A stretch of DNA of 61,718 bases from Planctomycetota bacterium. GTDB lineage: Bacteria > Planctomycetota > J058. The notes beneath the pieces were generated by a model. That model had not been told where the DNA came from. It searched no databases and was given only the letters and a program-made list of their open reading frames with translations. Every line of letters starts with the position of its first letter. Positions within the stretch are counted from its first letter, which is position 1. Shown here in pieces: positions 1 to 61,718 of this stretch. The translations under genes were made by a program, and so were the position numbers. Location of the stretch: assembly GCA_023954375.1 (NCBI GenBank), contig JAMLIC010000006.1, positions 210,972 to 272,689 on the forward strand, in the 5' to 3' direction.

Positions 1-813
1 GGTGCCTGGGACCGACCGGTGCTGGTCCTCGCCACCCCGACCGGGACCGGCTGGCTGGACCCGAGCGCGATGGATACGCTCGAGATCCTGCACCGCGGGG
101 ACGTCGCCACCGTCGCGGTGCAGTACTCCTACCTGCCGAGCTGGCTGTCGCTGTTGGCCGAGGCGGAGTACGGCGCCGAGACGGCCCGCGCCATGTTCGC
201 GGCGGTCTACGGCCGCTGGACCGGGCTGCCGCGCGACCGACGCCCGCGCCTCTACCTGCACGGCCTGAGCCTGGGCGCACTCAACTCGGAGCGTTCCGCC
301 GACATCTACGACGTCATCGGCGACCCCGTGAACGGCGCGCTATGGAGCGGTCCCCCGTTCCGCAGCACGACGTGGCGAACCGTGACGGCCGGGCGTCGGC
401 CGGACTCCCCGGCCTGGCTGCCACGCTTCCGCGACGGGTCCGTCATTCGCTTCAACAACCAGACGAACGCCCTCGACCTGCCCGGCGCCCGCTGGGGGCC
501 GATGCGCATCGTCTTCCTGCAGTACGCGAGCGACCCCATCACCTTCTACGAGCCGCGCGCCGCCTTCCGACAGCCGGCGTGGCTGGACCCGCCGCGTGGC
601 CCCGATGTCTCACCGTCCCTGCGCTGGTACCCGGTGGTCACGATGCTCCAGCTCGCCGTGGACTTCGCCGCCGCCCACGAGGCGCCCATGGGCTACGGCC
701 ACGTCTACGCGCCCGAGCACTACCTGGACGCCTGGGTCGCCGTCACCGAGCCGGAGGGATGGGGTGACGACGCCCTCACGCGCCTGCGCGAGGAGCTCCG
801 CGCCCGCCGCTGA
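1..813 (+). CDS. alpha/beta-hydrolase family protein (Abhydrolase_9-like), C-terminal part; 5' end lies outside the window
   Basis: ORF 19..813 is in frame 1 and open back to position 1. It has a HGLSLGA nucleophile-elbow-like motif and GC3-rich codon usage. Confidence 0.5.
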   Translation, partial: GAWDRPVLVLATPTGTGWLDPSAMDTLEILHRGDVATVAVQYSYLPSWLSLLAEAEYGAETARAMFAAVYGRWTGLPRDRRPRLYLHGLSLGALNSERSADIYDVIGDPVNGALWSGPPFRSTTWRTVTAGRRPDSPAWLPRFRDGSVIRFNNQTNALDLPGARWGPMRIVFLQYASDPITFYEPRAAFRQPAWLDPPRGPDVSPSLRWYPVVTMLQLAVDFAAAHEAPMGYGHVYAPEHYLDAWVAVTEPEGWGDDALTRLREELRARR

Positions 814-1081
814 CCTCGGTCCTGCGGGCCCCAGGACCGTTCCGTCTCGCGGCGCATTTCCGGTCCGGCAACCGGACCGGCTGCTGGTCGTCGAGGCTGC
901 GCACCTCTACGCCACCCCGGCGGAGGCGCCGCGCCTCGCGCGCGCGCGCCCGCGCGCCAGGGCCTGACTGTCACTCTGCCGTGCCGAGCGGACTCCAGCA
1001 CCACGCCTCTGCCGCTCATGGGACGCAGAGAGCGCAGAGGAGACACAGAGTCCGCGGAGAACGGGTCCTGTTCCTGCCCCT

Positions 1082-1275
1082 CCTCTGAACTCGAGGAGAA
1101 ATCGCTGCGCGATCTCTCTCGAGCTCAGACCTGCGATGAGTGATGCGCTCGCGAGGGGGGCGCGATCGGCGCAAGGCCCGGACCATGGTGCGCGGCCCGT
1201 TCCGCGCCTCCCACACGCTGCGCTTTGGCGGGTCGAGCAACCGGCAGCGGAGAGAGGAGTTCTCAAGCTCTCTGC
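1082..1275 (+). repeat. ~195-bp intergenic repeat element, copy 1 (about 88% identical to 13308..13501)
   Basis: Direct sequence match to the second copy. Internal hairpins (gagctcgag palindrome, GAGAG/CTCTC stem). It lies 45 bp downstream of the ftsQ stop on the minus strand. Confidence 0.6.
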
Positions 1276-1319
1276 GTCCAATCAACTCGAATGAAGCCTG
1301 CTATGACAGCGACGGGCTC

Positions 1320-2330
1320 CTATCGCCCGCCCCTCGCGAGCGCGTCCCTCATCGCAGGCACGCTGCCGGCCAGCGGCGCCTTCAGGACGTAGGTCACCTC
1401 GTCCCAGCGGACGGAGACGCGCTCGACCGTCGCGAGGTCGGGGCCGCCCTCGAGGAAGCGGCGCAGGGCGGCGAGCTTGGCCGCGCCGTCGAGGCGCGGC
1501 AGGCCGGCGCGGATCGTCCGCGGCTCGGCGTCGTCGCCCGGGCCCGGCGGGCGGCCCCAGTCGACGCGCGGGCCCTGGACGAGGTGCAGGACGACCTCGC
1601 TCTCGCGGGGGTCGCGCGCGCCGTCGAGGTTCGACAGGTCGAGCGCCTTCACGTGCGGCCGGAGGGCGCCGAGCTCGCGCAGGAGCGCGTTGGCGGCCGC
1701 GAGGGCGCGGAGGCGGCCCTCGCCCGAGGCCGGGGCGCCGAGGACGGCCGGGAGGTCGTCGGGCCGCGCCGCGTAGGCCAGCGGGACGAGCGCGCCGTCG
1801 GCGGTGAGGACCTCATCTCCGCCGCGGCTGGCGATGCGCGCCACCGGCTCTCTCGCGAGGAGGGCGAAGCTCAGCCGGCCCTTCGCGTCGAGGCGCACGG
1901 CCTCGACCTCCTTCACCCAGGGGAGGCCGGCCAGGCAGGCGGCGGTGAACGGCACGAGCTGCGGGTCGAAGGCGTTGGGGCGCGGCGGGAGCGGCAGGCG
2001 CTCGAGGTCGCGGCGCGCCCGGGGCGAGAGGGCGTCGGGCAGCGGCGTGAGCTGCAGGGCGGCGCGGTCGACCTGGAAGCGCGGCCAGGCCTCGACGCGC
2101 GCGCGCGCGGCCTCGGACGCGCCCGCGACGCCGGCGCCGAGCGCGCCGAGGAGGGCGAGGCGGCGCACGTCGGGGCTGGCGGCGGCCTGCCGCGCGGCCG
2201 AGAGGGCGAGGGCGCCGCCGGCGCGGAGCGCCTGCAGCAGCAGGGCGCCGACGCCGGGGGCCGTCGGGGGCGGCGAGGCGCCGGGCTTCTGCGCCGGGGC
2301 GCGGCGCGAGGTCGCGCGGCGGGCCGTCAC
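1320..2330 (-). CDS. ftsQ: cell division protein FtsQ (POTRA domain)
   Basis: The C-terminal two-thirds of ORF 1320..2804 resembles FtsQ/DivIB. A GTG start at 2328-2330 overlaps the ddl stop as GTGA. The N-terminal part of the long ORF is a GC artefact. Confidence 0.7.
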   Translation of the reverse strand: MTARRATSRRAPAQKPGASPPPTAPGVGALLLQALRAGGALALSAARQAAASPDVRRLALLGALGAGVAGASEAARARVEAWPRFQVDRAALQLTPLPDALSPRARRDLERLPLPPRPNAFDPQLVPFTAACLAGLPWVKEVEAVRLDAKGRLSFALLAREPVARIASRGGDEVLTADGALVPLAYAARPDDLPAVLGAPASGEGRLRALAAANALLRELGALRPHVKALDLSNLDGARDPRESEVVLHLVQGPRVDWGRPPGPGDDAEPRTIRAGLPRLDGAAKLAALRRFLEGGPDLATVERVSVRWDEVTYVLKAPLAGSVPAMRDALARGGR

Positions 2331-3328
2331 CTGACGCCGCTCCGGATCGCCAGGCGGCAGATCCGCTCGACGAGGCGCGGGAAGCTCAGGCCGGCGGCCG
2401 CCGCGCCCTTGGGGAGGAGGCTCGTCGCCGTCATGCCCGGGATCGTGTTCACCTCGAGGGCCGCGAGGCGGTCGCGCGAGGGGTCGTAGCGGAAGTCGAC
2501 GCGCGAGAGGTCGCTCAGGCCGAGCGCGTCGTGGGCGACGAGCGCCAGGCGGCGCACCTCGGCGCGCACGGCGGCGGGGATCGCCTCGGGCTCGACCCCG
2601 TAGCGCGTGCCGGCGGTCGGGTCGTACTTGGCGCGGTAGTCGTAGGTGCCCCCGGCCGGCACGGGCTCGACGACCGGCAGCGCCTCGCGGCCGAGGACGC
2701 CGCAGGTGAGCTCGTGGCCGGGGACGAACTCCTCGACGAGCTGCGGCTGGGCGAAGCGGGCGTTCTCCTCCAGCGCCCGGCGCACCTGCTGGCGGTCGCG
2801 GCACACGACGACGCCCACGCTCGAGCCCATGCGCGCGGGCTTCACGACGACCGGGTAGGCCGGCACGAGGCGCAGGACGTGGCGCAGGTCGCGCGGGCCG
2901 AAGGGGAAGGGCAGGACGCGGTCGGGCGCGACCGGGACGCCGGCGCGGGACAGGAGCCGCTTCGTGCGCAGCTTGTCGTAGGCGCGGGCGCTCGCCTCGG
3001 GGCCGGAGCCCGTGTAGACGAGGCCGCGCTCGGCGAGCGCCCGCTGCACGCGTCCGTCCTCGCCGTAGTCGCCGTGCAGCGCGATGAACACGGCGTCGAG
3101 GCCGCGCGGGAGCGCGTCGAGCGCCTCGTCGCGGTCGCCCTCGAGCACCCAGCCCTCGGCGCGATGACCGCCCTCGGTCAGCGCGTCGGTGACGGCGCGG
3201 CCGGTGCGGAGGGAGACCTCGCGCTCGTGGCCGACGCCGCCCATGAGGACGGCGACGTGGAGGCGCGCGGGGCCGTCGTCCTGCGGCGCGGGGCGAGGAC
3301 GGCGGCGGTGGCTGCTGGTGGCGAGCAT
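2327..3328 (-). CDS. ddl: D-alanine--D-alanine ligase
   Basis: The C-terminal 334 aa of ORF 2327..5206 (MLATSS...HVAVLMGG...EVNTIPGMT) are typical Ddl ATP-grasp motifs. ATG at 3326-3328. Confidence 0.9.
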   Translation of the reverse strand: MLATSSHRRRPRPAPQDDGPARLHVAVLMGGVGHEREVSLRTGRAVTDALTEGGHRAEGWVLEGDRDEALDALPRGLDAVFIALHGDYGEDGRVQRALAERGLVYTGSGPEASARAYDKLRTKRLLSRAGVPVAPDRVLPFPFGPRDLRHVLRLVPAYPVVVKPARMGSSVGVVVCRDRQQVRRALEENARFAQPQLVEEFVPGHELTCGVLGREALPVVEPVPAGGTYDYRAKYDPTAGTRYGVEPEAIPAAVRAEVRRLALVAHDALGLSDLSRVDFRYDPSRDRLAALEVNTIPGMTATSLLPKGAAAAGLSFPRLVERICRLAIRSGVR

Positions 3329-3372
3329 GGTGACTCCTCTATCGGCTCGTGGCGCGCGCGGGTCGCAGCGCC

Positions 3373-5808
3373 CTACGCCACGAGCCGGACCTCGGCCTCG
3401 AGCACGACGCCGCGCGCCTCGCGGACGCGGCGCCGCACCTCGCAGGCGAGGGCCAGGACGTCGTCGACGGTGGCGTCGCCGTCGTTGACGATGAAGTTGG
3501 CGTGCACGGGCGAGACGCGGGCGCCGCCGCGCGAGAGGCCCTTGAGGCCGCAGGCGTCGATCAGGCGGCCCGCGCTGTCGCCGGGCGGGTTCTTGAAGAA
3601 GCAGCCGGCGCTGCGCGCGTCGAGCGGCTGGATCGCGGCCTTGCGGCGCAGGGCCTCCTGGCGCGCGGCCTTGAGGGCGTCGCGGTCGCCGCGCTCGAGC
3701 TCGAGCTCGACCGCGAGCACGTAGGCGCCGTCGAGGTCGGCGCCGCGGTAGCGGAGGCCGAGCGCCGCGCGCGGGAGCCAGCGGGCGACGCCGTCGCGGC
3801 CGAGGGCGCGGACGCGCCGCACGCGGTCGCCGATCGCCCCGGCCCCGGCCGGCCCGCCGGCGTTGCCGGCCAGCGCGCCGCCGATCGTGCCCGGGATCCC
3901 GGCGAAGCGCTCGAGGCCGGCGAGGCCGTGGCGCTCGGCCAGGCGGATCAGGCCCGGGAGCGGCTCGCCCGCGGCGGCGCGCACGACGGGGCCCAGGACC
4001 TCGGCCCCGCGCAGGGCCCGGCAGGAGATCACGGCCGCGTCGACGAGCGGGCTGGCGAAGAGGACGTTCGAGCCGCCGCCGAGCGGCACGACCGGCACGC
4101 CGTGGGCCTGGAGGGCGCGCAGGACGCGCACGGCCTCGGCCTGGGTGCGCGGCTCGGCGAAGAAGCGCGCCCGCCCGCCGGCCTTGATCGTCGTGCGCGG
4201 GCCGAGCGGCTCGCCCGTGCGCACGAGGCCGGGCAGCGCCTCGAGGACCCGCGCCTCGAGCCCCTCGCCGCCGCGGCGGAAGCGGCCGCTGGCCACCTTG
4301 GCCAGCGGGGGGAGCGGCTCGTCGCTGCGGCGCGCCAGGCGCTCGAGGGCCCGGTGCGCGGCGCCGCTGATCCGGCCGGCGCCCATGAACAGGGCCACGT
4401 CGCCCTTCTGCAGCAGGCGCACGGCCGTGCCGATCAGGGCGTCGGGGTCGCCGCCGGGGACGGCCTGCGTCCCGGGTGCGCGGGCGCGCACGGCGCGGGC
4501 GAGGGCGGCCGCGGTGACCGTGCGCACGTCGTCGGGGCGATCGCGGCAGGTGTAGACGTCGGCCACGACGACGCGGTCGGCGCGGGCCAGGGCGTCGACG
4601 AAGCCGTCCCAGTGCTCGCGCGTGCGGCTGGCCTGGTGCGGCTCGAACAGCGCCACGACGCGCCGGCCCGGGTGGCGGGCGCGGGCGGCGTCGATCACGG
4701 CGCGGAGCGCCGTCGGGTGGTGGGCGTAGTCGTCGACGACGAGGACGCCGCCCGGCTCGCCGAGCACGTCGTAGCGGCGGCGGACGCCCGTGAAGCCCTC
4801 GACCGTGGCGGCGGCCTGCTCGGGGGCGACGCCCGCGCACACGGCGGCGGCGATCGCGGCCAGCGCGTTGGCGACGTTGTGGGCGCCCGGGACCGAGAGG
4901 CGGACGCGCGCGCGCGGCCGGCCGTCGAGGGCGAGCGTGAAGCGGCCGAGGCCGTCGTCGTAGGTGACGTCGCGCGCGGCGAGGCGCGCCTCGCCGCCGA
5001 CCGAGAAGGTCATGACGGTCACGTCGGGGCGGGCGTGGCGCACGGTCTCGGCCACGCGCAGCGCGGCCGGCCAGTCGGCCGAGGCGACGAGCGCGCCGCC
5101 CTCCTGCACGCCCGCGGCGAACTCGACGAAGGCAGAGACGATCTCGTCGAGGCCGCCCTGGTAGCAGTCGAGGTGGTCCTCCTCGACGTTGAGGACGACG
5201 GCGCACGCGGGCCGGTAGTGCTTGAACGAGCGGTCGTACTCGCAGGCCTCGAGCACGAGCTCCGGCCCCTGGCCGAGCGCGGCGTTGGCCGGCAGGTCCT
5301 TGGGGGCGCCGCCCACGAGCCAGCTCGGGTCGCGGCCGCAGGCGCGCAGGACGTGCGCCGTGAGCGCCGTCGTCGTCGTCTTGCCGTGGGTGCCGGCGAT
5401 CGCCACGCCGCGCCGGGCGGCGACGAGCGCGCCGAGCGCCTCGGCGTACTTGACCACCGGCACGCCGCGGCCGATCGCGGCCACGAGCTCGGGGTGGTCG
5501 GGCGGCAGCGCCGCCGTCGCGACGAACAGGTCGGCGTCGGCCGGGAGGTTCGCGGCCTCCTGCCCGTAGCGCACCTCGATCCCGGCCGCCTCGACGGCCT
5601 CCGAGAGCGGCCCGCGCGCCTGGTCGGAGCCCAGGACGCGGTGCCCCAGCCCGGCGATCAGGCGCGCCAGGCCGGAGAGGCCGGTGCCGCCGATCCCCGA
5701 GCAGAAGACGACGAGCGGGGCGTCGCCGGCCGGCCGCGCCATGCGCCCGAGCAGCGCGCGCCGACGCGACAGCGTCCCCGAGACCGCCAGGCCAGCGTCC
5801 ACGGTCAT
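3373..5808 (-). CDS. murC/murB: UDP-N-acetylmuramate--L-alanine ligase (MurC) fused in frame to UDP-N-acetylenolpyruvoylglucosamine reductase (MurB); 811 aa with no stop between the domains
   Basis: N-terminal MurC motifs (GIGGTGLSGLA, GTHGKTTTT, DDYAHHP) and C-terminal MurB motifs (GPRTTIKAGGRARFF, GGGSNVLF, SAGCFFKNP) share one open frame. The start may instead be the ATG at 5742. Confidence 0.85.
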   Translation of the reverse strand: MTVDAGLAVSGTLSRRRALLGRMARPAGDAPLVVFCSGIGGTGLSGLARLIAGLGHRVLGSDQARGPLSEAVEAAGIEVRYGQEAANLPADADLFVATAALPPDHPELVAAIGRGVPVVKYAEALGALVAARRGVAIAGTHGKTTTTALTAHVLRACGRDPSWLVGGAPKDLPANAALGQGPELVLEACEYDRSFKHYRPACAVVLNVEEDHLDCYQGGLDEIVSAFVEFAAGVQEGGALVASADWPAALRVAETVRHARPDVTVMTFSVGGEARLAARDVTYDDGLGRFTLALDGRPRARVRLSVPGAHNVANALAAIAAAVCAGVAPEQAAATVEGFTGVRRRYDVLGEPGGVLVVDDYAHHPTALRAVIDAARARHPGRRVVALFEPHQASRTREHWDGFVDALARADRVVVADVYTCRDRPDDVRTVTAAALARAVRARAPGTQAVPGGDPDALIGTAVRLLQKGDVALFMGAGRISGAAHRALERLARRSDEPLPPLAKVASGRFRRGGEGLEARVLEALPGLVRTGEPLGPRTTIKAGGRARFFAEPRTQAEAVRVLRALQAHGVPVVPLGGGSNVLFASPLVDAAVISCRALRGAEVLGPVVRAAAGEPLPGLIRLAERHGLAGLERFAGIPGTIGGALAGNAGGPAGAGAIGDRVRRVRALGRDGVARWLPRAALGLRYRGADLDGAYVLAVELELERGDRDALKAARQEALRRKAAIQPLDARSAGCFFKNPPGDSAGRLIDACGLKGLSRGGARVSPVHANFIVNDGDATVDDVLALACEVRRRVREARGVVLEAEVRLVA

Positions 5809-5909
5809 CTCCGACCGCCCCCCCGCGGAGCCGACCCGGGCGCCCCGACGGTCCGGCGGCGGTCTCCAGGGGAGTTATCGGTCGGGGTGGGGGGGTGGCC
5901 GTAGCGCGG

Positions 5910-7226
5910 TCAGCGCGGCGGGTCGTCCCAGCCGTCGCCCCAGTCGTCGCCCCACTCGTCCGGTGTCCGGCGCGGGGGGGGGCCGCGCCTCAGGTCGTCG
6001 GGCAGCAGCGCCTCGACCATCCGGGTGGACGGGTGGAGGGGCGCCCAGGTGACGAGCAGGCGGCGGGCGGCCTCGGCGTCGGCCTCGACGTCGCCCGAGA
6101 TGCTCCGCTCGACGCGCCGCGCGACCTCGGGGGCCGCGGCCTCGATGACGGCGTGGACCTCCGGGCTCAGCGCCGGGTCGGCGGCGCGGGCGGCGCCGAG
6201 CCAGGCGAGCGCGGCGCCGTCGTCGCCGGCGGCGAGGGCGTCGAGGCCGGCGCGGAGGCGCGCACCTGGGTCGCGTGTCGCGTCGACGTCCACCAGGAGG
6301 GCCGTCAGCGCGCGGGCGCGCATCGCGAAGGCGTGCTGGTTCATCAGGTCGGACCCGACGCGCTGGAGCGCCTCGCGCGCGCCGGTCGCGTCGCCTGCGG
6401 CGAGCCGCGCGCGGGCGAGGGCGTCGAGCGCGAGGACCTCGCGCCAGCGCCGGACCTCGTCCGACAGCGTCGGCCCGCGGTGCGGCCCGCGGGCCTGCGC
6501 GGGCAAGAAGGCCTCGAGGAGCGGGAGCCCCCAGGGCTGACCCCGCTGCAGGGCGGTCCGGCCCTTGCGGAGCTGCCGGTCGGCGGCGATCCAATCCACG
6601 TACGCTCGCGCTTCGCGGGCCAGGCGGGTGGTCGGGTCCACCTGCCGGAAGAGCGCCTCGGCCCGGTCGAGGTCGCTCCGGATGCCGACGAGGTCCGCCG
6701 CCTCGTTGTACAGGCGCTCGGCCTCGAGCTCGCGCCGGCACCGCGCCTCGAGCGCCGCGAGCGTCGGCGCGTCGAGCGCCCCGCGGTGGCTGGCGAGCGC
6801 GTCGAGGGCCTCCTGCCAGGCGCTCCGGGCGATGAGGGCCTGGACCTGCGCCTCCTCCTCACGGGCGACCGCGGCCGCGCGCGAGCGCTCCTCGGCGGCG
6901 GGTTTCCACGCGACGAAGAGCGTGGCAACGACGAGCAGCAGGAACGCGAGCAGGACGCCGACGGTGCCGAGCCACCGGGTCTGGCGCGGCGGCGTCATGG
7001 CCTCGGTCCGGCCGCACGCGCCGCAGCGCCCCCCTTCGCGCCAGCAGGCCGCGTGGTGCCGGGCGAGGCAGCCCGTACAGGCGACCCAGCCGGCGGCTTC
7101 GACGGCGACCTCGTCGTGACAGAACGGGCAGCGCACGGGCGAGGTCGCCGCGCGGACGTCGTCGCGCGGGGCGACCTCGGGCGGCGGCGCGGGTCGCGCG
7201 AGCGGCTTGTCCTTCGCCTGCTCCAC
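5910..7226 (-). CDS. zinc-ribbon membrane protein with TPR-like periplasmic region, paralog A
   Basis: CPFCHDEVAV...ACTGC...HHAACW zinc ribbon, one TM helix and an Ala/Arg-rich helical C-terminus. Likely GTG start near 7226. The upstream part of the 663-aa ORF is a GC artefact. Confidence 0.55.
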   Translation of the reverse strand: MEQAKDKPLARPAPPPEVAPRDDVRAATSPVRCPFCHDEVAVEAAGWVACTGCLARHHAACWREGGRCGACGRTEAMTPPRQTRWLGTVGVLLAFLLLVVATLFVAWKPAAEERSRAAAVAREEEAQVQALIARSAWQEALDALASHRGALDAPTLAALEARCRRELEAERLYNEAADLVGIRSDLDRAEALFRQVDPTTRLAREARAYVDWIAADRQLRKGRTALQRGQPWGLPLLEAFLPAQARGPHRGPTLSDEVRRWREVLALDALARARLAAGDATGAREALQRVGSDLMNQHAFAMRARALTALLVDVDATRDPGARLRAGLDALAAGDDGAALAWLGAARAADPALSPEVHAVIEAAAPEVARRVERSISGDVEADAEAARRLLVTWAPLHPSTRMVEALLPDDLRRGPPPRRTPDEWGDDWGDGWDDPPR

Positions 7227-7240
7227 GCGAGGAGCGTAGC

Positions 7241-8545
7241 TCAGGGCGGGAGGTCGTCCCAGGAGGGACCCCACACCGGGTCGGGCGCCGGAGGCGGCAA
7301 CCAGGCGGCCCGCATGGCGCGCCAGGCCGACACGTCCACCGGCTTCACCACGTGCGATCGGCTGACGAACACGGGAGGCGACCTCCAGGCGCGGGCGCGG
7401 GCCCCGGGGAGGGCCTGCTCGAGCGCCGCACGGACGTGCGGCTCGAGCCGCGGGTCGGCCGCCAGCGCGGCGCCGAACCACGCCAGCGCCGCGCCGTCGT
7501 CCAGGGCGGCGAGCGCCGTGAGGCCGGCCTGGAGGCGGTCCGTGGGCGCCTCCGTGGTCGCGACGTCGTCGAGCACGGCGAGCAGCGCCTGCGCGCGGGC
7601 CTGGAGGGGGCGCGCGTGGTACTCCGCCAGGAGGGCCTGGAGCGACTCGCGCGCGCCGGCGAGGTCGCCGCGGACCAGGCGCTCGCGCGCCGCTGCGTCG
7701 AGGTCGAAGGACCGGCGCCAGGCTCGCCGGCGGGCGTCGATCGACGCCCGCGCCTCGGGGCCGAGCACGTGGTCGCCCAGGCGCTCCGCTTCGTCGAGGA
7801 GATCGAAGGCGCGGCGGTCGCCCTCCTCGTAGGCGCGCTGGGCCGCGCGCACCTGGCGGTCGGCGTCGTTCCAGGCGAGGTAGGCCTGCGCCTCGGGCCA
7901 CCGGCGCGAGCGGCGGTCGATCCGGCGCAGGGTGGCCTCGATCTGATCGGGGTTCGGGTCCCCGCGACCGCCGGTCCGGTCAATGACGCTGTTGTACAGG
8001 CGCTCGGCCTCCTCCTCGCGCGCGCACTCCTCCTCGAGCGCGGTGACGGCGTCGGCGTCGGCGAGCGGCGCGACCTCGGCGAGCCTGGCCCGGGCCGCGG
8101 TCCACTGGCCCTCCTTCAGCAGCGCGCGCACGCTCGTCAGCGGGTCGGGCTCGCCGGGCCGGGCGGCCGGTGCGGGCGCGGCGACCACCCCGTCCTCGCG
8201 AGGCCGCTCGCGCCGCTGGTCGCCGGTCCACCACGTCGCCAGGAGGCCGAGGCTGGTGGCGGCCGTGACCCCGGCCAGCCGGCGCCGCGCGGCGGCGCGC
8301 CGCCCCGGCGGCGACATCACCTCGGCGCGCCCGCACGCGCCGCAGCAGCCAGCTTCGCGCCAGCACGCCGCGTGGTGTCGCGCGAGGCAGGCCACGCAGG
8401 CGACCCAGCCGGGAGCGTCGACGGCCACCTGGTCGTGGCAGAACGGGCAGCGCACCGGCGAGGTCGCCGCGCGCACGTCGTCGCGCGGAACTGCGTGCGC
8501 TGCCGGTCCGGGTCCCGGTTTGTCCGGGCAGGCGTCGTCCACGAC
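7241..8545 (-). CDS. zinc-ribbon membrane protein with TPR-like periplasmic region, paralog B
   Basis: Same architecture as paralog A. The segment PRDDVRAATSPVRCPFCHD is identical in both. Likely GTG start near 8545. Confidence 0.55.
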   Translation of the reverse strand, partial: VVDDACPDKPGPGPAAHAVPRDDVRAATSPVRCPFCHDQVAVDAPGWVACVACLARHHAACWREAGCCGACGRAEVMSPPGRRAAARRRLAGVTAATSLGLLATWWTGDQRRERPREDGVVAAPAPAARPGEPDPLTSVRALLKEGQWTAARARLAEVAPLADADAVTALEEECAREEEAERLYNSVIDRTGGRGDPNPDQIEATLRRIDRRSRRWPEAQAYLAWNDADRQVRAAQRAYEEGDRRAFDLLDEAERLGDHVLGPEARASIDARRRAWRRSFDLDAAARERLVRGDLAGARESLQALLAEYHARPLQARAQALLAVLDDVATTEAPTDRLQAGLTALAALDDGAALAWFGAALAADPRLEPHVRAALEQALPGARARAWRSPPVFVSRSHVVKPVDVSAWRAMRAAWLPPPAPDPVWGPSWDDLPP

Positions 8546-8571
8546 GCCACGATGCCCGCGCGCGGGTGCGG

Positions 8572-9136
8572 CTACAAGGGCGCGAACAGCGCCGCGAGGT
8601 CGACCTCGAGGTCGAGCGACGGCTCGCGCAAGACGTCCGGCGGCGCGACGACGACGCCGCGCTGCGCGCCGGGGCGGAACACCTCCACGTGCGGACCCTT
8701 GGGGTCGACGGCCCAGTAGAGGACGCCCGTGCGCGCGTAGAGCCGCCGCTTGACCGTGAGGTCGCGTCGGCGAGTCGAGGGCGAGAGCACCTCGACCACG
8801 AGGTCGGGCGGGCCCAGGATCGCGTGCTCCTCGACGATCTGGCGCCGCTCGGCGCGGACGTAGACGACGTCCGGCTCGACCACGTCGCGCTCGCCCAGGA
8901 CCACGTTCGGGTCGGTCCACACGCGACCCAGCCCGCGGTCCTCGAGGGCGAGCAGCGCGCGCAGGAGTCGCTTCACCAGCTCCTGATGCCACATCCAGGG
9001 GCTCGGGCTCACGACCAGGACCCCGCCGAGCAGCTCCCAGCGCCGCACGTCGGGGGGCGTGACCCGGAAGTAGTCGTCCGCGGTGAGGTGGTCCGGCTGG
9101 TCCTGCATCGGTCCCCGTCGCTCATGGATCATAGCT
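8572..9136 (-). CDS. Uma2-family (DUF820) putative endonuclease
   Basis: The C-terminal 188 aa of ORF 8572..9675 (MIHERR...PDVVYV...VEVLSPST) match the Uma2/DUF820 fold. ATG at 9134-9136. Confidence 0.65.
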
Positions 9137-9188
9137 CGCCTCCCGGGGCACGAACAGGACGCTAACGCGCGAGGCCGACGCTCTGGGG

Positions 9189-10195
9189 TCAGCCGCGCGC
9201 GAGGAGCAGGCCGGCGACGTTGAAGTAGAAGAGCAGCGTGGCGATGTCGGTCGTCGCCAGGACGATCGGGCCGGCGGCGATCCGCGGGTCGCCGCGCAGG
9301 CCGCGCACCGCGGTCGGCAGGAGGACGCCGAGCATGCAGGCGGTGATCATCGCCAGGCAGATGCTCCCGCCGACGGCGAGCGCGACGGCCCCGGCCCCCT
9401 TCCAGACCTGCACGACTGCCCCGACCGTGCCGCCGCAGGCGAGGCCCAGGAGCACGGCGGCGAGGAACTCCTGGCGCAGGTTGCGCAGGAGGCCGCGCCA
9501 GTTGACGCGCTCCCCGTGCAGGCCGTGGATCGTGATCGTGGCCGCCTGCATGGAGACGCTCTCGGCCAGGGCCAGGACCACCGGGACGAACAGCGCCAGG
9601 ACGACCTGCGCGGCGAGCAGCGGCTCGTAGAAGCCGGAGAGGACGGCGCAGGCCATGCCGCCGCCGATGTTGCACAGGAGCCAGGGGAAGCGGTCCTTGA
9701 AGCTCGCCACGGGCGAGGCCTTCGAGGCGGTGAGGTGCACGCCGACGAGCTGGAAGACGTCGTCGAGCGACTGCTTCTCGGCGAGGTCGATCACCTCGTC
9801 GGTGAACAGGCCCACGTCGACCACGCCCAGGAGCTTGCCGTCGCCGTCGACCACCGGGAACGCGAGGTACTTGTGCATGACGAAGAACTCGCAGGCGACC
9901 TCCACGGTGGCGGTCGACGGGATCGTCACCACCCGCTCGATCATGAGCTCGGCCACGCGCGCGTCGAGCGGGCTCGTGAGGAGCCGGCGCGTGGGGACGA
10001 CCCCGCGCAGCCGCCCCTCCGCGTCGACGGCGTAGAAGTAGAGGATCGAGTCGGGGAGCTGCTGCGTCCGCAGGTCGAGCAGCGTCTGGGCGACGGAGCG
10101 CTCGGGGTCGAGCGTCGCGGCGTGCCCGGTCAGGTGGGCCGTGATCGGGTCCTGGAGGTTCTCGCGGCCGATCGTGCTGCGCTTCTTCACGGCTG
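9189..10195 (-). CDS. mgtE: magnesium transporter MgtE (CBS pair plus MgtE membrane domain; the N-terminal MgtE_N domain is apparently absent)
   Basis: CBS motifs (ILYFYAVDAEGRLRGVV, AFPVVDGDGKLLGVVDV) followed by five TM helices. GTG at 10193-10195. Confidence 0.8.
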
Positions 10196-10558
10196 CTCCT
10201 GGGTCGACGGGGGCGGGGGGGCGGCGGCGCCGCAGCGGCGGCAGCGCGGGGGGGAGGGGGCGAGGGCGGCGCGCAGCGCGCCGAGGACGACCGCGCCGAA
10301 CGCCGCCCACGAGAGGACGAGCGCCCCCAGCGCCAGCGTCCCGAGCGTCGTCGACGGCCGGGCGTCGCCGCCGAGGGACGTCACGAAGCGCCAGGTGAAC
10401 GCGGCCGCCGCGGGGAGGCTCGAGAGCTCGTCGGGGCGCGCCGCGCGCTCGGCCGCGTGGAGCGCGCCGAGGAGGGGGACCGTGACGGCGACGGTCACGA
10501 GGCCGGCGCCGAGGAGGAGGCCGCGCGCGTCGTGGAGCGCTTGCAGGGCACGGTGCAT
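10187..10558 (-). CDS. small hypothetical membrane protein
   Basis: 123-aa ORF with two hydrophobic segments, overlapping the mgtE start by 8 nt. Only ORF-level evidence. Confidence 0.25.
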   Translation of the reverse strand: MHRALQALHDARGLLLGAGLVTVAVTVPLLGALHAAERAARPDELSSLPAAAAFTWRFVTSLGGDARPSTTLGTLALGALVLSWAAFGAVVLGALRAALAPSPPRCRRCGAAAPPPPSTQEQP

Positions 10559-10790
10559 GGCAGACCTGCGGTCAGGGGGGCGCCTGCGGAGGACAGGCGA
10601 TCGACGGAGGCCCCGCGCGCCCGCGGGGGGCGAGCTCGGGTCGTGGAGCCCTCGGCCGCGGAGGCGCCCGGAACCGGGCGGGCATGCGGCGCGCGGGGCC
10701 GGGCGCGCGCGCGCCGGGCCGCCACGTGGAGAGGACGTGGAGGTGCCCGGTGCCGCGACGGCTCGCCCGGCGATCAGGAGCGGGTGGAGG

Positions 10791-11201
10791 TCAGGGGCGA
10801 GGTGGCGCGCGGGCCAGGAGGCCCCGTGTGACGGGGCGCCCCGGCGCGAGGGCGTCGAGGTGCCCGTGCGCGGGGGAGACGAGGTCGGGGCGCTCGGGCC
10901 CCGCGAAGGGCTGCGCCACGGCGGGCTGCGGGCCGTGCGAGCGGCGCGCGGGCGGGCCGTCCGCGCCGCGCTCCAGGCGCGTGACGTGGGTCGTGTAGCC
11001 GGTCGCGGGGCGCAGCGACCAGTCGTCGTCCGCGGCGGCGGCCCCGCGCGCCGGCCACACCGGCGCGAGCCGGCGGGGGGCGCCGGCGGCCGCGCCGGGC
11101 GTCACGAGCGCGAACAGGGACGCGGCCACGACCGCCTGGCGGAGGACGGAGGCGCGGCGGTGGCGGCGGTCCCGGGGCATGGCGCGCCGATGAGGCCACA
11201 C
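10791..11201 (-). CDS. small secreted hypothetical protein
   Basis: N-terminal signal-peptide-like segment (ASVLRQAVVAASLFALVTPGAAAG). ORF-level evidence only. Confidence 0.3.
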   Translation of the reverse strand: MWPHRRAMPRDRRHRRASVLRQAVVAASLFALVTPGAAAGAPRRLAPVWPARGAAAADDDWSLRPATGYTTHVTRLERGADGPPARRSHGPQPAVAQPFAGPERPDLVSPAHGHLDALAPGRPVTRGLLARAPPRP

Positions 11202-11228
11202 CGCCGCGGCGGGCGCAAGCCGCCGGGC

Positions 11229-11573
11229 TCAGCCGGAGACGGCGTCCGCGACCGTCTCGAAGAACTCGGTCGACAGCGCGGCGGCGAGGAGCCAGGCGGC
11301 CACGACGAGCACGAGCGCGGCCCAGGCGGGCAGGGCGAACGCCGCCAGGCCGACGCCGCCCGCGATCGCCACCGACGCCGCGTCCCGCCCGCGTCGCCGG
11401 AGGAGGAAGAGCGGCAGGAGGAGGGCGGCGAAGGCCAGGAGGAGCCACGCCGGGTGGGCGACCCAGCCGAGGTGGCACCCCTTCAGGTAGAGGCCGATCG
11501 AGGCGAACGGGGCCACGACCCGGGCGATCCCCTCGGCGGTCTCGAGGCCGAGGAGCTTGACGACGCGCTTCAT
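11229..11573 (-). CDS. small integral membrane protein
   Basis: ATG at 11571-11573 preceded by a strong GAGGAGGGG RBS. Three predicted TM helices. Confidence 0.45.
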   Translation of the reverse strand: MKRVVKLLGLETAEGIARVVAPFASIGLYLKGCHLGWVAHPAWLLLAFAALLLPLFLLRRRGRDAASVAIAGGVGLAAFALPAWAALVLVVAAWLLAAALSTEFFETVADAVSG

Positions 11574-11637
11574 GCCCCCTCCTCTGCGCGAGGGGGCGCG
11601 CGTGTCCACACGCGCTCGCGCGCGTCGGGCTGGGCGC

Positions 11638-13290
11638 TCAGCCGCCGCGCTCGAGCCGGATGATCGCCAGCTCGAGGAGCCGCCGGTCGCCGTCGCCCCC
11701 CGCGGCCTCGAGGGCCTGGCGCAAGGCCGGCAGCGCCTCGCGCGCCCCCAGGCGGCCCAGCGCCGCCGCGGCGGCGTGGTCGCGGTCGCCCCCGGAGGTG
11801 ACCAGCGCCAGGAGCGGCTGGACGAGCGTCGTAGGCGCCCGGCCCGGCGGCCAGCGGTCGGTGGTGGCCAGCTCCCAGACGACCGCGTCCCGGAGAAGGA
11901 CGCGACCGAGGCACGCGGCGAGGCGCTCCCGCGCCCCGTCGTCGCGCGCGGCGTGCAGCGTCAGCGCCCAGAGCGCGCCGGAGATGTCCGCGGAGCGCTC
12001 CAGCGCCTCGAGCACCTCCCGCCGGGGCGGCGCCCCGGCCAGGGTCGCCGCTGCCTGGTCGGGGAGCCCGTCGTCCCTCGGGCTGGCGAGCAGGGCCAGG
12101 AGCGCCGCGACGTCCTCGGGCCCGAGCGGGGCGATCCGGCCCAGCGCCGTGAGCGCGTCGGCGCGGACATGCGCCGGGGCCCGCTCGTCGAACGCGAGCG
12201 CCCGGAGCCGGGGGAGGGCCGGCTCGCCGGCGGCGCCGACGGTGCGCAGCGCGGCGACCGCGCTCGCCTGCGCGGCGTCGTCGTCGAGGAGGTCGCGCAG
12301 GAGGTCGATCGCCGCCGGGTCGTCGAAGCCGAGGCGGCCGACCGCGTGGAGCAGGAACCTGCTCCCGCGCGCGGGCCCCTCGCGCGCCAGGGCGAGCAGG
12401 CGAGGGAGGGCGGGGCGCGCGGCGGGCCCCATGGCCACGATCGAGAGGCTGGCCGTGGTGCAGAGCGGGCCCGGAACCGCCGCGGCCGCGAGCAGCGCCT
12501 CGAGCGCCTCCGGTCCGGCCAGCGGCCCGCACGCGCCGAGCGCGCGCGCGGCCGAGACGGTCAGCCAGTCCATGCCCCCCGCGCTCGCCTGGAGGGTCCG
12601 CACCAGGGCGGGGGCCGCGCGGAGCGGGGGCTGCTGGGCGCCTTCGAGGGCCTCGAGCGCGGCGGCGCGCTCCTCCGGCGCTCCCCGCTCCACGGCCCTG
12701 GCGAGCAGGGGGACGGCGGGGGGGCCCAGGCGAATGAGCGCGTCCACGTCCTGCCTGGCCATGGCCGCCTTGAACGCGCGCTCGTCGGCGGGGGCGTCGT
12801 CGCCCCAGACCCGCGCTCCCTCCGGGAGCCGATCGAGCGCGCCCACGGGGACCCCCCGCAGCGTCCGGGCGCCCGGGTCGAGGTCCTTCAGCAGGGCGGC
12901 GTCGAGGGCCAGGACCACCCGGTCCTCGGTGAGGAGGAGGGCCCGGCCGCGCCCCTCCCCGGGGGTGGCGACGGCGAACCAGGCCCACTCGGGGTCCGAC
13001 GCCGACGGCTCGCAGCGGATCTCGTAGCCCGCCCGGCGGGCGCGCTCGGTCGCCCAGAGCACGTCGTCGTTGCGCTCGAGCGCCGCGAGGTCGCCGTGGT
13101 TCAGGCGCCCGTCGCCGTCGAGGTCGGCGAGCCGGAACCGCTCCTGGGCCTTCTCGAGCGCCCGCAAGGCCTCGAAGGCGAGGGCCTCGGCCTCCCGCGC
13201 GGCCAGGTCGGGCGCGTCGGGCGCCGGGTCCTTGCTCGGGCAGCCGAGGCACAGCAGGGCCGTGAGGAGGAGACTCCTTCGCAAGACCAT
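11638..13290 (-). CDS. HEAT-repeat lipoprotein
   Basis: MVLRRSLLLTALLCLGC lipobox signal. The remainder is Ala/Leu-rich HEAT/ARM-like repeats. GGGAGG RBS 6 nt upstream of the ATG at 13290. Confidence 0.6.
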   Translation of the reverse strand: MVLRRSLLLTALLCLGCPSKDPAPDAPDLAAREAEALAFEALRALEKAQERFRLADLDGDGRLNHGDLAALERNDDVLWATERARRAGYEIRCEPSASDPEWAWFAVATPGEGRGRALLLTEDRVVLALDAALLKDLDPGARTLRGVPVGALDRLPEGARVWGDDAPADERAFKAAMARQDVDALIRLGPPAVPLLARAVERGAPEERAAALEALEGAQQPPLRAAPALVRTLQASAGGMDWLTVSAARALGACGPLAGPEALEALLAAAAVPGPLCTTASLSIVAMGPAARPALPRLLALAREGPARGSRFLLHAVGRLGFDDPAAIDLLRDLLDDDAAQASAVAALRTVGAAGEPALPRLRALAFDERAPAHVRADALTALGRIAPLGPEDVAALLALLASPRDDGLPDQAAATLAGAPPRREVLEALERSADISGALWALTLHAARDDGARERLAACLGRVLLRDAVVWELATTDRWPPGRAPTTLVQPLLALVTSGGDRDHAAAAALGRLGAREALPALRQALEAAGGDGDRRLLELAIIRLERGG

Positions 13291-13307
13291 GGGCGCCTCC
13301 CGACCTG

Positions 13308-13501
13308 TCCTCTGAGCTCGAGGAGACATCGCTGCGCGATCTCTCTCGAGCTCAGACCTGCGATGAGTGATGCGCTCGCGAGGGGGGCGCGATCGGAGCA
13401 AGTCCCGGACTGGCGCGATCTGGCCCGTTCCGCGCCTCCCGCACGCTGCGCTTTGGCGGGTCGAGCACGAGCGGCGGAGAGAAAGGTTCTCGACTCTCTG
13501 C
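13308..13501 (+). repeat. ~195-bp intergenic repeat element, copy 2
   Basis: Matches 1082..1275. Fills the gltB-to-lipoprotein intergenic region, 32 bp after the gltB stop. Confidence 0.6.
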
Positions 13502-13532
13502 ATGAGGGGGCCCGGCGTGTCCAACGATCCGG

Positions 13533-16500
13533 TCAGGCCCCGGCGGGCAGGACGACGGGCAACGGCGTCGGGGCCGCGTCCTTCGGGCAGACCCAGCGCA
13601 GGGCGGCCCGGGCGTCGGCCCAGCCCTCGAGCAGCGCCCGGGCGCGCGCGCTGCCGGTCTCGGCGGCGTAGTCCTCGAGGAGCGCGCGCAGCGCCTGCCA
13701 CCGCGCGTCGTCGACCTCGTCGGCCACGCGGGCGTCCTTGTGGAGGTGGCGCTCGAGGAGGCCGTCGGGGTCGTGGACGACGACCTCGCCGCCGGTCAGG
13801 CCCGAGCCGAGCGCGTGGCCGCAGCGGCCGAGGACGACGCCGAGGCCGCCGGTCATGTATTCGAAGGCGTACTTGCCGACCCCCTCGGCCACGAGCACGG
13901 CGCCCGAGTTGCGGACGCCGAAGCGCTGCCCGGCGCGCCCGGCGACGTAGATGACGCCGCCCGTGGCCCCGTAGGCCGCGGCGTTGCCGACGAGGTGCGC
14001 CTCGCCGGGGCGCCGGGCGGGCGGCGGCACGACCACGATCCGCGCGCCCTGGCCCATGACCTCGCCGACGGTGTCGTTGGCGTAGCCCTCGAGGCGCAGG
14101 TGCATCCCTCTCGTCGCCGCGAAGCCGAAGCCCTGGCCGGCGACCCCCTGGCAGCGGAGCGTGACCTCGCCCGCGAGGTCGCCGCGGGCGATCGCCCCGG
14201 CGATCGTGGCGCCCACCGCCTGGTCGTCGGTCGTGAGCGTGCGCTCGAGGACGGCGCGCGGGCTCGAGGCCAGGGCCGTCCGGGCGGCGGCGAGCAGCGC
14301 CTCGCCCGAGGCCGACGCGCCGCGCGGCGTCAGCTCGCCCGCGCCCGCCGCCTGCGTCGGGTCGGGGCGCAGGTCGTGCAGGAGCTCCAGCAGGTCGACG
14401 CGGTCGAGCCGCGCGTTGCCGGTGGGCGGCTGCTCGAGCAGGTCGACGCGGCCGACGAGGTCGCGCGGGTGGCGGAGGCCCAGCTCGGCCAGGAGGCGCC
14501 GCACGTGCTCGGCGACGCACGTCAGGTAGCGGATCACGCCCTCGCGCGCCTCGACGTAGCGCAGGTCGAGCTCGGAGGTCTTGAGGTCGTCGCGGTGCTT
14601 GACCATGAACCGCTGGAAGACCTTGGCCGTGTCGTTGGTCGTCAGCCCCACCGGGCAGTTGCCGGCGTTGCAGCCCCGGCAGAAGACGCAGTTCTCGGCC
14701 ACGAGCAGCGCCGTGCCGAAGGCGACCTCGTCGGCGCCGAGCGCGAGCGCCTTGACCACGTCGAGGCCGTACTTGATCCCGCCGTCGCCGACGAGGCGGA
14801 CCTGGTGGCGGACGCCGTTCTCGACCAGGTACTGGTGCGCCTCCGACAGCCCGCGCTCGAGCGGCGTGCCGGCGTGGAAGATCGAGCCGCTCGACGCGGC
14901 GCCGGTGCCGCCCGAGCAGCCGCTGACCGTGATCACGTCGGCGCCGGCCTTGGCCACGCCGACGACGATCGTGCCCAGCCCGGTGATGCTCGGCACCTTC
15001 ACGCCGATCAGGGCGCGCGGGTTCACCTCGCGCAGGTGGCGGATCAGCTGGGCGAGGTCCTCGATGCTGTAGATGTCGTGGTGCGGCGGCGGCGAGATCA
15101 GGTCGACGCCGGCGCGCGTCTTGCGGATCGCGGCGATCTCGGCCGTGACCTTGTGCGCCGGGAGGTGGCCGCCCTCGCCGGGCTTGGCGCCCTGGCCGAT
15201 CTTCACCTCGAGCTCGTCGGCGCCGGACAGGTAGGCCGCGTCGACGCCGAAGCGCCCCGAGGCGACCTGCCGCACGCGGTTGCGGTCGTCCGCCCAGGGG
15301 CCGCCGGGGTTGCGGCGCTCGTCCTCGCCGCCCTCGCCCGAGTTCGAGCGCGCGCCGAAGTGGTTGAAGGCCGCCGCGATCGCCCGGTGGGCGGTCGAGT
15401 GGAGCGCCCCGTGCGACATGGCCGCGCCGCGGAAGCAGGCGCGGACCACCTCGCCCGCGGGCGCGACCTCGTCGAGCGGGAGCGGCGCCGGCGCGGGGCG
15501 CAGGCGCAGGAGGTCGCGCAGGTAGACGGGGCCGGTGGCCTCGAGCGCGGCGACGAAGCGGTCGTAGTCGCCGCCCTCGTTGCCGTTGCGGGCGACCATC
15601 TGCAGGGCGTTGGTGACCTCCTTGCGGTAGACCGACACGTCGCGCGGCCGGGAGAGCTCGTCGCCGGTCTTCGCGCGCAGGGCGAGGTCGGCGTAGACGT
15701 CGTCGAGGGTCACGCCGCCGACGAACGACTCGGTCCCGGCGAGGAAGTAGTCGACGACGTCGGGCGAGAGGCCCACCGCCTCGAACAGCGCCGACCCGCG
15801 GTAGCCGGCGAGCGTGGGGATGCCCATCTTCGACATGATCCGCCGGAGCGTGCCCACGAGCGCGCCGACGACGCTCTCGCGCGCCTGGGCCGGCTCGGTG
15901 CGCGGCGCCTCCTCGGCGAGGTGCAGCATGGCGTAGGGGTTCACGGCCGTGGCCCCGTAGGCGATCAGCACGGCCAGGTCGTGCCCCTCCTGCACCTCGC
16001 CGGTCGACACGACGATGCTCGAGTCGCGGCGCAGCGCCCCGGCCTCGGCCGCCAGGCGCCGGTGGAGCGCGCCCACGACGAGCAGCACGGGCAGGGGCAG
16101 GCGCCCCGTGCGGGTGGCCTCGCGGTCGCTCACGACCAGGACCGCCACCTTCTCGTCGCGCACGGCCGCGAGCCCCTGCTGGCAGAGGGCGTGGATGCGG
16201 TCGGCGATCGCGCCCGCGCCGCCGCGGTCGTCGAACGTGGCGTCGAGCACGCGCGCCCGCACCTCGTCGCCGGCGAGGATCGCGGCCAGCTGGCCGTTGG
16301 TGAGCACGGGGTGGGGCAGGCGGTACTGCGGGCTGACCTGGTAGACCCCGCGGCGGTCGAGCCGCGGCGAGCGGCCGAGGAACACGGTCAGGTCCATGGC
16401 CTCGCCCTCGCGGAGCGGGTCGATCGGGGGGTTGGTGACCACGGCGACGATCTGGTCGAGGAAGCCGTAGAGCCGCGCCTGGCCCTCGGTGAACGCCGCC

Positions 16501-17948
16501 AGCGGGCGGTCGTTGCCCATGGAGTGCACGGGCTCCTTGCCGGCGCGGGCCATCTCGTGGAGCCGCTGCAGGCGCTCCCTCGTCCAGCCGAACGTGTTGA
16601 GCGCGCGGACGGGGAGCTTCTCGGCGGGCGCCTCCTCGACGAGCGGCACGAGCTCGGTGGTCGAGACGTCGCCGAACGACAGCTCGCGGTCGGCGCGCTC
16701 GAGCACCCAGCGCGTGCTGCGCTCGGGCGTGACCAGCTCGCCCGTCTGGAGGTCGGCGACGAGCATGCCGCCGGGCTCGAGCTGCCCGTCGCGCACGACC
16801 TCGGCGGGGTCGAAGGGCACCGCGCCGATCTCGCTGGCGACGACGACGCGGCCGCCCTCGAGCTCGGCCCAGCGCAGGGGGCGCAGCCCCATGCGGTCGA
16901 GCATGGCGACGAGCGTCAGGCCGTCGCTGGCGACGAGCGCCGCCGGGCCCTCCCACGCGCCGAGCGTGCCCAGCACGCGCTGGCTGGCCTCGAGGAACCG
17001 GTGCTCCTCGGGCGCGAGGGCCTCCTCGCGCCAGCTGGGCGGGACCATGCGCCGGAGCGCCTCGGCCAGGCCCCCCTTGCAGCGCGTCGTCGCCAGCAGC
17101 TCGACGGCGCGGTCGAGCTGCGCCGAGTCGCTGCCGTGGCGCATGAGGACCTTGTGCACGCCGAGGACGCGCTCGACGTCGCGCACGGCGCGCGTGTTGG
17201 CGCGGATCGTGTTGATCTCGCCGTTGTGCGCCAGGAGCCGGAAGGGCTGGGCGAGGTTCCAGTTGGAGAAGGTGTTGGTCGAGAAGCGGCGGTGGCCGAG
17301 GACGACGCGCGTCGTGAGCTCGGGGTCGCGCAGGTCGGGGTAGAAGCGCGGGAGCTGCGCCCCGGTCGCCAGCGCCTTGTAGACGACCGTGCGCGGCTGG
17401 AGCGACGGGAGCGCCAGCTGGCCGGCGAACTGGTCCTCGAGGCGGCGGCGGACGTCGAACAGCTCCTTGGCGAGCTGCGCCTCGACCCGGTGCCCGCGGC
17501 CGACGAGGACCTGCCAGATCGACGGGACGTCGGCGCGCGCGCGGGCGCCCAGGGCGTCCGGGTCGGTGGGCACGCGCCGCCAGCCCAGCGGCTGGAGCCC
17601 CTCGCGCCGGGTGAGCGCGTCGACCTCGCGCTGCAGCTCGCGGGCGTTGCGCTCGCCGTGGACGAAGAACACCGTGCCGACGACGAGCGGCTCGTCCTGC
17701 GGCAGATGGCGGCCGGGCGCGATGAACCGCTCGAAGTAGCTGCGCTCGGCGCGCAGGAGCAGCCCCGCGCCGTCGCCCGTGTCGTCGAGGCAGCCGCCGC
17801 GGTGCTCCATGCAGGCGATCGCCTGGACCGCCTGCCGGATCAGGTCGTGGCTCGGCCCCGCGCGCAGCTCCGCCAGGGCGACGACCCCGCAGCCCCCGCG
17901 CCCGGGGTGCTGGCGGATCACGTCGCGGCGGCGCTGGCGGTCGATCAT
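13533..17948 (-). CDS. gltB: glutamate synthase large subunit (GltB); no gltD in the window
   Basis: MIDRQ...CGVVA N-terminal glutaminase Cys, FMN-binding and GXGXG domains throughout the 1471 aa. The long upstream extension of ORF 13533..18566 is an artefact. Confidence 0.95.
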   Translation of the reverse strand: MIDRQRRRDVIRQHPGRGGCGVVALAELRAGPSHDLIRQAVQAIACMEHRGGCLDDTGDGAGLLLRAERSYFERFIAPGRHLPQDEPLVVGTVFFVHGERNARELQREVDALTRREGLQPLGWRRVPTDPDALGARARADVPSIWQVLVGRGHRVEAQLAKELFDVRRRLEDQFAGQLALPSLQPRTVVYKALATGAQLPRFYPDLRDPELTTRVVLGHRRFSTNTFSNWNLAQPFRLLAHNGEINTIRANTRAVRDVERVLGVHKVLMRHGSDSAQLDRAVELLATTRCKGGLAEALRRMVPPSWREEALAPEEHRFLEASQRVLGTLGAWEGPAALVASDGLTLVAMLDRMGLRPLRWAELEGGRVVVASEIGAVPFDPAEVVRDGQLEPGGMLVADLQTGELVTPERSTRWVLERADRELSFGDVSTTELVPLVEEAPAEKLPVRALNTFGWTRERLQRLHEMARAGKEPVHSMGNDRPLAAFTEGQARLYGFLDQIVAVVTNPPIDPLREGEAMDLTVFLGRSPRLDRRGVYQVSPQYRLPHPVLTNGQLAAILAGDEVRARVLDATFDDRGGAGAIADRIHALCQQGLAAVRDEKVAVLVVSDREATRTGRLPLPVLLVVGALHRRLAAEAGALRRDSSIVVSTGEVQEGHDLAVLIAYGATAVNPYAMLHLAEEAPRTEPAQARESVVGALVGTLRRIMSKMGIPTLAGYRGSALFEAVGLSPDVVDYFLAGTESFVGGVTLDDVYADLALRAKTGDELSRPRDVSVYRKEVTNALQMVARNGNEGGDYDRFVAALEATGPVYLRDLLRLRPAPAPLPLDEVAPAGEVVRACFRGAAMSHGALHSTAHRAIAAAFNHFGARSNSGEGGEDERRNPGGPWADDRNRVRQVASGRFGVDAAYLSGADELEVKIGQGAKPGEGGHLPAHKVTAEIAAIRKTRAGVDLISPPPHHDIYSIEDLAQLIRHLREVNPRALIGVKVPSITGLGTIVVGVAKAGADVITVSGCSGGTGAASSGSIFHAGTPLERGLSEAHQYLVENGVRHQVRLVGDGGIKYGLDVVKALALGADEVAFGTALLVAENCVFCRGCNAGNCPVGLTTNDTAKVFQRFMVKHRDDLKTSELDLRYVEAREGVIRYLTCVAEHVRRLLAELGLRHPRDLVGRVDLLEQPPTGNARLDRVDLLELLHDLRPDPTQAAGAGELTPRGASASGEALLAAARTALASSPRAVLERTLTTDDQAVGATIAGAIARGDLAGEVTLRCQGVAGQGFGFAATRGMHLRLEGYANDTVGEVMGQGARIVVVPPPARRPGEAHLVGNAAAYGATGGVIYVAGRAGQRFGVRNSGAVLVAEGVGKYAFEYMTGGLGVVLGRCGHALGSGLTGGEVVVHDPDGLLERHLHKDARVADEVDDARWQALRALLEDYAAETGSARARALLEGWADARAALRWVCPKDAAPTPLPVVLPAGA

Positions 17949-18027
17949 CGCGTGCTCCCTGGGGCGGCTTCCGGAAAGCGCCCATGATGGCGCCCATGAC
18001 GCGTCGCGCAAGCTACGCTCCGGGGCG

Positions 18028-18816
18028 ATGGCCCTCCGGCTGCTCGTGCCCCTCGACCGCCTCCCTGCCGACGAGCGCGGTGAGGCCGCGAGCGCGCTGG
18101 GCGAGGCGCTGACGCGTCGTCTCGCGGCGATGTTCCCCGCGGACGAGGGGCACGAGCACGTGGCGATCCCCGACCCGCCCGCCGGCCGCGACGACCCGCC
18201 TGCCCTGCTCGAGGTCCGCGTGCGGAGGGGCGCGCGCCAGGGCCTGCGCGTGCGCCTCGAGGTCCTCGACGGCGAGGGCACGCTGCGCGTCCTCGTCGCC
18301 GCCCGGCCGCCCTGGACGGTGCGCGCCGGCCAGGGGGGCCTGATGCTGGCGACCGTCGTCGCCCTGCCGTTCGCCGCGTGGGCGTTCGTCCGGGGCGGCG
18401 GGCAGGCGGCGGCCGTGATGATCGGGCTCCCGGTGTTCCTCGCCGTCGCCGGCCTCGGCCTCGCGCTGCTCTCGCCCCTGCGCTGGGCGGCGGAGGCCGC
18501 CCTCGCGCCCGACCTGGCCCGCGCGGCCGACGCCGTGACCGCGGCGCTCGACGACCTCCGCGCCACGTGGCCGGACGTCGGCGCGGCGCGTCGGGGGTGG
18601 TCGCCGCTGGCGGTCGACGCGGGCGTCGTCGCGGGCGCCGCGCTGACCGCGGGGGCGCTGACGGGCGTCGCGCTCTCGCCCGACCTCGACGAGGGGTGGG
18701 TGTGCCTGCTGGCGCCGGCGATCGCGTTCGCCGGCTGCGTCGGGCTGGCCTACCTCGTGGGGGTCGCGTCGGCGGCGCTGGGTTTCGCCGAGGGCGAGCG
18801 GTTCGACGACGCGTGA
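18028..18816 (+). CDS. hypothetical membrane protein
   Basis: ATG at 18028. Several hydrophobic helices. Divergent from gltB. Confidence 0.35.
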   Translation: MALRLLVPLDRLPADERGEAASALGEALTRRLAAMFPADEGHEHVAIPDPPAGRDDPPALLEVRVRRGARQGLRVRLEVLDGEGTLRVLVAARPPWTVRAGQGGLMLATVVALPFAAWAFVRGGGQAAAVMIGLPVFLAVAGLGLALLSPLRWAAEAALAPDLARAADAVTAALDDLRATWPDVGAARRGWSPLAVDAGVVAGAALTAGALTGVALSPDLDEGWVCLLAPAIAFAGCVGLAYLVGVASAALGFAEGERFDDA

Positions 18817-18900
18817 AGGCGCCGGTCAGGTGAGTCGCGCTGGCGGCGCAGCGGGACCGCGGCGTGGAGGTCCACTGAACCTGCTCGGCGCCCGGACGTC

Positions 18901-19473
18901 GTGACCACCGTGCGGACTCGCGCTGCAACCTGGCTCCTCCTCCTGGCGGGCTGCGCGGCGGCGCCGACCGCCGCGCCCCCTCGCGACCCGGCGCCCTGGT
19001 CCCTGGGAGCTCGCGGGGCCGACCGCGAGGAGCGCGCCCTCGAGCCGCAGCAGGACGGGGTCTTCGTGGAGGCCCGGATCTGGGCGCTGCGCCAGGTCCG
19101 TGGGCCGGGGCAGGTGGAGGTCTGCGACGACCCACGCCGCGTGCTGCTGGCGGTCGAGCGCCTGTGCGACGTGGTGGCGTACGAGTCCGGCGCCCTGTCG
19201 CTGCTCTTCGTCGCCGGTGGCCTGGCGGCGCCCGGAGAGGACGTGCTGCTCACCTTGACCTCGGGCTGCGGCCTCTGGCCGCTTCACGGCAGCCTCCGTG
19301 TGCGCGTGGACCCGCGGCCAGGCCGCTCGCGCGTCGCGCTGGAGGTCGGCAGCGACGCCGTCAGGGTGGACGCCGACGTGGAGCTCGACCTCGTCCCGGG
19401 GCGGCTGGCGCTGATCTCGGCGCCCGTGCCCGGGGAGGACGCGGCCGTGCTCGTGTTCCTCGCGGCGAGCTGA
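18901..19473 (+). CDS. hypothetical lipoprotein
   Basis: GTG start. LLLLAGCAAAP lipobox. Confidence 0.45.
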   Translation: MTTVRTRAATWLLLLAGCAAAPTAAPPRDPAPWSLGARGADREERALEPQQDGVFVEARIWALRQVRGPGQVEVCDDPRRVLLAVERLCDVVAYESGALSLLFVAGGLAAPGEDVLLTLTSGCGLWPLHGSLRVRVDPRPGRSRVALEVGSDAVRVDADVELDLVPGRLALISAPVPGEDAAVLVFLAAS

Positions 19474-19493
19474 CACCTGCTCAGGCGACGGGT

Positions 19494-20948
19494 CTACGCG
19501 CCCGCCGGCGCGCCGAAGCCGAGGAAGCGGCGCTCGAGCGCGTGGCCGCTCGACGTCAGCCGCTCGAGGGCGGCGCGCAGGCGGGCCGCGTCGATCCGGG
19601 CCAGCCCCTCGCCGTCCACGTCGCCCGAGAGGATGGCGTCGAAGATCGTCTGCTTCATCAGCTCGCGCAGGAACGCCGGCGTGGCGCCCTCGGTCGCCGC
19701 GACGATCGGCTCGAGCGCCGCGTCGTCCACGTGGGCGCGCCGGGCGTAGAGGCGCAGGAGCCTCCTGCGCAGCGCCGCCGACGGGAGCGGGAACTCGAGC
19801 GCCACGTCGACCCGCCCGGGGCGCTGCGCGAGCGCCTCCTCGAGGACGTCCGCGCGGTTGGTGGTGAAGACGAACAGGACCTGCTCGTTCGAGGGCACGC
19901 CGTCGAGCTCGTTGAGGAGCGCGCCGAGGACGCCGCTGCGCTCGCCGTCGCGCCCCGTGGCGACCAGGTCGATGTCCTCGAACAGGAGGAGCGCGGGGGC
20001 GAGCTTGCGCGCGAGCGCGAACGCGCCGCCCACCCGCGCGAGGTCGTTGCCGGTGAGGAGGAGGCTGGTGAAGCCCTGGAGCTGCGAGACGAGCAGGTTG
20101 CACACCATGCTCTTGCCCGTGCCCGGCGGGCCGTGGAGGAGCACGCCGCGCTTGAGGTCCAGGCCGTTGCGCGCCAGCTCCGGGCCCCGGGCCACGTAGT
20201 CGAAGACCTCGCGGCGCAGCCGGGCGAGCAGCTCGTCGGGCAGGATGAGCTGGTCCCACCCGGTCGGCCGGTGCGGGACGATCGTGGCCTCCTTGACCTC
20301 GTCCTTGTAGTCGACGCGCGGCTGGATCAGCCGGCCCCGGAGGACGCTGCGCGCGCGCTCCCACTCGACGAGCGCGCGCACGAAGCGCTCCGCCACGCCG
20401 GGCGCCGCGCCGACCGCCTCGACGCGGAAGGAGGCGTCGAGCGTGTCCTGCGTGAGGAGGAGCAGGGCCACCACCGGGGTGCCCTCGAAGGTCGCGAGGG
20501 CCAGCCCGCGGAGGAGGCCGCGGCGCAGCTCGCCCGGCGCCACCTCGAGCTCGGCGTCGGCCGCGGCGGTCGGCTCGAGGCCGACGAAGTCGCCCAGGGC
20601 GGTGACCCGCGCCGGGCGGAGGACGTCGGCCAGCGTGCGGCGGGCGTAGCTCTCGCCCACGTCGAGGCCGATCACCTCCGCCGAGTGCGCGGCCAGGAAG
20701 TCCGTGACGACCACCGCGACGTTGGTGGCGAGGTACCTGGGGAAGTCGTGCTCGACGACCCGCGGGCCGACCTCGTCCTCGCCGCCGGTCAGGCCCAGGT
20801 GCCGCCGGACCCGCTCGTTGACCGAGGCGCGCACCTTCGCCGCCGACTCGCGCCGGAGCCGGAACCACGCGATCAGGGCCACGGCGCCGACGGCGGCGAC
20901 GAGGGCGAGGGCGAGGCCGACCAGCCCCGCCGCGAGCAGCTCGAGGGC
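19494..20948 (-). CDS. membrane-anchored AAA+ ATPase (classic AAA clade); the true start is uncertain (GTG at 20882, or a non-canonical start right after the upstream TAA)
   Basis: Walker A GPPGTGKS, Walker B LLLFEDID, sensor-1 TTNR, Arg finger RPGRVD. The N-terminal TM helix is complete only if translation begins upstream of the GTG at 20882. Confidence 0.8.
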   Translation of the reverse strand, partial: ALELLAAGLVGLALALVAAVGAVALIAWFRLRRESAAKVRASVNERVRRHLGLTGGEDEVGPRVVEHDFPRYLATNVAVVVTDFLAAHSAEVIGLDVGESYARRTLADVLRPARVTALGDFVGLEPTAAADAELEVAPGELRRGLLRGLALATFEGTPVVALLLLTQDTLDASFRVEAVGAAPGVAERFVRALVEWERARSVLRGRLIQPRVDYKDEVKEATIVPHRPTGWDQLILPDELLARLRREVFDYVARGPELARNGLDLKRGVLLHGPPGTGKSMVCNLLVSQLQGFTSLLLTGNDLARVGGAFALARKLAPALLLFEDIDLVATGRDGERSGVLGALLNELDGVPSNEQVLFVFTTNRADVLEEALAQRPGRVDVALEFPLPSAALRRRLLRLYARRAHVDDAALEPIVAATEGATPAFLRELMKQTIFDAILSGDVDGEGLARIDAARLRAALERLTSSGHALERRFLGFGAPAGA

Positions 20949-20960
20949 GCTCAGGAGGGG

Positions 20961-21083
20961 TTAGGCCTTGGCGGGCTTCGCCTTGGCGAGCGCCTTGATC
21001 TGCTCGTTCAGGCGGTCCTTCTTGCGCTTGTTGTAGGCGGACTTCTTCTTCAGCTTCGTCTGCGTGCGGTACTTGCGGCCCAT
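20961..21083 (-). CDS. 40-aa lysine/arginine-rich small protein (MGRKYRTQTKLKKKSAYNKRKKDRLNEQIKALAKAKPAKA)
   Basis: ATG with a strong AGGAGG RBS 7 nt upstream and GC3-biased codons. It is in the same frame as the downstream AAA+ ATPase, separated only by TAA. Too short for the ORF track. Confidence 0.45.
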   Translation of the reverse strand: MGRKYRTQTKLKKKSAYNKRKKDRLNEQIKALAKAKPAKA

Positions 21084-21159
21084 GGCGGGTCCTCCTGGGA
21101 TGGTGTGGGTCGCCCATTGAGCCAGCCGGGCGGGCGGCTGGCAAGGGGGAGGCTCGCGG

Positions 21160-24100
21160 TCAGCCCTTCACGACCCCGAGCGGCCGGATCCGCGCCACCT
21201 TCTCGGCCAGGCCGCCCTGGTGGACGACGTCGACGACCTGCGCCACGTCCTTGTAGGCCTCGGGCACCTCCTCGACGACGGTCGCGCGCGAGGCCCCCAG
21301 GACGATGATCCCGAGCGTCTCCTCGAGGCGGCGCGTGACGTTCTCGGCGCCGTGGCGGCGCTTGGCCTCGGAGCGCGAGAGGAGGCGTCCGGCCCCGTGG
21401 CAGGCCGACCCGAACGTGTCCTCGGCGCGCGCGCCGCCCTTGAGCACGAACGAGTAGCGGCCCATGTCGCCCGGAATGATCACGGGCTGCCCCAGCGCGC
21501 GGTAGGCCTCGGGCACGAGGGGGTGGCCCGGCGGCAGGGCGCGCGTGGCGCCCTTGCGGTGCAGGAGGAGGCGCTTCGTCTGGCCGTCGACGGGGTGCTC
21601 CTCGAACTTGGCGATGTTGTGGCACACGTCGTAGACGGTGCGCAGCCGCGTCCTGAAGCGGTCCTTGAACACCAGCCGGGCCCAGTGGGTCATCACCTGC
21701 CGGTTCGTAAAGGCGAAGTTGGCCGCCGACGCCATGGCGCCCAGGTAGCGCCTCGCCTCGGGGCTGTCGATCGGCGCGCAGCAGAGCTGCCGGTCGACGA
21801 GCGGGATGTCGTAGGCCGCCGAGGCCGCGAGCATGGCCGAGAGCGAGTCCTCGCACACCTGGTGGCCGAGCCCGCGCGAGCCCGAGTGGATCATGAGCGT
21901 GATCTGCCCGAGCCGCAGGCCGTAGGCCGCGGCGGTCGCCTCGTCGTGGACCTCGTCGACGACGCCGACCTCGGCGAAGTGGTTCCCCGAGCCGAGCGTC
22001 CCCAGCTGGTCGCGCCCGCGCTGCCGCGCGCGGTGGCTCACCGCCGCCGGGTCGGCCCCCGGGATCCGGCCGGTCTCCTCGACGTGGGCGCGGTCGTCGT
22101 CGGTGGCGTAGCCCTGCTCGACCGCCCAGTCGAGCCCGCGCTCGAGCACCTGCGAGAGCGTGCCGTCGTCGAGGTGCAGCTCCGGGCGCGTCGAGCCGAC
22201 GCCCGAGGGGATCGCGTCGAACAGGGCGCGCGTGAGCTCCTTGAGGCGCGGCTTCACGTCCCCGAGGTGCAGGTCGGAGGCGAGGAGGCGGACGCCGCAG
22301 TTGTGCACGACGACGCCCTCGGCGACGAAGTCGTGCGAGGGGTGGTCGACGGTGATGTCGTAGACGCGGTCGACGTCGGCGCGCGGCCGGATCGCGACGA
22401 CCTCGTCCCACACCGCGCCGGAGTCGCCGAGCCCGAAGGTCGCCTCCTCGAGCCACTCGTCGAGGCGCGGGAACCGCTCCGCCACGCGCACCTGCGCGTC
22501 CGGCTGGCCCCCTCGCCGACCGTGGATCGTTCGCTCGACGAACCGCAGGTTCACCGGCGCCGAAGCCCCGAGCGCCGCGTGGATCCGGGCCGCGGACCAC
22601 CCGTGCCGGCGGCGCAGGTCGAGGGCCTGCTCGCGCGTGGCCCGACGCTCGCCCAGCGCGGCCAGCTTGGCGCGCAGGTACCCCACGGCGGCGGCCGCCT
22701 TCCGGGTCCGGCTCGCGTTGTACTCGAAGCCGATGCGCCCCCAGAGCGCGATCAAGTCGTCCGGGGTGGACGGGAAGATCAGGCGCAGCCGGATCGACGT
22801 GCTGCCGTCCGGCGCGTCGTACTCCTCGCGCTCGGAGAGCGTGCAGGGGCGGACGCCGAAGCGCGCGGCCACCGCGCCCACCTGCTCGAGGAACCGACGC
22901 CCGCTGGCGACGTGCGGCTCGCGCTTGTTCTGGCAGAGGACCGGCGCCTGGAAGCACGTCCCCTGCTCGGGCACCGGCGTGGGGGCGCTCAGCTCCGCGC
23001 CGAAGAAGCCGGCGAGGAACAGCCGCTGCTGCCAGCGCGGCGCCTCATCGAGCCACCGGGGCAGGCCCCAGTCCTGGTCGACGCGCCGGCGGGTCGGGAG
23101 TCCCATGGCCGCGAGCAGCAGGGCCAGCCTCTTGCCCAGCGCAAGCGAGTGCTCCGTGGTCGTGAAGGCGCTCGTGCCGTACCGCGTGGCGACGGCGCAC
23201 CGGCGGGGGCGCGAGTGCACCGACGAGACCCGGAACCAGGGGCGCAGGTCCCCGCGCATCCGCTCGAGGTCCTCGGCCGCGCCGTAGGCGACCGCCTTCA
23301 GCGTCGTGCCGGTGGTGAAGATCGTGCCGTCCCCGAGCACGTAGCCGGCGACCTTCAGCAGGACGGGGAGCGCCGGATGGTCGTCCGTCAGCGGGAGGAG
23401 GTCGTCGAGGCGACGGAGCGCCTGCTCGAGTCCGTTGCCGCCGCTGCCCTTCCCGTGCTGGACCGCGACCTCGCGCACCTGGTCGCGCGAGACGATCACA
23501 CGCCCGGCGGGCGGCTCGTAGGGCACCCCCTCGAAGGGGTGCGTCGCCACGCGGTCGCCCACCACGAGGGCGCCGAGGTCCCGCATGCCGGTCGGGGTGA
23601 GGAAGGGATGGTCGTCGGTCGCGACGACCCGCCGTCCGGCGGCGGTCTCGACCTCGAACACCGGGCGGCGCGGGCGGCGCGCGAGGCCCGCCGCCACGGC
23701 GCCGGCCTGGAACTCGCGCCGGTCAAGGTCGAACACGGTCACCGGGTCGCGGACCTGCCCCTCGACGAGGTCGCGGAGCGGGCGCGTGTAGCCCAGCGCG
23801 GAGGTGACGCGGGTGTCGCCGGCGAGGCAGTTGATGTCGAAGCCGATCCCGCCCGGCGTGACCACCCCGCCTGCGTCAGGGTCGAACGCCGCCACGCCGC
23901 CGATCGGGAAGCCGTAGCCCCAGTGAATGTCCGGCATGGCGAACGAGTGGCCGACGATCCCCGGCAGCGTGGCGACGTTGGCGACCTGCTCGAGGCTACG
24001 GTCCTCGCGCAGGTCGGGGAGGAGGTCCTCGCGCGCGTAGACGATCCCGTCCACGTGCATGGCGCCCGTCTTCGGCACGCGCCAGCGGACGTCGTCGATC

Positions 24101-24228
24101 TTCTCCAGCGGCACCGGCCGCCCCTCGTAGGGCGGCGGCGCGGCGGAGGGGCCCGCGCCTCGCGCCTCGCGCTTGCGGGCCTGCTTCTTGGCCACCTGCT
24201 GGCGGCGCTTGCGGTCCTTGCGGCTCAC
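21160..24228 (-). CDS. rtcB: RNA-splicing ligase RtcB, interrupted by a 510-aa intein
   Basis: The exteins join to GFDIN-CGVRLL, the RtcB active-site motif, and other RtcB motifs are present (GSGNHF, HSGSRGLG, CHNIA). GTG start with an AAGGAGGG RBS. Confidence 0.9.
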   Translation of the reverse strand: MSRKDRKRRQQVAKKQARKREARGAGPSAAPPPYEGRPVPLEKIDDVRWRVPKTGAMHVDGIVYAREDLLPDLREDRSLEQVANVATLPGIVGHSFAMPDIHWGYGFPIGGVAAFDPDAGGVVTPGGIGFDINCLAGDTRVTSALGYTRPLRDLVEGQVRDPVTVFDLDRREFQAGAVAAGLARRPRRPVFEVETAAGRRVVATDDHPFLTPTGMRDLGALVVGDRVATHPFEGVPYEPPAGRVIVSRDQVREVAVQHGKGSGGNGLEQALRRLDDLLPLTDDHPALPVLLKVAGYVLGDGTIFTTGTTLKAVAYGAAEDLERMRGDLRPWFRVSSVHSRPRRCAVATRYGTSAFTTTEHSLALGKRLALLLAAMGLPTRRRVDQDWGLPRWLDEAPRWQQRLFLAGFFGAELSAPTPVPEQGTCFQAPVLCQNKREPHVASGRRFLEQVGAVAARFGVRPCTLSEREEYDAPDGSTSIRLRLIFPSTPDDLIALWGRIGFEYNASRTRKAAAAVGYLRAKLAALGERRATREQALDLRRRHGWSAARIHAALGASAPVNLRFVERTIHGRRGGQPDAQVRVAERFPRLDEWLEEATFGLGDSGAVWDEVVAIRPRADVDRVYDITVDHPSHDFVAEGVVVHNCGVRLLASDLHLGDVKPRLKELTRALFDAIPSGVGSTRPELHLDDGTLSQVLERGLDWAVEQGYATDDDRAHVEETGRIPGADPAAVSHRARQRGRDQLGTLGSGNHFAEVGVVDEVHDEATAAAYGLRLGQITLMIHSGSRGLGHQVCEDSLSAMLAASAAYDIPLVDRQLCCAPIDSPEARRYLGAMASAANFAFTNRQVMTHWARLVFKDRFRTRLRTVYDVCHNIAKFEEHPVDGQTKRLLLHRKGATRALPPGHPLVPEAYRALGQPVIIPGDMGRYSFVLKGGARAEDTFGSACHGAGRLLSRSEAKRRHGAENVTRRLEETLGIIVLGASRATVVEEVPEAYKDVAQVVDVVHQGGLAEKVARIRPLGVVKG
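22300..23829 (-). other. full-length intein with a LAGLIDADG homing-endonuclease domain, inserted before the catalytic Cys of RtcB
   Basis: Block A CLAGDTRV, block B TDDHPF, LAGLIDADG-like motifs VAGYVLGDG and LAGFFGAE, C-terminal VVVHN followed by the +1 Cys. Confidence 0.85.
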
Positions 24229-24286
24229 GCGCCCTCCTTGGGTGCGAACAGAAGGCTAACCTGAGGGTCCGACATCCCTGGCGCCC

Positions 24287-24712
24287 TCACAGGTCGAAGA
24301 TCAGCCGGGCGCGGACGACCCGGCCCCGTCGCGCGAGGGCGGCCTGGTGGTGGGTGACCGCCTTGACCGGCCGCGCGATCGGGTGGCGGGCGGGATCGAA
24401 GCGCTCGCCGTGCGCGGTCCCCTCGATGCGCGTCGCCTCGACGCGGGCCGGCGAGAACCTGGCGCAGAGGAAGCGCTCGACCTCGAACAGGTAGAGGAGC
24501 TCGTTGCCGAGCGCCACGAGGGTCGCCGGCGCGTCGATCCCGGTGACGCTGACCTCGCGCGCCTCGCGCTCGGCGACCGTCTCCGGCGCGTCCGTGAGCA
24601 GGGCCAGGAACGCGCGCGCGCAGGCGGCCACGGCGGCGCCCTCGTCGGGCGCCTCGACGTCGACGCCGAAGTCGCCCGTGTGGTCGAAGAAGCGGTACGA
24701 CGGCTCGGCCAC
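24287..24712 (-). CDS. archease (RtcB activator)
   Basis: FFDHTGDFGVDVEA signature. 141 aa, immediately upstream of rtcB. Confidence 0.8.
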   Translation of the reverse strand: MAEPSYRFFDHTGDFGVDVEAPDEGAAVAACARAFLALLTDAPETVAEREAREVSVTGIDAPATLVALGNELLYLFEVERFLCARFSPARVEATRIEGTAHGERFDPARHPIARPVKAVTHHQAALARRGRVVRARLIFDL

Positions 24713-24780
24713 GGCACCCCGGACGCGCGCGCGGGCGGCGCCTGTCTCCCCGCCTGATGGTACCCCCTAGAATGCACCCC

Positions 24781-25911
24781 ATGCAGGTGCGGGTCCTCAC
24801 GGGCGTGGCCGACGTCCCCGAGGCGGCGTGGGACCGCCTCGTGGGCGACGCGTCACCCTTCGTCGAGTGGGCCTACGTGCGCGCCTGCGAGGTCGACTCG
24901 GCCACGCCCGAGCACGGGGTCGAGCCGCGGCACGTGACCGTGTGGCGGGGCGGCGAGCTCGTCGGCGCGGCGCCGCTCTACCTCAAGCACGACGGGCGCG
25001 GCGAGTTCATCTACGACTTCGCCTGGGCCATGGCGGCGCGACGGGCGCGCCTGCCCTACCACCCCAAGCTCGTCTCCATGGCGCCGTTCGCGCCGTTCGA
25101 CGTGCCCCACCTCCTCGTCGCGCCGGGCGACCCCGACCCCGACGCCGTGCGCGCCGCGCTGGTGCAGGGCGTCGAGGACCTCGCCGAGCGCGAGGGCGCC
25201 CACGGCGTCCACTGGCTGTTCACGGGCGACGCGGAGGCGCAGGCGCTGGCGGGCCGCGGCTACGCGCGCCGGCGCACGCTCTCGCTCGTGTGGACCAACC
25301 CCGGCGAGGCCACGTTCGAGGGCTGGCTGGGGCGGCTGCGCAGCAAGGCGCGCGTGCGCACGCGGCGCGAGCTGCGGCGCCTCGACGAGGCCGGCGTCGC
25401 CATCGAGCGCGTCGAGGGCGACGCGGTCACCCCGGACGACGTCGACCTGCTCCGCCGCTACTACGAGGCGACGTGCGAGGCGCACGGGACCGGCAGCGAC
25501 TACCTCAAGCCCGGGACCTGGGACCTCCTCGGGCGCGCCTGGCGCCATCGCCTCGTCCTCTTCTTCGCCCGCGCGGGCGGCCGCCGCGTCGGCGGGTCGC
25601 TCCTCGTGCAGAAGGGCGCCGACCTCTACGGCCGCTACTGGGGCGCCGACGCCGCGCAGCCGTTCCTCTACTTCGCCCTGTGCTTCTACCGGCCGATCGC
25701 CCACGCCCTCGAGCGCGGCCTCCGGCGCGTGCACGCCGGCGCCGGCACGACCTTCCACAAGCACGCCCGCGGCTTCGACCCCGCGCTGATCACCTCGTGG
25801 CACCGCCTGCGCCACCCGGCCCTGCACGAGGCCATCGCCCGCGCGGCCGCGGCGGAGGCCGAGGAGGTCGAGCGCGCCGCCCACCTCCTCGGCCGACCAT
25901 CCCAGGCCTAA
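24781..25911 (+). CDS. GNAT-fold FemAB-like acyltransferase family protein (DUF482-like)
   Basis: 377-384 aa depending on start (ATG at 24757 or 24781), with the conserved HWLF...YWGA...FHKHARGF pattern. Divergent from archease. Confidence 0.5.
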   Translation: MQVRVLTGVADVPEAAWDRLVGDASPFVEWAYVRACEVDSATPEHGVEPRHVTVWRGGELVGAAPLYLKHDGRGEFIYDFAWAMAARRARLPYHPKLVSMAPFAPFDVPHLLVAPGDPDPDAVRAALVQGVEDLAEREGAHGVHWLFTGDAEAQALAGRGYARRRTLSLVWTNPGEATFEGWLGRLRSKARVRTRRELRRLDEAGVAIERVEGDAVTPDDVDLLRRYYEATCEAHGTGSDYLKPGTWDLLGRAWRHRLVLFFARAGGRRVGGSLLVQKGADLYGRYWGADAAQPFLYFALCFYRPIAHALERGLRRVHAGAGTTFHKHARGFDPALITSWHRLRHPALHEAIARAAAAEAEEVERAAHLLGRPSQA

Positions 25912-26107
25912 GCTGCGTGAGACAATGAGCTTGTGGCGCGCCCTGGGGCGGGTGAGCAGAATTTTCTACTCCCATGGCGCCCGGAGGTTACTATTTGCCG
26001 CTCCGGGCTGGACCCGAACCTCTGTTCGGTCCAGCCCTGCACACATCTGCTGCATTCATCAAATGGGAGTGGTCCCGAGCGGGACCGCCGATCGGAGCTC
26101 TGAACGT
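25912..26107 (+). promoter_or_regulatory. low-GC structured leader/promoter region upstream of the EF-G paralog
   Basis: Markedly lower GC than its surroundings. Three hairpins, including a 14-bp stem gggctggacccgaac/gttcggtccagccc. Confidence 0.3.
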
Positions 26108-28226
26108 GGCCATCACCCCCAGGTCGCTGATCCGGAACATCGGGATCTCGGCGCACATCGACTCGGGCAAGACGACGCTCAGCGAGCGGATCCTCTTCTA
26201 TACCGGCAAGATCCACGCCATTCACGAGGTGAAGGGCAAGGACGGCGTCGGCGCGACCATGGACTCCATGGACCTGGAGCGCGAGAAGGGCATCACGATC
26301 CAGTCGGCCGCCACCTACTGCGAGTGGGACGGCTACAACATCAACCTGATCGACACCCCCGGCCACGTCGACTTCACGATCGAGGTGGAGCGCTCGCTCC
26401 GCGTCCTCGACGGCGCGATCCTCGTCCTCTGCGGCGTCGCGGGCGTGCAGTCGCAGTCGATCACCGTCGACCGGCAGATGCGCCGCTACAAGGTCCCGCG
26501 CCTGGCGTTCGTCAACAAGTGCGACCGCGCCGGCGCCGACCCGCTGCGCGTGTGCGAGGCGCTGCGCGAGCTCCTGCAGCACAACGCGGTGATGATCCAG
26601 CACCCGATCGGCCTCGAGGCGAACCACAAGGGCCTCGTCGACCTGATCACCCGCGAGGCCTACTACTTCGAGGGCGAGAAGGGCGAGACGATCCGCAAGG
26701 ACAAGGTCCCCGCCGACCTCGTCGACGTGGTCGAGGCGCAGCGCCAGAAGCTGTGCGAGGCGCTCGCCGACCTCGACGACAACGTCGCGGCGGCGTTCCT
26801 CGACGGGCAGGAGCTCACCCCGGAGATGCTCTACCCGGCCCTGCGCAAGGCGACGATCGAGCGCAAGATCACGCCGGTGTGCCTCGGCTCGGCCTACAAG
26901 AACAAGGGCGTGCAGCCGCTCCTCGACAACGTCATCCGCTACCTGCCCTCACCCGAGGACATCAGCGACTACGAGGCGCTCGACCGCGACAAGAACGAGG
27001 AGAAGGTGCACCTGCGGCCCGACCCGAAGGACCCGCTGGTGGCGCTGGCGTTCAAGCTGCAGGACGGGCAGTTCGGCCAGCTCACCTACTGCCGCATCTA
27101 CCAGGGCACGCTGAGGAAGGGCGAGTTCATCGTCAACTCGGCCACGCAGAAGAAGGTCAAGGTGCCGCGCCTGGTGCAGATGCACGCCGACCAGATGCAC
27201 GAGATCGAGGAGGCCTACGCCGGCGACATCGTGGCCCTGTTCGGCATCGACTGCTCGTCGGGCGACACGTTCACCGACGGCTCGGTGAACTTCACGATGA
27301 CCTCGATGTTCGTCCCCGACGCCGTGGTCACGCTCGCCGTCGAGCCGGCCAAGAAGGAGGGCTCGAACAACTTCTCCAAGGCGCTGAACCGCTTCGCCAA
27401 GGAGGACCCCACCTTCCGCGTCTCGCGCGACGAGGAGTCGAGCCAGACGATCATCGGGGGCATGGGCGAGCTGCACCTCGAGGTCTACATCGAGCGCATC
27501 CGCCGCGAGTACAAGGTCGACGTGATCGTCGGCCAGCCGCAGGTGGCCTACCGCGAGGCGATCTCGCAGCGGGCGGAGTTCGAGTACACGCACAAGAAGC
27601 AGACCGGCGGCTCGGGCCAGTACGCCAAGATCGGCGGCTACATCGAGCCGACCGAGGAGGTCGAGGGCGAGCCGCGCAAGGACTACGAGTTCATCGACGA
27701 CACCGTCGGCGGCGTGATCCCCAAGGAGTTCATGAAGTCCTGCGACAAGGGCTTCACGGAGGCCGTGCAGAAGGGGCCGCAGATCGGCATGCCGGTCGTG
27801 GGCATGCGGATCGTGATCAACGACGGCAACACGCACCCGGTCGACTCGAAGGACATCGCCTTCCAGACGGCCGCGAAGTTCGCCTTCCGCGAGTGCTTCC
27901 CCAAGGCCAAGCCGATCATCCTCGAGCCGATCATGAAGGTCGAGGTCGAGGGGCCGGAGGAGTTCTCGGGCACGATCCTCGGCGGCATCAACCGCCGCCG
28001 CGGCATGATCCAGGGCAACTCCTCGGCCTACGGCCAGGCCAAGATCACGGCGCTGGTGCCGCTCAAGGACATGTTCGGGTACTCGAACGACCTGCGCTCG
28101 CAGACCCAGGGCAAGGCCGAGTTCTCCATGGAGTTCGCGAAGTACGCCCAGGTGCCGCGCAACATCCAGGAGGAGCTCATCAAGGAGGCCGAGGCCAAGA
28201 AGAAGGTCCTCGCCGGCGCCCGCTAG
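26108..28226 (+). CDS. fusA: elongation factor G paralog (EF-G2-like)
   Basis: [17 protein letters not shown]1 motif, [15 protein letters not shown] at 26108 with a GGAG RBS. Confidence 0.9.
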
Positions 28227-28298
28227 GCGCCCTCCCGAGCACGACGCAGCGACGCGCCCCGCCGGCCCGCCGGCGGGGCGCTCGCGTTGGTTCGAGCC

Positions 28299-28655
28299 TC
28301 AGGCGAGGAGCGCGGCGGCCATCACGGCCCAGAACCAGACCCCCGCGACGGCCAGGCCGGGGATCAGCACCGCCTGCGCGCGCGTGACCTCGCGCGCCGG
28401 TCCGCGGCGGGCGCGCCACACGCCGGCGCCGACCAGGGCGCCGAGGAGCACCGCGCCGGCGACGCGGGCGAGCGCTTCGCGCTCGCCGCCCGGGGCGAAC
28501 GGCAGCGCGCGCTCGGCGAGGTCGACCAGCACGTCGACGCCGGGGAGGCAGAGGAGCGCCAGCCAGAGCAGGGCGGCGGCGGCGAGGCCGTGGGAGAGGG
28601 CCAGGGCGAGGTCGACGCGCGTGAGGCCGCGGTCGTCGTCGTCGCGCGCGCTCAC
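28299..28655 (-). CDS. small membrane protein (last gene of the radical-SAM operon)
   Basis: 118 aa, three TM helices, overlaps the upstream gene by 4 nt. Confidence 0.35.
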   Translation of the reverse strand: MSARDDDDRGLTRVDLALALSHGLAAAALLWLALLCLPGVDVLVDLAERALPFAPGGEREALARVAGAVLLGALVGAGVWRARRGPAREVTRAQAVLIPGLAVAGVWFWAVMAAALLA

Positions 28656-29419
28656 CGGACCGGCTCCTCGCAGCCGGGTGACCCGTCCGGCGGCACGGCC
28701 TCGAACGCCGCCTCGGCCACGAGGTCCTGCAGGCGCGCGACGACGCGCAGGGCGCCCGGCCCGCGCGGGACGACGACGCCGGCGGCGTCGACCTCGCCCG
28801 GACCCTCGACCTCGAAGCGCGCGCCCGCCGTGAGGTCGCGCCCGTCGTCGCCGCGCAGGACGAGCTGGAGCGGCGCGCCGACGAGCACCGCCCGGCCGTC
28901 GTCGGGGAGCAGCCGCGCGCCGCGCGGCGCGTCGGCCGCGCGCGCGTCGCGCCCGACGCGCACCGGGACCCCGATCGACGGGACCTGTCCGGCCGTGGGG
29001 TCGACGTGGCCGACGACGATCGTCGTCTCACCCGGGGCGCGCGCCGTCACCAGGCCGGTCGTCGAGACGCTGGCGATCGACGCGTCCAGGCTCGTGAATC
29101 GGGCGCCGGCGGCGACGTCGCGCAGCGACCCGTCGGCGGTCAGGCCGTCGACGCGCAGCTGGAACGTCTCGCCCGGCGCGAGGTCGGGCGCGCGGTCGAG
29201 CGCGAGCGCCAGGACGGCGCCAGGCCCGACCCACGGCGGCCTCGCGACCAGGGCGCCCGCGACGCGGTAGACGCCGAGCCGGTAGAGGTCGGGCGGGCCG
29301 ACGACCCCGAGGTGGAGCCCGCCCGCGAGCAGCCCGGCGCCGCCGCCGAGGAGGAGGAGGCGCAGGGCCCGGCGGCCCGCCTCCTCCTCCTCGGGGCGCT
29401 CGTCGTCACGGTCCGACAC
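28652..29419 (-). CDS. membrane-anchored protein with a bacterial Ig-like (Big_2) domain
   Basis: N-terminal TM helix. Big_2-like segment FTSLDASIASVSTTGLVTARAPGETTIVV. Overlaps the radical-SAM gene's 3' end. Confidence 0.5.
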   Translation of the reverse strand: MSDRDDERPEEEEAGRRALRLLLLGGGAGLLAGGLHLGVVGPPDLYRLGVYRVAGALVARPPWVGPGAVLALALDRAPDLAPGETFQLRVDGLTADGSLRDVAAGARFTSLDASIASVSTTGLVTARAPGETTIVVGHVDPTAGQVPSIGVPVRVGRDARAADAPRGARLLPDDGRAVLVGAPLQLVLRGDDGRDLTAGARFEVEGPGEVDAAGVVVPRGPGALRVVARLQDLVAEAAFEAVPPDGSPGCEEPVR

Positions 29420-30545
29420 GCGCCACCTCCTCGCGCCTGGCCAGCGGCAGGGTCCGCCCGGCGGCCGGCGCCACCACCTCCGCCCCCGCCGCGCGCACGA
29501 GCGCGAGCGCCTCGTCGAGGCAGGCCCGCTCGAGCGCGCACACGAGCCCGTCGGGGCGGTCGAGCGCGCCCGTGCGGGCGAGGTTCGCGCAGGCGCAGCC
29601 GTGCTGGCAGTGCGGGCGCGTCGCGCAGCCGTCGCACGTCGCCTCGCCCGGCGCGGGCCGCGAGAGCGCCGGGAAGGGCCCGTCGCCGTCGTCCACGCGG
29701 CCGAAGGCCAGCGGGTCGCCCGGGGGGTCCTCGCCGACGAGGCGCTCGCAGGGATAGAGCCGGCCCGACGGCGCGACCGCCACCTCGCCCTGGCCCACGC
29801 CGCACGCGCCGGCCGGCCGGCCGTGGAGGAGCGACCAGGCCTTCGCGTCGAGCCAGTCGACGTGGAGCCCCGGCCGCGTCGCCTGGAGGTCGCGCAGCTC
29901 GCGCACGGCCGCGCGCAGGCGCGGGAGGTCGTCCTCGCGCCAGGGCGCCGACATGTCGAGCGTCGGCGCGAGGTGGGCGACGCCGCGCGCGACGAGGGCG
30001 CGCGCGCCCTCGACGAGGCGGTCGAGCGATGCCGGCCGCACGACGGAGACGACGGCGAAGGGCGCGCGCCGAGCGACGAGCAGGTCGATCGCGGCCAGCG
30101 CCGCCGCCGACGACGGCCGCCCGCCGCGGCGCGGGCGCGCGGCGTCGTGGACCTCGGGGAGCCCGTCCATGCTCACGGCCAGGCGCACGCCGAGGTCGAG
30201 CGCCTCGCCCAGGACCTCCGCGTCGAGGCGGGTGCCGTTCGTCGTCAGGACGGGGAGGAGCGGGGCGCCGGCGCGCGCGGCGCGCGCGTGCGCGTGGTGG
30301 AGGAGGGCGCGCGCCAGCGGCCACTCGAGCAGCGGCTCGCCGCCGAACAGGCTCAGCTCGAGCGGCTCGCCCGGGGTCAGGCCGGCGACGGCGCGGTCGA
30401 TCGCCCGCCGCCCGGTCGCGAGCGGCATGGCGCGGTCGACCTTGCGGCCCGTGTAGCAGTAGCTGCACGCCAGGTCGCACTGGTGCGTCAGGACGAGGCT
30501 CAGGCGCACGCGCCCCCCTCGACGGATCATAGGCGGTCGCGCCAC
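29406..30545 (-). CDS. radical SAM/SPASM-domain maturase (anSME/peptide-maturase-like)
   Basis: CDLACSYC radical-SAM cluster motif. C-terminal Cys-rich SPASM region CGVGQ...YPCERL...CDGCATRPHCQHGCACAN. Confidence 0.85.
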   Translation of the reverse strand: MARPPMIRRGGRVRLSLVLTHQCDLACSYCYTGRKVDRAMPLATGRRAIDRAVAGLTPGEPLELSLFGGEPLLEWPLARALLHHAHARAARAGAPLLPVLTTNGTRLDAEVLGEALDLGVRLAVSMDGLPEVHDAARPRRGGRPSSAAALAAIDLLVARRAPFAVVSVVRPASLDRLVEGARALVARGVAHLAPTLDMSAPWREDDLPRLRAAVRELRDLQATRPGLHVDWLDAKAWSLLHGRPAGACGVGQGEVAVAPSGRLYPCERLVGEDPPGDPLAFGRVDDGDGPFPALSRPAPGEATCDGCATRPHCQHGCACANLARTGALDRPDGLVCALERACLDEALALVRAAGAEVVAPAAGRTLPLARREEVARVGP

Positions 30546-30640
30546 CGGGCGCTCGTGCGGACCGCCGTAAGGTCTTCGGTGTGTGGCCAGGTTGCAGGCA
30601 CCACCTCCACGTGGCTACGGTGCATCCGGCGGAGGTGTCC

Positions 30641-31270
30641 ATGAGAGGTGCGCGGGCGCTCGCCCTCCTGATCGCGCTCCCGGGCCTGGCGGCGGCCCAG
30701 GAGCCGGAGGCGAAGGCGGTCCAGCGCGTGGTGCGCAACTTCGGCAAGCTGCGCGGCTACGCCGTGACGGCGGAGGTCGAGGGCGGCCAGGCGCGGGGGG
30801 CCGACCACCGGATCACGAACCACACGGTCAACACCGCCTACTCGGCCGTCGTGCTCGGCACGGTCTGCCGGGTCGACGCGCCCCGGCGCGCCTTCCGGCC
30901 CCGCGCCGGGCAGGGGGGCGCCGTCGAGGACGGCGTGCGCTGGTACGCCATGCTCGCCACCGACGACGGCCGGCGCATGGAGCGGCTCTTCCCCCGCCCC
31001 GAGGCCGTCCTGGCCGAGTGCCTGCGCCTCAAGGGCGCGGCGCGCTGGGTCACCGGGACGGCCCCGCCGCCGGCGGCCGAGGTCGCTTTGAGCCAGCGCG
31101 ACGAGGACGACGACGCGCCGCGCGGCACGAAGACCCGCGACAAGGACGACGACCCGGGCCAGGCGCCGCCCGCGCCGGCGTCGAACCACCTGCGGATCGT
31201 CGGCCCGCAGACCGTGGCGATCGAGCACTTCACGCGGATCCAGAACTCGGGGTGCTTCACCGAGGGGTGA
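30641..31270 (+). CDS. secreted hypothetical protein
   Basis: Signal peptide MRGARALALLIALPGLAAAQE. Divergent from the radical-SAM operon. Confidence 0.45.
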   Translation: MRGARALALLIALPGLAAAQEPEAKAVQRVVRNFGKLRGYAVTAEVEGGQARGADHRITNHTVNTAYSAVVLGTVCRVDAPRRAFRPRAGQGGAVEDGVRWYAMLATDDGRRMERLFPRPEAVLAECLRLKGAARWVTGTAPPPAAEVALSQRDEDDDAPRGTKTRDKDDDPGQAPPAPASNHLRIVGPQTVAIEHFTRIQNSGCFTEG

Positions 31271-31285
31271 GGCGTCTCCGAGACC

Positions 31286-31534
31286 TTGTCCCGTGCGGAC
31301 AAGACCCAGACCCAGATCGTCTACGACCTCCTCCTCGACGAGCGCAACGAGCGCGTCCGCGAGCTCCACGTGACCGTGCTGTGCGCCAGCCGCACCGACC
31401 AGGGCCCCGTGACCGGCCCCGACGCCCTGACCACCCGGCCGCACGTGGCCTTCTTCACCCGCTACCGCTTCTCCCGCGAGGACCAGGTGGAGCGGTTCGA
31501 GGTGCCGGCGGAGGCGGCGAAGCTCTGCAGGTAG
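31286..31534 (+). CDS. small hypothetical protein (82 aa)
   Basis: TTG start, GC3-rich codons, charged composition. ORF-level evidence only. Confidence 0.3.
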   Translation: MSRADKTQTQIVYDLLLDERNERVRELHVTVLCASRTDQGPVTGPDALTTRPHVAFFTRYRFSREDQVERFEVPAEAAKLCR

Positions 31535-31565
31535 CGCGGCGCCCGCGGCCTGCGACAATCCCCGC

Positions 31566-32822
<1,257 letters not shown>

Positions 32823-32832
32823 TCAGGCGGGA

Positions 32833-33117
32833 TCACCCGGGTCTGGGAGCGTCGCGCGACGCAACGGACGCGGGGGAGTCTGCGGCAACGAGTCGCTCCA
32901 GCCCGGCGCGGACGACCGCGGCCAGCGCGAGGACCGGGGCGAGCGCGACCAGCGCCAGGTGCGCGCCGGCGTAGAGGAGGCCGAGGAGGCCCCGGCCGTC
33001 GAGCGGGGCGGCGCCGGAGAGGACGGCGGTGGCCTCGCGCCCGCCGAGGGCGTGGAGGACCAGGTAGACGACGACGATCCCCGCGGCCGAGATCGCCAGC
33101 CCGTTCCACGTCTTCAT
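32833..33117 (-). CDS. small membrane protein
   Basis: ATG at 33115-33117 overlaps the stop of the upstream gene. Three TM helices. Confidence 0.35.
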   Translation of the reverse strand: MKTWNGLAISAAGIVVVYLVLHALGGREATAVLSGAAPLDGRGLLGLLYAGAHLALVALAPVLALAAVVRAGLERLVAADSPASVASRDAPRPG

Positions 33118-34291
33118 CGCAGGGCCTCCCGCACCTTCGCCCAGAGCGGCCCCTGCACCATGGCGTAGAGGAGCACCGCGTCGCCGACCTGGTTGCTGGC
33201 CGCGTAGCGCAGCCCCTCGCCGTCTTCGACCGGGAAGCCGGCCAGGTCGAGCGAGGCCTGGAGCGCCCGCAGCCAGGTCCGGTCGCCGAAGGTGCTCGCG
33301 CCGAGGAAGGCCAGGCCGCTCGAGCCGGCGCTGGCCTCGAGCACGGGCACGATCGGCCCCGAGTCGACGTCGGGGTGCCCCGGGAGCGAGCGCGGCCACT
33401 CGCGCGCGAGGCCGAAGCCGAGCGCCGGGATCGCCAGCTCGCGCCGGGCGCGCTCGTACTGGTCGCGGGCGAACGCCTCGTCGACGAGCGCCAGGCAGTG
33501 GACGACCATCCAGATCGACGACCCCTCCGGCCCCTCCATGACCCGCCCGTCCCAGGCGTAGCGGCTGACGAGGAGCCCGGTCGTGGGCTCGACCAGCCGC
33601 GCGCGCGCCGTCTCGACCCAGCGCCGCGCGAGCGGGCCGTGGTCGGCCCGGTCGAGCGCGTCGTGGACGCGCAGGGCGGCGAGCGCCGCCGCGTTGCAGA
33701 AGGTCCAGCACTCGTCGGGGTAGCTCTCGCCCGAGAGCACCGGGCCGCCCTCGAGCGCCCGGACGATCCGCTCCGCGCGCTCGGCCAGGAGCGGCCGCCA
33801 GTCGGCGCGCTCCTCGACCAGGCGCCGCGCGCCGAGCATGAGGGCGACCTCGCCGTCGACGAACACGCTCCTGCCGTCCGCCTTCCAGCCTCCGTGCCGG
33901 CCATAGGGCATGAGGAAGTGCTGGTGCCCGCGCTCCGCCTCGAGGCGCAGGGTCTCCTCGACGATCGCGTCGATCGCCGCGAGGGCCCGGGCGCGCTCGG
34001 GCGAACCCGGCAGGTCATGGGCGGCCATGTTCGCCAGGGCGAGGACGAGGAACGTCCGGCCCATGAAGTCCCACTCGGCGTTGGTCGCGCGCATGCGCGC
34101 GACCTCCCGGGCGCGGGCGTCGGGGGCGGACCAGAGCGCCAGATGCCGCGCCGCGAGCGCCCGCGCCCTCGGCGTGACGCGCTCGGCGCTGAACGACGCG
34201 TCGGGGTCGCGGCCGTAGACCAGGTGCAGGCACGGCAGCCAGACCAGCGCGGCCAGCACGAGCGAGAGCGCCGTCAGGCCCAGGCGCCTCA
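33114..34291 (-). CDS. membrane-anchored hypothetical protein (~392 aa)
   Basis: GTG start overlapping the stop of the VOC gene (GTGA). N-terminal TM helix then a soluble domain. Confidence 0.5.
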
Positions 34292-34651
34292 CGCGTCCAC
34301 CTCGGCGAAGCGCAGGCGGTTGCCGGAGGGGTCGGTGACCTCCATGACCTTGCCGCCCCACGGGGCGTCGTCGAGCGAGGGCCGGCAGGAGGCGTAGCCC
34401 TTCGACGTGACCTCGCGATGCAGGTCGGCCAGGCCGGTCGTGCGCACGAACACGACGACGCCCGGGCTGCCGTCGCCGTGGTGCTCGCTCAGGTGCAGGA
34501 CGAGGTCGCCGCGCGAGACCTGCAGGTAGACCGGGAAGTCCGGGCCGAAGCGGTGCTCCCAGTCGACCGTCAGGCCGAGGAAGCCCACGTAGAAGGCGCG
34601 CGCCCTCTCCAGGTCGAAGATCCGCAGGATCGGGATCGCCTTGAAGCTCAT
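34289..34651 (-). CDS. VOC-family (glyoxalase/bleomycin-resistance) protein
   Basis: 120 aa with a paired beta-alpha-beta-beta-beta pattern (ILRIFDLERARAFYVGFLG...HLSEHHGD). Confidence 0.7.
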   Translation of the reverse strand: MSFKAIPILRIFDLERARAFYVGFLGLTVDWEHRFGPDFPVYLQVSRGDLVLHLSEHHGDGSPGVVVFVRTTGLADLHREVTSKGYASCRPSLDDAPWGGKVMEVTDPSGNRLRFAEVDA

Positions 34652-35316
34652 GCGGGCTCCTCGTCCGGATCGTCGGGGCGGGAGGCGAGGCGGACGGCCA
34701 GGGCCGCGACGAACGCCAGGCCGAAGAGGGTCAGGCCGACGGCGAGCGCCGCCGGCACGACCTGGGGCAGGTCCAGGGCCGCGACGCGCTCGGTGTGAGC
34801 CACCGCCCAGGCTACCGGCGCGGCGGGGATGGCGGCGGCGAGGGCGACGCCGAACTCGGCGGGGAGCGGGCGGCGGCGAGCGCGGCGCAGGACGGCCCAG
34901 GCGAGGGCCAGCCAGGCGACGAGGGCCAGCGCGACGGCGGTCGGCACCTGGAGGACCCGGCGCGGCCAGTCCTCTCCGGCCCCGTAGACCCCCGCCACGA
35001 CGTCGTCGCCGGGGTCGTCGACGTCCGGTCCGTCGCTCACGGCCTCGTGCATGGGGCGAGGCACGCAGCCGTCCGTGCCGAGGGCGAGCATCACGCTGGT
35101 CCGCCAGCGGAACGGCCGTCCCCAGGGGTCGGTCACGACGTCGTCGGGCACCTGCTCCGTGAAGCGCACCGGCGGCGCCCCGCCGCTGCCCTCCTCCCAG
35201 GCCAGCCGCACGGCGGCCCGCGGCTCGAGCTCACGTCCTGCCCGCAGGAGGAGCCCCGGCCCCGTGAGCGCCAGGGCGACGAGGGCCAGGCACGCGACGC
35301 GGTCGACCGTCTTCAC
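34648..35316 (-). CDS. hypothetical membrane protein, paralog A (DPWGRPFRW motif)
   Basis: GTG start overlaps the paralog B stop (GTGA). N-terminal TM, periplasmic segment and a C-terminal TM pair. Confidence 0.45.
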   Translation of the reverse strand: MKTVDRVACLALVALALTGPGLLLRAGRELEPRAAVRLAWEEGSGGAPPVRFTEQVPDDVVTDPWGRPFRWRTSVMLALGTDGCVPRPMHEAVSDGPDVDDPGDDVVAGVYGAGEDWPRRVLQVPTAVALALVAWLALAWAVLRRARRRPLPAEFGVALAAAIPAAPVAWAVAHTERVAALDLPQVVPAALAVGLTLFGLAFVAALAVRLASRPDDPDEEPA

Positions 35317-36095
35317 CGCGCGCCCTCGGGCCGGGACGCCAGCCGCACGCCGAGCGCGAGGAGGAGGCAGGGCGCGACGATCGTCAGCGCGACGGCCAGC
35401 CCGGCCGGGAGGAGTAGGGGGAGGTTTGCCGTGAGCCGCGTGGCGGCGTCGGACGTGGCGACGAGCCAGGCGACCGGGACGGCCGGGAGCGCGGCCACGC
35501 AGGCCAGCGCGACCTCGCGGGCGCGCGTGCGCAGCGGGCGCAGGCGCAGGAGGGCCCAGGCGACGATCAGCCAGGCGGCGGCGAGGAGCGCGGCGAGGGC
35601 GGGATGCGCGGCGAGGGTCCGCTGCCACCTGGGCCAATCGTCAAGGCGTCTGACCCATATGGGGCTCGAATTCTCCGGGTCGGAAGGCGCCTGTCCGAGG
35701 CTCTTCGCCTGGTGACCCTGGCGGTGAGTGAGGGGCCAGCCCGCCGGTCGCAGGTTCAGGACGGGCCCGCTGTAGTAGCCGTACTCGAAGTCAGCCCACG
35801 CGAACGGCCGTCCCCAGGGATCGAGCGGCAGAGGCCCCGGCGGAGGTGGCAGGTCGCACTGCATGTCGTTGTAAGGAACCCTGCGTGTCGGGGTGTAGAC
35901 CACCCGCACCGGCTCCCCGCCACCCCCCCGCTCCCACGCCAGCGCCACGCACAGGGCGGGGTCGAGGATTAGCGCGGCGCGCTCGGCCAGCGACGGACCG
36001 GCCAGGGCGATCACGAGCAGCCCCAGCAACGCCGCCCGATCGAGCGGTCGCAGGCGGCGCAGGCGGTCGAGCGGTCGCGGCACGAGGGCCATCAT
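35313..36095 (-). CDS. hypothetical membrane protein, paralog B (DPWGRPFAW motif)
   Basis: Same architecture as paralog A and the same C-terminal GVRLASRP ending. Confidence 0.45.
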   Translation of the reverse strand: MMALVPRPLDRLRRLRPLDRAALLGLLVIALAGPSLAERAALILDPALCVALAWERGGGGEPVRVVYTPTRRVPYNDMQCDLPPPPGPLPLDPWGRPFAWADFEYGYYSGPVLNLRPAGWPLTHRQGHQAKSLGQAPSDPENSSPIWVRRLDDWPRWQRTLAAHPALAALLAAAWLIVAWALLRLRPLRTRAREVALACVAALPAVPVAWLVATSDAATRLTANLPLLLPAGLAVALTIVAPCLLLALGVRLASRPEGAR

Positions 36096-36195
36096 GCCTC
36101 TCGCCCGGAGGGACCGCGAGTCGCCTCTGCGTTGCACCCGGTTTCGATCCTGGGGCGAGGGCGTAGGATCGACCACGCACCGGATCGGGGGTCCC

Positions 36196-36939
36196 ATGAC
36201 CACGCTGCGCGCCCTCGCGCTCCTGCCGCTCGTCCTGCTCGCCGGCTGCCTCGACTACACCGAGGAGGTCTTCGTCCAGCGCGACGGCTCCGGCCGCATG
36301 CGCACGGAGGTCGCGGTCCTCGCCGAGTTCCTCACCGACGAGGACGTGGCCGAGATGCGCCAGGGCCTGGAGGAGGCCGCGGCGGCGCTGCGGCAGGACC
36401 CGGACGTCACGAAGGTCGAGGTCGCCGACCGGCGCCAGGGCCTCAAGCACGCGTTTCTCCTCGACGTGTCGACTCGCACCTACGAGGCCCTGCCGCGCGT
36501 GATGCAGGCCGAGGACTGGCTGCGCCTCGACGCCCGCGAGGGCAAGCGCCTGGGCTACGTGCGCCTGCTCGACGACGGCGGGTCGGCCGCCGCGCTGGCG
36601 CGCGCCGGGCGGCGCACGCCCGACGTGGGCCGCGCCGACGACCTGGCCCGGCGGTTCGCCGGCAAGGCCGGCGTGCGCGCCCCGCAGGACGAGCAGCCCG
36701 AGTTCCACGTGACCTTCCGCCTGCACGCGCCGAAGGTCGTGAAGACCAACGGCGAGGTCGCGGGCGGCGTGACCACCTGGCGCTGGCGCCTCGAGGACTT
36801 CGAGGGCCAGGCGCCGCCGCAGCTCGAGGCCGAGGCCGACCTGTCGGGGCCCTCGTTCCTCCTCCCCGTCGCGCTCGCGCTCGGCCTCGGCGTCCCGCTC
36901 CTGTGGCTGCGCCGGAAGTGGCAGCGCCGCTGGGAGTGA
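36196..36939 (+). CDS. lipoprotein with a C-terminal hydrophobic anchor
   Basis: MTTLRALALLPLVLLAGC lipobox. C-terminal LLPVALALGLGVPLLWLRRKWQRRWE resembles a sorting/anchor segment. Confidence 0.5.
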   Translation: MTTLRALALLPLVLLAGCLDYTEEVFVQRDGSGRMRTEVAVLAEFLTDEDVAEMRQGLEEAAAALRQDPDVTKVEVADRRQGLKHAFLLDVSTRTYEALPRVMQAEDWLRLDAREGKRLGYVRLLDDGGSAAALARAGRRTPDVGRADDLARRFAGKAGVRAPQDEQPEFHVTFRLHAPKVVKTNGEVAGGVTTWRWRLEDFEGQAPPQLEAEADLSGPSFLLPVALALGLGVPLLWLRRKWQRRWE

Positions 36940-36971
36940 GCTCCCTCTCCTGAAACGAGTTGAAGCGCCGT

Positions 36972-37006
36972 CTGGGGGGTTGACGAGCAGGGTATGTGCA
37001 TATACA
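36972..37006 (+). promoter_or_regulatory. candidate sigma70-type promoter (TTGACG-17-TACACT) with an AT-rich imperfect palindrome that may be a MarR operator
   Basis: A local low-GC island (gtatgtgcatatacactcat) in an otherwise >70% GC region, directly at the MarR start. Confidence 0.3.
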
Positions 37007-37941
37007 CTCATGGGGTGGTCACGACGCGCGAGCTCTCCGTCACGAGGGGCTGCCTGTGCCTGGCGGCGCGCCGGCGCTCGCGGGCGGTCACGCGCCTGTT
37101 CGAGGACAAGCTCCGGCCGCACGGGCTGCGCGCCACGCAGTTCTCGGTGCTCGCCGCGCTGGCCCTCAAGGGGCCGACGCGCGTGGGCGAGCTGGCCGAC
37201 CTGCTCGGGCTCGAGCGCACGACGCTCACCCGCAGCGCGGACCTGCTCGAGCGCAACGGCTGGATCGACGAGGGGCCGGCCGACGACGCGCGCGAGCGGC
37301 CGCTGCGCCTCACGCCGGCCGGCCGCGAGAAGCTCGAGGCGGCCTTCCCGGCCTGGCAAGAGGGTCAGGCGGAGGCGTCGGCCGGGACCCCGAACATGAA
37401 CGTGTCGAGCCCCAGGGGGGCCAGCAGAGGAGACGTGATGGCGACCGAGACGACGACGACCCCGGCCGAGGCGTGCGCCGGGATGCCCGAGGTGAAGCCG
37501 CAGGCGGAGCACGCCTGGCTGCGCCGGCTCGTGGGCGAGTGGACGTGGGAGATGGACGCGCCGGACGGCAAGGGGAAGCTCTCCGGGACCGAGACGGTGC
37601 GCACCGTCGGCGACGTGTGGATCGTCGGCGAGGGCCAGGGCGCCATGGGCAGCATGGTGCTCACGCTCGGCTACGACCCGGCGAAGGAGCGCTTCGTCGG
37701 CACCTGGATCGGGTCGATGATGACGCACATGTGGATCTACGACGGCGAGCTCGACGCCGCCGGGCGGGTGTTGACGCTGCGCGCCGAGGGCCCCAGCATG
37801 ACGGGCGACGGCACGACGAAGCAGTACAAGGACGTGATCGAGCTCCTGAGCGACGACCGCCGGACGCTGAGCGGGCACTGCCAGGACGAGGACGGCACGT
37901 GGCGGCAGCTGATGACCATGGAGCTGCGGCGCAAGGCGTGA
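36994..37941 (+). CDS. MarR-family wHTH regulator domain (N-terminal ~130 aa) in the same open frame as a DUF1579 domain (C-terminal 167 aa, with its own AGGAG RBS and ATG at 37438)
   Basis: MarR motif LRATQFSVLAALALKGPTRVGELADLLGLERTTLTRSADLLERNGWI. DUF1579 motif LVGEWTWEMDAPDG. No stop between them. Confidence 0.55.
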   Translation: MCIYTHGVVTTRELSVTRGCLCLAARRRSRAVTRLFEDKLRPHGLRATQFSVLAALALKGPTRVGELADLLGLERTTLTRSADLLERNGWIDEGPADDARERPLRLTPAGREKLEAAFPAWQEGQAEASAGTPNMNVSSPRGASRGDVMATETTTTPAEACAGMPEVKPQAEHAWLRRLVGEWTWEMDAPDGKGKLSGTETVRTVGDVWIVGEGQGAMGSMVLTLGYDPAKERFVGTWIGSMMTHMWIYDGELDAAGRVLTLRAEGPSMTGDGTTKQYKDVIELLSDDRRTLSGHCQDEDGTWRQLMTMELRRKA

Positions 37942-38501
37942 CCCGCTGCGCCTGGGCGGGGACGGACCCGATCTACGTCGCCTACCACGACGAGGAGTGG
38001 GGCGTCCCCGTCCACGACGACCGGCGGTTGTTCGAGTTCGTCGTGCTCGAGGGGGCCCAGGCGGGCCTCTCCTGGCTGACGATCCTCAAGCGCCGCGAGG
38101 GCTACCGGAGGGCCTTCGCCGCCTTCGACCCGGCGAAGGTCGCGCGCTTCGACGCGAAGAAGCGCGCGGCCCTGCTCCAGGACGCGGGGATCATCCGCAA
38201 CCGCGCCAAGGTCGAGAGCGCGGTGAAGAACGCGAAGGCCTTCCTGGCCGTCCAGGAGGAGTTCGGCAGCTTCGCCGCCTATCAGTGGCGCTTCGTCGAG
38301 GGGCGCCCGGTGCAGAACGCCTGGAAGGAGCAGCGGCAGGTCCCGGCCACGTCGCCGCTCTCCGACGCCATGAGCAAGGACCTCAAGAGGCGCGGCTTCT
38401 CGTTCGTCGGCTCGACGATCGTCTACGCCCACATGCAGGCGGTCGGCATGGTGAACGACCACCTGGTCTCGTGCTTCCGCCACCGCGCGGTCGCCGGGTA
38501 G
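37938..38501 (+). CDS. tag: DNA-3-methyladenine glycosylase I
   Basis: CAWAGTDPIYVAYHDEEWGVP and the HhH-GPD-like Tag signature. GTG start overlaps the upstream stop. Confidence 0.8.
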   Translation: MTRCAWAGTDPIYVAYHDEEWGVPVHDDRRLFEFVVLEGAQAGLSWLTILKRREGYRRAFAAFDPAKVARFDAKKRAALLQDAGIIRNRAKVESAVKNAKAFLAVQEEFGSFAAYQWRFVEGRPVQNAWKEQRQVPATSPLSDAMSKDLKRRGFSFVGSTIVYAHMQAVGMVNDHLVSCFRHRAVAG

Positions 38502-38502
38502 G

Positions 38503-39375
38503 TCACGGCGCGAGCATCGTGACGCGCTCGCGCAGCCCGTCGGGCAGGGCGGCCAGGGCGCGCGCGACGTCGTCCTCGCGGTACTTGAGGCTGAAGTGCT
38601 TGAGCACGATGTGCCGCGCCGCCAGCGCCGCCGGGGCGCGCGCGAAGAGCGCGACGAGCTCGTCGAGGTGGGTGTGCCCGTAGCGCCGCGCCGTGGCCAC
38701 CTCGGTGCCGGGGAGGTGCGTGGCCTCCATGAGCAGCACGTCGCAGTCGCTCACCTCGGGGCGCTGCTCGAGGGTCTCGATCGTGCTGTCGCCGATGTAG
38801 GTCAGGCGCCGCCGCGCCGCCTCGGCGTGGACCGCCTCGCCGCGCCGCACGGCCGCCGAGACCTCGGCGGCCGGCCGCCCCTGCCAGGCGGGCAGGAGGG
38901 CGCGGGCGCGCTCGACGACGGTGTAGCCGCGCGAGGCGATCCGGTGCGTCACGTCGAACGCCTCGACCGTCCGGCCCCGCCCGAGCGCGAGGCGGTCGCC
39001 GGGGCGCACGGGCACGACGACGTCGCCCGCGGCGGCCGGGTCCTTGCCCTCGAGGCGCGCCCAGGCGCGCAAGAGGTCGCGCAGGGCCTCGGCGCTCTCG
39101 GCCGGGCAGTAGATCCGCGGCGGGCGCGCGCCGGTCATCGCGCGCAAGGACAGGTGACGGTGGACGCCGCCGGCGTGGTCCTGGTGGACGTGCGAGAGGA
39201 ACACGTGGCCCAGGCGCGCCGCCTCGACGCCGCAGTGGCCCAGGTCGAAGCAGGCGTCCAGCGCGGGGACGAGGACGTAGGTCGCCAGGCCCGAGATCGA
39301 GAAGGCCTCGAGCTCGAGCCCGGCGAGGGTCAGCGAGACGGGGAGCCCCGGGTTGTGGAGCGGGCGCCAGCGCAT
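38503..39375 (-). CDS. MBL-fold metallo-hydrolase (RNase Z/BN-like HxHxDH)
   Basis: HVHQDHAGG motif and downstream His/Asp ligands. 290 aa. Confidence 0.7.
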   Translation of the reverse strand: MRWRPLHNPGLPVSLTLAGLELEAFSISGLATYVLVPALDACFDLGHCGVEAARLGHVFLSHVHQDHAGGVHRHLSLRAMTGARPPRIYCPAESAEALRDLLRAWARLEGKDPAAAGDVVVPVRPGDRLALGRGRTVEAFDVTHRIASRGYTVVERARALLPAWQGRPAAEVSAAVRRGEAVHAEAARRRLTYIGDSTIETLEQRPEVSDCDVLLMEATHLPGTEVATARRYGHTHLDELVALFARAPAALAARHIVLKHFSLKYREDDVARALAALPDGLRERVTMLAP

Positions 39376-39416
39376 CGGGCGTCGTCGACTCTACCCGGCC
39401 GGCGCGAGGCGGGCCC

Positions 39417-40172
39417 GTGACCGGCTGGGTCGAGGCGAACACGATCTTCCTCACGCTCGCGGGCAGCCGCCTCTACGGCACGGACACGCCCGCCTCCGAC
39501 GTCGACCGGCGCGGGGTGTGCGTCCCGCCGCCCGAGGTCGCGCTCGGGTTCGCGCGGCCGTTCGAGCAGCACCAGGTCCCCGGCGAGGACACGGTGATCT
39601 TCTCCCTGCGGAAGTTCATGGAGCTGGCCGCCGCCTGCAACCCGAACTTCATCGAGCTCCTCTTCGCCCCGGACGACGCCGCGCTCGTCCGCCGCCCGAC
39701 CTGGGAGCGGCTCGTCCGGCGCCGCGACGAGTTCCTCTCGGCCGCGGCCTTCCAGACCTTCACCGGCTACGCCGCCTCGCAGCTGGCGCGGCTCCGCGCC
39801 CGGCGCGCACGGCTCGCCGGGGCGGGCGACGCGGCGGTCGGCCGCGACCCCGCGCGCGCCGCGCTCGAGGCCCGCGCCGGCTACGACACGAAGGACGCAA
39901 TGCACCTCGTGCGCCTCCTGCGCATGGGCCACGAGCTCCTCACCCGCGGCGTCGTCCTCGTGCGGCGGCCGGACGCCGAGGAGCTGCGCGCCGTCCGCGA
40001 CGGCGCGTGGAGCTACGAGCGGCTCATGGGCGAGGTCGATGCGCTCCTCGCCGAGCTCACGGCCGTCCACGCCGAGCGCCGCTACGTGGTCCCCGAGCGC
40101 GTCGACCGCGAGGCGCTCTCGGACCTGTGCGCCGAGCTCCACCTCCAGCACTGGCGCGAGGCCCGCGCCTGA
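39417..40172 (+). CDS. Pol-beta-superfamily nucleotidyltransferase (RlaP-like, RNA-repair associated)
   Basis: LAGSRLYGTDTPASDVDRRGV matches the GS..YG...SDxD nucleotidyltransferase signature. Confidence 0.55.
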   Translation: MTGWVEANTIFLTLAGSRLYGTDTPASDVDRRGVCVPPPEVALGFARPFEQHQVPGEDTVIFSLRKFMELAAACNPNFIELLFAPDDAALVRRPTWERLVRRRDEFLSAAAFQTFTGYAASQLARLRARRARLAGAGDAAVGRDPARAALEARAGYDTKDAMHLVRLLRMGHELLTRGVVLVRRPDAEELRAVRDGAWSYERLMGEVDALLAELTAVHAERRYVVPERVDREALSDLCAELHLQHWREARA

Positions 40173-40182
40173 AGGAGTCCCC

Positions 40183-40659
40183 GTGCAGAAGAAGGTCACC
40201 CCCTGCCTCTGGTTCGACAGCCAGGCCGAGGAGGCGGCGCGGTTCTACGTGTCCGTGTTCCCCGACGCGCGCCTGGGGCGGATCACCCACTACACCGCGG
40301 CCGGGCCGGCGCCGGCGGGGACGGTGATGACCGTCACCTTCCGCCTCCAGGGGCAGGAGTTCATGGCCCTCAACGGCGGGCCCCACTTCAAGCACTCGCC
40401 GGCGGTGTCGTTCGTCGTGCACTGCGACACGCAGGCCGAGCTCGACGCGCTCTGGGAGGCGCTCCCCGCCGGGGGCGGCGCGCCCGGCCAGTGCGGCTGG
40501 GTCGAGGACCGCTTCGGCGTGTCGTGGCAGCTCGTCCCGTCGACGCTCGACCGCCTGATCGACGACGCCGAGCCCGAGCGGTCCCGCCGCGTCATGGAGG
40601 CGCTGCTGCAGATGCGCAAGCTCGACCTGGCCGTCCTCGAGCGGGCGTACGCGGGCTGA
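40183..40659 (+). CDS. PhnB-like VOC-family protein
   Basis: VTPCLWF...RFYVSVF...FMALNGGP motifs. GTG start with an AAGGAG RBS. Confidence 0.65.
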   Translation: MQKKVTPCLWFDSQAEEAARFYVSVFPDARLGRITHYTAAGPAPAGTVMTVTFRLQGQEFMALNGGPHFKHSPAVSFVVHCDTQAELDALWEALPAGGGAPGQCGWVEDRFGVSWQLVPSTLDRLIDDAEPERSRRVMEALLQMRKLDLAVLERAYAG

Positions 40660-40663
40660 CCCG

Positions 40664-42067
40664 CTACGCGGCCTCGCTCACGGCGTCGAGCGCGGGCTCG
40701 GCCTTCTTCCGCGGGCGGCGGGCGCGCTTCGTCTTCACGCTGGCCGTCACGGGCGGCGCGTCCTCGCCCGCGGGCGCCTCCGGCGCCGGCGCCGGCTCGA
40801 CGGGGTTCAGCGCCGAGCGCACCTGGTCGCGTCCGTTGCGCTTGGCGGCGTAGAGGTGCTGGTCGGCCGCCTCGATGAACGCGCCGGCGTCCTTCATCGC
40901 GTCCGGGTCGAGCTCGGCCACGCCGAAGCTGGCCGTGACCGCGATCTCCGCCTCCCCCGCCTTCACCGGGGCCTGGCGGATCTTCTTACGCAGCCGCTCG
41001 GCCAGGGCCGCGGCGTCCTCGAGCGTGGTGTCCGGGGCGAGGATGATCAGCTCCTCGCCCCCGTAGCGGAACGCCTGGTCGTAGCCGCGGATCGCGCCGC
41101 GCACCCGCCGCGCCACCTCGGCCAGGACGGCGTCGCCGGCGACGTGGCCGTGGACGTCGTTGACGCGCTTGAAGTGGTCGACGTCGATGATGATCATCGA
41201 CAGCGGCGTCCCGAGCCGCCGCCGCTGCGCCATGAGCTGCTGCGCCATCTCCTGGAAGTGGCGCTTCGTGTAGAGCCCCGTCAGCCCGTCGACCACGGCG
41301 CGGTCGTAGAGGGCGGGCTTGCGGATCGCGAGCGCGATGTGCTTCGCCAGCCCCTCGAGCATGCGCGCCAGCTCGAGCGGGTCCGGCGCCGGGGTGCCCG
41401 CCGGCGGCGAGGCGAGGCGCACCTCGAGCGCGCCCATGACCTCGCCCTCGGCCACGAGCAGGGCGGCCGCGCGCAGGCCGCCGCGCGCCGGCTCGACCAC
41501 CGTGCGGCGCGCGTCGAGCGCGCGCCGCGCCTCGCGCGGCTCGAGCGCCAGGTCGCCCGGCGCGCTCACGCGCGTGCGCTCGCCCACGCGGTGCGCCACG
41601 GCGACGAGCGCGTCGCGCTCCGGCCCGTCGGCGAGGAAGATCACGATCTCGCGCGCGTCGAGGAGCCCGCCGAGCACGGCGAGCGCCCGCTCGAGGATCG
41701 GCTCGAGGCTCACGTCGTCGTTGGCGATCAGGGCCAGGTCGCGGATCGCCGAGAGCTGCTCGACCTGCCGCCGCAGCTGCGTGACCGTCTCGTGCTGCTG
41801 CTGCTCGCGCCGCTGGACGCGCCCCGAGTCGATCAGCGCGAACGCCCCGCCGCCCCGGCGCAGGTGGGCGAACGCCCGGCGCACGCGCGCCGCGTCGAGG
41901 GCGAAGGCGAAGGCGGTGATCGCCGTGGCCGCCCCGAGCGAGGCGAGCGCCGCCGTGACCGTGCGCCCGGCCACGTCGGGGGTCCAGCTGGCGTAGGTCG
42001 CCAGCCCCAGGAGCGCGACCGGGGCGGAGAGGGGGGCGAGGTGCTGGAGGCGAGGCCGGCGGAGCAT
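40664..42067 (-). CDS. membrane-bound diguanylate cyclase (TM, GAF-like and GGDEF domains)
   Basis: RYGGEE active-site motif, DGLTGLYTKRHF, and N-terminal TM helices. Confidence 0.85.
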   Translation of the reverse strand: MLRRPRLQHLAPLSAPVALLGLATYASWTPDVAGRTVTAALASLGAATAITAFAFALDAARVRRAFAHLRRGGGAFALIDSGRVQRREQQQHETVTQLRRQVEQLSAIRDLALIANDDVSLEPILERALAVLGGLLDAREIVIFLADGPERDALVAVAHRVGERTRVSAPGDLALEPREARRALDARRTVVEPARGGLRAAALLVAEGEVMGALEVRLASPPAGTPAPDPLELARMLEGLAKHIALAIRKPALYDRAVVDGLTGLYTKRHFQEMAQQLMAQRRRLGTPLSMIIIDVDHFKRVNDVHGHVAGDAVLAEVARRVRGAIRGYDQAFRYGGEELIILAPDTTLEDAAALAERLRKKIRQAPVKAGEAEIAVTASFGVAELDPDAMKDAGAFIEAADQHLYAAKRNGRDQVRSALNPVEPAPAPEAPAGEDAPPVTASVKTKRARRPRKKAEPALDAVSEAA

Positions 42068-42319
42068 GGCGAGGTCCCCTGTGCCCCTCTTCGGCTGAAG
42101 CGGCGCCGGACCTTGCGCCGGTGGCAGGGTCGACCGTGCGCCCGGGTCGACCGCCCTGGCATGCCACCCCGGCGGTTATCGGCCCGGGTGGAACTTACGC
42201 CGGGCACGGGCCGTGCACCGCCCCCCGCGCGAACAGCGGGGAAGGCCAGGAGCATCGGGCGTGATGCCAGGCGCGCGCAGCGGAGTTTCGGTGCGAGTTT
42301 CGGTGCGAAAGGAGCCCAC

Positions 42320-43154
42320 CTTGGGAGTCTTCGGAGTCGGCGCGGCGAGGATCGGCGTCGTGTGCCTCGCCGTCGCGGCGTTCGGCACGAGCGGCTGCTC
42401 GAGCCTGCGCCACAAGAGCAACGACGAGCTGTGGGCCGAGGGCGACGGCCACTTCAACCAGGGCCGCTACGGCGACGCCACCCCCTACTACGACGAGCTG
42501 ATCCGCCGCGACGAGGGCGGCACCCGCGCGCACCTCATGCGCGGCGTGGCCCGCGAGCGCACGGGCGACCACGGCGCCGCCCTCGAGGACTACGGCGCGG
42601 CCGGCAGCCGCGGCGAGGTCCGCGCGCTGTTCTACCGCGCCGACCTGAACCTGCGCCGCGGCGACCTCGCCTCGGCCGAGGTGGACCTGGGCGCCCTGCG
42701 CGACATGGGCCTCGGCGGGCGCGACACGGTCGTGCACCTGACGCTCCTGGGCACGCTGCGCCTCAAGCAGAAGCAGTACATGTTCGCCGCGCAGAACCTG
42801 GAGCGCGCCTGCGAGGCGTCGGCCTCCTACCGCGACCCCGGGATGATGCGGCACATCCGTGACGCGCACTACAACGCCGCGCAGGCCTACTACCACCTGG
42901 GCGACTTCGGCCGCGCCTACGACCACATGGTGCAGTTCGCCGGTGGCAGCCCGGGCGACGGGACGCGCACGTCGGAGTACCTCGACGGCCAGGACAGCTA
43001 CATGCTCGGCCTCCTCGCCTACCTCGCCGGCGACTTCGCGGCCGCCGACCACCACCTCGCCAACGCGGATCCGGACCTCGTGGCCCGGGCCGCCGACGTC
43101 CTCGACGACCCGTCTTTCGGCGCCGGCGCGCGCCGGGGAGGCAACCCCAAGTGA
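42320..43154 (+). CDS. TPR-repeat lipoprotein (first gene of the envelope-machine cluster)
   Basis: TTG start after an AAGGAG RBS. Lipobox FGTSGC. TPR-like helices. Confidence 0.5.
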
Positions 43155-44305
43155 AGCGGACCGCACTCACCACCGGCGGCGCGCTGGCGCTGCTCCTCTC
43201 CGCGCCCGGCGCCGCCTGGGCGCAGAGCCCGCCCCCCTTCGCCGACCGCGCCCCGGACCCGCGCGGCCAGCAGCAGCAGCGCGGTACGACCGCCGAGCTG
43301 GCGCCGCTGCCCAACTGGTCGATCAAGCAGGAGGTCCAGCGGCTCGACACGTCGATGCGCGAGTACAACTCGCTCATCAACTCGCTCTCGAGCGCCAGCG
43401 CCGAGCTCAAGGAGGAGCTGCAGCGCTACTCGCAGGACCCGCACAACGAGGTCCTGGCCTCCTCGCTCGACAACAAGATGGCCCACTACGCCAAGCGCGT
43501 CATGGCCGACTTCAACGGGATCATCGCCGACCAGGACGTGCTCTCGGCGAACTTCAACGACCTGCAGCGCAAGCTCGTCGTCTTCTCGCGGCACCTGGCC
43601 TCGCAGGCCGACGGCTTCCGCGGCAACCTCGACGGCTACCGCACCACGGCGCGCGACGTGGAGAAGCGGCTGACCGAGCTGGCCGTGCGGATCAAGGAGA
43701 ACCCCCCGGAGGACCCGAACGAGCTGCGGACCCTCAAGCGCGAGTTCTCGAACCAGTTCCGCCGCTACCAGCTCCAGATGCGCTACGTCAACGGCTACAG
43801 CCGCCGCTACCAGAGCTACCAGAACCTGCAGCGCAACGTCGAGCGCCTGGCGACCCTGTTCGTGACCCTGCACGAGAAGTTCAACGAGCTGATCGACAAC
43901 CTGCAGAACGAGCGGCAGTTCCTCCAGGACTCGGTGCGCCTGCAGGCCGACACGCTCAGGATCAAGCAGATGATGCGCGAGGGGATCGTCGGCTCGGAGC
44001 AGGCGATCGGCAACGTCGCCGACAAGCTGGCGACCCTCTACGAGAAGGTCGACGCGTTCGCGCAGGTGCAGGACCGGATCAGCACCGACCTCAACCGCTT
44101 CGTCGAGTCGCAGGGCGTGCTGACCGACATCATGGGCCGGATCGACAAGATCGGCCAGAGCGGCGGCCCGATCGGCGACATCGGCGCCGACATGGACAAG
44201 GCGATCGACGCCTTCTACGGGCGTCGCAGTGGCCTCGACCAGGGGCTGCTCGGCGACCAGGCGCAGGACGACATGATGGACTTCGGCCTGGGGGAGGACG
44301 AGTGA
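43151..44305 (+). CDS. secreted coiled-coil protein (Gln/Arg-rich)
   Basis: Signal peptide ALALLLSAPGAAWAQ. Long heptad-like helices. GTGA overlap with the upstream gene. Confidence 0.5.
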   Translation: MKRTALTTGGALALLLSAPGAAWAQSPPPFADRAPDPRGQQQQRGTTAELAPLPNWSIKQEVQRLDTSMREYNSLINSLSSASAELKEELQRYSQDPHNEVLASSLDNKMAHYAKRVMADFNGIIADQDVLSANFNDLQRKLVVFSRHLASQADGFRGNLDGYRTTARDVEKRLTELAVRIKENPPEDPNELRTLKREFSNQFRRYQLQMRYVNGYSRRYQSYQNLQRNVERLATLFVTLHEKFNELIDNLQNERQFLQDSVRLQADTLRIKQMMREGIVGSEQAIGNVADKLATLYEKVDAFAQVQDRISTDLNRFVESQGVLTDIMGRIDKIGQSGGPIGDIGADMDKAIDAFYGRRSGLDQGLLGDQAQDDMMDFGLGEDE

Positions 44306-45204
44306 TGAGCGACCACACCCTTCGTGCTCCCACCCTGACCCTGACCGCGCTCCTCCTCCTGGGCCCGGCCGCCCTGGCCCAGGAGCCGCTGCGGCCCAGC
44401 GACCCCCTGGCCGGCCCGCCCATCCGCGACATCGGCGGCTGGCTGGGCGAGGACGCGCCGCTGCCCGGCGCCCGGCCGGCGGCGCCCGCGCCGGCCGCGC
44501 CGCCGGCGCCCGCGGGCGGGGGCGCGGTCGGGGCCGAGGACCCGCTCGCCGCGCCCCCGGCCCCGGCGCCCGAGGACCCGGAGAAGGCCCGGCAGGAGGC
44601 CCGGCGCCGCGACCGGCAGATCAGCCGCAACTACCAGCAGGCGATCGAGATCTACGAGGACATGGACGCGCCCGACCACCAGATCGCGGCGCTCGACCGG
44701 CGGATCGCCAACAACGAGCGCCTGGTCGCCGACTACCGCCGCCGACTCGGCGAGGGCCAGCAGCAGCGGCGCAACATGCAGGTCGACCTGTTCAACCGCA
44801 CCTTCTTCCTCCGCCAGCAGCGCGAGCGCGGGCAGATCACCCAGGAGGTGTTCGACAAGCTCATCCGCCAGGAGGAGCGCAAGTACGAGGAGGACTCTGC
44901 CGGCCTGAAGGCGAACCTCGAGGCCTGGCACCGCGAGCTCAAGCAGGCCGAGGCGCGCCTCGAGTCGATGAAGGCGGAGCGGCGCATGCTCGAGGCGTCG
45001 CGGCCGCGGACGGCCGTGCGGCGCGGCCAGCAGCAGGGCGGCGCGCCCGTGCCGGCGCCCAAGCCGGGCGAGCGGCTGATCGGCACGCTCGAGGAGCGCC
45101 TGCGCCAGCTCGAGCGCTTCAACACGCGCAGCACCATGGAGGGGGTCCACCCCCGCGACATCGGCGTGGGCTCCGTCGAATCGGTCCAGCTGAAGAACGA
45201 CTAA
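44305..45204 (+). CDS. secreted protein with a Pro/Ala-rich linker and a coiled-coil C-terminus
   Basis: Signal peptide LTLTALLLLGPAALAQE. Overlaps the previous stop by 1 nt. Confidence 0.5.
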   Translation: MSDHTLRAPTLTLTALLLLGPAALAQEPLRPSDPLAGPPIRDIGGWLGEDAPLPGARPAAPAPAAPPAPAGGGAVGAEDPLAAPPAPAPEDPEKARQEARRRDRQISRNYQQAIEIYEDMDAPDHQIAALDRRIANNERLVADYRRRLGEGQQQRRNMQVDLFNRTFFLRQQRERGQITQEVFDKLIRQEERKYEEDSAGLKANLEAWHRELKQAEARLESMKAERRMLEASRPRTAVRRGQQQGGAPVPAPKPGERLIGTLEERLRQLERFNTRSTMEGVHPRDIGVGSVESVQLKND

Positions 45205-45434
45205 CGACCGTGGGCGGGAGCGCCGTCCGGGCCTGCCTGCCGTCCTGCTCCCGGACGTGCGGGCGGGCGACTCCACCCTGGACGGGCTCGCGCGCGCGGT
45301 GAAGGGGGGGCACCGAGGTGGCGCGGCGCCGGAGACGTCCGGCGCCGCGCCCGCCCGGGCGGGCGCGGCCCGCCGGGAGACCAAGACCACGGCCCGGCGG
45401 GCAGAGACGCCGGCCCGCGACGAGGTGAAGCGCC

Positions 45435-46019
45435 TTGATCTACCGGTTCCTCCAGGAAGGCGGCGTCTGGATGATCCCGATCCTCGGGGTCTCGGTGGTC
45501 GCCACGACGTTCGTCCTCGAGCGCGCCTGGTTCTGGTTCGTGCTCTGGCTGCGGCGCGACCTGCGCCTGCGCCGGCGGCTGCTGCGCGGCGAGGTCCCGT
45601 CCCCCGGGACGCGCACCGGCGACCCGCACGCGCTGGTGCTCCTCGACCTCGCCGTCCACCCCGCCGACCCCGACCTCGCCGTCGACCGCGCGCGCATGCT
45701 CGTGCGCGACAGCCGCAACCACCTCAAGGTCCTGGCGATCTGCTCCGGCCTCGGCTCGGCGCTGGGCCTCTTCGGCACGGTCGTCGGCATGAGCGACTCG
45801 TTCCGCGGCGTCGGCCTCTCGAACCCGGGCGCGATCGTCACCGGCCTGCAGACGGCGCTGAACACCACGGTGCTCGGCCTGATCGTCTACCTGACGGCCT
45901 ACGTGGCCCACGCGCTCTTCGCGCAGATGAGCACGAACCTCAGCCAGGACCTGGAGGAGGACCTCAACGAGGCGCGGCGCGCGATCGACGCGCGGCGCCG
46001 GGGGAGGGTGGCGGCGTGA
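45435..46019 (+). CDS. MotA/TolQ/ExbB-family proton channel
   Basis: Three TM helices with the TolQ-like segment GLGSALGLFGTVVGM. Confidence 0.75.
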   Translation: MIYRFLQEGGVWMIPILGVSVVATTFVLERAWFWFVLWLRRDLRLRRRLLRGEVPSPGTRTGDPHALVLLDLAVHPADPDLAVDRARMLVRDSRNHLKVLAICSGLGSALGLFGTVVGMSDSFRGVGLSNPGAIVTGLQTALNTTVLGLIVYLTAYVAHALFAQMSTNLSQDLEEDLNEARRAIDARRRGRVAA

Positions 46020-46459
46020 CCGACCCTCGCGACTCCCGCGCGATCCGCCTCGAGCCGGCGACCGACGAGGAGCCGGCGATGCTCATGACCTCCATGATCG
46101 ACGTGATCTTCATCGTGCTCGCGTTCTTCGTGTGCGTGAGCGAGGTGAAGAAGGGGCAGCTCGCGGTGGACGTGCCCGAGGTGCCGAGCGCCGACGCGTC
46201 CCCGGCCCCGAGCAGCCAGGAGCCGATCGTCGTCGAGGTGACGGGGGACGACCGCGTGTTCGTGTGCGGCGAGTCGGCGCGGACCGACGACGAGCTCACG
46301 CGCCTGATCGCCTACCAGGTCGAGCGGCTGGGCAAGGACGCGGCGGTGCACCTGTCGGGCGACCGGCAGGCCAAGAACGGGACCATGATGCGCGTGGTCA
46401 GCCACCTGTCGCGGGCCGGGCTCAAGCGCATCGAGTTCGCCGTGCAGGCGGGAGGCTAG
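46016..46459 (+). CDS. ExbD/TolR-family protein
   Basis: MIDVIFIVLAFFV TM helix plus a periplasmic domain. GTG at 46016 overlaps the MotA stop; the alternative ATG is at 46078. Confidence 0.7.
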   Translation: MTDPRDSRAIRLEPATDEEPAMLMTSMIDVIFIVLAFFVCVSEVKKGQLAVDVPEVPSADASPAPSSQEPIVVEVTGDDRVFVCGESARTDDELTRLIAYQVERLGKDAAVHLSGDRQAKNGTMMRVVSHLSRAGLKRIEFAVQAGG

Positions 46460-46461
46460 CG

Positions 46462-46628
46462 TGGTGCGCGACCGTTCGCCGGTGGAGACCGTCCTCACCT
46501 ACGCCACGTTCATGGCGCTGTCGCTGGCGCTGCACATCGTGGTGATCCTCGGCAACCGCCCGCTCGACCGGGCGCAGGCCGACCAGAGCCGGGCCGGGCA
46601 GGCCCAGGAGGCGGAGCTCGCCAAGTGA
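46462..46628 (+). CDS. 55-aa single-TM mini-protein between ExbD and the TonB-like gene
   Basis: GTG start. TM helix TVLTYATFMALSLALHIVVILG. The next gene overlaps its stop as GTGA. Confidence 0.25.
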
Positions 46629-47965
46629 GCGTGACCCGCGACAACGACCCCGTCGCGTACACGCTGCGGCTCGCCGTCTGCGTGACCGCCGCGATCGCCG
46701 TGCACCTGCTGGCGGTCTTCTCCTCCAGCCAGGAGGAGGAGGCCAAGGCGGAGCAGCAGCGGATCGCCGTCGTCCTCAAGGAGACGATGACCAAGGTCAA
46801 GGAGGAGATGGAGAAGCTCCTCCAGGAGGCGCAGGCCGAGCCGCCGCCGCCCGAGCCGGAGCCCGAGCCGGAGGAGCCCGAGCCGGAGGAGCCCGAGCCG
46901 CAGCAGGCCGAGCCGCCGCCGCCCGAGCCGCCCCCGCCGGCGCCGACCGCCCCCGAGCCCATGCCCGAGGCGCCGCAGGACCTCGCGCTGGCCGACGCGG
47001 ACGTGAGCGTGCTCGAGCTCGAGCCGCCGCCGCGCCCGCGTCGGCCCGAGCCGCTGCCGCAGGTCGAGCCCGTGCTCGAGCCGCCGAAGCCGGAGCCGCC
47101 GAAGCCGGAGCCGCCGAAGCCGGAGCCGCCGAAGCCGGAGCCGCCGAAGCCGGAGCCGCCGAAGCCGGAGCCGGTCCGTCCCGAGCCGAGGCCGGAGCCG
47201 GTCCGGCAGCCGCCGCCGCCCGAGCCGGTCCGTCCCGAGCCGAGGCCCGAGCCGGTCCGTCAGCCGCCGCCGCCCGAGCCGGTCCGTCCCGAGCCGAGGC
47301 CCGAGCCGGTCCGTCAGCCGCCGCCGCCGCCCGAGCCGGTCCGTACGCCGGCGCCGCCGGTGCCGCCCGAGATCGGCTCGGAGACGGTCGCCCAGCGCGA
47401 CGCGCGCCTGCACCAGACCATGCGCGAGCTGAGCGACTTCAACGAGTTCGCCACGACGTCGCGCGACGAGGTCAAGGGCAAGATCCCGGCGATCCTCTTC
47501 ACCAACGAGGACGAGGCCGAGTGGATGGCGCTGATCGCCTACTTCGACCTCCTGCCGATCGCCTACGCCAAGAGCGACCCGAGCTACTACGTCACGATCG
47601 ACGTCGCCCGCCGGCAGATGAACCACACCCGCGACTTCGAGTTCCTGCAGCAGCGCTACGGGCGCAACGGCATGCTCGTGCGCCAGCTCGGCACCATGCC
47701 GCAGTTCGTGGCCGCCGCGCGCGCGATCATGGCGCAGTTCTCGATCGCCCCCCACGACCTCACGATCCAGTTCCTCCTGCCGCGCCCGTTCGCGGCCTAC
47801 CTGAACTGGAAGGCGCTCAAGACCTGCCACGAGCTGCGCCTCGACCCGGCGACGGTGAAGGCGTGTCGCGGGCGCCTCGTCCGCGAGGGGACGAAGTGGG
47901 TGTGGCGGGTCGACGACCTGCTGCTCGAGGACGGGCGGACAACCCGCGTGGGGAGGGGCGGATGA
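46625..47965 (+). CDS. TolA/TonB-like membrane protein: N-terminal TM, long Pro-rich periplasmic spacer, and a C-terminal ~200-aa domain unrelated to TonB_C
   Basis: TM helix LAVCVTAAIAVHLLAVF. (PPKPE)x6 and (PVRPEPRPEPVRQPPPPE)x3 repeats. C-terminal domain of unknown family. Confidence 0.6.
   Translation: MSVTRDNDPVAYTLRLAVCVTAAIAVHLLAVFSSSQEEEAKAEQQRIAVVLKETMTKVKEEMEKLLQEAQAEPPPPEPEPEPEEPEPEEPEPQQAEPPPPEPPPPAPTAPEPMPEAPQDLALADADVSVLELEPPPRPRRPEPLPQVEPVLEPPKPEPPKPEPPKPEPPKPEPPKPEPPKPEPVRPEPRPEPVRQPPPPEPVRPEPRPEPVRQPPPPEPVRPEPRPEPVRQPPPPPEPVRTPAPPVPPEIGSETVAQRDARLHQTMRELSDFNEFATTSRDEVKGKIPAILFTNEDEAEWMALIAYFDLLPIAYAKSDPSYYVTIDVARRQMNHTRDFEFLQQRYGRNGMLVRQLGTMPQFVAAARAIMAQFSIAPHDLTIQFLLPRPFAAYLNWKALKTCHELRLDPATVKACRGRLVREGTKWVWRVDDLLLEDGRTTRVGRGG
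47081..47340 (+). repeat. coding tandem repeats: six 15-bp PPKPE units then three ~54-bp units
   Basis: Direct perfect nucleotide repeats (ccgccgaagccggag x6). Confidence 0.85.
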
Positions 47966-48092
47966 CCGTGGAGCGCCGGGAGCGACCCTTGCCCAGCCCG
48001 CAGGGCTCAAGTACCTTCCCCTGCACGCGTTGGGCTCACGCGTGCGTTCGGGGCGCGTTCGGGCGCGCCCGCCACCCTGGCCTGGAGGGCGA

Positions 48093-48888
48093 GATGACCT
48101 CGCGTCGCAGGACGCCTCGGTGCCTCGTGGTCGGCGCGCTCGCCGCGCTGGCCCTGCCCGCCGCGGCCGCCCCGGCCCTCGCGCAGGGCGAGGCGCCGCG
48201 CGGGACCGACGGCCACCTGGCCAAGGGCGACTACTTCTTCAAGGCGGGCTACTACCTCAAGGCGAGCGAGCACTACCGCCTGGCGCTCCTCGAGGACCCG
48301 GCCAGCCCCGGCAAGAAGCTCGCCTTCGGCCACGCGCTGTTCGCGATCGGCAACTACAGCTACGCGAGCTACGCGCTGCGCCGCGGCGTCGCGCAGCTCG
48401 ACGCGAGCGAGCCGCTCCGCCCGCAGCTCAAGGGACTCTTCCCCAGCGAGCGGGCGTTCACCCAGGCCCTGCGTGACCTGAAGCGCTACGTCACCTACAG
48501 CCCGCGCGACCCGGCGGGGCTCACCGTCCTCGGCTACGTGCTGTTCACGATCGAGGGCGAGGAGCGGCGCTGCCAGGACATGTTCAAGTACCTGAAGCGC
48601 CTCGACCCCAACGACCCCTTCGCCGACTACTTCCTGGCGCAGATCCGCCGCAAGGGGATCCCCGACGGCGACGACCCTGGCCCGCAGGCTGCATTGCCCG
48701 ACGTCGGCTCGGTCGACGAGCCGGACCCGGAGCCGGCGCCGCGGCCCGTCGCCGCGCCGCCGCCTCCGCCGCCCCCTCCGCCCCCGCCCCCGACGCCCGC
48801 CCTGCGCGAGGTGCTCGGCGAGCCCGAGCGCGCGCGCGAGCGCGCGGAGGGCGAGTGGCCCATGCCCGTGCCGGCCCCGAGCCGCTGA
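48093..48888 (+). CDS. secreted TPR-like protein with a C-terminal poly-Pro tail
   Basis: Signal peptide ALAALALPAAAAPALAQ. TPR-like helices. PPPPPPPPPPPP near the C-terminus. Confidence 0.5.
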
Positions 48889-48905
48889 GGAGAGAGACGC
48901 CCGCC

Positions 48906-49502
48906 ATGTGGATCGTGCGAAACACGCTGCGCGCCACGCTGAGCCTCCGCGGCCTCGGGGTGGCGATCCCGTCGGGTCAGGAGTTCGACCTCGACGGGCT
49001 CGGCCGCGACCGCGCCGAGGCGAGCAACCAGGTGCAGGTCGCCTTCGAGGAGGGCTACCTGGAGAACGTCTACAAGGCGCCCCGCGAGGGCGGCATCACC
49101 CACACGAGCGTGGGGGTCGCCATGCCCATGGGGCGCGGCGTGTCGGGCGAGGAGCTCGACGCGTTCAAGCGCAGCTTCATGAGCGAGCTGCGCGAGCAGC
49201 TCCCGCAGCTGGCCAACGTGGCCAACGCCTCGCACATCGAGCAGATGCGCCAGGCGATCTCGCAGGACGTCCAGGCCCTCGTGGGCGAGTTCAAGCTCAT
49301 GCGCGACCGCTTCGAGTTTGCCAAGGGCCGCGTCCGGGAGGACCCGACCCTCTCCGACGCCGAGGTCAAGGCCCGGCTGGCGTTCCTCGAGGAGCAGGAG
49401 CGCGAGTTGCTGCGCAACTTCGAGACGGTCGGGCGACGGATCGAGCAGGAGCAGGAGGACGGCGACGTCATGGGCAAGGCCGACCTGCTCTCGAACCTCT
49501 AA
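48906..49502 (+). CDS. hypothetical cytoplasmic protein (198 aa)
   Basis: ATG at 48906. Charged helical composition. Confidence 0.4.
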   Translation: MWIVRNTLRATLSLRGLGVAIPSGQEFDLDGLGRDRAEASNQVQVAFEEGYLENVYKAPREGGITHTSVGVAMPMGRGVSGEELDAFKRSFMSELREQLPQLANVANASHIEQMRQAISQDVQALVGEFKLMRDRFEFAKGRVREDPTLSDAEVKARLAFLEEQERELLRNFETVGRRIEQEQEDGDVMGKADLLSNL

Positions 49503-49532
49503 CCCCGCGGGGACGAACGGAGTCACCCAGAC

Positions 49533-50663
49533 ATGGCCAAGGCAGTCGACATCGGCACCTGCTTCATCGTGGGGGCCCGCCTCGAGCAGGGCAAGGAGGT
49601 GTTCCAGATCGAGCGGGACGCCTTCTTCTCCATGCCGCGCGAGGACTTCGCCGAGGAGATGCTCCACGACGCGGGCGCCAAGTTCGTCATCCGCGGCAAC
49701 GAGCTCTACGTCGTCGGCGAGGACGCGCTCAAGTACTGCATGATCACCGGCAAGCAGGAGTTCTACCGCCGGCCCATGCAGAAGGGCGTCCTCAACCCGG
49801 GCGAGGAGGAGGCGATCCCGCTGCTCGAGCGCCTGATCGAGGGCATCATCGGCAAGCCCGAGCACCCGGGCGAGGTGATCGCCGCCACGATCCCCGCCGC
49901 GCCGCTCGACGCCAACCTCGACGTGACCTTCCACAAGATCGTCGTCGAGCGCTTCCTGAGGAAGCTCGGCTACGACGTGCGGATCCTCAACGAGGCGCTG
50001 GCGATCATCTACGCCGAGTGCCCGCAGGTCGAGGACAACGGCACGAAGGCGCCGTTCTCGGGCGTGGGCGTCTCCTTCGGCGCCGGCATGACGAACCTCG
50101 TCGTCTCGTGGCGCGCCAAGAAGCTGTTCGAGATCTCGGTCGCGCGCGGCGGCGACTGGATCGACCAGAGCGTCTCCAAGGTGCGCAACGTCCCCGTGGG
50201 GAAGGTGACGCACGAGAAGGAGAAGAACCTCGACCTGCGCCGCGTCGACCCGCGCAACGCCCTGCACCTGGGCCTCGAGATCTACTACGACGAGCTGATC
50301 CGGCACGTCCTGCGCGAGTTCCGGGCGCACTTCAAGACGAACCAGACGACGGTCACGAGCCCGCTCGACGTGGTCGTCGCCGGCGGGACCTCGTCGGTGC
50401 CCGGGTTCATCGACCTGTTCAAGCGCATCCTCGAGGAGGAGGGCGCGCCGATCCCGGTCAACGACGTGCGCATGGCCAAGGACCCGCTGCGCACGGTCGC
50501 CAAGGGCGCGCTGGTCGCCGCGGTCTCCATGGAGAAGAAGAAGAAGTCGGACAAGCCGGGCGCGCCGGCGGCGCCGCCGGCCCAGGCGGCGCAGGCCGCG
50601 CCGGCGCCGGCCGCGCCGCCGACGCCCAGCGCGGACGTGATCGACATCGAGGCCGGGGTCTAG
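49533..50663 (+). CDS. actin-like ATPase (ASKHA superfamily; MreB/ParM/actin-type)
   Basis: Phosphate-1 AVDIGTCFIV, phosphate-2 GVSFGAGMTNLVV, adenosine VVAGGTSSVPGF, connect-2 DPLRTVAKGAL. Ala/Pro-rich C-terminal tail. Confidence 0.7.
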   Translation: MAKAVDIGTCFIVGARLEQGKEVFQIERDAFFSMPREDFAEEMLHDAGAKFVIRGNELYVVGEDALKYCMITGKQEFYRRPMQKGVLNPGEEEAIPLLERLIEGIIGKPEHPGEVIAATIPAAPLDANLDVTFHKIVVERFLRKLGYDVRILNEALAIIYAECPQVEDNGTKAPFSGVGVSFGAGMTNLVVSWRAKKLFEISVARGGDWIDQSVSKVRNVPVGKVTHEKEKNLDLRRVDPRNALHLGLEIYYDELIRHVLREFRAHFKTNQTTVTSPLDVVVAGGTSSVPGFIDLFKRILEEEGAPIPVNDVRMAKDPLRTVAKGALVAAVSMEKKKKSDKPGAPAAPPAQAAQAAPAPAAPPTPSADVIDIEAGV

Positions 50664-50694
50664 GCCTCCCAGGGCGCGGGGCGGAAGGGGCTGC

Positions 50695-52755
50695 ATGAGC
50701 GCGAACGGCGTGGAGCGCGAGGACGGCGGGCTCGAGGTCATCATCGAGCCCGACGTCGTCCCCCGCGGGACCGTCGACCTGCGGGCGATCATCGGCGGCG
50801 CGCGGGCGGACGGCCGCCCGCGCGAGACGCACACGGCGCGCGGCCGGCGCGAGGCGGTCCTCGCGCAGGTCGCGGCCGCGCACGTCGCGCCGCCGCCGGC
50901 GCTCGTCGCCGCCGCGCCCGTCGTCGCCGCCGCCGTCGCGCCGGCCGTCGCCGCCGAGCCGGAGCCGGAGCCGGCCGAGCCGGAGCCGGCCGAGCCGGCC
51001 CCCGAGGAGGGCCTCCTGGCCGAGGCCCTCCCCGACCTCCCGCCCGAGCCCGCGTCGCCGACGCTCATGGCCCTCGAGGCGGCCGCCAAGGCGCCGATCC
51101 CGCCGCGCCCGGACGCGGCCCTGGCGGCCGACGCCCCCGACCCCCACCCGGAGCCCGAGGCGCCGCCGGTCAGCCTGGGCGAGGTCTCGGCGTTCAGCAC
51201 GCTCGCCAAGCTCCTGGCGCAGCTCCTGGCCCTGCTCCTGTGCCTGATCGCCCTCTACCTGCACCTCATGGGCCTGGCGCCCTGGCAGGAGCAGCGCGGG
51301 GCGGAGCCCGCCGCGATGGCCCCGGCCGCGCCGAGCGGCGAGGCCCCGCGGGTCGACACGGTCCCCGTCACGCCGCCGCCGGCGGCCGAGCCCGAGCCGT
51401 CGCCCGAGCCGGCGCCCGAGCCCGAGCCGGCGCCTCCCGCCGACCCCGCGCCGGAGCCCGAGGTCGAGGCGGCCGCGCCGCCGGCGCCCTCGGCGCCCTC
51501 GCTCGAGGACCTGCGCGCGCTCCTGGCCGAGGCCGAGACCGGCGCCGAGCTGGGCGTCGAGGAGGACGCGCCCGGGCTCCTCGCGCGGATCGAGGGCCTG
51601 CGGGCCCGGGCGGCGCGGCTGATCGACAGGGGCGAGCTCGACGAGGCGGCCGAGGTCCTGCGCGAGCTGATCGGCCTGGCCCCGGAGGACGGCGACGCCT
51701 ACTTCCGCCTGGGCTACGTCCACCACCGCAAGGGCGACCTGGACGAGGCGGCCGCCCGCTACCGCGGCGCCGCCGAGCGCTCGCCGCGCGACCCGCGGCC
51801 CCTGAACAACCTGGGCCTCATCCAGACCGGGCGCGGCGAGCGCGACGCCGCGAAGGCGACCTACGCCAGGGCGCTCGACCTCGCGCCCGACGACCCGGAC
51901 GTGCTGTCGAACCTCGCCGCCCTGCTCGAGGCCAACGCGCCGACCCAGGCCCATCCGCTCTACGAGAAGGCGCTCGAGCGCGACCCGCGCCACGCGCCCG
52001 CCCGCCTGGGCCGCGCCCGCGTGCGCGCCGCGGTCGGCGACCGCCAGGGCGCCCGCGCCGACTACCAGGCGCTGGTCGACCAGGGCGGCCCGCACGCGCA
52101 CCGCGCGCTCGACGGCCTGGGCGTCCTGGCCCGGATCGAGGGCGATGCGCGCGCCGCCGCCGCCCTCCACCGCCAGGCGCTCGAGCGCACGCCCGCCTTC
52201 GCCGAGGCGCGCGTGAACCTCGGGGTCGCGCTCCTCGACCTCGGGCGCGACGACGAGGCCCGCAAGGAGCTCGACGATGCGGTCAAGGCGCTGCCGAGGA
52301 GCCCGCGCGCGTGGCAGGCGCTGGGCGTGGCGCGCTCGCGCCTGGGCATGCTCTACGAGGCCAAGGAGGCCTACGAGGCGGCGATCAAGCTCGACGGCGA
52401 CGACTGGGCCACCCGCTTCGACTACGCGCTCTGCGCCGAGCAGTTCGGCAACATCCTCTTCGCCATGCGCGAGTACGAGCGCTCGATCGCGCTCAACCCG
52501 ACCGCCTGGCAGCCCTACGCCAACCTCGCTCGCCTCTACGTGCGCGGCGACCAGCGGCAGAAGGCGATCGAGCTCCTCACGCGCGGGCTCGAGGTGATGC
52601 CCCGTCAGCCCGACCTGACCTACGCGCTGGCGCACGCGCTGGCGCTCGAGGGGCGCGACGCCGAGGCGCGCGCCCGGCTGCGCCAGTTCCTGGCCGTGGC
52701 GCCGGCGAGCGACCCGCGGGTCGAGGTCGTGCGGCGCGGGCTGGGCGGGTCGTGA
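50695..52755 (+). CDS. TM protein with a Pro/Ala/Glu-rich linker and multiple C-terminal TPR repeats
   Basis: TM helix LLAQLLALLLCLIALYLHLMGL. At least six TPR-like units in the C-terminal half. Confidence 0.6.
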   Translation: MSANGVEREDGGLEVIIEPDVVPRGTVDLRAIIGGARADGRPRETHTARGRREAVLAQVAAAHVAPPPALVAAAPVVAAAVAPAVAAEPEPEPAEPEPAEPAPEEGLLAEALPDLPPEPASPTLMALEAAAKAPIPPRPDAALAADAPDPHPEPEAPPVSLGEVSAFSTLAKLLAQLLALLLCLIALYLHLMGLAPWQEQRGAEPAAMAPAAPSGEAPRVDTVPVTPPPAAEPEPSPEPAPEPEPAPPADPAPEPEVEAAAPPAPSAPSLEDLRALLAEAETGAELGVEEDAPGLLARIEGLRARAARLIDRGELDEAAEVLRELIGLAPEDGDAYFRLGYVHHRKGDLDEAAARYRGAAERSPRDPRPLNNLGLIQTGRGERDAAKATYARALDLAPDDPDVLSNLAALLEANAPTQAHPLYEKALERDPRHAPARLGRARVRAAVGDRQGARADYQALVDQGGPHAHRALDGLGVLARIEGDARAAAALHRQALERTPAFAEARVNLGVALLDLGRDDEARKELDDAVKALPRSPRAWQALGVARSRLGMLYEAKEAYEAAIKLDGDDWATRFDYALCAEQFGNILFAMREYERSIALNPTAWQPYANLARLYVRGDQRQKAIELLTRGLEVMPRQPDLTYALAHALALEGRDAEARARLRQFLAVAPASDPRVEVVRRGLGGS

Positions 52756-52758
52756 GGC

Positions 52759-52833
52759 TCACCACGGAGGACACGGAGGACACGGAGGAAGACGCTCTCC
52801 GTGTCCTCCGTGTCCTCCGTGGTGAATGGTGAC
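52759..52833. terminator. ~28-bp perfect-stem palindrome containing three ggaggacac direct repeats per arm; candidate intrinsic terminator/attenuator between the cluster and the histidine kinase gene
   Basis: ccacggaggacacggaggacacggagga / tccgtgtcctccgtgtcctccgtgg. No U-tract follows it. Confidence 0.45.
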
Positions 52834-52853
52834 GGACGGGGAGAGGGGGGCGG

Positions 52854-54665
52854 ATGACGATCGGCCACATCCCGCCGCCCGGCCGGGCGCAGGCGAGCCT
52901 GCTCGCCCGCGTCGTCGCGCTCATCGGCCTGGCCTTCTTCGTCATCGAGCTGGCCGTCCTCGGCGTCTTCACCGCCGGCTACTGGGTGTGGCTCACCGGG
53001 CACCGCGAACAGGCGCTCGGCGCCCACGCGTCGCGCGTGCGCGAGCACGTGCGCCAGGCGCTGCTCGAGCGCGAGAACCCGCACGCGGGCGTCGACGTGG
53101 ACGCGGAGCTCCTGCAGGCCCTGCGCTCGGGGCAGGGACAGGCGCCGGGTGAGGGGAGCCCGCTGCCGGCCAACCTCGAGCCCGACGCGCCGATCGACGC
53201 CTGGGTGCTCACGCGCTCGGGCGAGGTGCTGCGCTTCGCCGGCGGACAGCTCACGGCCGCCGACTCGGCCGCGTGGCCGGGCGCGCGCTGGCCGGAGGGC
53301 GTCCGGCGCCGGATCGAGGAGCTGTTCCTCGGCCGCGACGTCGCCGCCTTCTTCCAGGTCTCGCTCCCGGTCGACGCCCTCGTGCCGCGGACCATGGCGC
53401 GGGCCGAGCCGATCGTCACCGGCGGCCAGGGGCAGCCCGACGCCGTCCTCTGGCTCGACGCGTCGCTCGCCGACCTCCACCGGCAGGTCGCCACCTACGG
53501 CCTCGTCGCCTTCGGCAGCGGGGCCGTGGCGCTGTTCATCACGGCCATGGTCGTCCTGCACTACCTGCGCCGCGCGCTCCTCCTGCCGCTCTCGCGCCTG
53601 ATCGCGGCCGACAACGCCGCGCGGCGCGGCGACGAGGAGCACGCCGTGATCGACGAGGGGGACATCCCGGACGACGAGGTGGGCGCGATCATGCGCAGCC
53701 GCAACCACCTGTTCCTCGCCATGGTGAAGGGCCGCCGCGACCTCGACGAGAAGAACGCGATCCTCGCCCGGCAGGGCGAGGAGCTGCGCGCCTGGGGCGA
53801 GCAGCTCGAGCGGCTCGTCGAGCAGAAGACGTCGGCGCTCCTGCGCGCGAAGGACCGGCTGCACCGGACGGAGAAGCTGGCGGCGCTCGGGCGCCTCGCC
53901 GCGAACGTGGCCCACGAGATCAACAACCCGCTGGCGACCATCGCCGGCTACGCCGAGGAGGCGCGCGACGCGCTCGACGGCGCCGACCCCGAGCTGGCGC
54001 AGGCGCTGAAGACGATCGAGGACCAGGCGTTCCGCTGCAAGGAGATCCTCAAGCGCCTGCTGGGCCTGGCGCGCAGCGACCAGCTCGAGCTCGAGGAGGT
54101 GGCCCTGCGCCGGCTCGCCCGCGAGTCGGTCCACCTGGCCGAGGCGGCCGCCCGGCGGCGCGGGGTCACGGTGAGGGTCGACCCGGCGCCGTCCGGCGAG
54201 GACCCGGACGGGCCGACGGTGCGCTCGGACGCGGCCTCGCTCCAGCAGGCGATCCTGAACCTCGTCGAGAACGCGATCGACGCCGCCGCCGAGCGCAAGG
54301 GCGCGGCCCCCTGGGTGCGCGTGGCCGTGCGCGAGGCCGGCGCGGAGGTGCGCCTCGTCGTCACCGACAGCGGGCCCGGGGTGCCGCCGGCCCTGCGGGC
54401 GCGGGTGTTCGACCCCTTCTACACGACCAAGCCCGTCGGCCGCGGCACGGGGCTCGGCCTGGCGATCAGCCAGTCGCTCGTCGAGCGCCTCGGCGGGCGG
54501 GTCACGCTCGAGGAGGACCCGTCCGGCGGGGCGGCCTTCGTGATCCACCTGCCGCGGCGGCCGCGCGAGTCGGGGCGGGCGCCGCGGGCCGCGGGTGACG
54601 CCAGCGACCTGCTCGAGGCGCAGCTGCGCGTGGCCGGCGCGGGCGCCGCGGATCCGGACCTGTGA
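52854..54665 (+). CDS. sensor histidine kinase (two TM helices, HisKA, HATPase_c)
   Basis: H-box HEINNPLATI. N/G1/G2 boxes NLVENAID, DSGPGV, GTGLGLAIS. Confidence 0.85.
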   Translation: MTIGHIPPPGRAQASLLARVVALIGLAFFVIELAVLGVFTAGYWVWLTGHREQALGAHASRVREHVRQALLERENPHAGVDVDAELLQALRSGQGQAPGEGSPLPANLEPDAPIDAWVLTRSGEVLRFAGGQLTAADSAAWPGARWPEGVRRRIEELFLGRDVAAFFQVSLPVDALVPRTMARAEPIVTGGQGQPDAVLWLDASLADLHRQVATYGLVAFGSGAVALFITAMVVLHYLRRALLLPLSRLIAADNAARRGDEEHAVIDEGDIPDDEVGAIMRSRNHLFLAMVKGRRDLDEKNAILARQGEELRAWGEQLERLVEQKTSALLRAKDRLHRTEKLAALGRLAANVAHEINNPLATIAGYAEEARDALDGADPELAQALKTIEDQAFRCKEILKRLLGLARSDQLELEEVALRRLARESVHLAEAAARRRGVTVRVDPAPSGEDPDGPTVRSDAASLQQAILNLVENAIDAAAERKGAAPWVRVAVREAGAEVRLVVTDSGPGVPPALRARVFDPFYTTKPVGRGTGLGLAISQSLVERLGGRVTLEEDPSGGAAFVIHLPRRPRESGRAPRAAGDASDLLEAQLRVAGAGAADPDL

Positions 54666-55681
54666 GCCCGCGCGCCTGCAGCGCGGCGGCCGTCGGCGCG
54701 GCGGTCCTCGGCGCGGCGGTGGGGGCCGTCGGCCTCCTGCCGGCCACGGCGCAGGAGCGCCGGGTCGCCGACGAGCCGGCCCGGCCGAAGGAGCTCGTCA
54801 GCTTCCTCACGGGGGACCCCGACGACCTCGAGGTCGCGCCGGCCGGCCCGGCGCTCCTGCTCATGGGCGGCGGGCGCGACGTCGACCACGCCTTCGCCTG
54901 GTTCCGCGACCAGGCGCGCGGCGGCGACATCGTCGTCCTGCGCACCTCCGGCGCCGACGGCTACAACGCCTACCTCTACCAGCAGATCGGCGGCGTCGAC
55001 AGCGTCGAGACCCTCCTCGTGACCACGCGGGCGCTCGCCGACAGCCCCTGGGTGGCGCGCCGCATCGAGGAGGCCGAGGGCGTGTTCATCGCCGGCGGCG
55101 ACCAGGCGACCTACGTGCGCGCCTGGAAGGGGACGGCGCTGGAGCGGGCCCTGCACGCCGCCTGGCGGCGCGGGGCGGCGCTCGGCGGGACGAGCGCCGG
55201 CGCGGCGATCCTGGGGCAGTTCAGCTACGCGGCGCTGCACGGCTCGCTCACCTCGGGCGCGGCGCTGCGCGACCCCTTCACGCGCGACCTGACGCTCGAG
55301 CGCGAGTTCCTGCGCCTGTCGTTCCTCGAGGGGGCCGTGGTCGACACCCACTTCGGCCGGCGCGACCGCGAGGGGCGCCTGCTCGCGTTCCTCGCCCGGC
55401 TGATGGCCGACGGCTGGCACGAGCGCCCGCTGGGGATCGGCCTCGACGAGGAGACGGCCCTGGCGATCGGCCGCGGCGGCAAGGCGCGCGTGTTCGGCAA
55501 GGGCGCGGTGACGCTCTATCGCCCCCACGGCCCGCCCGCGGTGTGCGAGCCCGGGCGCGCCCTGCGCCTCGAGGGGGTCGGCGCGTGGACGCTCCGGCGC
55601 AACGACACGCTCGACCTCCCTGCGGGGCCGGGCGGTCCGCCGCCGCGGCGTGTGGCGGCCGCCGACGGCGCGGTCCGTTAG
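54662..55681 (+). CDS. secreted peptidase S51 / cyanophycinase-like protein
   Basis: GGDQATY...GTSAGAAILG Ser-nucleophile region. Signal peptide. GTG overlapping the kinase stop. Confidence 0.6.
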   Translation: MSPRACSAAAVGAAVLGAAVGAVGLLPATAQERRVADEPARPKELVSFLTGDPDDLEVAPAGPALLLMGGGRDVDHAFAWFRDQARGGDIVVLRTSGADGYNAYLYQQIGGVDSVETLLVTTRALADSPWVARRIEEAEGVFIAGGDQATYVRAWKGTALERALHAAWRRGAALGGTSAGAAILGQFSYAALHGSLTSGAALRDPFTRDLTLEREFLRLSFLEGAVVDTHFGRRDREGRLLAFLARLMADGWHERPLGIGLDEETALAIGRGGKARVFGKGAVTLYRPHGPPAVCEPGRALRLEGVGAWTLRRNDTLDLPAGPGGPPPRRVAAADGAVR

Positions 55682-57726
55682 TCCAACACGTCGCGAACGA
55701 CGCGCAGGCCGACGACCTCGAGGAGCCACGGGTGCTCCGGCGAGTAGCCGAGGCGCCGCGCGGTCCGGCACGTGGTCGGGACGACGTAGGCCGCGTCGCC
55801 GAGCACGGGTCGCCCCGCCTCCTCCATCGCGCGGCCGAACGCCTCGAACGACCAGAAGCCGCCGCGGAGGACCTGCAGGGCGTCGCCGCCCCGGGGGTCC
55901 ATGTGCTCGCTGCCCGGCGCGGGCACGAAGTCGTCATCGACCCACTCCGTCACGTTCCCGGCCATGTCGAGGCAGCCGAAGGGGGACACGTCGCCGGGCG
56001 TGGCCCCGCACGGGCGCGGCCCGTCGGTGCCGACGTTCGTCCTGTCGGCCGCGAAGTCGTTGCCCCAGGGGTAGACCAGGCCCTCGGGGCCGCGCGCGGC
56101 GAACTCCCACTCCGCGCTCGTGGGCAGGCGCCCTCCGGCCCACGCGGCGTAGGCGCGCGCGGCCTCGCGCGTCACGTGCGTCGCGGGCAGGGCCGAGTCG
56201 CCGGCAGGCCAGGCGGGAGGCGAGCGGCGCTCGGCCTTCGAGAATTGCAGCCACTGCGCGCGCGTGACCTCCGCCTTGCCGATCAAGTACCCGCGCGTGA
56301 GCTCGACGTTCGGCGCCCCGTCGGCGTAGGCCTTCGGGGTCGCCATGTAGAACCGCCCGGGGGGGACGAAGAGGAGCACCGACCCGTCCACCTCGTTGAG
56401 GTACTCGCCGTCGATGCGGGTCAGCCGCACCCGCGGCGGCGGCGCTGGCCACGCGTGGCCGTCGGCGCGTCGGCCCCAGCGCACGACCTCGAGGGGCACC
56501 TCCAGACGCTGCCCGCCGCGCTCGGCGAAGGCGGTGATCCGCCGCAGGCCGGGCTCGACGGCGCGGGCGACCAGGCGCACGGGGGGCGCGCCGGCGCGCG
56601 CCTGCGCGGGGGCGCCGCCGCCGACGATCCCCACCGTCACGGGCCCGAGGTCGTCGCCGCGGACCGCGCAGAAGACCTCGACCTCCTCGCCGAGGACCGC
56701 CTCGGGCGCGCTCACGTCGAGCTCGAACCGCCCGGCGGCGACGGCGTCGCTGACGGGCGGCGGCGGCGGGTCGCGCAACGCCAGCGCCGCCACGAGCCCG
56801 ACCGAGAGCGCCGCCGCGGGCAGGCCGGCCGCCGCGAGGGCGTGGCGCCGGCGCGCGCGCCGGCGCTGGCCGACGATCAGCTCGACCTTGCCCCCGGCCC
56901 AGGTGGGCGCCCCCCGCAGCCAGCGGTCGAGGTCGTCGCGCAGGTCGCGCGCGGTCGCGTGGCGGCGCGCCGGGTCCTTGGCCATGGCGACGCGGCACAC
57001 CGCCTCCAGCTCCGGCGGCACCTGCGGGCGGTCCTCCGACGGCCAGCGCGGCTCCTCCGTCATCACGCGGGTGAGGACGCGCATCTGATTCGTGCCCTCG
57101 AAGGGGGCCCGCCCGGAGAGGAGCGCGAAGAGGAGCGCGCCGAGGCCGTAGACGTCCGAGCGCTCGTCGCTCGAGCCGCCCGCCTGCTCGGGCGCCATGT
57201 AGGCGGGGGTGCCGACCACCTCGCCCGTGAGGGTGAGCCGGCGCCCGCCGAGCTCCCGCGCCAGGCCGAAGTCGAGGAGCACCGGCGTGTCGTCGGGCTG
57301 GAGGAGCACGTTCTCGGGCTTGATGTCGCGGTGCAGGATCCCGTGGGCGTGCACGACCGTCAGCGCGTCGGCGAGGTCGCGCACGATCCGCGCCGCGCGC
57401 GTCGCGTCGAGCGGGCCCTCGAGGAGGTGGGCGCGGAGCGAGTCGCCCTCGACGAGGTCGGTGACCAGGTAGGGCCCGCCGGCGGCGCGCCCGTAGGCGT
57501 GGACGACGAGGACGTTCTTGTGCCGGACCTGCGCCAGGAGCTGCGCCTCGCGCTCGAAGCGCTGCAAGGCGTCCTCGTCGGCGACCCCCTCCAGGATCAG
57601 CTTGAGCGCCAGGCGGCGGGGGACGTCGGGGTGCGAGACCTCGTAGACCGCGCCCATGCCGCCGCGCCCGACCTCGCGCACGACCCGGTAGGGTCCGAAG
57701 GCCGACACGCCGGGCACGGGCTTCAT
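55678..57726 (-). CDS. Ser/Thr protein kinase with a C-terminal FGE-sulfatase (SUMF1-like) domain
   Basis: Kinase motifs VGRGGMGAVY, HRDIKPEN, DFGLAR. C-terminal formylglycine-generating-enzyme-like region (WEFAARG...YPWGN...GGFWS). Confidence 0.85.
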   Translation of the reverse strand: MKPVPGVSAFGPYRVVREVGRGGMGAVYEVSHPDVPRRLALKLILEGVADEDALQRFEREAQLLAQVRHKNVLVVHAYGRAAGGPYLVTDLVEGDSLRAHLLEGPLDATRAARIVRDLADALTVVHAHGILHRDIKPENVLLQPDDTPVLLDFGLARELGGRRLTLTGEVVGTPAYMAPEQAGGSSDERSDVYGLGALLFALLSGRAPFEGTNQMRVLTRVMTEEPRWPSEDRPQVPPELEAVCRVAMAKDPARRHATARDLRDDLDRWLRGAPTWAGGKVELIVGQRRRARRRHALAAAGLPAAALSVGLVAALALRDPPPPPVSDAVAAGRFELDVSAPEAVLGEEVEVFCAVRGDDLGPVTVGIVGGGAPAQARAGAPPVRLVARAVEPGLRRITAFAERGGQRLEVPLEVVRWGRRADGHAWPAPPPRVRLTRIDGEYLNEVDGSVLLFVPPGRFYMATPKAYADGAPNVELTRGYLIGKAEVTRAQWLQFSKAERRSPPAWPAGDSALPATHVTREAARAYAAWAGGRLPTSAEWEFAARGPEGLVYPWGNDFAADRTNVGTDGPRPCGATPGDVSPFGCLDMAGNVTEWVDDDFVPAPGSEHMDPRGGDALQVLRGGFWSFEAFGRAMEEAGRPVLGDAAYVVPTTCRTARRLGYSPEHPWLLEVVGLRVVRDVLD

Positions 57727-57840
57727 GCGGGCAGGATACCTCTCGGTCCCCCGGGCGGCACGAGGTCGCCCCGGCCGTGGCGTGCAGGGGACGTCGTGGT
57801 TATCACCACGTTGCAGGATCTCTCTCCCCCCAGGGGGCCG

Positions 57841-59763
57841 ATGAACCCGTCCAACCAGTCGTTCAGGGACGACCTCGAGGCCAAGCTCGCGGCGGTCGAG
57901 CGGGTCCTCCGCGCGGCGCACCTGGAGCCGGGGCGCAGGGACGGGGCGGTGCGTCGGCTGGCCCGCCTGCTCGGGGCGTCGGCGCACGCGCACGGCCTGA
58001 GCGACGTGTGCCGGGCCGCCGACGAGGTGGAGCACGCGCCGCCCTTCGCGCTGCCCCGGGCGGCCGAGCGGCTGCTGGTCGTGCTGCGCCGGGTGGTCGC
58101 CGACCCCGCCCTGCGGCGGGCGTGCCTCCTCATCCTGAGCCAAGAGGCCGCCCGGCGGCAGGAGCTCACGCAGCACCTCGCCCGCCCGGGGCGCGAGGTG
58201 CTCGGGGTGGGGACCCTCGCCGAGGCGGAGCGGCTGCTCGCGGCCAAGGAGGTCGCGGCGCTCGTGATCGAGGTCGAGCCGGGGGCCCAGGGGGAGGGGC
58301 TGGCCCTGGTCGAGCGGCTGCGGGCGCGCCCGCGCGAGGCGCTCCTCCCGGTGATCGCGCTGTGCGCCCCCGAGGACCGCGCGGCCTGCTACACGCGCGG
58401 CGCCGACACGGCGATCGGGGCGCCGCAGGCGCCCGAGGTCGTGACGGCGGCCGTCGACGCCGCCCTGCGGCGCGCCGAGGCCACGGCGCGGGCCTGCCGC
58501 AAGGACCCGCTCACGGGGCTCCTGAACCACGCCGGGCTCGTCGAGGCGTTCGCGCGCATGAGCGTGTCCATGGCGCGCTCCGGCGACCCGCTGTCGCTCG
58601 CGGTCCTCGAGGTCGACGACGCGCTCCGCGTGCAGGAGACCTACGGGCCCCGCGCCGTCGAGGAGGCCCTCCGGCACCTCGCGGCGGTCCTCTCGGGCGT
58701 CCTGCGGCGCGACGACCTGCTCGCCAGCTGGGAGGACGACCGCCTCGTGGCCCTCCTGCCGGGGCCCGCCCACGGCGCCGTGCGGGCCCTGCAGAAGGCG
58801 GTCAAGGCGCTGCGGTCACGCCCGTTCGAGCACCGGTCGATGGTCATCCCGCTCGGCTTCTCGGCCGGCGTGGCGGAGGTCGTGCCGCCCGCCGCGCTCG
58901 ACGAGGTCGTGGCCGAGGCGGAGCGCCGGCTGTGGCTCGGGCGCGTCGGCGGGCGCGCCGGCTGCGTGCACGCCGACGCGGCGGAGCCGGCCGGCGCGCG
59001 CCCGCGCGTGCTCCTGGCCATGCAGGACGTGACGCGCGCGGCCGAGGCGGCCCACCGGCTCGAGCGCGAGGGCTTCGACGTGGTGCGCGAGGTCGACGGC
59101 GCGGCGGCGCTCAAGGCGGCGCGCCGCGACGACCTCGCCGCCTGCGTCCTCGAGGCCCGCCTCCCGGTGCGCGACGGGTTCCAGGTGCTCGAGCGCCTGC
59201 GGCGCGGCCCGGTCGCGGCGCGCCTGCCGGTGCTGCTGGTCACGGCGGCCGGCCGCGAGGCGGACGTGGCCAAGGGCTTCGAGCTCGGCGCGGACGACCA
59301 GATCGGCACCCCCTTCTCGACGACCGAGCTCGTGGTCCGCGTGCGGCGGCTCCTCAAGCGCCGCCCGCCGACGGCGCGCCTCGAGGCCGACCAGGCGGGC
59401 GGCGTCGTCGGCTCGTTCGTGGGCGACCAGCTGGTCGAGTTCATCCAGATGCTCGGGATCTCGGGCAAGACCGGCGTGGTGCGGGTGTCGTGCGACACCT
59501 TCTCGGGCGCGCTCTACATCGAGCACGGCAAGCTGGTGAGCGCGTCGACCTCGCTGGGCTCGCCGGCGCTCGAGGCCGCGTTCGAGGTGGTCCTCTCGCC
59601 GCACGGCCGCTTCGCGTTCGAGCCGGGGCTGCCGCTCGGCGTGCGCCGGGACATCGGCCTGTCGACCGACGTGTTCCTGCTCGAGGCGCTGCGGCGACGC
59701 GACGAAGCCCTACGGTTGATCGCGCCTACGACGAACGATGCCGGCCGCCGCCGTCCGGTGTGA
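57841..59763 (+). CDS. multi-domain signalling protein: receiver-like domain, degenerate GGDEF domain (GFSAG), second receiver domain and DUF4388
   Basis: DPLTGLLNHAGL...GFSAGVAE (GGDEF-like with the motif lost). REC motifs PVLLVTAAG. DUF4388 LVEFIQMLGISGKTGVVRV. The last 15 codons lie inside the repeat unit. Confidence 0.65.
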   Translation: MNPSNQSFRDDLEAKLAAVERVLRAAHLEPGRRDGAVRRLARLLGASAHAHGLSDVCRAADEVEHAPPFALPRAAERLLVVLRRVVADPALRRACLLILSQEAARRQELTQHLARPGREVLGVGTLAEAERLLAAKEVAALVIEVEPGAQGEGLALVERLRARPREALLPVIALCAPEDRAACYTRGADTAIGAPQAPEVVTAAVDAALRRAEATARACRKDPLTGLLNHAGLVEAFARMSVSMARSGDPLSLAVLEVDDALRVQETYGPRAVEEALRHLAAVLSGVLRRDDLLASWEDDRLVALLPGPAHGAVRALQKAVKALRSRPFEHRSMVIPLGFSAGVAEVVPPAALDEVVAEAERRLWLGRVGGRAGCVHADAAEPAGARPRVLLAMQDVTRAAEAAHRLEREGFDVVREVDGAAALKAARRDDLAACVLEARLPVRDGFQVLERLRRGPVAARLPVLLVTAAGREADVAKGFELGADDQIGTPFSTTELVVRVRRLLKRRPPTARLEADQAGGVVGSFVGDQLVEFIQMLGISGKTGVVRVSCDTFSGALYIEHGKLVSASTSLGSPALEAAFEVVLSPHGRFAFEPGLPLGVRRDIGLSTDVFLLEALRRRDEALRLIAPTTNDAGRRRPV

Positions 59764-60064
59764 TCGCGCCTACGACGAACGATGCCGGGCGGCGCCGTCC
59801 GTCGTAGCGCCGCGCGGGGCGGGGCGCGACGACCGCTCGGGCTCCCTCGGCGGCCAGGAGGCCGCCATCGGTCGCCTGGTGTGATCGCGCCTGCGACGAA
59901 CGATGCCGGGCGCTGCCGTTCGTCGGGGCCGACTGCGTCGGCCCCGACCGCTCAGGCTCTCTCGGCGGCCAGGAGGCCGCCTTCGGTCGCCTTCGCGCGG
60001 CATCGCCTCGGCCTCGTTCGTCTCGGCTGAGGCTCTGGCTGCGTCTCGCGCCGTGTGGTGTGCT
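59716..60064 (+). repeat. tandem array (one partial plus two full copies) of a ~120-bp hairpin-bearing repeat unit; the distal part of the last copy forms the left arm of an inverted repeat
   Basis: Units begin tgatcgcgcct(a/g)cgacgaacgatgccgg at 59716, 59760 and 59881. Each contains the cgacgaacg...cgttcgtcg stem. Confidence 0.7.
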
Positions 60065-60194
60065 CGGGGGCGCCGGGGCGTTCAGGCTGCGTGGGGCGGC
60101 GCCTGCGACGGCGTGATGAGACGCGGCCTGCGGCGCGCCGAGCGGGCGCCGCAGGCCGTGTGTGTGCGGGCGCCCCAGAGGTCCGAGTCAGCGA

Positions 60195-61276
60195 TCAGTA
60201 CGGGCCGTGGGGCTCGTCGTCGTCGAGGTCCTCGTCGCCGACGTCCTGCTCGTCGTCCTCGCGGTCTTCGACGTCCTCGCCGAGGTCCGCGTCGTCGCCG
60301 ATCTCCTCGTCGGCGGCGCCCTCGTCGCCGATGTCGCGGGCGTCGACGTCGGGGCGCTCGTCGGGGGGCGTGACCTGCTGGAGCGCGTAGGCGTAGTGCG
60401 TGGTCACGCGCTTGCCGCGGCCGTCCTCGCGGACGATGCGGGTGCCGGTGGCCTCGAGCCAGGTCAGGCGGCCGGCATCGTCGATCGCGAAGGCGTACTC
60501 GGGGGCCGGGGTGTCGCCGGTGACGTCGAAGGTCATCCGGAACTCGGCGCCGGCGTCGCCGCGGCCGACGTAGCGGACCTTGCCGGTGGGGAGGGCGCCG
60601 GTCGCGGGGACCCGGGCCTCGAAGCCGTCCTCGATGGCGTCGCCGGCGCGCAGCCGCTCCATGACCACGCGCACGGGCGCGCTCCCCTCGTTGTTGCTGC
60701 GCACGAGCCAGGCCTCGAGGCGCTGGCTCCAGCGCTCGACCATCCACGGCCCGAACCGCCGCAGGAACCAGCGGCGCGCCGGGCGGTCGCCGGCCATGTC
60801 GCGGGCGACCCGCGCGTAGAGCTGCTTGATCGTGCGCTCCTGCCCGGTCACCGCGAGCAGGCGCCACGTCGGGTCGAACTCGTAGGTCCAGGTGCGGGCG
60901 AACTCCAGCTCGCGCTGGCCGATGCGGATCGTCTGCAGGTCGTCGTCGTCGTAGGTGATGCGCGTCTCGACGTTCGGCGCGACGGCGTGCATGCGCCAGC
61001 CCGTGAGCGTCGAGCGCAGGGCGAACCCCTGCGGCCGGTCGAGCACCTCGGCCGACTCGGTCCACACGATCGTCGTCGTCTCCTCCTCGCCCTCGCGCCC
61101 GAGCGGCGCCTCGACGGTGCGCATCTCCGTGCGCGCCCGCCAGGTCTCGCCCGGCTGGAAGCGCTCGTCGATGCGGAAGGCGTCGCCCTCCTGCGCCGCG
61201 GCCCCACCGGCGCAGCAGAGCGCCAGGGTCGCGACGGAGAGGCGGGCGCGCGCGGTGATCCAACGTGAAGACATGG
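60195..61276 (-). CDS. secreted protein with a highly acidic C-terminal tail
   Basis: ATG with a GGAGAGG RBS. Signal peptide LSVATLALCCAGGAAAQE. C-terminal DEGAADEEIGDDADLGEDVEDREDDEQDVGDEDLDDDE. Confidence 0.55.
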
Positions 61277-61540
61277 GCCTCTCCTTCCCCCGCCGACCTT
61301 CGCGGGCGGCACGCTGGGCCGTGCAAGCACCGCGCCCACTCCGGCGCCGCCAGGCGAGCCCGCGTCCCGCGCCCCCGCCGCCCCGCAGGGGACACGCGCG
61401 TCCCGCGCTGACGGGTGTTCGCGCCTCCTGGCGCTCGCCGCTCGCCTGCAACGCCACGCCCCACGACGGCTCATGTCTGGACGCCCTCGGGCGCCGTCCG
61501 GTGGGCACCCCACCCGCCCGCCCCTCGACGCCCCCCCCGC

Positions 61541-61664
61541 CTTCGAGCACACCACGCGGCGCGAGGCGCAGCCAGAGCCTCAGCCGAGACGAACGAGGAC
61601 GAGGCGAGGCCGCGCGAAGGCGACCGAAGGCGGCCGCCTGGCCGCCGAGGACGCCTGAGCGGTC
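61541..61664 (-). repeat. inverted copy (~93% identical) of the 59945..60068 segment; right arm of the inverted repeat flanking the 60195..61276 gene
   Basis: The reverse complement aligns base for base with the left arm, about 116 of 124 positions identical. Confidence 0.7.
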
Positions 61665-61718
61665 GAGGGGGGCCGCCCCCCCCCCCCCCGCCCCGCCCCC
61701 CCGCCCCCCCCCCCGGGG
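61665..61718. other. poly-C/G low-complexity tract at the window end
   Basis: gggggccgcccccccccccccgccccgcccccccgccccccccccc; possibly a contig-end or assembly artefact. Confidence 0.4.

Follow-up and report, generated by a model that had tools for sequence, protein, structure and literature searches.

A volactin-family actin with a putative upstream adaptor in a planctomycete envelope gene cluster

The cell division and shape machinery of the Planctomycetota is poorly understood, and the described members of this phylum divide without FtsZ. An actin-like gene lying among genes for a putative proton-channel-type envelope complex in this phylum raises the questions of which actin family it belongs to, which neighbors its product may work with, and what a filament might do at this position. 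These questions are addressed here in a window, meaning the whole 61,718-nucleotide stretch of DNA that was analyzed, which comes from an uncultured Planctomycetota MAG. An earlier note, written from the sequence of the window alone, had described the gene product as a divergent bacterial actin homolog embedded in a motor cluster.

Actin-like gene, family assignment, and fold

49533..50663, + strand: volactin-family actin-like ATPase, 376 aa, ATG start, assigned by Pfam PF25216, fold, and motifs

The open reading frame that the earlier note had drawn at 49533 to 50663 on the + strand is borne out to the exact nucleotide. It has a strong coding signature, with a G+C content of 0.99 at the third codon position and 0.41 at the second in a host genome of about 75% G+C, and about 12 nt 5′ of the start codon there is a Shine-Dalgarno-like ACGGAG. 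All five of the actin-fold signature regions claimed for it were found, namely AVDIGT (residues 4 to 9), the connect-1 region RILNEALAI (residues 150 to 158, the fifth signature), GAGMTN (residues 183 to 188), AGGTSSVPGF (residues 283 to 292), and DPLRTVAKGAL (residues 317 to 327). After the globular core (residues 1 to 340) come a basic EKKKKSDK stretch and an Ala/Pro-rich linker that is disordered; the protein ends in the peptide DVIDIEAGV-COOH, and the Ala/Pro-rich tail reported previously is present as PAAPPAQAAQAAPAPAAPP at residues 346 to 364. A C-terminal peptide of the [IV][DE][IV]E..V type occurs in 45 of 115 full-length homologs, as counted with a regular expression.

The protein matches the Pfam family Volactin (PF25216), which was founded on HVO_2015 of Haloferax volcanii, with 238 bits against a cutoff of 35 (E = 2.5e-70), and the match spans residues 1 to 330 of the protein and positions 1 to 321 of the 321-position profile, which is its full length. 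A total of 381 homologs were retrieved at an E value of ≤1e-5; PF25216 is carried by all of the 120 homologs listed, and one Planctomycetota homolog has already been named “volactin” by NCBI. The protein is thus an actin homolog, as proposed, and no orphan, because it belongs to a family that was already defined and that the earlier note missed. The gene is a bacterial volactin relative, from a clade of the family that is specific to the Planctomycetota. In the alignment, the motifs KGxDxGT, NE[AG], G.G.SFG[AG]GM[TV]N, GGT..P.GF, and PL..VA.G.L.AA are kept from Planctomycetota to haloarchaea, and those of the window protein align in every column with haloarchaeal, Archaeoglobaceae, and other bacterial members. 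In the phosphate-2 motif, Ser181 takes the place of an Asp found in MreB, actin, ParM, and Hsp70, in our own structural register, from which the HMMER alignment differs by one residue. The earlier note had named a loss of ATP-binding residues as evidence against its assignment; the nucleotide-binding loops are conserved, and the serine at position 181 is family-wide.

The structure prediction that had been proposed as a check returned an actin fold. The AlphaFold2 model (pLDDT 90, pTM 0.85) has the canonical four-subdomain actin fold with the subdomain layout of MreB, and residues 351 to 376 are disordered in it. Its closest folds are BeeR, MreB, crenactin, and MamK, with actin also among the matches, and filament formers are the top matches with both structure methods. 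The claim that the protein is neither MreB nor FtsA also stands. It scores 18.4 bits against a cutoff of 27 for MreB_Mbl (PF06723), the closest solved MreB structure by sequence matches with an E value of 0.11, and no mre-type genes are its neighbors. Scores for PilM (PF11104 and TIGR01175) and FtsA are also under the cutoffs, and a 1C-type subdomain insertion was not found. MamK (NF040964, 27.4 bits against a cutoff of 400), BeeR (NF053558, 19.2 against 530), and salactin (NF053533, 17.9 against 400; PF25229, 13.5 against 27.1) were likewise rejected, and the matches to the MamK, BeeR, and salactin models are each limited to the C-terminal 60 to 80 residues.

Phylogeny and spread of relatives

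A phylogeny had also been called for, and in a neighbor-joining tree of 80 volactin-family members, which left out HVO_2015, the Planctomycetota homologs form a clade of their own, apart from the archaeal and mixed-bacterial clades. Their identity to the archaeal (haloarchaeal) volactins is 36 to 40%, and by sequence comparison the planctomycete actin is a paralogous or sister subfamily and not an ortholog of HVO_2015. In every syntenic locus, no other protein of the cluster is as well conserved as the actin, which shows 79% identity against 41 to 66% for its neighbors in locus L007 and 55% against 27 to 43% in locus L029. The clade looks vertically inherited and strongly conserved in the phylum, as judged from its sequences, and the gene of the window is chromosomal, sharing the window with murC-murB, gltB, fusA, and rtcB.

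Volactin relatives paired with similar adaptors are carried by 513 contigs predicted to be viral, and two huge phages in GenBank, of 485 and 595 kb, also carry volactin relatives. Neither the actin nor the adaptor, be they of the window or of the viral loci, has a family in PHROGs, and no close viral relative was found in BFVD; the flanks of the viral loci give a few PHROG matches. Because PHROGs and BFVD are negative, the viral link rests on the IMG/VR predictions, the few PHROG matches in the flanks, and the two huge-phage records. The plasmid matches are to haloarchaeal megaplasmids only.

Putative upstream adaptor

48906..49502, + strand: putative adaptor/partner protein, 198 aa, directly upstream of the actin gene

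The constant neighbor of the actin gene, absent from the earlier note, is a small upstream gene that immediately precedes it in 27 of 31 Planctomycetota loci. It starts 17 nt past the preceding stop codon with a ribosome-binding site (GGAGAGAG), and a protein that is 100% identical to its product is annotated as hypothetical (locus tag M9894_09485). At its N terminus the product has a conserved domain of about 57 aa, which a variable linker and a coiled coil separate from the conserved helix LSxAEvKARLAFLEEQE..NFE..G and the extreme C-terminal tail GDVMxKADLLSNL-COOH. W2, N6, D28-L29-D30, and E48-E49-G50-Y51 of the product are invariant. This protein has no match among the Pfam, NCBIfam, or PHROG families and matches in just 138 clusters among 1.84 billion representatives, and a profile search against the PDB gave only apolipoprotein-like amphipathic helices, which is a composition effect. 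These Pfam, NCBIfam, and PDB profile searches detected no DNA-binding family in it, and a repeat search near the actin-adaptor pair found just GC-rich chance matches and no iteron- or centromere-like repeats.

On predicted viral contigs, too, volactin-like genes have related adaptors upstream. Homologs were found in one phage-like contig and, by HMM, in 13 of 80 IMG/VR loci, and most of the remaining IMG/VR loci have a similarly built adaptor upstream, as judged by architecture. In an hhalign comparison, only the N-terminal domains of the adaptors align, with a marginal E value of 1.9e-4 and a probability of 47%. An HMM of the C-terminal helix of the non-Planctomycetota partners (TVDDQTAKLKEL, DVTKALKSME, IDKTVKLLNEI) misses the window adaptor among 462 six-frame ORFs, and sequence homology between the adaptor tails is therefore unsupported for the Planctomycetota clade. 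A single-sequence model of the actin core fused through a Gly-Ser linker to the last 50 residues of the adaptor was unusable (pLDDT 39, pTM 0.28). In Elusimicrobia, Nitrospirae, and Patescibacteria, the N-terminal region of the upstream partner resembles, by eye, a winged-helix DNA-binding domain.

Downstream TPR protein and envelope gene cluster

50695..52755, + strand: bitopic inner-membrane TPR protein, 686 aa, with TPR families

The gene following the actin starts 31 nt past the actin stop codon. Its product has an N-terminal motif (LEVIIEPDVVPRGTVDLR), a disordered linker, and one transmembrane helix, past which a Pro/Ala/Glu-rich linker leads to about 10 TPR repeats. The TPR repeats are predicted to be periplasmic and the N-terminal motif cytoplasmic, from a single hydrophobic stretch and the lack of a signal peptide. 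Orthologs with the same N-terminal motif adjoin the actin gene downstream in the subclade of this actin, and a six-frame scan found the motif E[PEA][DG][VIA].P.[GD][TKSI][VFL]D in 13 of 161 loci, only at the position of the TPR protein. The adaptor, actin, and membrane TPR genes have ribosome-binding sites and start after gaps of 17, 30, and 31 nt, respectively.

The rest of the cluster consists of the following genes:
42213..43154, + strand: TPR lipoprotein, 313 aa as listed, lipobox ..FGTSGC, TPR_16 and TPR_2 matches; the true start is probably internal
43151..44305, + strand: secreted coiled-coil protein, 384 aa, signal peptide ..LLSAPGAAWA/Q, weak coiled-coil-type matches only
44305..45204, + strand: secreted coiled-coil protein, 299 aa, signal peptide, weak coiled-coil-type matches only
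45465..46019, + strand: MotA/TolQ/ExbB-family proton-channel protein, Pfam MotA_ExbB 55.8 bits (cutoff 23), start approximate
46016..46459, + strand: ExbD/TolR-family protein, 147 aa, Pfam ExbD 63.3 bits (cutoff 25)
46625..47965, + strand: protein of TonB/TolA-like architecture, 446 aa, N-terminal transmembrane helix
48094..48888, + strand: secreted TPR-like protein, 264 aa, signal peptide, poly-Pro C terminus, weak TPR_19 match
52854..54665, + strand: membrane sensor histidine kinase, 603 aa, HisKA and HATPase_c, last gene of the syntenic block

The motor cluster claimed earlier is thus real in its gene content, with the MotA/ExbB- and ExbD/TolR-family genes 3.1 to 4.1 kb upstream of the actin gene on the same strand. 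The best NCBIfam model for the ExbB-family gene is TolQ (37 bits against a cutoff of 221), and the ExbD-family protein scores under the cutoffs of the NCBIfam ExbD and TolR models. The GTG start of the exbD gene overlaps the exbB stop codon, and the protein retains the Asp inside its transmembrane helix (..TSMIDVIFIVLAFF.. / ..SMIDVIFIVLAFF..). The TonB-like protein carries PEPKPEP/PEPVRP proline-rich repeats followed by a C-terminal domain, about 200 aa long, without a family match; searches of Pfam and NCBIfam gave no match for the protein, and neither TonB_C nor TolA was detected. No TolB or OmpA-like gene was found in the cluster, with every equivalog model far under its cutoff, and neither the 13 genes between 42213 and 55681 nor the rest of the window includes mreC, mreD, rodA, pbp2, or rodZ. 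A scan of positions 42000 to 55800, which is weak at 75% G+C, found no promoter or terminator-like site, and this fits long transcription units.

The block made up of the TPR lipoprotein, the two coiled-coil proteins, ExbB, ExbD, the TonB-like protein, the periplasmic TPR protein, and the histidine kinase is syntenic in all seven of the loci long enough to judge (L007, L010, L011, L012, L014, L016, and L029). Across seven syntenic loci, the first coiled-coil protein shows 41 to 66% identity; the TonB-like protein is syntenic in 11 loci, the secreted TPR-like protein in 19 Planctomycetota loci (30 to 92% identity), and the histidine kinase, downstream of the membrane TPR protein, in 13 Planctomycetota loci. 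The cluster is absent beside the actin gene in a Brocadiia-labeled subclade and in L030, where genes for RNase D, an LPG-synthase-like protein, or malate dehydrogenase flank the actin gene. The link between the actin and the envelope genes could therefore be lineage specific or a mere gene neighborhood.

Proposed function and alternative explanations

Our preferred reading, with a probability of roughly 0.6, is that the protein forms an ATP-dependent actin filament that is regulated by the adaptor, tethered to the inner membrane by the TPR protein, and used to position or scaffold a pmf-driven envelope complex. From its family, fold, and extreme sequence conservation, the actin would bind ATP and assemble into dynamic cytoplasmic filaments. 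The 198-aa protein may serve as the adaptor or regulator by means of the conserved helix and tail at its C terminus, and the cytoplasmic N-terminal peptide of the membrane TPR protein may tether the filaments to the inner membrane and link them to the periplasm. This putative module would be an insertion in a co-directional array of ExbB/ExbD, TonB-like, TPR, and coiled-coil proteins and a sensor kinase, and since it lies inside a conserved envelope array, the filaments probably position, scaffold, or organize a pmf-driven trans-envelope complex. We infer polymerization, the binding partners within the module, and the cellular process served, for which envelope remodeling, shape, surface movement, and division are candidates. 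The suggestion of the earlier note that the actin polymerizes to position or power the envelope complex is plausible in its first half; a powering role is unlikely, because the energizing parts are the ExbB/ExbD proton channel proteins, and “position or scaffold” is the better wording. Against the preferred reading weigh the family-wide Ser181, which may affect hydrolysis, the absence of the envelope cluster beside the actin gene in other subclades, and the failure to detect a TonB C-terminal domain in the TonB-like protein.

A broader proposal, which we regard as doubtful, is that the actin filament, the adaptor, and the TPR protein are structural parts of a pmf-driven ExbB/ExbD/TonB-like trans-envelope machine and that volactin-type actins are everywhere two-gene modules of an actin and an adaptor with a C-terminal helix. 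If this were true, the filament would be a cytoplasmic track or scaffold for envelope remodeling, surface movement, or cell division, and the N-terminal domain of the adaptor would set the cargo. In haloarchaea this would be the membrane, in some bacteria possibly DNA, and in huge phages undefined targets.

The leading alternative, although unlikely, is that the actin derives from a mobile element and positions cargo or DNA in a ParM/ParR-like manner, with the N-terminal domain of the adaptor binding the cargo and the envelope genes unrelated. The constant unit is the actin-adaptor pair and not the envelope cluster, and homologous or similarly built adaptors precede the viral volactin-like genes, including the 13 of 80 IMG/VR loci recovered by HMM; together with the N-terminal domain alignment at an E value of 1.9e-4, the relatives in the 485- and 595-kb huge phages, and the winged-helix look, by eye, of the partners in Elusimicrobia, Nitrospirae, and Patescibacteria, they speak for this alternative. 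The viral and huge-phage pairs suggest that the ancestral role may lie in the positioning of cargo or DNA and not in envelope work. However, the gene of the window is chromosomal, among murC-murB, gltB, fusA, and rtcB, in a clade of apparently vertical inheritance and strong conservation within its phylum, and the searches above found neither a DNA-binding domain in the adaptor nor iteron- or centromere-like repeats near the pair. The tight packing with the membrane TPR gene and its unique cytoplasmic motif favor a membrane target.

A nonpolymerizing actin-fold platform, like PilM or a monomeric FtsA, that clamps the N-terminal peptide of the TPR protein and nucleates the envelope complex is improbable. 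It would account for the gene order, which resembles that of pilM-pilN in that the gene after the actin-fold gene encodes a bitopic protein whose cytoplasmic N-terminal peptide is conserved, and it agrees with the presence of the PilM:PilN peptide complexes 2ych and 5eou among the structural matches, a weak Pfam PilM_2 match (E = 2e-4), and the precomputed PF11104 matches of many homologs.

We consider it very improbable that the protein is an MreB replacement that guides peptidoglycan synthesis as an elongasome organizer. MreB is among the closest solved folds, with the MreB-RodZ complex 2wus among the matches, the membrane TPR protein could serve a RodZ-like role, and a MurC-MurB fusion gene in the window indicates that the organism makes peptidoglycan precursors. 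Against this stand the MreB score given above (18.4 bits against 27), a cluster without mreC, mreD, rodA, or pbp2, and the lack of an N-terminal amphipathic helix, as the protein begins directly with MAKAVDIGT. In addition, the volactin of Haloferax behaves unlike MreB (PMC10869688).

A noncytoskeletal ASKHA enzyme or chaperone (Hsp70-like, EutJ-like, or a sugar kinase), which the earlier note had named as a refuting placement, is hardly credible, since no Hsp70, ROK, or FGGY Pfam match appears even at an E value of ≤1, none of these is the closest fold, no substrate-binding domain is present, the top structure matches are filament formers, and the family has a demonstrated filament former.

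Significance

To our knowledge, volactin has been studied in one haloarchaeon only, and the present analysis gives the family a deep, strongly conserved bacterial branch in the Planctomycetota. We found no discussion of volactin relatives in Planctomycetota in the literature; the one paper that names both treats them separately. The conserved core of the branch comprises three genes, for the adaptor, the actin, and a membrane TPR protein whose cytoplasmic peptide is unique. If its link with ExbB/ExbD is functional, the cytoskeletal and proton-motor parts of one trans-envelope machine would be encoded together, for which we know of no other case; in Myxococcus gliding, the coupling of cytoskeleton and motor was inferred genetically. 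Similar actin-adaptor pairs abound on predicted viral contigs and are present in huge phages, which suggests an undescribed, widespread phage cytoskeletal module.

Comparison with known systems

The volactin of Haloferax volcanii (VolA, HVO_2015) forms dynamic filaments in vivo, the tips of which contact the membrane (PMC10869688). The planctomycete protein shares with it the Pfam family, the five motifs, including the SFG[AG]GM[TV]N phosphate-2 loop, and a same-strand gene directly upstream that encodes a partner with a helical acidic tail. The haloarchaeal partner is a multipass membrane protein, whereas the planctomycete partner is a soluble protein of 198 aa. The planctomycete clade also differs in its bacterial diderm host and its 36 to 40% identity to the haloarchaeal members, in its disordered Ala/Pro tail with a conserved acidic end peptide, and in the membrane TPR protein that follows the actin, the pair being located inside an ExbBD cluster. 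The disk-shape role of the Haloferax protein cannot be transferred to the planctomycete actin.

Saltatorellin of Saltatorellus ferox, an FtsZ-less relative of the Planctomycetes, is a MamK-like non-MreB actin that forms filaments on heterologous expression and is described as branching next to MamK; its cloning primers give the termini MTDITTD... and ...YWEQLK (bioRxiv 10.1101/817700). The planctomycete protein, in contrast, begins with MAKAVDIGT, ends with ..IDIEAGV, and fails the MamK model. The two are likely distinct, as judged from the primer-encoded termini alone. BeeR, a MamK-like actin specific to the Verrucomicrobiota, has its disordered extension at the N terminus, whereas that of the planctomycete actin is C-terminal with a conserved end peptide.

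In the MreB-RodZ system, RodZ is a bitopic protein that couples the cytoplasmic MreB filament to the periplasm. The four-subdomain actin fold and the proposed coupling of a filament to the periplasm through a bitopic protein are shared. However, the planctomycete actin has no mreCD, rodA, or pbp2 neighbors and no membrane-binding N-terminal helix, and where RodZ has a helix-turn-helix domain, the planctomycete TPR protein has a short peptide motif. PilM-PilN likewise pairs an actin-fold protein with a following bitopic protein that has a conserved cytoplasmic N-terminal peptide, but the planctomycete actin is under the PilM cutoffs, has an MreB-type subdomain layout, and has no pilO, pilP, or pilQ nearby.

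ParM-ParR, Alp7A-Alp7R, and crenactin-arcadin-2 share the two-gene actin-adaptor arrangement. The C-terminal helix of ParR, Alp7R, and arcadin-2 binds a hydrophobic groove of the actin, and the planctomycete adaptor is best conserved in its C-terminal helix and tail. As with the ParM/Alp-type pairs, volactin relatives also occur on phage-like DNA. Membership in type II partition systems (ParM/Alp) was rejected, as the searches found no DNA-binding family in the adaptor and no centromere-like repeats near the pair, and the context is chromosomal; the unclassified N-terminal domain of the adaptor may nevertheless bind DNA.

Similar parts lists are those of the Myxococcus Agl-Glt gliding machinery with MreB and of Tol-Pal with CpoB. 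The planctomycete cluster resembles them in combining a proton channel of the TolQ/TolR type with a periplasm-spanning protein rich in proline, envelope proteins of the TPR and coiled-coil kinds, and a cytoplasmic actin-like filament. Membership in Agl-Glt was rejected, as the sole match is GltE (69 bits against a cutoff of 225, a generic TPR match) and no Agl matches were obtained. Membership in Tol-Pal/TonB was also rejected; the ExbB and ExbD domains and the Asp are present, and TonB_C/TolA domain III, TolB, and Pal were not found. In Myxococcus, mreB is encoded outside the motor cluster, whereas the planctomycete actin gene sits inside it.

Actin gene and its family

The open reading frame at 49533..50663 (+ strand), which the earlier note read as a divergent bacterial actin homolog, is present as described, with an ATG start and a product of 376 aa. 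It carries the genome's coding signature, with G+C contents of 99% and 41% at third and second codon positions in a window sequence of about 75% G+C, and is preceded by a Shine-Dalgarno-like ACGGAG. All four of the motifs named in that note were located in the protein, namely, AVDIGT (residues 4 to 9), GAGMTN (residues 183 to 188), AGGTSSVPGF (residues 283 to 292), and DPLRTVAKGAL (residues 317 to 327), as was the Ala/Pro-rich tail (residues 346 to 364). The connect-1 element is RILNEALAI (residues 150 to 158).

In a Pfam scan, the sole strong match of the actin was Volactin (PF25216; E = 2.5e-70, 238 bits, cut-off of 35), spanning residues 1 to 330 and profile positions 1 to 321 of 321. The Pfam models PilM_2 (20.8 bits, cut-off of 27), MreB_Mbl (18.4 bits, cut-off of 27), and Salactin (13.5 bits, cut-off of 27.1) and the NCBIfam models MamK (27 bits, cut-off of 400), BeeR (19 bits, cut-off of 530), salactin (18 bits, cut-off of 400), and pilM (12 bits, cut-off of 133) all scored below their cut-offs. 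Membership tests placed the protein outside MreB, MamK, BeeR, salactin, PilM, and FtsA and outside ParM systems, and those for Tol-Pal and Agl-Glt were also negative. Single-sequence and profile searches found no close sequence relative among solved structures, the best matches being MreB (E = 0.11, single sequence) and EutJ (E = 0.012, profile).

The phosphate-2 loop is SFGAGMTN, in which Ser181 replaces the Asp of MreB, actin, ParM, and Hsp70 according to our own structural register of the motif, from which the HMMER alignment of the actin with MreB is offset by one residue. This Ser is invariant throughout the volactin family, haloarchaea included, and it is therefore a family trait rather than a sign of decay.

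The best 120 of 381 homologs all come from uncultured Planctomycetota, with identities from 94% down to 41%; all of them contain PF25216, and NCBI gives one of them the name "disk-shape morphogenesis protein volactin." Scanning a single genome per species yielded 502 loci with relatives. Loci L001 to L031 are from Planctomycetota (46 to 97% identity to the actin), and those from L032 onward (36 to 40%) are from Halobacteria, Archaeoglobaceae, Thermoplasmatota, and scattered bacteria (Elusimicrobia, Nitrospirae/Magnetobacteriaceae, Desulfobacterales, and Patescibacteria). Neither the best 120 of 381 homologs nor the locus scan included a planctomycete that is cultured or named. In a neighbor-joining tree, the Planctomycetota sequences formed their own clade, apart from all others. 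The protein belongs to the Pfam family Volactin without being an ortholog of volactin itself (HVO_2015 of Haloferax volcanii), which forms dynamic filaments across the cytoplasm with tips contacting the membrane and is required for the timely rod-to-disk transition (PMC10869688).

Gene neighborhood and its conservation

The actin gene lies among 13 codirectional genes (window 42213 to 55681), which include the following.

Genes around the actin gene (window coordinates, strand, product)
42213-43154, +, TPR lipoprotein
43151-44305, +, secreted coiled-coil protein
44305-45204, +, secreted coiled-coil protein
about 45465-46019, +, ExbB/TolQ-family protein
46016-46459, +, ExbD/TolR-family protein, membrane Asp kept
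46625-47965, +, TM-anchored proline-rich protein of TonB/TolA-like architecture
48094-48888, +, secreted TPR-like protein
48906-49502, +, adaptor, 198 aa, without family
49533-50663, +, actin
50695-52755, +, single-pass TPR membrane protein, 686 aa
52854-54665, +, sensor histidine kinase
54662-55681, +, S51 peptidase

In the four-gene segment that includes the actin, the intergenic gaps are 17, 30, and 31 nt and each gene has a ribosome-binding site; no terminator-like site was predicted across the 13-gene stretch. In the TonB-like protein, extended tracts of PEPKPEP and PEPVRPEPRPEPVRQPPPP repeats lead into a conserved C-terminal domain, about 200 aa long, without a family match; a TonB C-terminal domain was not detected in the protein, and a spurious 503-aa Arg/Leu-rich ORF lies opposite its gene.

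Each window protein was searched by tblastn against 80 genome loci. Of the 31 Planctomycetota loci, 27 have the adaptor gene directly 5' of the actin gene, and in the subclade labelled Brocadiia/Planctomycetia the adaptor, also encoded 5' of the actin, is longer (about 272 aa). The full order from TPR lipoprotein to histidine kinase was kept in all seven loci of one subclade that reach far enough upstream (L007, L010, L011, L012, L014, L016, and L029, the membrane TPR protein of L029 being recovered by ORF inspection only), with actin identity down to 55%, and the proximal part was seen on shorter contigs. Unrelated flanks, with RNase D, an LPG-synthase-like membrane protein, and malate dehydrogenase, occur in L015, L017 to L023, and L030. 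In every locus, conservation within the cluster is highest for the actin (79% identity versus 41 to 66% for the other proteins in L007 and 55% versus 27 to 43% in L029), as would be expected if it were a polymer whose many surfaces are under constraint.

Elsewhere in the window, an 811-aa ORF (3373-5808, -) fuses MurC-type Mur ligase domains to MurB (FAD_binding_4 and MurB_C), so that the organism encodes enzymes of peptidoglycan precursor synthesis. An RtcB RNA ligase gene (21160-24228, -) is split by an intein, its profile matching in two stretches (535 bits) together with an Intein_splicing match. A local dip in G+C to 0.66 at 26001-28000, compared with about 0.75 elsewhere, overlaps the EF-G gene (25974-28226) and is probably due to codon usage under high expression, not to foreign DNA.

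Adaptor, membrane TPR protein, and proposed mechanism

The adaptor is 100% identical to an annotated hypothetical protein (locus tag M9894_09485). An alignment of 37 homologs shows an N-terminal domain of about 57 aa rich in invariant residues (W2, N6, D28-L29-D30, and VAFEEGYL at 45 to 52), a variable low-complexity linker, a coiled coil, a conserved helix (LSxAEvKARLAFLEEQE..NFE..G), and an extreme C-terminal tail, GDVMxKADLLSNL-COOH. It matched no family in Pfam, NCBIfam, or PHROG, its profile retrieved only matches of amphipathic-helix composition from the PDB, and just 138 matches were found among 1.84 billion cluster representatives.

Directly 3' of the actin gene, the orthologs of the membrane TPR protein all start with a peptide of consensus LE[IV]I[IV]EPDVVPRGT[VF]DLR, followed by a disordered linker, one transmembrane helix, a second linker, and TPR repeats. 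In a six-frame scan, a regular expression for the peptide core matched solely at the N terminus of this protein, in 13 of 161 loci. Since a signal peptide is absent and there is a single hydrophobic helix, the N terminus would lie in the cytoplasm and the TPR domain in the periplasm. A site at which a partner in the cytoplasm docks would be expected to look like this, a short, conserved peptide flexibly tethered at the membrane; RodZ-MreB and PilN-PilM dock by the same logic.

The analysis establishes the family of the actin, its fold, its motifs and those of its neighbors, and the synteny. The best-supported reading is a volactin-family filament module that may serve a trans-envelope assembly. 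We infer that the actin would be an ATP-dependent filament former, that the upstream adaptor would regulate the filament or connect it to a target, and that the cytoplasmic peptide of the TPR protein would tether the system to the inner membrane. In the subclade, the module may serve an ExbB/ExbD/TonB-like assembly across the envelope, driven by the proton motive force, with TPR and coiled-coil parts in the periplasm and possibly under the sensor kinase.

Upstream partners in other lineages and on predicted viral contigs

Volactin genes of archaea and other bacteria likewise have a partner gene directly 5'. The encoded partner varies in its N-terminal part, and an acidic amphipathic helix motif is present at the C terminus of all non-Planctomycetota partners. 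Among the archaeal loci L034 to L080, the partner of Halobacteria and Archaeoglobaceae has a multipass membrane domain (for example, L060:6940-7875, L066:6941-7846, and L035:7248-7997) and an acidic, cytoplasmic tail with the motif ..S.STVDDQTAKLxEL.. or ..DVTKALKSME... The Haloferax partner is probably HVO_2016 ("conserved hypothetical"), which shows higher abundance in some of the proteomic comparisons in which volactin does (PMC10869688 supplement) and might anchor to the membrane the filament tips described in that study (PMC10869688). In Elusimicrobia, Nitrospirae, and Patescibacteria, the N terminus looks by eye like a winged-helix DNA-binding domain, with a C-terminal helix of the same kind (L032:7346-7951, L036:7420-7947, and L073:4559-5029), which suggests a ParR-like DNA adaptor. 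A tail-motif HMM built from non-Planctomycetota partners did not detect the window's adaptor, and the claim is therefore one of shared architecture, not of proven tail homology. In one Planctomycetota locus without the usual adaptor, the gene 5' of the actin (L026:5251-5979) encodes a TM helix, a coiled coil, and an acidic C terminus (..EEIEDMFEQL..) and may be an alternative membrane-anchored adaptor resembling the archaeal ones.

Weaker adaptor-profile matches lie on a phage-like contig, directly 5' of a volactin-like gene. IMG/VR holds 513 predicted viral loci with relatives (33 to 38% identity), many on contigs of 50 to 500 kb; their viral assignment is provisional, the flanks giving few phage-type matches only. 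Among 80 fetched loci, 13 have an adaptor HMM match shortly 5' of the actin gene, mostly directly adjacent, and in most others the upstream gene product, about 200 aa long, has a similar N terminus together with an [FY][IV]P motif and the helix ..DA..AL[KR]A[LM][RK]K at its C terminus. The N-terminal domains of the two adaptor groups align (profile-profile E = 1.9e-4, probability of 47%). Relatives also occur in the GenBank huge phages LR745208.1 (485 kb; 337426-338391) and LR756511.1 (595 kb; 548798-549799), and plasmid matches were confined to haloarchaeal megaplasmids. No relative was found in PHROGs or BFVD, and neither the viral adaptor nor the viral actin has a PHROG family. Volactin-family actin genes are common on predicted viral contigs, usually with an adaptor of about 200 aa upstream that has a small, conserved N-terminal domain.

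The winged-helix-like partners and viral relatives bring up a ParMR-like module of mobile ancestry that positions cargo or DNA, with the envelope genes as bystanders; we consider this unlikely.

Fold and tail

An AlphaFold2 model built from 56 homologs has a mean pLDDT of 90 and a pTM of 0.85, with disorder confined to the tail (residues 351 to 376) and an order of secondary structure consistent with the MreB/actin layout IA-IB-IA-IIA-IIB-IIA-IA. A Foldseek search of the PDB placed MreB/Mbl, MamK, and BeeR on top, followed by actin (top matches, E of about 1e-14, target TM of 0.66 to 0.71, and 14 to 18% identity). Across the structure comparisons, the fold matches include complexes 2wus, 2ych, and 5eou (RodZ-MreB and PilN-PilM). 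Structure comparison with the model gave 27.3 for BeeR, 25.8 for MreB, 25.4 for crenactin, 24.4 for the BiP nucleotide-binding domain, 22.9 for FtsA, 20.6 for PilM, 18.6 for ParM, and about 17 for sugar kinases. A nonpolymerising PilM-like platform, for which PilN-PilM among the fold matches speaks, is rather improbable. An MreB-type elongasome organizer, for which the fold speaks and the MreB_Mbl score does not, is still less probable. Neither placement within Hsp70 or sugar kinases nor loss of ATP-binding residues, the findings that the earlier note held would undo its reading, was observed, and a noncytoskeletal ASKHA enzyme is scarcely credible.

The volactin family and its fold are already known, and databases label such proteins. 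Our literature search found no description of the Planctomycetota volactin clade, the adaptor that accompanies it, the TPR membrane protein with its N-terminal peptide, the actin-adaptor pair within an ExbBD cluster, or the frequent occurrence of such modules on phage-like DNA. The single paper in that search to name both volactin and planctomycetes brings in the latter for a different, eukaryote-like actin of "Candidatus Uabimicrobium." Saltatorellin, reportedly a MamK-like actin of the Planctomycetes relative Saltatorellus, was compared by its termini only, and the primer-deduced MTDITTD... and ...YWEQLK are unlike the volactin family.

The tail of the actin (window 50553-50663, residues 341 to 376) comprises a conserved basic segment (S-x-EKKK), a disordered linker of Ala and Pro, and an acidic C-terminal peptide, DVIDIEAGV-COOH. 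Such terminal peptides ([LP]PD[VI][IV]D[IV]EAGV-COOH and DIEIETEI types) were found in 45 of 115 full-length homologs by a regular expression that mostly misses related endings, such as VDVETGF, in a few distant members. In FtsZ, a flexible linker joins a polymerising core to a docking peptide at the terminus, and the volactin-family actin described here, with its globular core, basic patch, disordered linker, and conserved acidic C-terminal peptide, resembles it in layout.

Follow-up and report, generated by a model that had tools for sequence, protein, structure and literature searches.

Inverted repeats around a secreted-protein gene in a Planctomycetota genome are two opposed copies of a small hairpin-forming repeat

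Results

The window analyzed here is a 61,718-nt stretch of a Planctomycetota bacterium assembly (GCA_023954375.1, contig JAMLIC010000006.1), and its right-hand end carries two convergent genes, a set of repeat units and a terminal tract of C and G (Table 1). The plus-strand gene encodes a regulator with Pfam matches to GGDEF (4e-15), Response_reg (4e-18) and DUF4388 (1.5e-14). The minus-strand gene encodes a protein with a signal-peptide-like N-terminus and an acidic tail; this protein is 100% identical to NCBI protein M9894_09520, has 16 further homologues at 45-62% and matches no Pfam family.

An inverted repeat encloses the secreted-protein gene. The initial annotation had placed the identity of its arms at about 93%, and blastn returned 93.4% over 122 nt (59945-60066 against inverted 61665-61544, E 2.8e-50). 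A repeat search extended the arms to 137 nt (59942-60078 and 61532-61668, 91% complementary) with a gap of 1453 nt, and the secreted-protein gene is, as had been stated, the sole convincing gene between them. The left arm is part of an array of units A (44 nt), B (121 nt) and C (~204 nt), arranged head to tail from 59717. Taken together, TRF and blastn give about 2.4-2.5 units, in agreement with the 2.5 tandem copies claimed before. TRF reported a period of 44 with 2.0 copies (59713-59801) and a period of 115 with 2.0 copies (59757-59992, 83% matches). By blastn, 59757-59877 and 59878-59992 are 82.6% identical, which is the identity of unit B to unit C, and unit A is 92% identical to 59882-59919. 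Unit B is without the 3' arm and tail. The right arm belongs to unit D, which lies upstream of the secreted-protein gene in the opposite orientation to the array. The inverted repeats around this gene are thus a pair of copies, in opposite orientation, of one small repeat that is non-coding and forms hairpins.

Table 1. Genes, repeat units and terminal tract at the right-hand end of the window.
Feature	Position	Strand	Basis
GGDEF / response-regulator receiver / DUF4388 (PatA_N) regulator	57842..59763	+	Pfam; ATG at 57842
Unit A, 5' head fragment only, 44 nt, 3'-truncated	59717..59760	+	nhmmer profile positions 2-42, E 0.003; TRF period 44
Unit B, head, variant inner hairpin and invariant core, 121 nt	59761..59881	+	nhmmer profile positions 2-111, E 1.5e-17
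Unit C, full-length element	59882..60085	+	nhmmer E 8e-56
Unit C 5' arm, paired with 3' arm 59998-60027	59889-59918	+	predicted fold
Unit C variable hairpin hp2	59922-59948	+	
Unit C core	59949-59997	+	
Invariant hairpin GGCGGCC-AGGA-GGCCGCC in unit C core	59964-59981	+	
Unit C 3' tail, ending ...GGTGTGCTCGGGGGCG	60028-60085	+	
Secreted-type protein gene, 359 aa, acidic C-terminal tail	60195..61274	-	ORF
Unit D, inverted copy: core, 3' arm and tail	61530..61670	-	nhmmer profile positions 59-198, E 7e-37
Terminal C/G-only tract	61667..61718	strandless	composition and homopolymer scan, TRF

The array begins inside the regulator gene. The regulator frame ends ...RRRDEALR LIAPTTNDAGRRRPV before its stop, and the earlier claim that the repeat encodes the last 15 codons was confirmed, since these codons (59716-59760) fall within unit A. 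Unit B then opens with the stop codon TGA (59761-63). Relatives of the regulator end in ...RRRDESRRRTSGM, as against ...RRRDEALRLIAPTTNDAGRRRPV in the window. On this comparison of sequences, the array A-B-C is shown to have overwritten about 8 native regulator codons and to supply 15 new codons together with a stop.

The initial annotation also considered that the unit might have no other copies, and this is not the case. Four further copies are present on four contigs of another Planctomycetota MAG, ACE_PLA31 (JAHBXY01); they are 86-93% identical over 130-181 nt and their flanks are unrelated. Four extra copies in an independent assembly support the proposal that the unit belongs to a dispersed REP/MITE-like family. 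A core-pattern scan of 596 Gb of genomes found matches on the four ACE_PLA31 contigs and none elsewhere, and nhmmer found one cluster only in the 61.7 kb of the window. In total, the two assemblies yielded 9 copies or fragments at 6 loci. The invariant core pattern gave 0 matches in JGI metagenomes. A relaxed pattern of the 5' half gave 3 matches there, all of them chance matches in coding DNA of unrelated contigs, and these were discarded. Searches of IMG/VR, plasmid and phage sequences returned no similar DNA, a concatenated six-frame translation of the element found nothing in the protein database at E 0.001, and Rfam 15 (E up to 10) gave only two chance-level miRNA matches (E 6.5 and 8.8).

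Every ACE_PLA31 copy starts on, or ~0-6 nt after, the stop codon of an unrelated gene and lies in the sense orientation. The upstream genes encode a dihydroorotate dehydrogenase-family protein, ETF-QO, a STAS protein and a TPR/RpoA-CTD protein. Counting the regulator of the window, stop-codon position and sense orientation are found at 5/5 loci. The genes downstream of the copies are convergent at two loci (L007 and L008) and co-directional at another (L006). The 5' ends of the elements read TGATCGCG, TAGTCGCGG, TAGCGGCTG or TACGCGCC. A bias of insertion toward TAG/TAA stop codons was considered and rejected because TAG already makes up ~35-40% of stops in the lineage by a crude gene count.

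The partial units share a common organization. Units A and B and the first unit at L009 are 5'-complete, have different 3' truncation points and join the next unit through the same junction, GGTG followed directly by TGATCGCG, which is also the junction between units A and B. Nested insertion as the source of the truncated units was rejected because the 3' parts that they lack do not reappear after unit C. The element boundaries showed no consistent short direct repeat that would mark a target-site duplication, the 3' boundary being fuzzy, and no transposase is encoded among the 30 ORFs of the window or the neighbours of the other copies.

The full element is a long imperfect palindrome in which a 22-bp stem is accompanied by two hairpins, one inner and invariant and the other variable, and by a 3' tail. 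Wherever a copy has both arms, the 22-bp stem is 100% paired, and between the two subfamilies of the repeat 6 of its pairs are changed on both sides and 0 on a single side. Over all 66 pairs of the predicted structure, the observed covariation score was reached by 0/500 shuffles. Across the aligned copies, the co-variation of the two arms thus shows the long hairpin to be maintained. The predicted tail hairpin had no covariation support and was no better than shuffled or slid controls. The initial annotation had described a local cgacgaacg/cgttcgtcg hairpin as the conserved feature of the family. This description does not hold, as in full-length copies the 5' strand of that hairpin pairs with the distal arm (Table 1), and the second subfamily is without it.

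The predicted minimum free energy of unit C is -128.6 kcal/mol (z -4.9) for the sense RNA and -117.4 (z -5.5) for the antisense strand. A scan for intrinsic terminators in 59500-61718 gave 0 sites, with no T run after any hairpin, and ARAGORN found no tRNA or tmRNA in the region. An alternative reading is that the repeat is a structured 3'-UTR RNA module selected by the host, i.e. a cis-regulatory or stabilizing RNA or a 3'-UTR-derived small RNA, acting in the sense transcript, rather than selfish mobile DNA. Its sense orientation next to a stop codon at all five loci would suit such a role, as would the compensatory changes that preserve the 22-bp helix, the AGGA loop of the invariant inner hairpin and the very stable sense fold. 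However, the element is absent at the orthologous site in relatives, the upstream genes are functionally unrelated and the truncated tandem units are unable to form the helix. Furthermore, the antisense strand folds about equally well, the long stem carries no strand signal because its pairs are all Watson-Crick, and the tail helices lack covariation and the element an Rfam family. We therefore regard an RNA module as unlikely.

The arrangement of one gene between two related elements in inverted orientation had suggested gene capture, and comparison with relatives argues against it. The secreted-protein gene (-) is convergent with the regulator (+), and the same pair is found in the same place and orientation in at least three relatives (L001, L011 and L016), all without this repeat; the gene is thus neither missing nor differently placed there, as the initial annotation had asked. 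The repeat-free spacer from stop to stop is 12 nt in L011 and 7 nt in L016. In L001 the gene order is unchanged, but the two genes are separated by a palindromic repeat unrelated to the present one. This synteny shows the secreted-protein gene to be ancestral at its position and to predate the arrival of the repeat. Additionally, the array to which the left copy belongs is fused to the coding end of the regulator, and the other four copies of the family flank no such gene. A composite or MITE-pair transposon carrying the secreted-protein gene is thus highly improbable. In relatives a 173-aa gene lies upstream of the secreted-protein gene; a homologue search returned no counterpart of it from the source MAG.

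A second reading of the bracket is an invertible or recombination-prone cassette, in which the inverted arms of 122-137 nt flip the 1.47-kb segment that holds the secreted-protein gene. Homologous recombination between arms of such length and identity (91-93%) is mechanistically possible, and a neighbouring kinase gene is inverted relative to its counterpart in one relative, i.e. local inversions do occur. That inverted kinase gene has no flanking inverted repeat, however, and no invertase or recombinase gene is found near the bracket. The orientation of the secreted-protein gene is the same in relatives that lack the repeats. Moreover, the 257 nt upstream of the gene start, where a promoter would be expected (none was detected), lie inside the bracket, so inversion would probably not switch expression. 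Together these observations make an invertible cassette improbable, if less so than gene capture.

The right-hand copy adjoins the window end, where the initial annotation had noted a poly-C tract. The last 52 nt contain 38 C, 14 G and neither A nor T, including runs of C14, C7 and C11, and homopolymer runs longer than 9 occur nowhere else in the 61.7 kb. The 5' arm of unit D is not visible, as the sequence passes into poly-C; a possible short version of hp2, G6-CGG-C6, reaches ~61690. Assemblies often break at repeats. The unusual composition of this tract and the missing 5' arm would fit an artefactual copy D. Unit D, however, differs from unit C at 8/122 positions and is therefore not a fold-back duplicate; it has its own loop and hp2 variants and runs without a break into the unique upstream sequence of the secreted-protein gene, and the family is present in an independent assembly. 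There is thus very little to recommend an artefactual origin of copy D. The terminal 52 nt themselves are probably a sequencing or assembly artefact of the contig end that replaces the expected 5' arm, and D probably follows the stop codon of the next minus-strand gene past the window end.

Discussion

Based on our results here, we assign a probability of about 0.7 to the conclusion that the bracket is incidental, and that it consists of two opposed members of a dispersed, non-coding palindromic family of ~190-200 nt, of the REP/REPIN/MITE kind, located at gene 3' ends in this Planctomycetota lineage. Since the apparent cassette is made of two independent gene-end repeats, the present data offer no evidence that the secreted-protein gene is mobile or invertible.

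The palindromic element resembles several known classes of repeats without matching any of them in full. ERIC, Correia and YPAL elements are imperfect palindromes of 100-170 bp that are non-coding, are co-transcribed with flanking genes and have been proposed to alter mRNA stability. The present repeat is similar in being a non-coding imperfect palindrome whose arms are like terminal inverted repeats. It differs in the extra 55-nt tail outside the palindrome, the strict position and orientation at stop codons and the lack of a recognizable TA or other target duplication; the sequence searches, which covered plasmid and phage collections and Rfam, found no similarity. As in MITEs, the length lies within 50-500 bp and multiple non-coding copies are dispersed. 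The putative terminal inverted repeats, arms of 22 paired bases, co-vary, but the conserved 55-nt tail trails the 3' arm, and the arms are therefore not strictly terminal. The TIR motif GGGGWSAS does not occur consistently. Integron attC sites and Xer/dif-type modules are likewise imperfect palindromes directly after a stop codon, and a single gene may sit between two such sites. In contrast, inspection of the element ends revealed no attC R''/R' core sites (RYYYAAC / GTTRRRY), and the present loci lie in neither an integrase nor an Xer context and form no cassette array; the genes before them are housekeeping genes in conserved synteny.

The closest parallels are with REP, BIME and REPIN sequences (Di Nocera et al. 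2013, PMC3733652), which are extragenic, form hairpins, lie a few bases from stop codons and in some cases contribute the stop itself or a small number of C-terminal residues. They may stand alone, cluster, or form inverted pairs that fold into a larger hairpin, and their families are lineage-specific. Most REPs lie <20 bp from the 3' end of an ORF, where the neighbouring genes are convergent or co-directional, and the stop codon is often provided by a REP terminus (PMC3733652); the present repeat starts at or close to the upstream stop codon at 5/5 loci. Repeats linked to tyrosine transposases have been reported in the planctomycete R. baltica (PMC3733652). The differences are nonetheless substantial. 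REPs measure 20-40 nt and REPINs ~100 nt, whereas the present element of 185-204 nt is unlike a short tagged stem-loop: its 22-bp stem is interrupted, its inner domain is three-way and its tail is asymmetric. No copy has the GTAG/CGTC tag of REPs at the 5' junction, and beside the invariant hairpin the tag is not found consistently: CGTC follows that hairpin in two copies only, and the sole GTAG lies inside the variant hp2 of unit B. No RAYT (Y1/HUH) transposase gene of REP systems was found among the 30 window ORFs and the neighbours of the other copies, and, unlike REPs, all copies share one orientation relative to the upstream gene.

The distribution of the copies suggests that the repeat is mobile. 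We propose that the element would spread as non-autonomous mobile DNA by means of an enzyme encoded elsewhere in the genome, and that it would land at a stop codon, or bring one, in a single orientation relative to the upstream gene. It would then be co-transcribed into the 3' UTR. By analogy with REP and ERIC-type repeats, the stable hairpin, about equally strong on both strands, may block 3' exonucleases or read-through for convergent genes on either side.

Strict sense orientation together with 3'-truncated tandem units is not typical of symmetric TIR transposition. To judge from the sequences, the pattern of partial units would be better explained by single-strand HUH, rolling-circle or template-switching copying than by cut-and-paste TIR transposition. 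A bolder and doubtful reading, to which we give about as little weight as to the RNA module, is that of an orientation-specific module, mobile or RNA, that targets stop codons, inserts precisely where an ORF ends, brings its own stop and at times a short C-terminal tail, and may be copied directionally. If true, the repeat would target gene ends, carry a terminator-like hairpin of its own and rewrite the C-termini of proteins.

The main value of the incidental-bracket reading lies in correcting what looked like a gene cassette. The repeat family appears to be undescribed so far, and it adds a large structured REP/MITE-like element to the sparse knowledge of repeats in high-GC Planctomycetota. 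In the regulator of the window, the C-terminus and stop codon of a signalling protein have been rewritten by such repeats. In these MAGs, the strict position and orientation at stop codons could help in finding where genes end and where assemblies break. Should the rule apply genome-wide, the family would provide a useful case for how palindromic repeats choose gene ends.

Results

Three head-to-tail units (A to C) and one inverted unit (D) of a palindromic element lie near the right end of the window (see the table). In a blastn search of 59700-60090 against the whole window, whose G+C content is 75.6%, 59945-60066 matched 61665-61544 with 93.4% identity over 122 nt (E 2.8e-50), and a repeat search lengthened the match to 137 nt per arm at 91%. 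Within the array, blastn aligned 59757-59877 with 59878-59992 (82.6%) and 59717-59754 with 59882-59919 (92%), while TRF reported periods of 44 nt and 115 nt. The initial annotation thus describes correctly the tandem units and gene-bracketing inverted repeats, which lie far beyond chance. In the remaining 59 kb of the window, further copies were found by neither blastn nor an nhmmer profile.

The regulator frame terminates ...RRRDEALR-LIAPTTNDAGRRRPV*, and the 2.5-copy array of the initial annotation does reach into the 3' end of this gene: unit A supplies the last 15 codons and the TGA opening unit B is the stop. The sole convincing gene between the arms encodes, as had been proposed, a secreted protein whose N-terminus resembles a signal peptide and whose tail is acidic; it is identical to NCBI M9894_09520 ("Planctomycetes bacterium" MAG).

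The window ends in a tract in which every base is C (38) or G (14), and which includes runs of C14, C7 and C11; the longest homopolymer elsewhere is 9. We infer that this tract is a contig-end artefact hiding the 5' arm of unit D. It looks like a poly-G sequencing artefact, the contig end having apparently broken inside the repeat. That unit D itself arose in assembly is hardly credible, as it carries 8 differences from unit C of its own.

Coordinates of the repeat units and other features
Feature	Sequence	Position	Strand	Details
Unit A	window	59717-59760	+	partial
Unit B	window	59761-59881	+	partial
Unit C	window	59882-60085	+	full-length
Unit D	window	61530-61670	-	inverted copy
Long stem, 5' head	window	59889-59918		unit C
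Long stem, distal 3' arm	window	59998-60027		unit C
Regulator	window	57842-59763	+	GGDEF / response-regulator receiver / DUF4388 (PatA_N)
Secreted protein	window	60195-61274	-	359 aa
Segment past unit C tail	window	60095-60175		head-like GCGCCTGCGACG; tail-like GTGTGTGCGGGCGCC
Separate near-perfect hairpin	window	60121-60136, 60146-60161		arms 94% complementary
Terminal C/G tract	window	61667-61718		last 52 nt
Ser/Thr kinase-FGE-sulfatase	window	55678-57728	-	flipped relative to L001 4121-6115
RtcB RNA ligase ORF	window	21160-24255	-	intein splicing domain (Pfam RtcB 1.7e-160, Intein_splicing 3e-12)
Apparent MurC-MurB fusion ORF	window	3373-5874	-	Mur ligase domains, FAD_binding_4, MurB_C
Separate ORF	window	49503-50663	+	Volactin family (2.7e-70)
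In-frame Pro/Glu-rich tandem repeats	window	46830-47365		periods 15, 27, 54, 81; up to 100% matches over 96 nt
Lower-GC palindromic repeat	L001	1-101, 1943-2133		unit ~89-100 nt, ...TTCGCAGAGGGC...GCTCTCTGCGAA...
Element copy	L006			upstream dihydroorotate dehydrogenase family gene, stop TAG
Element copy	L007			upstream ETF-ubiquinone oxidoreductase gene, stop TAG
Element copy	L008			upstream STAS protein gene, stop TAA
Element copy	L009			upstream TPR / RpoA-CTD protein gene, stop TAG
3' end motif GGTGTGCTCGGGGGCGTCGGGGCGGG	L007	5940-6060	-	three times in tandem past the ETF-QO copy

Proteins homologous to the secreted one (45-62% identity) were followed to their contigs. Two of these, L011 and L016, carry the gene in convergent orientation to the same GGDEF / receiver / PatA_N regulator, with stop-to-stop spacings of 12 nt and 7 nt, respectively. 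A third, L001, has the gene order of the window (histidine kinase, S51 peptidase, Ser/Thr kinase-FGE, regulator, secreted protein), with 66-76% protein identity for the flanking genes. Its 254-nt spacer between regulator and secreted-protein gene holds another palindromic repeat, lower in GC and quite different, in two tandem copies that end ~7 nt from the regulator stop codon. Furthermore, the regulators of the relatives terminate ...RRRDESRRRTSGM*, and the window regulator has repeat-encoded residues in place of that tail. The gene pair is ancestral and the repeats came later, at a convergent junction that is tolerant of such insertions. Composite capture of the secreted-protein gene by a MITE/REP-like pair, as first proposed, is contradicted by this synteny, since the same convergent pair is present on all three contigs, and we give it almost no credence; what stood of that interpretation is that the unit belongs to a repeat family.

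The L001 repeat, placed at the same junction as the repeats of the window, has a third copy 1.9 kb away and a predicted RNA fold of -107 kcal/mol (z -9.4). The L001 histidine kinase, S51 peptidase, kinase and regulator genes are all co-directional; in the window the kinase gene alone is inverted, its stop overlapping that of the S51 gene (TTAG, 55678-55681), and no inverted repeat of note flanks it. Other features of the window include an intein-containing RtcB ORF and long tandem repeats in an ORF without a Pfam match.

A search of 596 Gb of species-representative genomes for the invariant core pattern of the element, GGCGGCCAGGNGGCCGCCNTCGGTCG, gave exactly four matches; each lies on its own contig, and all four contigs belong to a single other MAG, Planctomycetota ACE_PLA31. 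Over 130-181 nt, these copies share 86-93% identity with unit C; their flanks are unrelated to the window, and they establish the unit as a member of a repeat family. Each has a high-GC3 gene upstream, starts on its stop codon or ~6 nt or less past it, and runs in the direction of that gene (4/4); with the window regulator included, stop-codon position and sense orientation hold at five of five loci. Downstream genes are convergent in L007 and L008 and co-directional in L006. By this gene-end rule, the minus-strand unit D should follow a minus-strand gene past the window end. In relatives, the expected position is taken by a gene of 172-173 aa; a search for its counterpart in the source MAG found none.

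The layout of the element was derived from an alignment of six long copies with RNAalifold, a single-sequence fold of unit C and explicit pair counts, all of which agree. The head pairs with the distal 3' arm in an interrupted long stem of 22 bp, 100% paired in all five copies having both arms. Six long-stem pairs separate two subfamilies, window/L008 and L006/L007/L009; both sides are changed each time, with no one-sided changes. None of 500 shuffles reached the covariation of the whole predicted structure, and pairing fell from 95% to 42-54% when partners were slid. Inside the stem lie an invariant hairpin, GGCGGCC-AGGA-GGCCGCC, and a variable one, hp2, whose sequences differ among C/L008, L006, B and D and which is absent in L007 and L009; unrelated palindromes occupy one fixed position. 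A conserved 55-nt tail follows the palindrome and terminates in GGTGTGCTCGGGGGCG; its predicted hairpin is without covariation support. The cgacgaacg/cgttcgtcg hairpin, initially taken as conserved, is confined to the window-type head and does not characterise the family. Directly past the unit C tail, the segment 60095-60175 receives no nhmmer score; it could be the remnant of an older, decayed copy or the terminator native to the convergent pair.

Three units are partial: A, B and the one that comes first in L009. All have a complete 5' end, differ in where the 3' end is cut off, and meet the following unit at an identical GGTG|TGATCGCG junction, which resembles the element's own 3' motif, GGTGTGCTCG. 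Because nothing downstream corresponds to their missing 3' parts, simple nested insertion does not account for these units. The partial-unit pattern and the fixed-position hp2 palindromes both hint at directional, hairpin-aware copying. On them rests a more speculative and unlikely reading, in which the element would be an orientation-specific module, mobile or RNA, that is targeted to stop codons.

Discussion

Searches returned no Rfam family for the element, no ORF-level homologue in any frame, and nothing similar among plasmids, phages, IMG/VR or JGI metagenomes. The region has no tRNA and no canonical terminator or promoter, and the copies lack attC core sites and, by comparison with PMC3733652, GTAG/CGTC tags. 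No transposase was found among 30 window ORFs or the neighbours of the other copies; these are ordinary chromosomal genes. An invertible cassette carrying the secreted-protein gene, with no recombinase gene nearby and no obvious switching logic, is improbable, although compatible with the sequence. We conclude, with a probability of roughly 0.7, that the element represents a new, previously undescribed REP/REPIN/MITE-like palindromic repeat family, and it is probably limited to this Planctomycetota lineage as far as the searched collections show.

In size and shape the element is closer to long palindromic MITE-like repeats (ERIC, Correia, YPAL-type). Its gene-end behaviour is common to REP families, which are known to lie between convergent or co-directional genes, <20 bp from the 3' end of an ORF, often supply the stop codon with their termini, and form dimers and clusters (PMC3733652). 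REPs are also assumed to be transcribed and to influence the fate of mRNA, and tyrosine-transposase-linked repeats were reported in the planctomycete R. baltica (PMC3733652).

The orientation rule speaks for a host-selected 3'-UTR RNA module; such a module is unlikely given the truncated units and the absence of the element at orthologous sites. The stem pairs are Watson-Crick throughout, and the fold of the antisense strand is about as stable as that of the sense strand (-117 vs -129 kcal/mol); the hairpin could therefore matter either as DNA, with arms recognised by an enzyme, or as RNA.

Our results demonstrate the dispersal of the palindromic repeat, its gene-end position, the maintenance of its hairpin and its later arrival at a conserved gene junction. 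The inverted bracket would then follow simply from an element array at the end of a plus-strand gene and a single element at the end of a minus-strand gene. The element would be mobilised in trans and co-transcribed, and its role towards the genes flanking it may be that of a 3' barrier or stabiliser.
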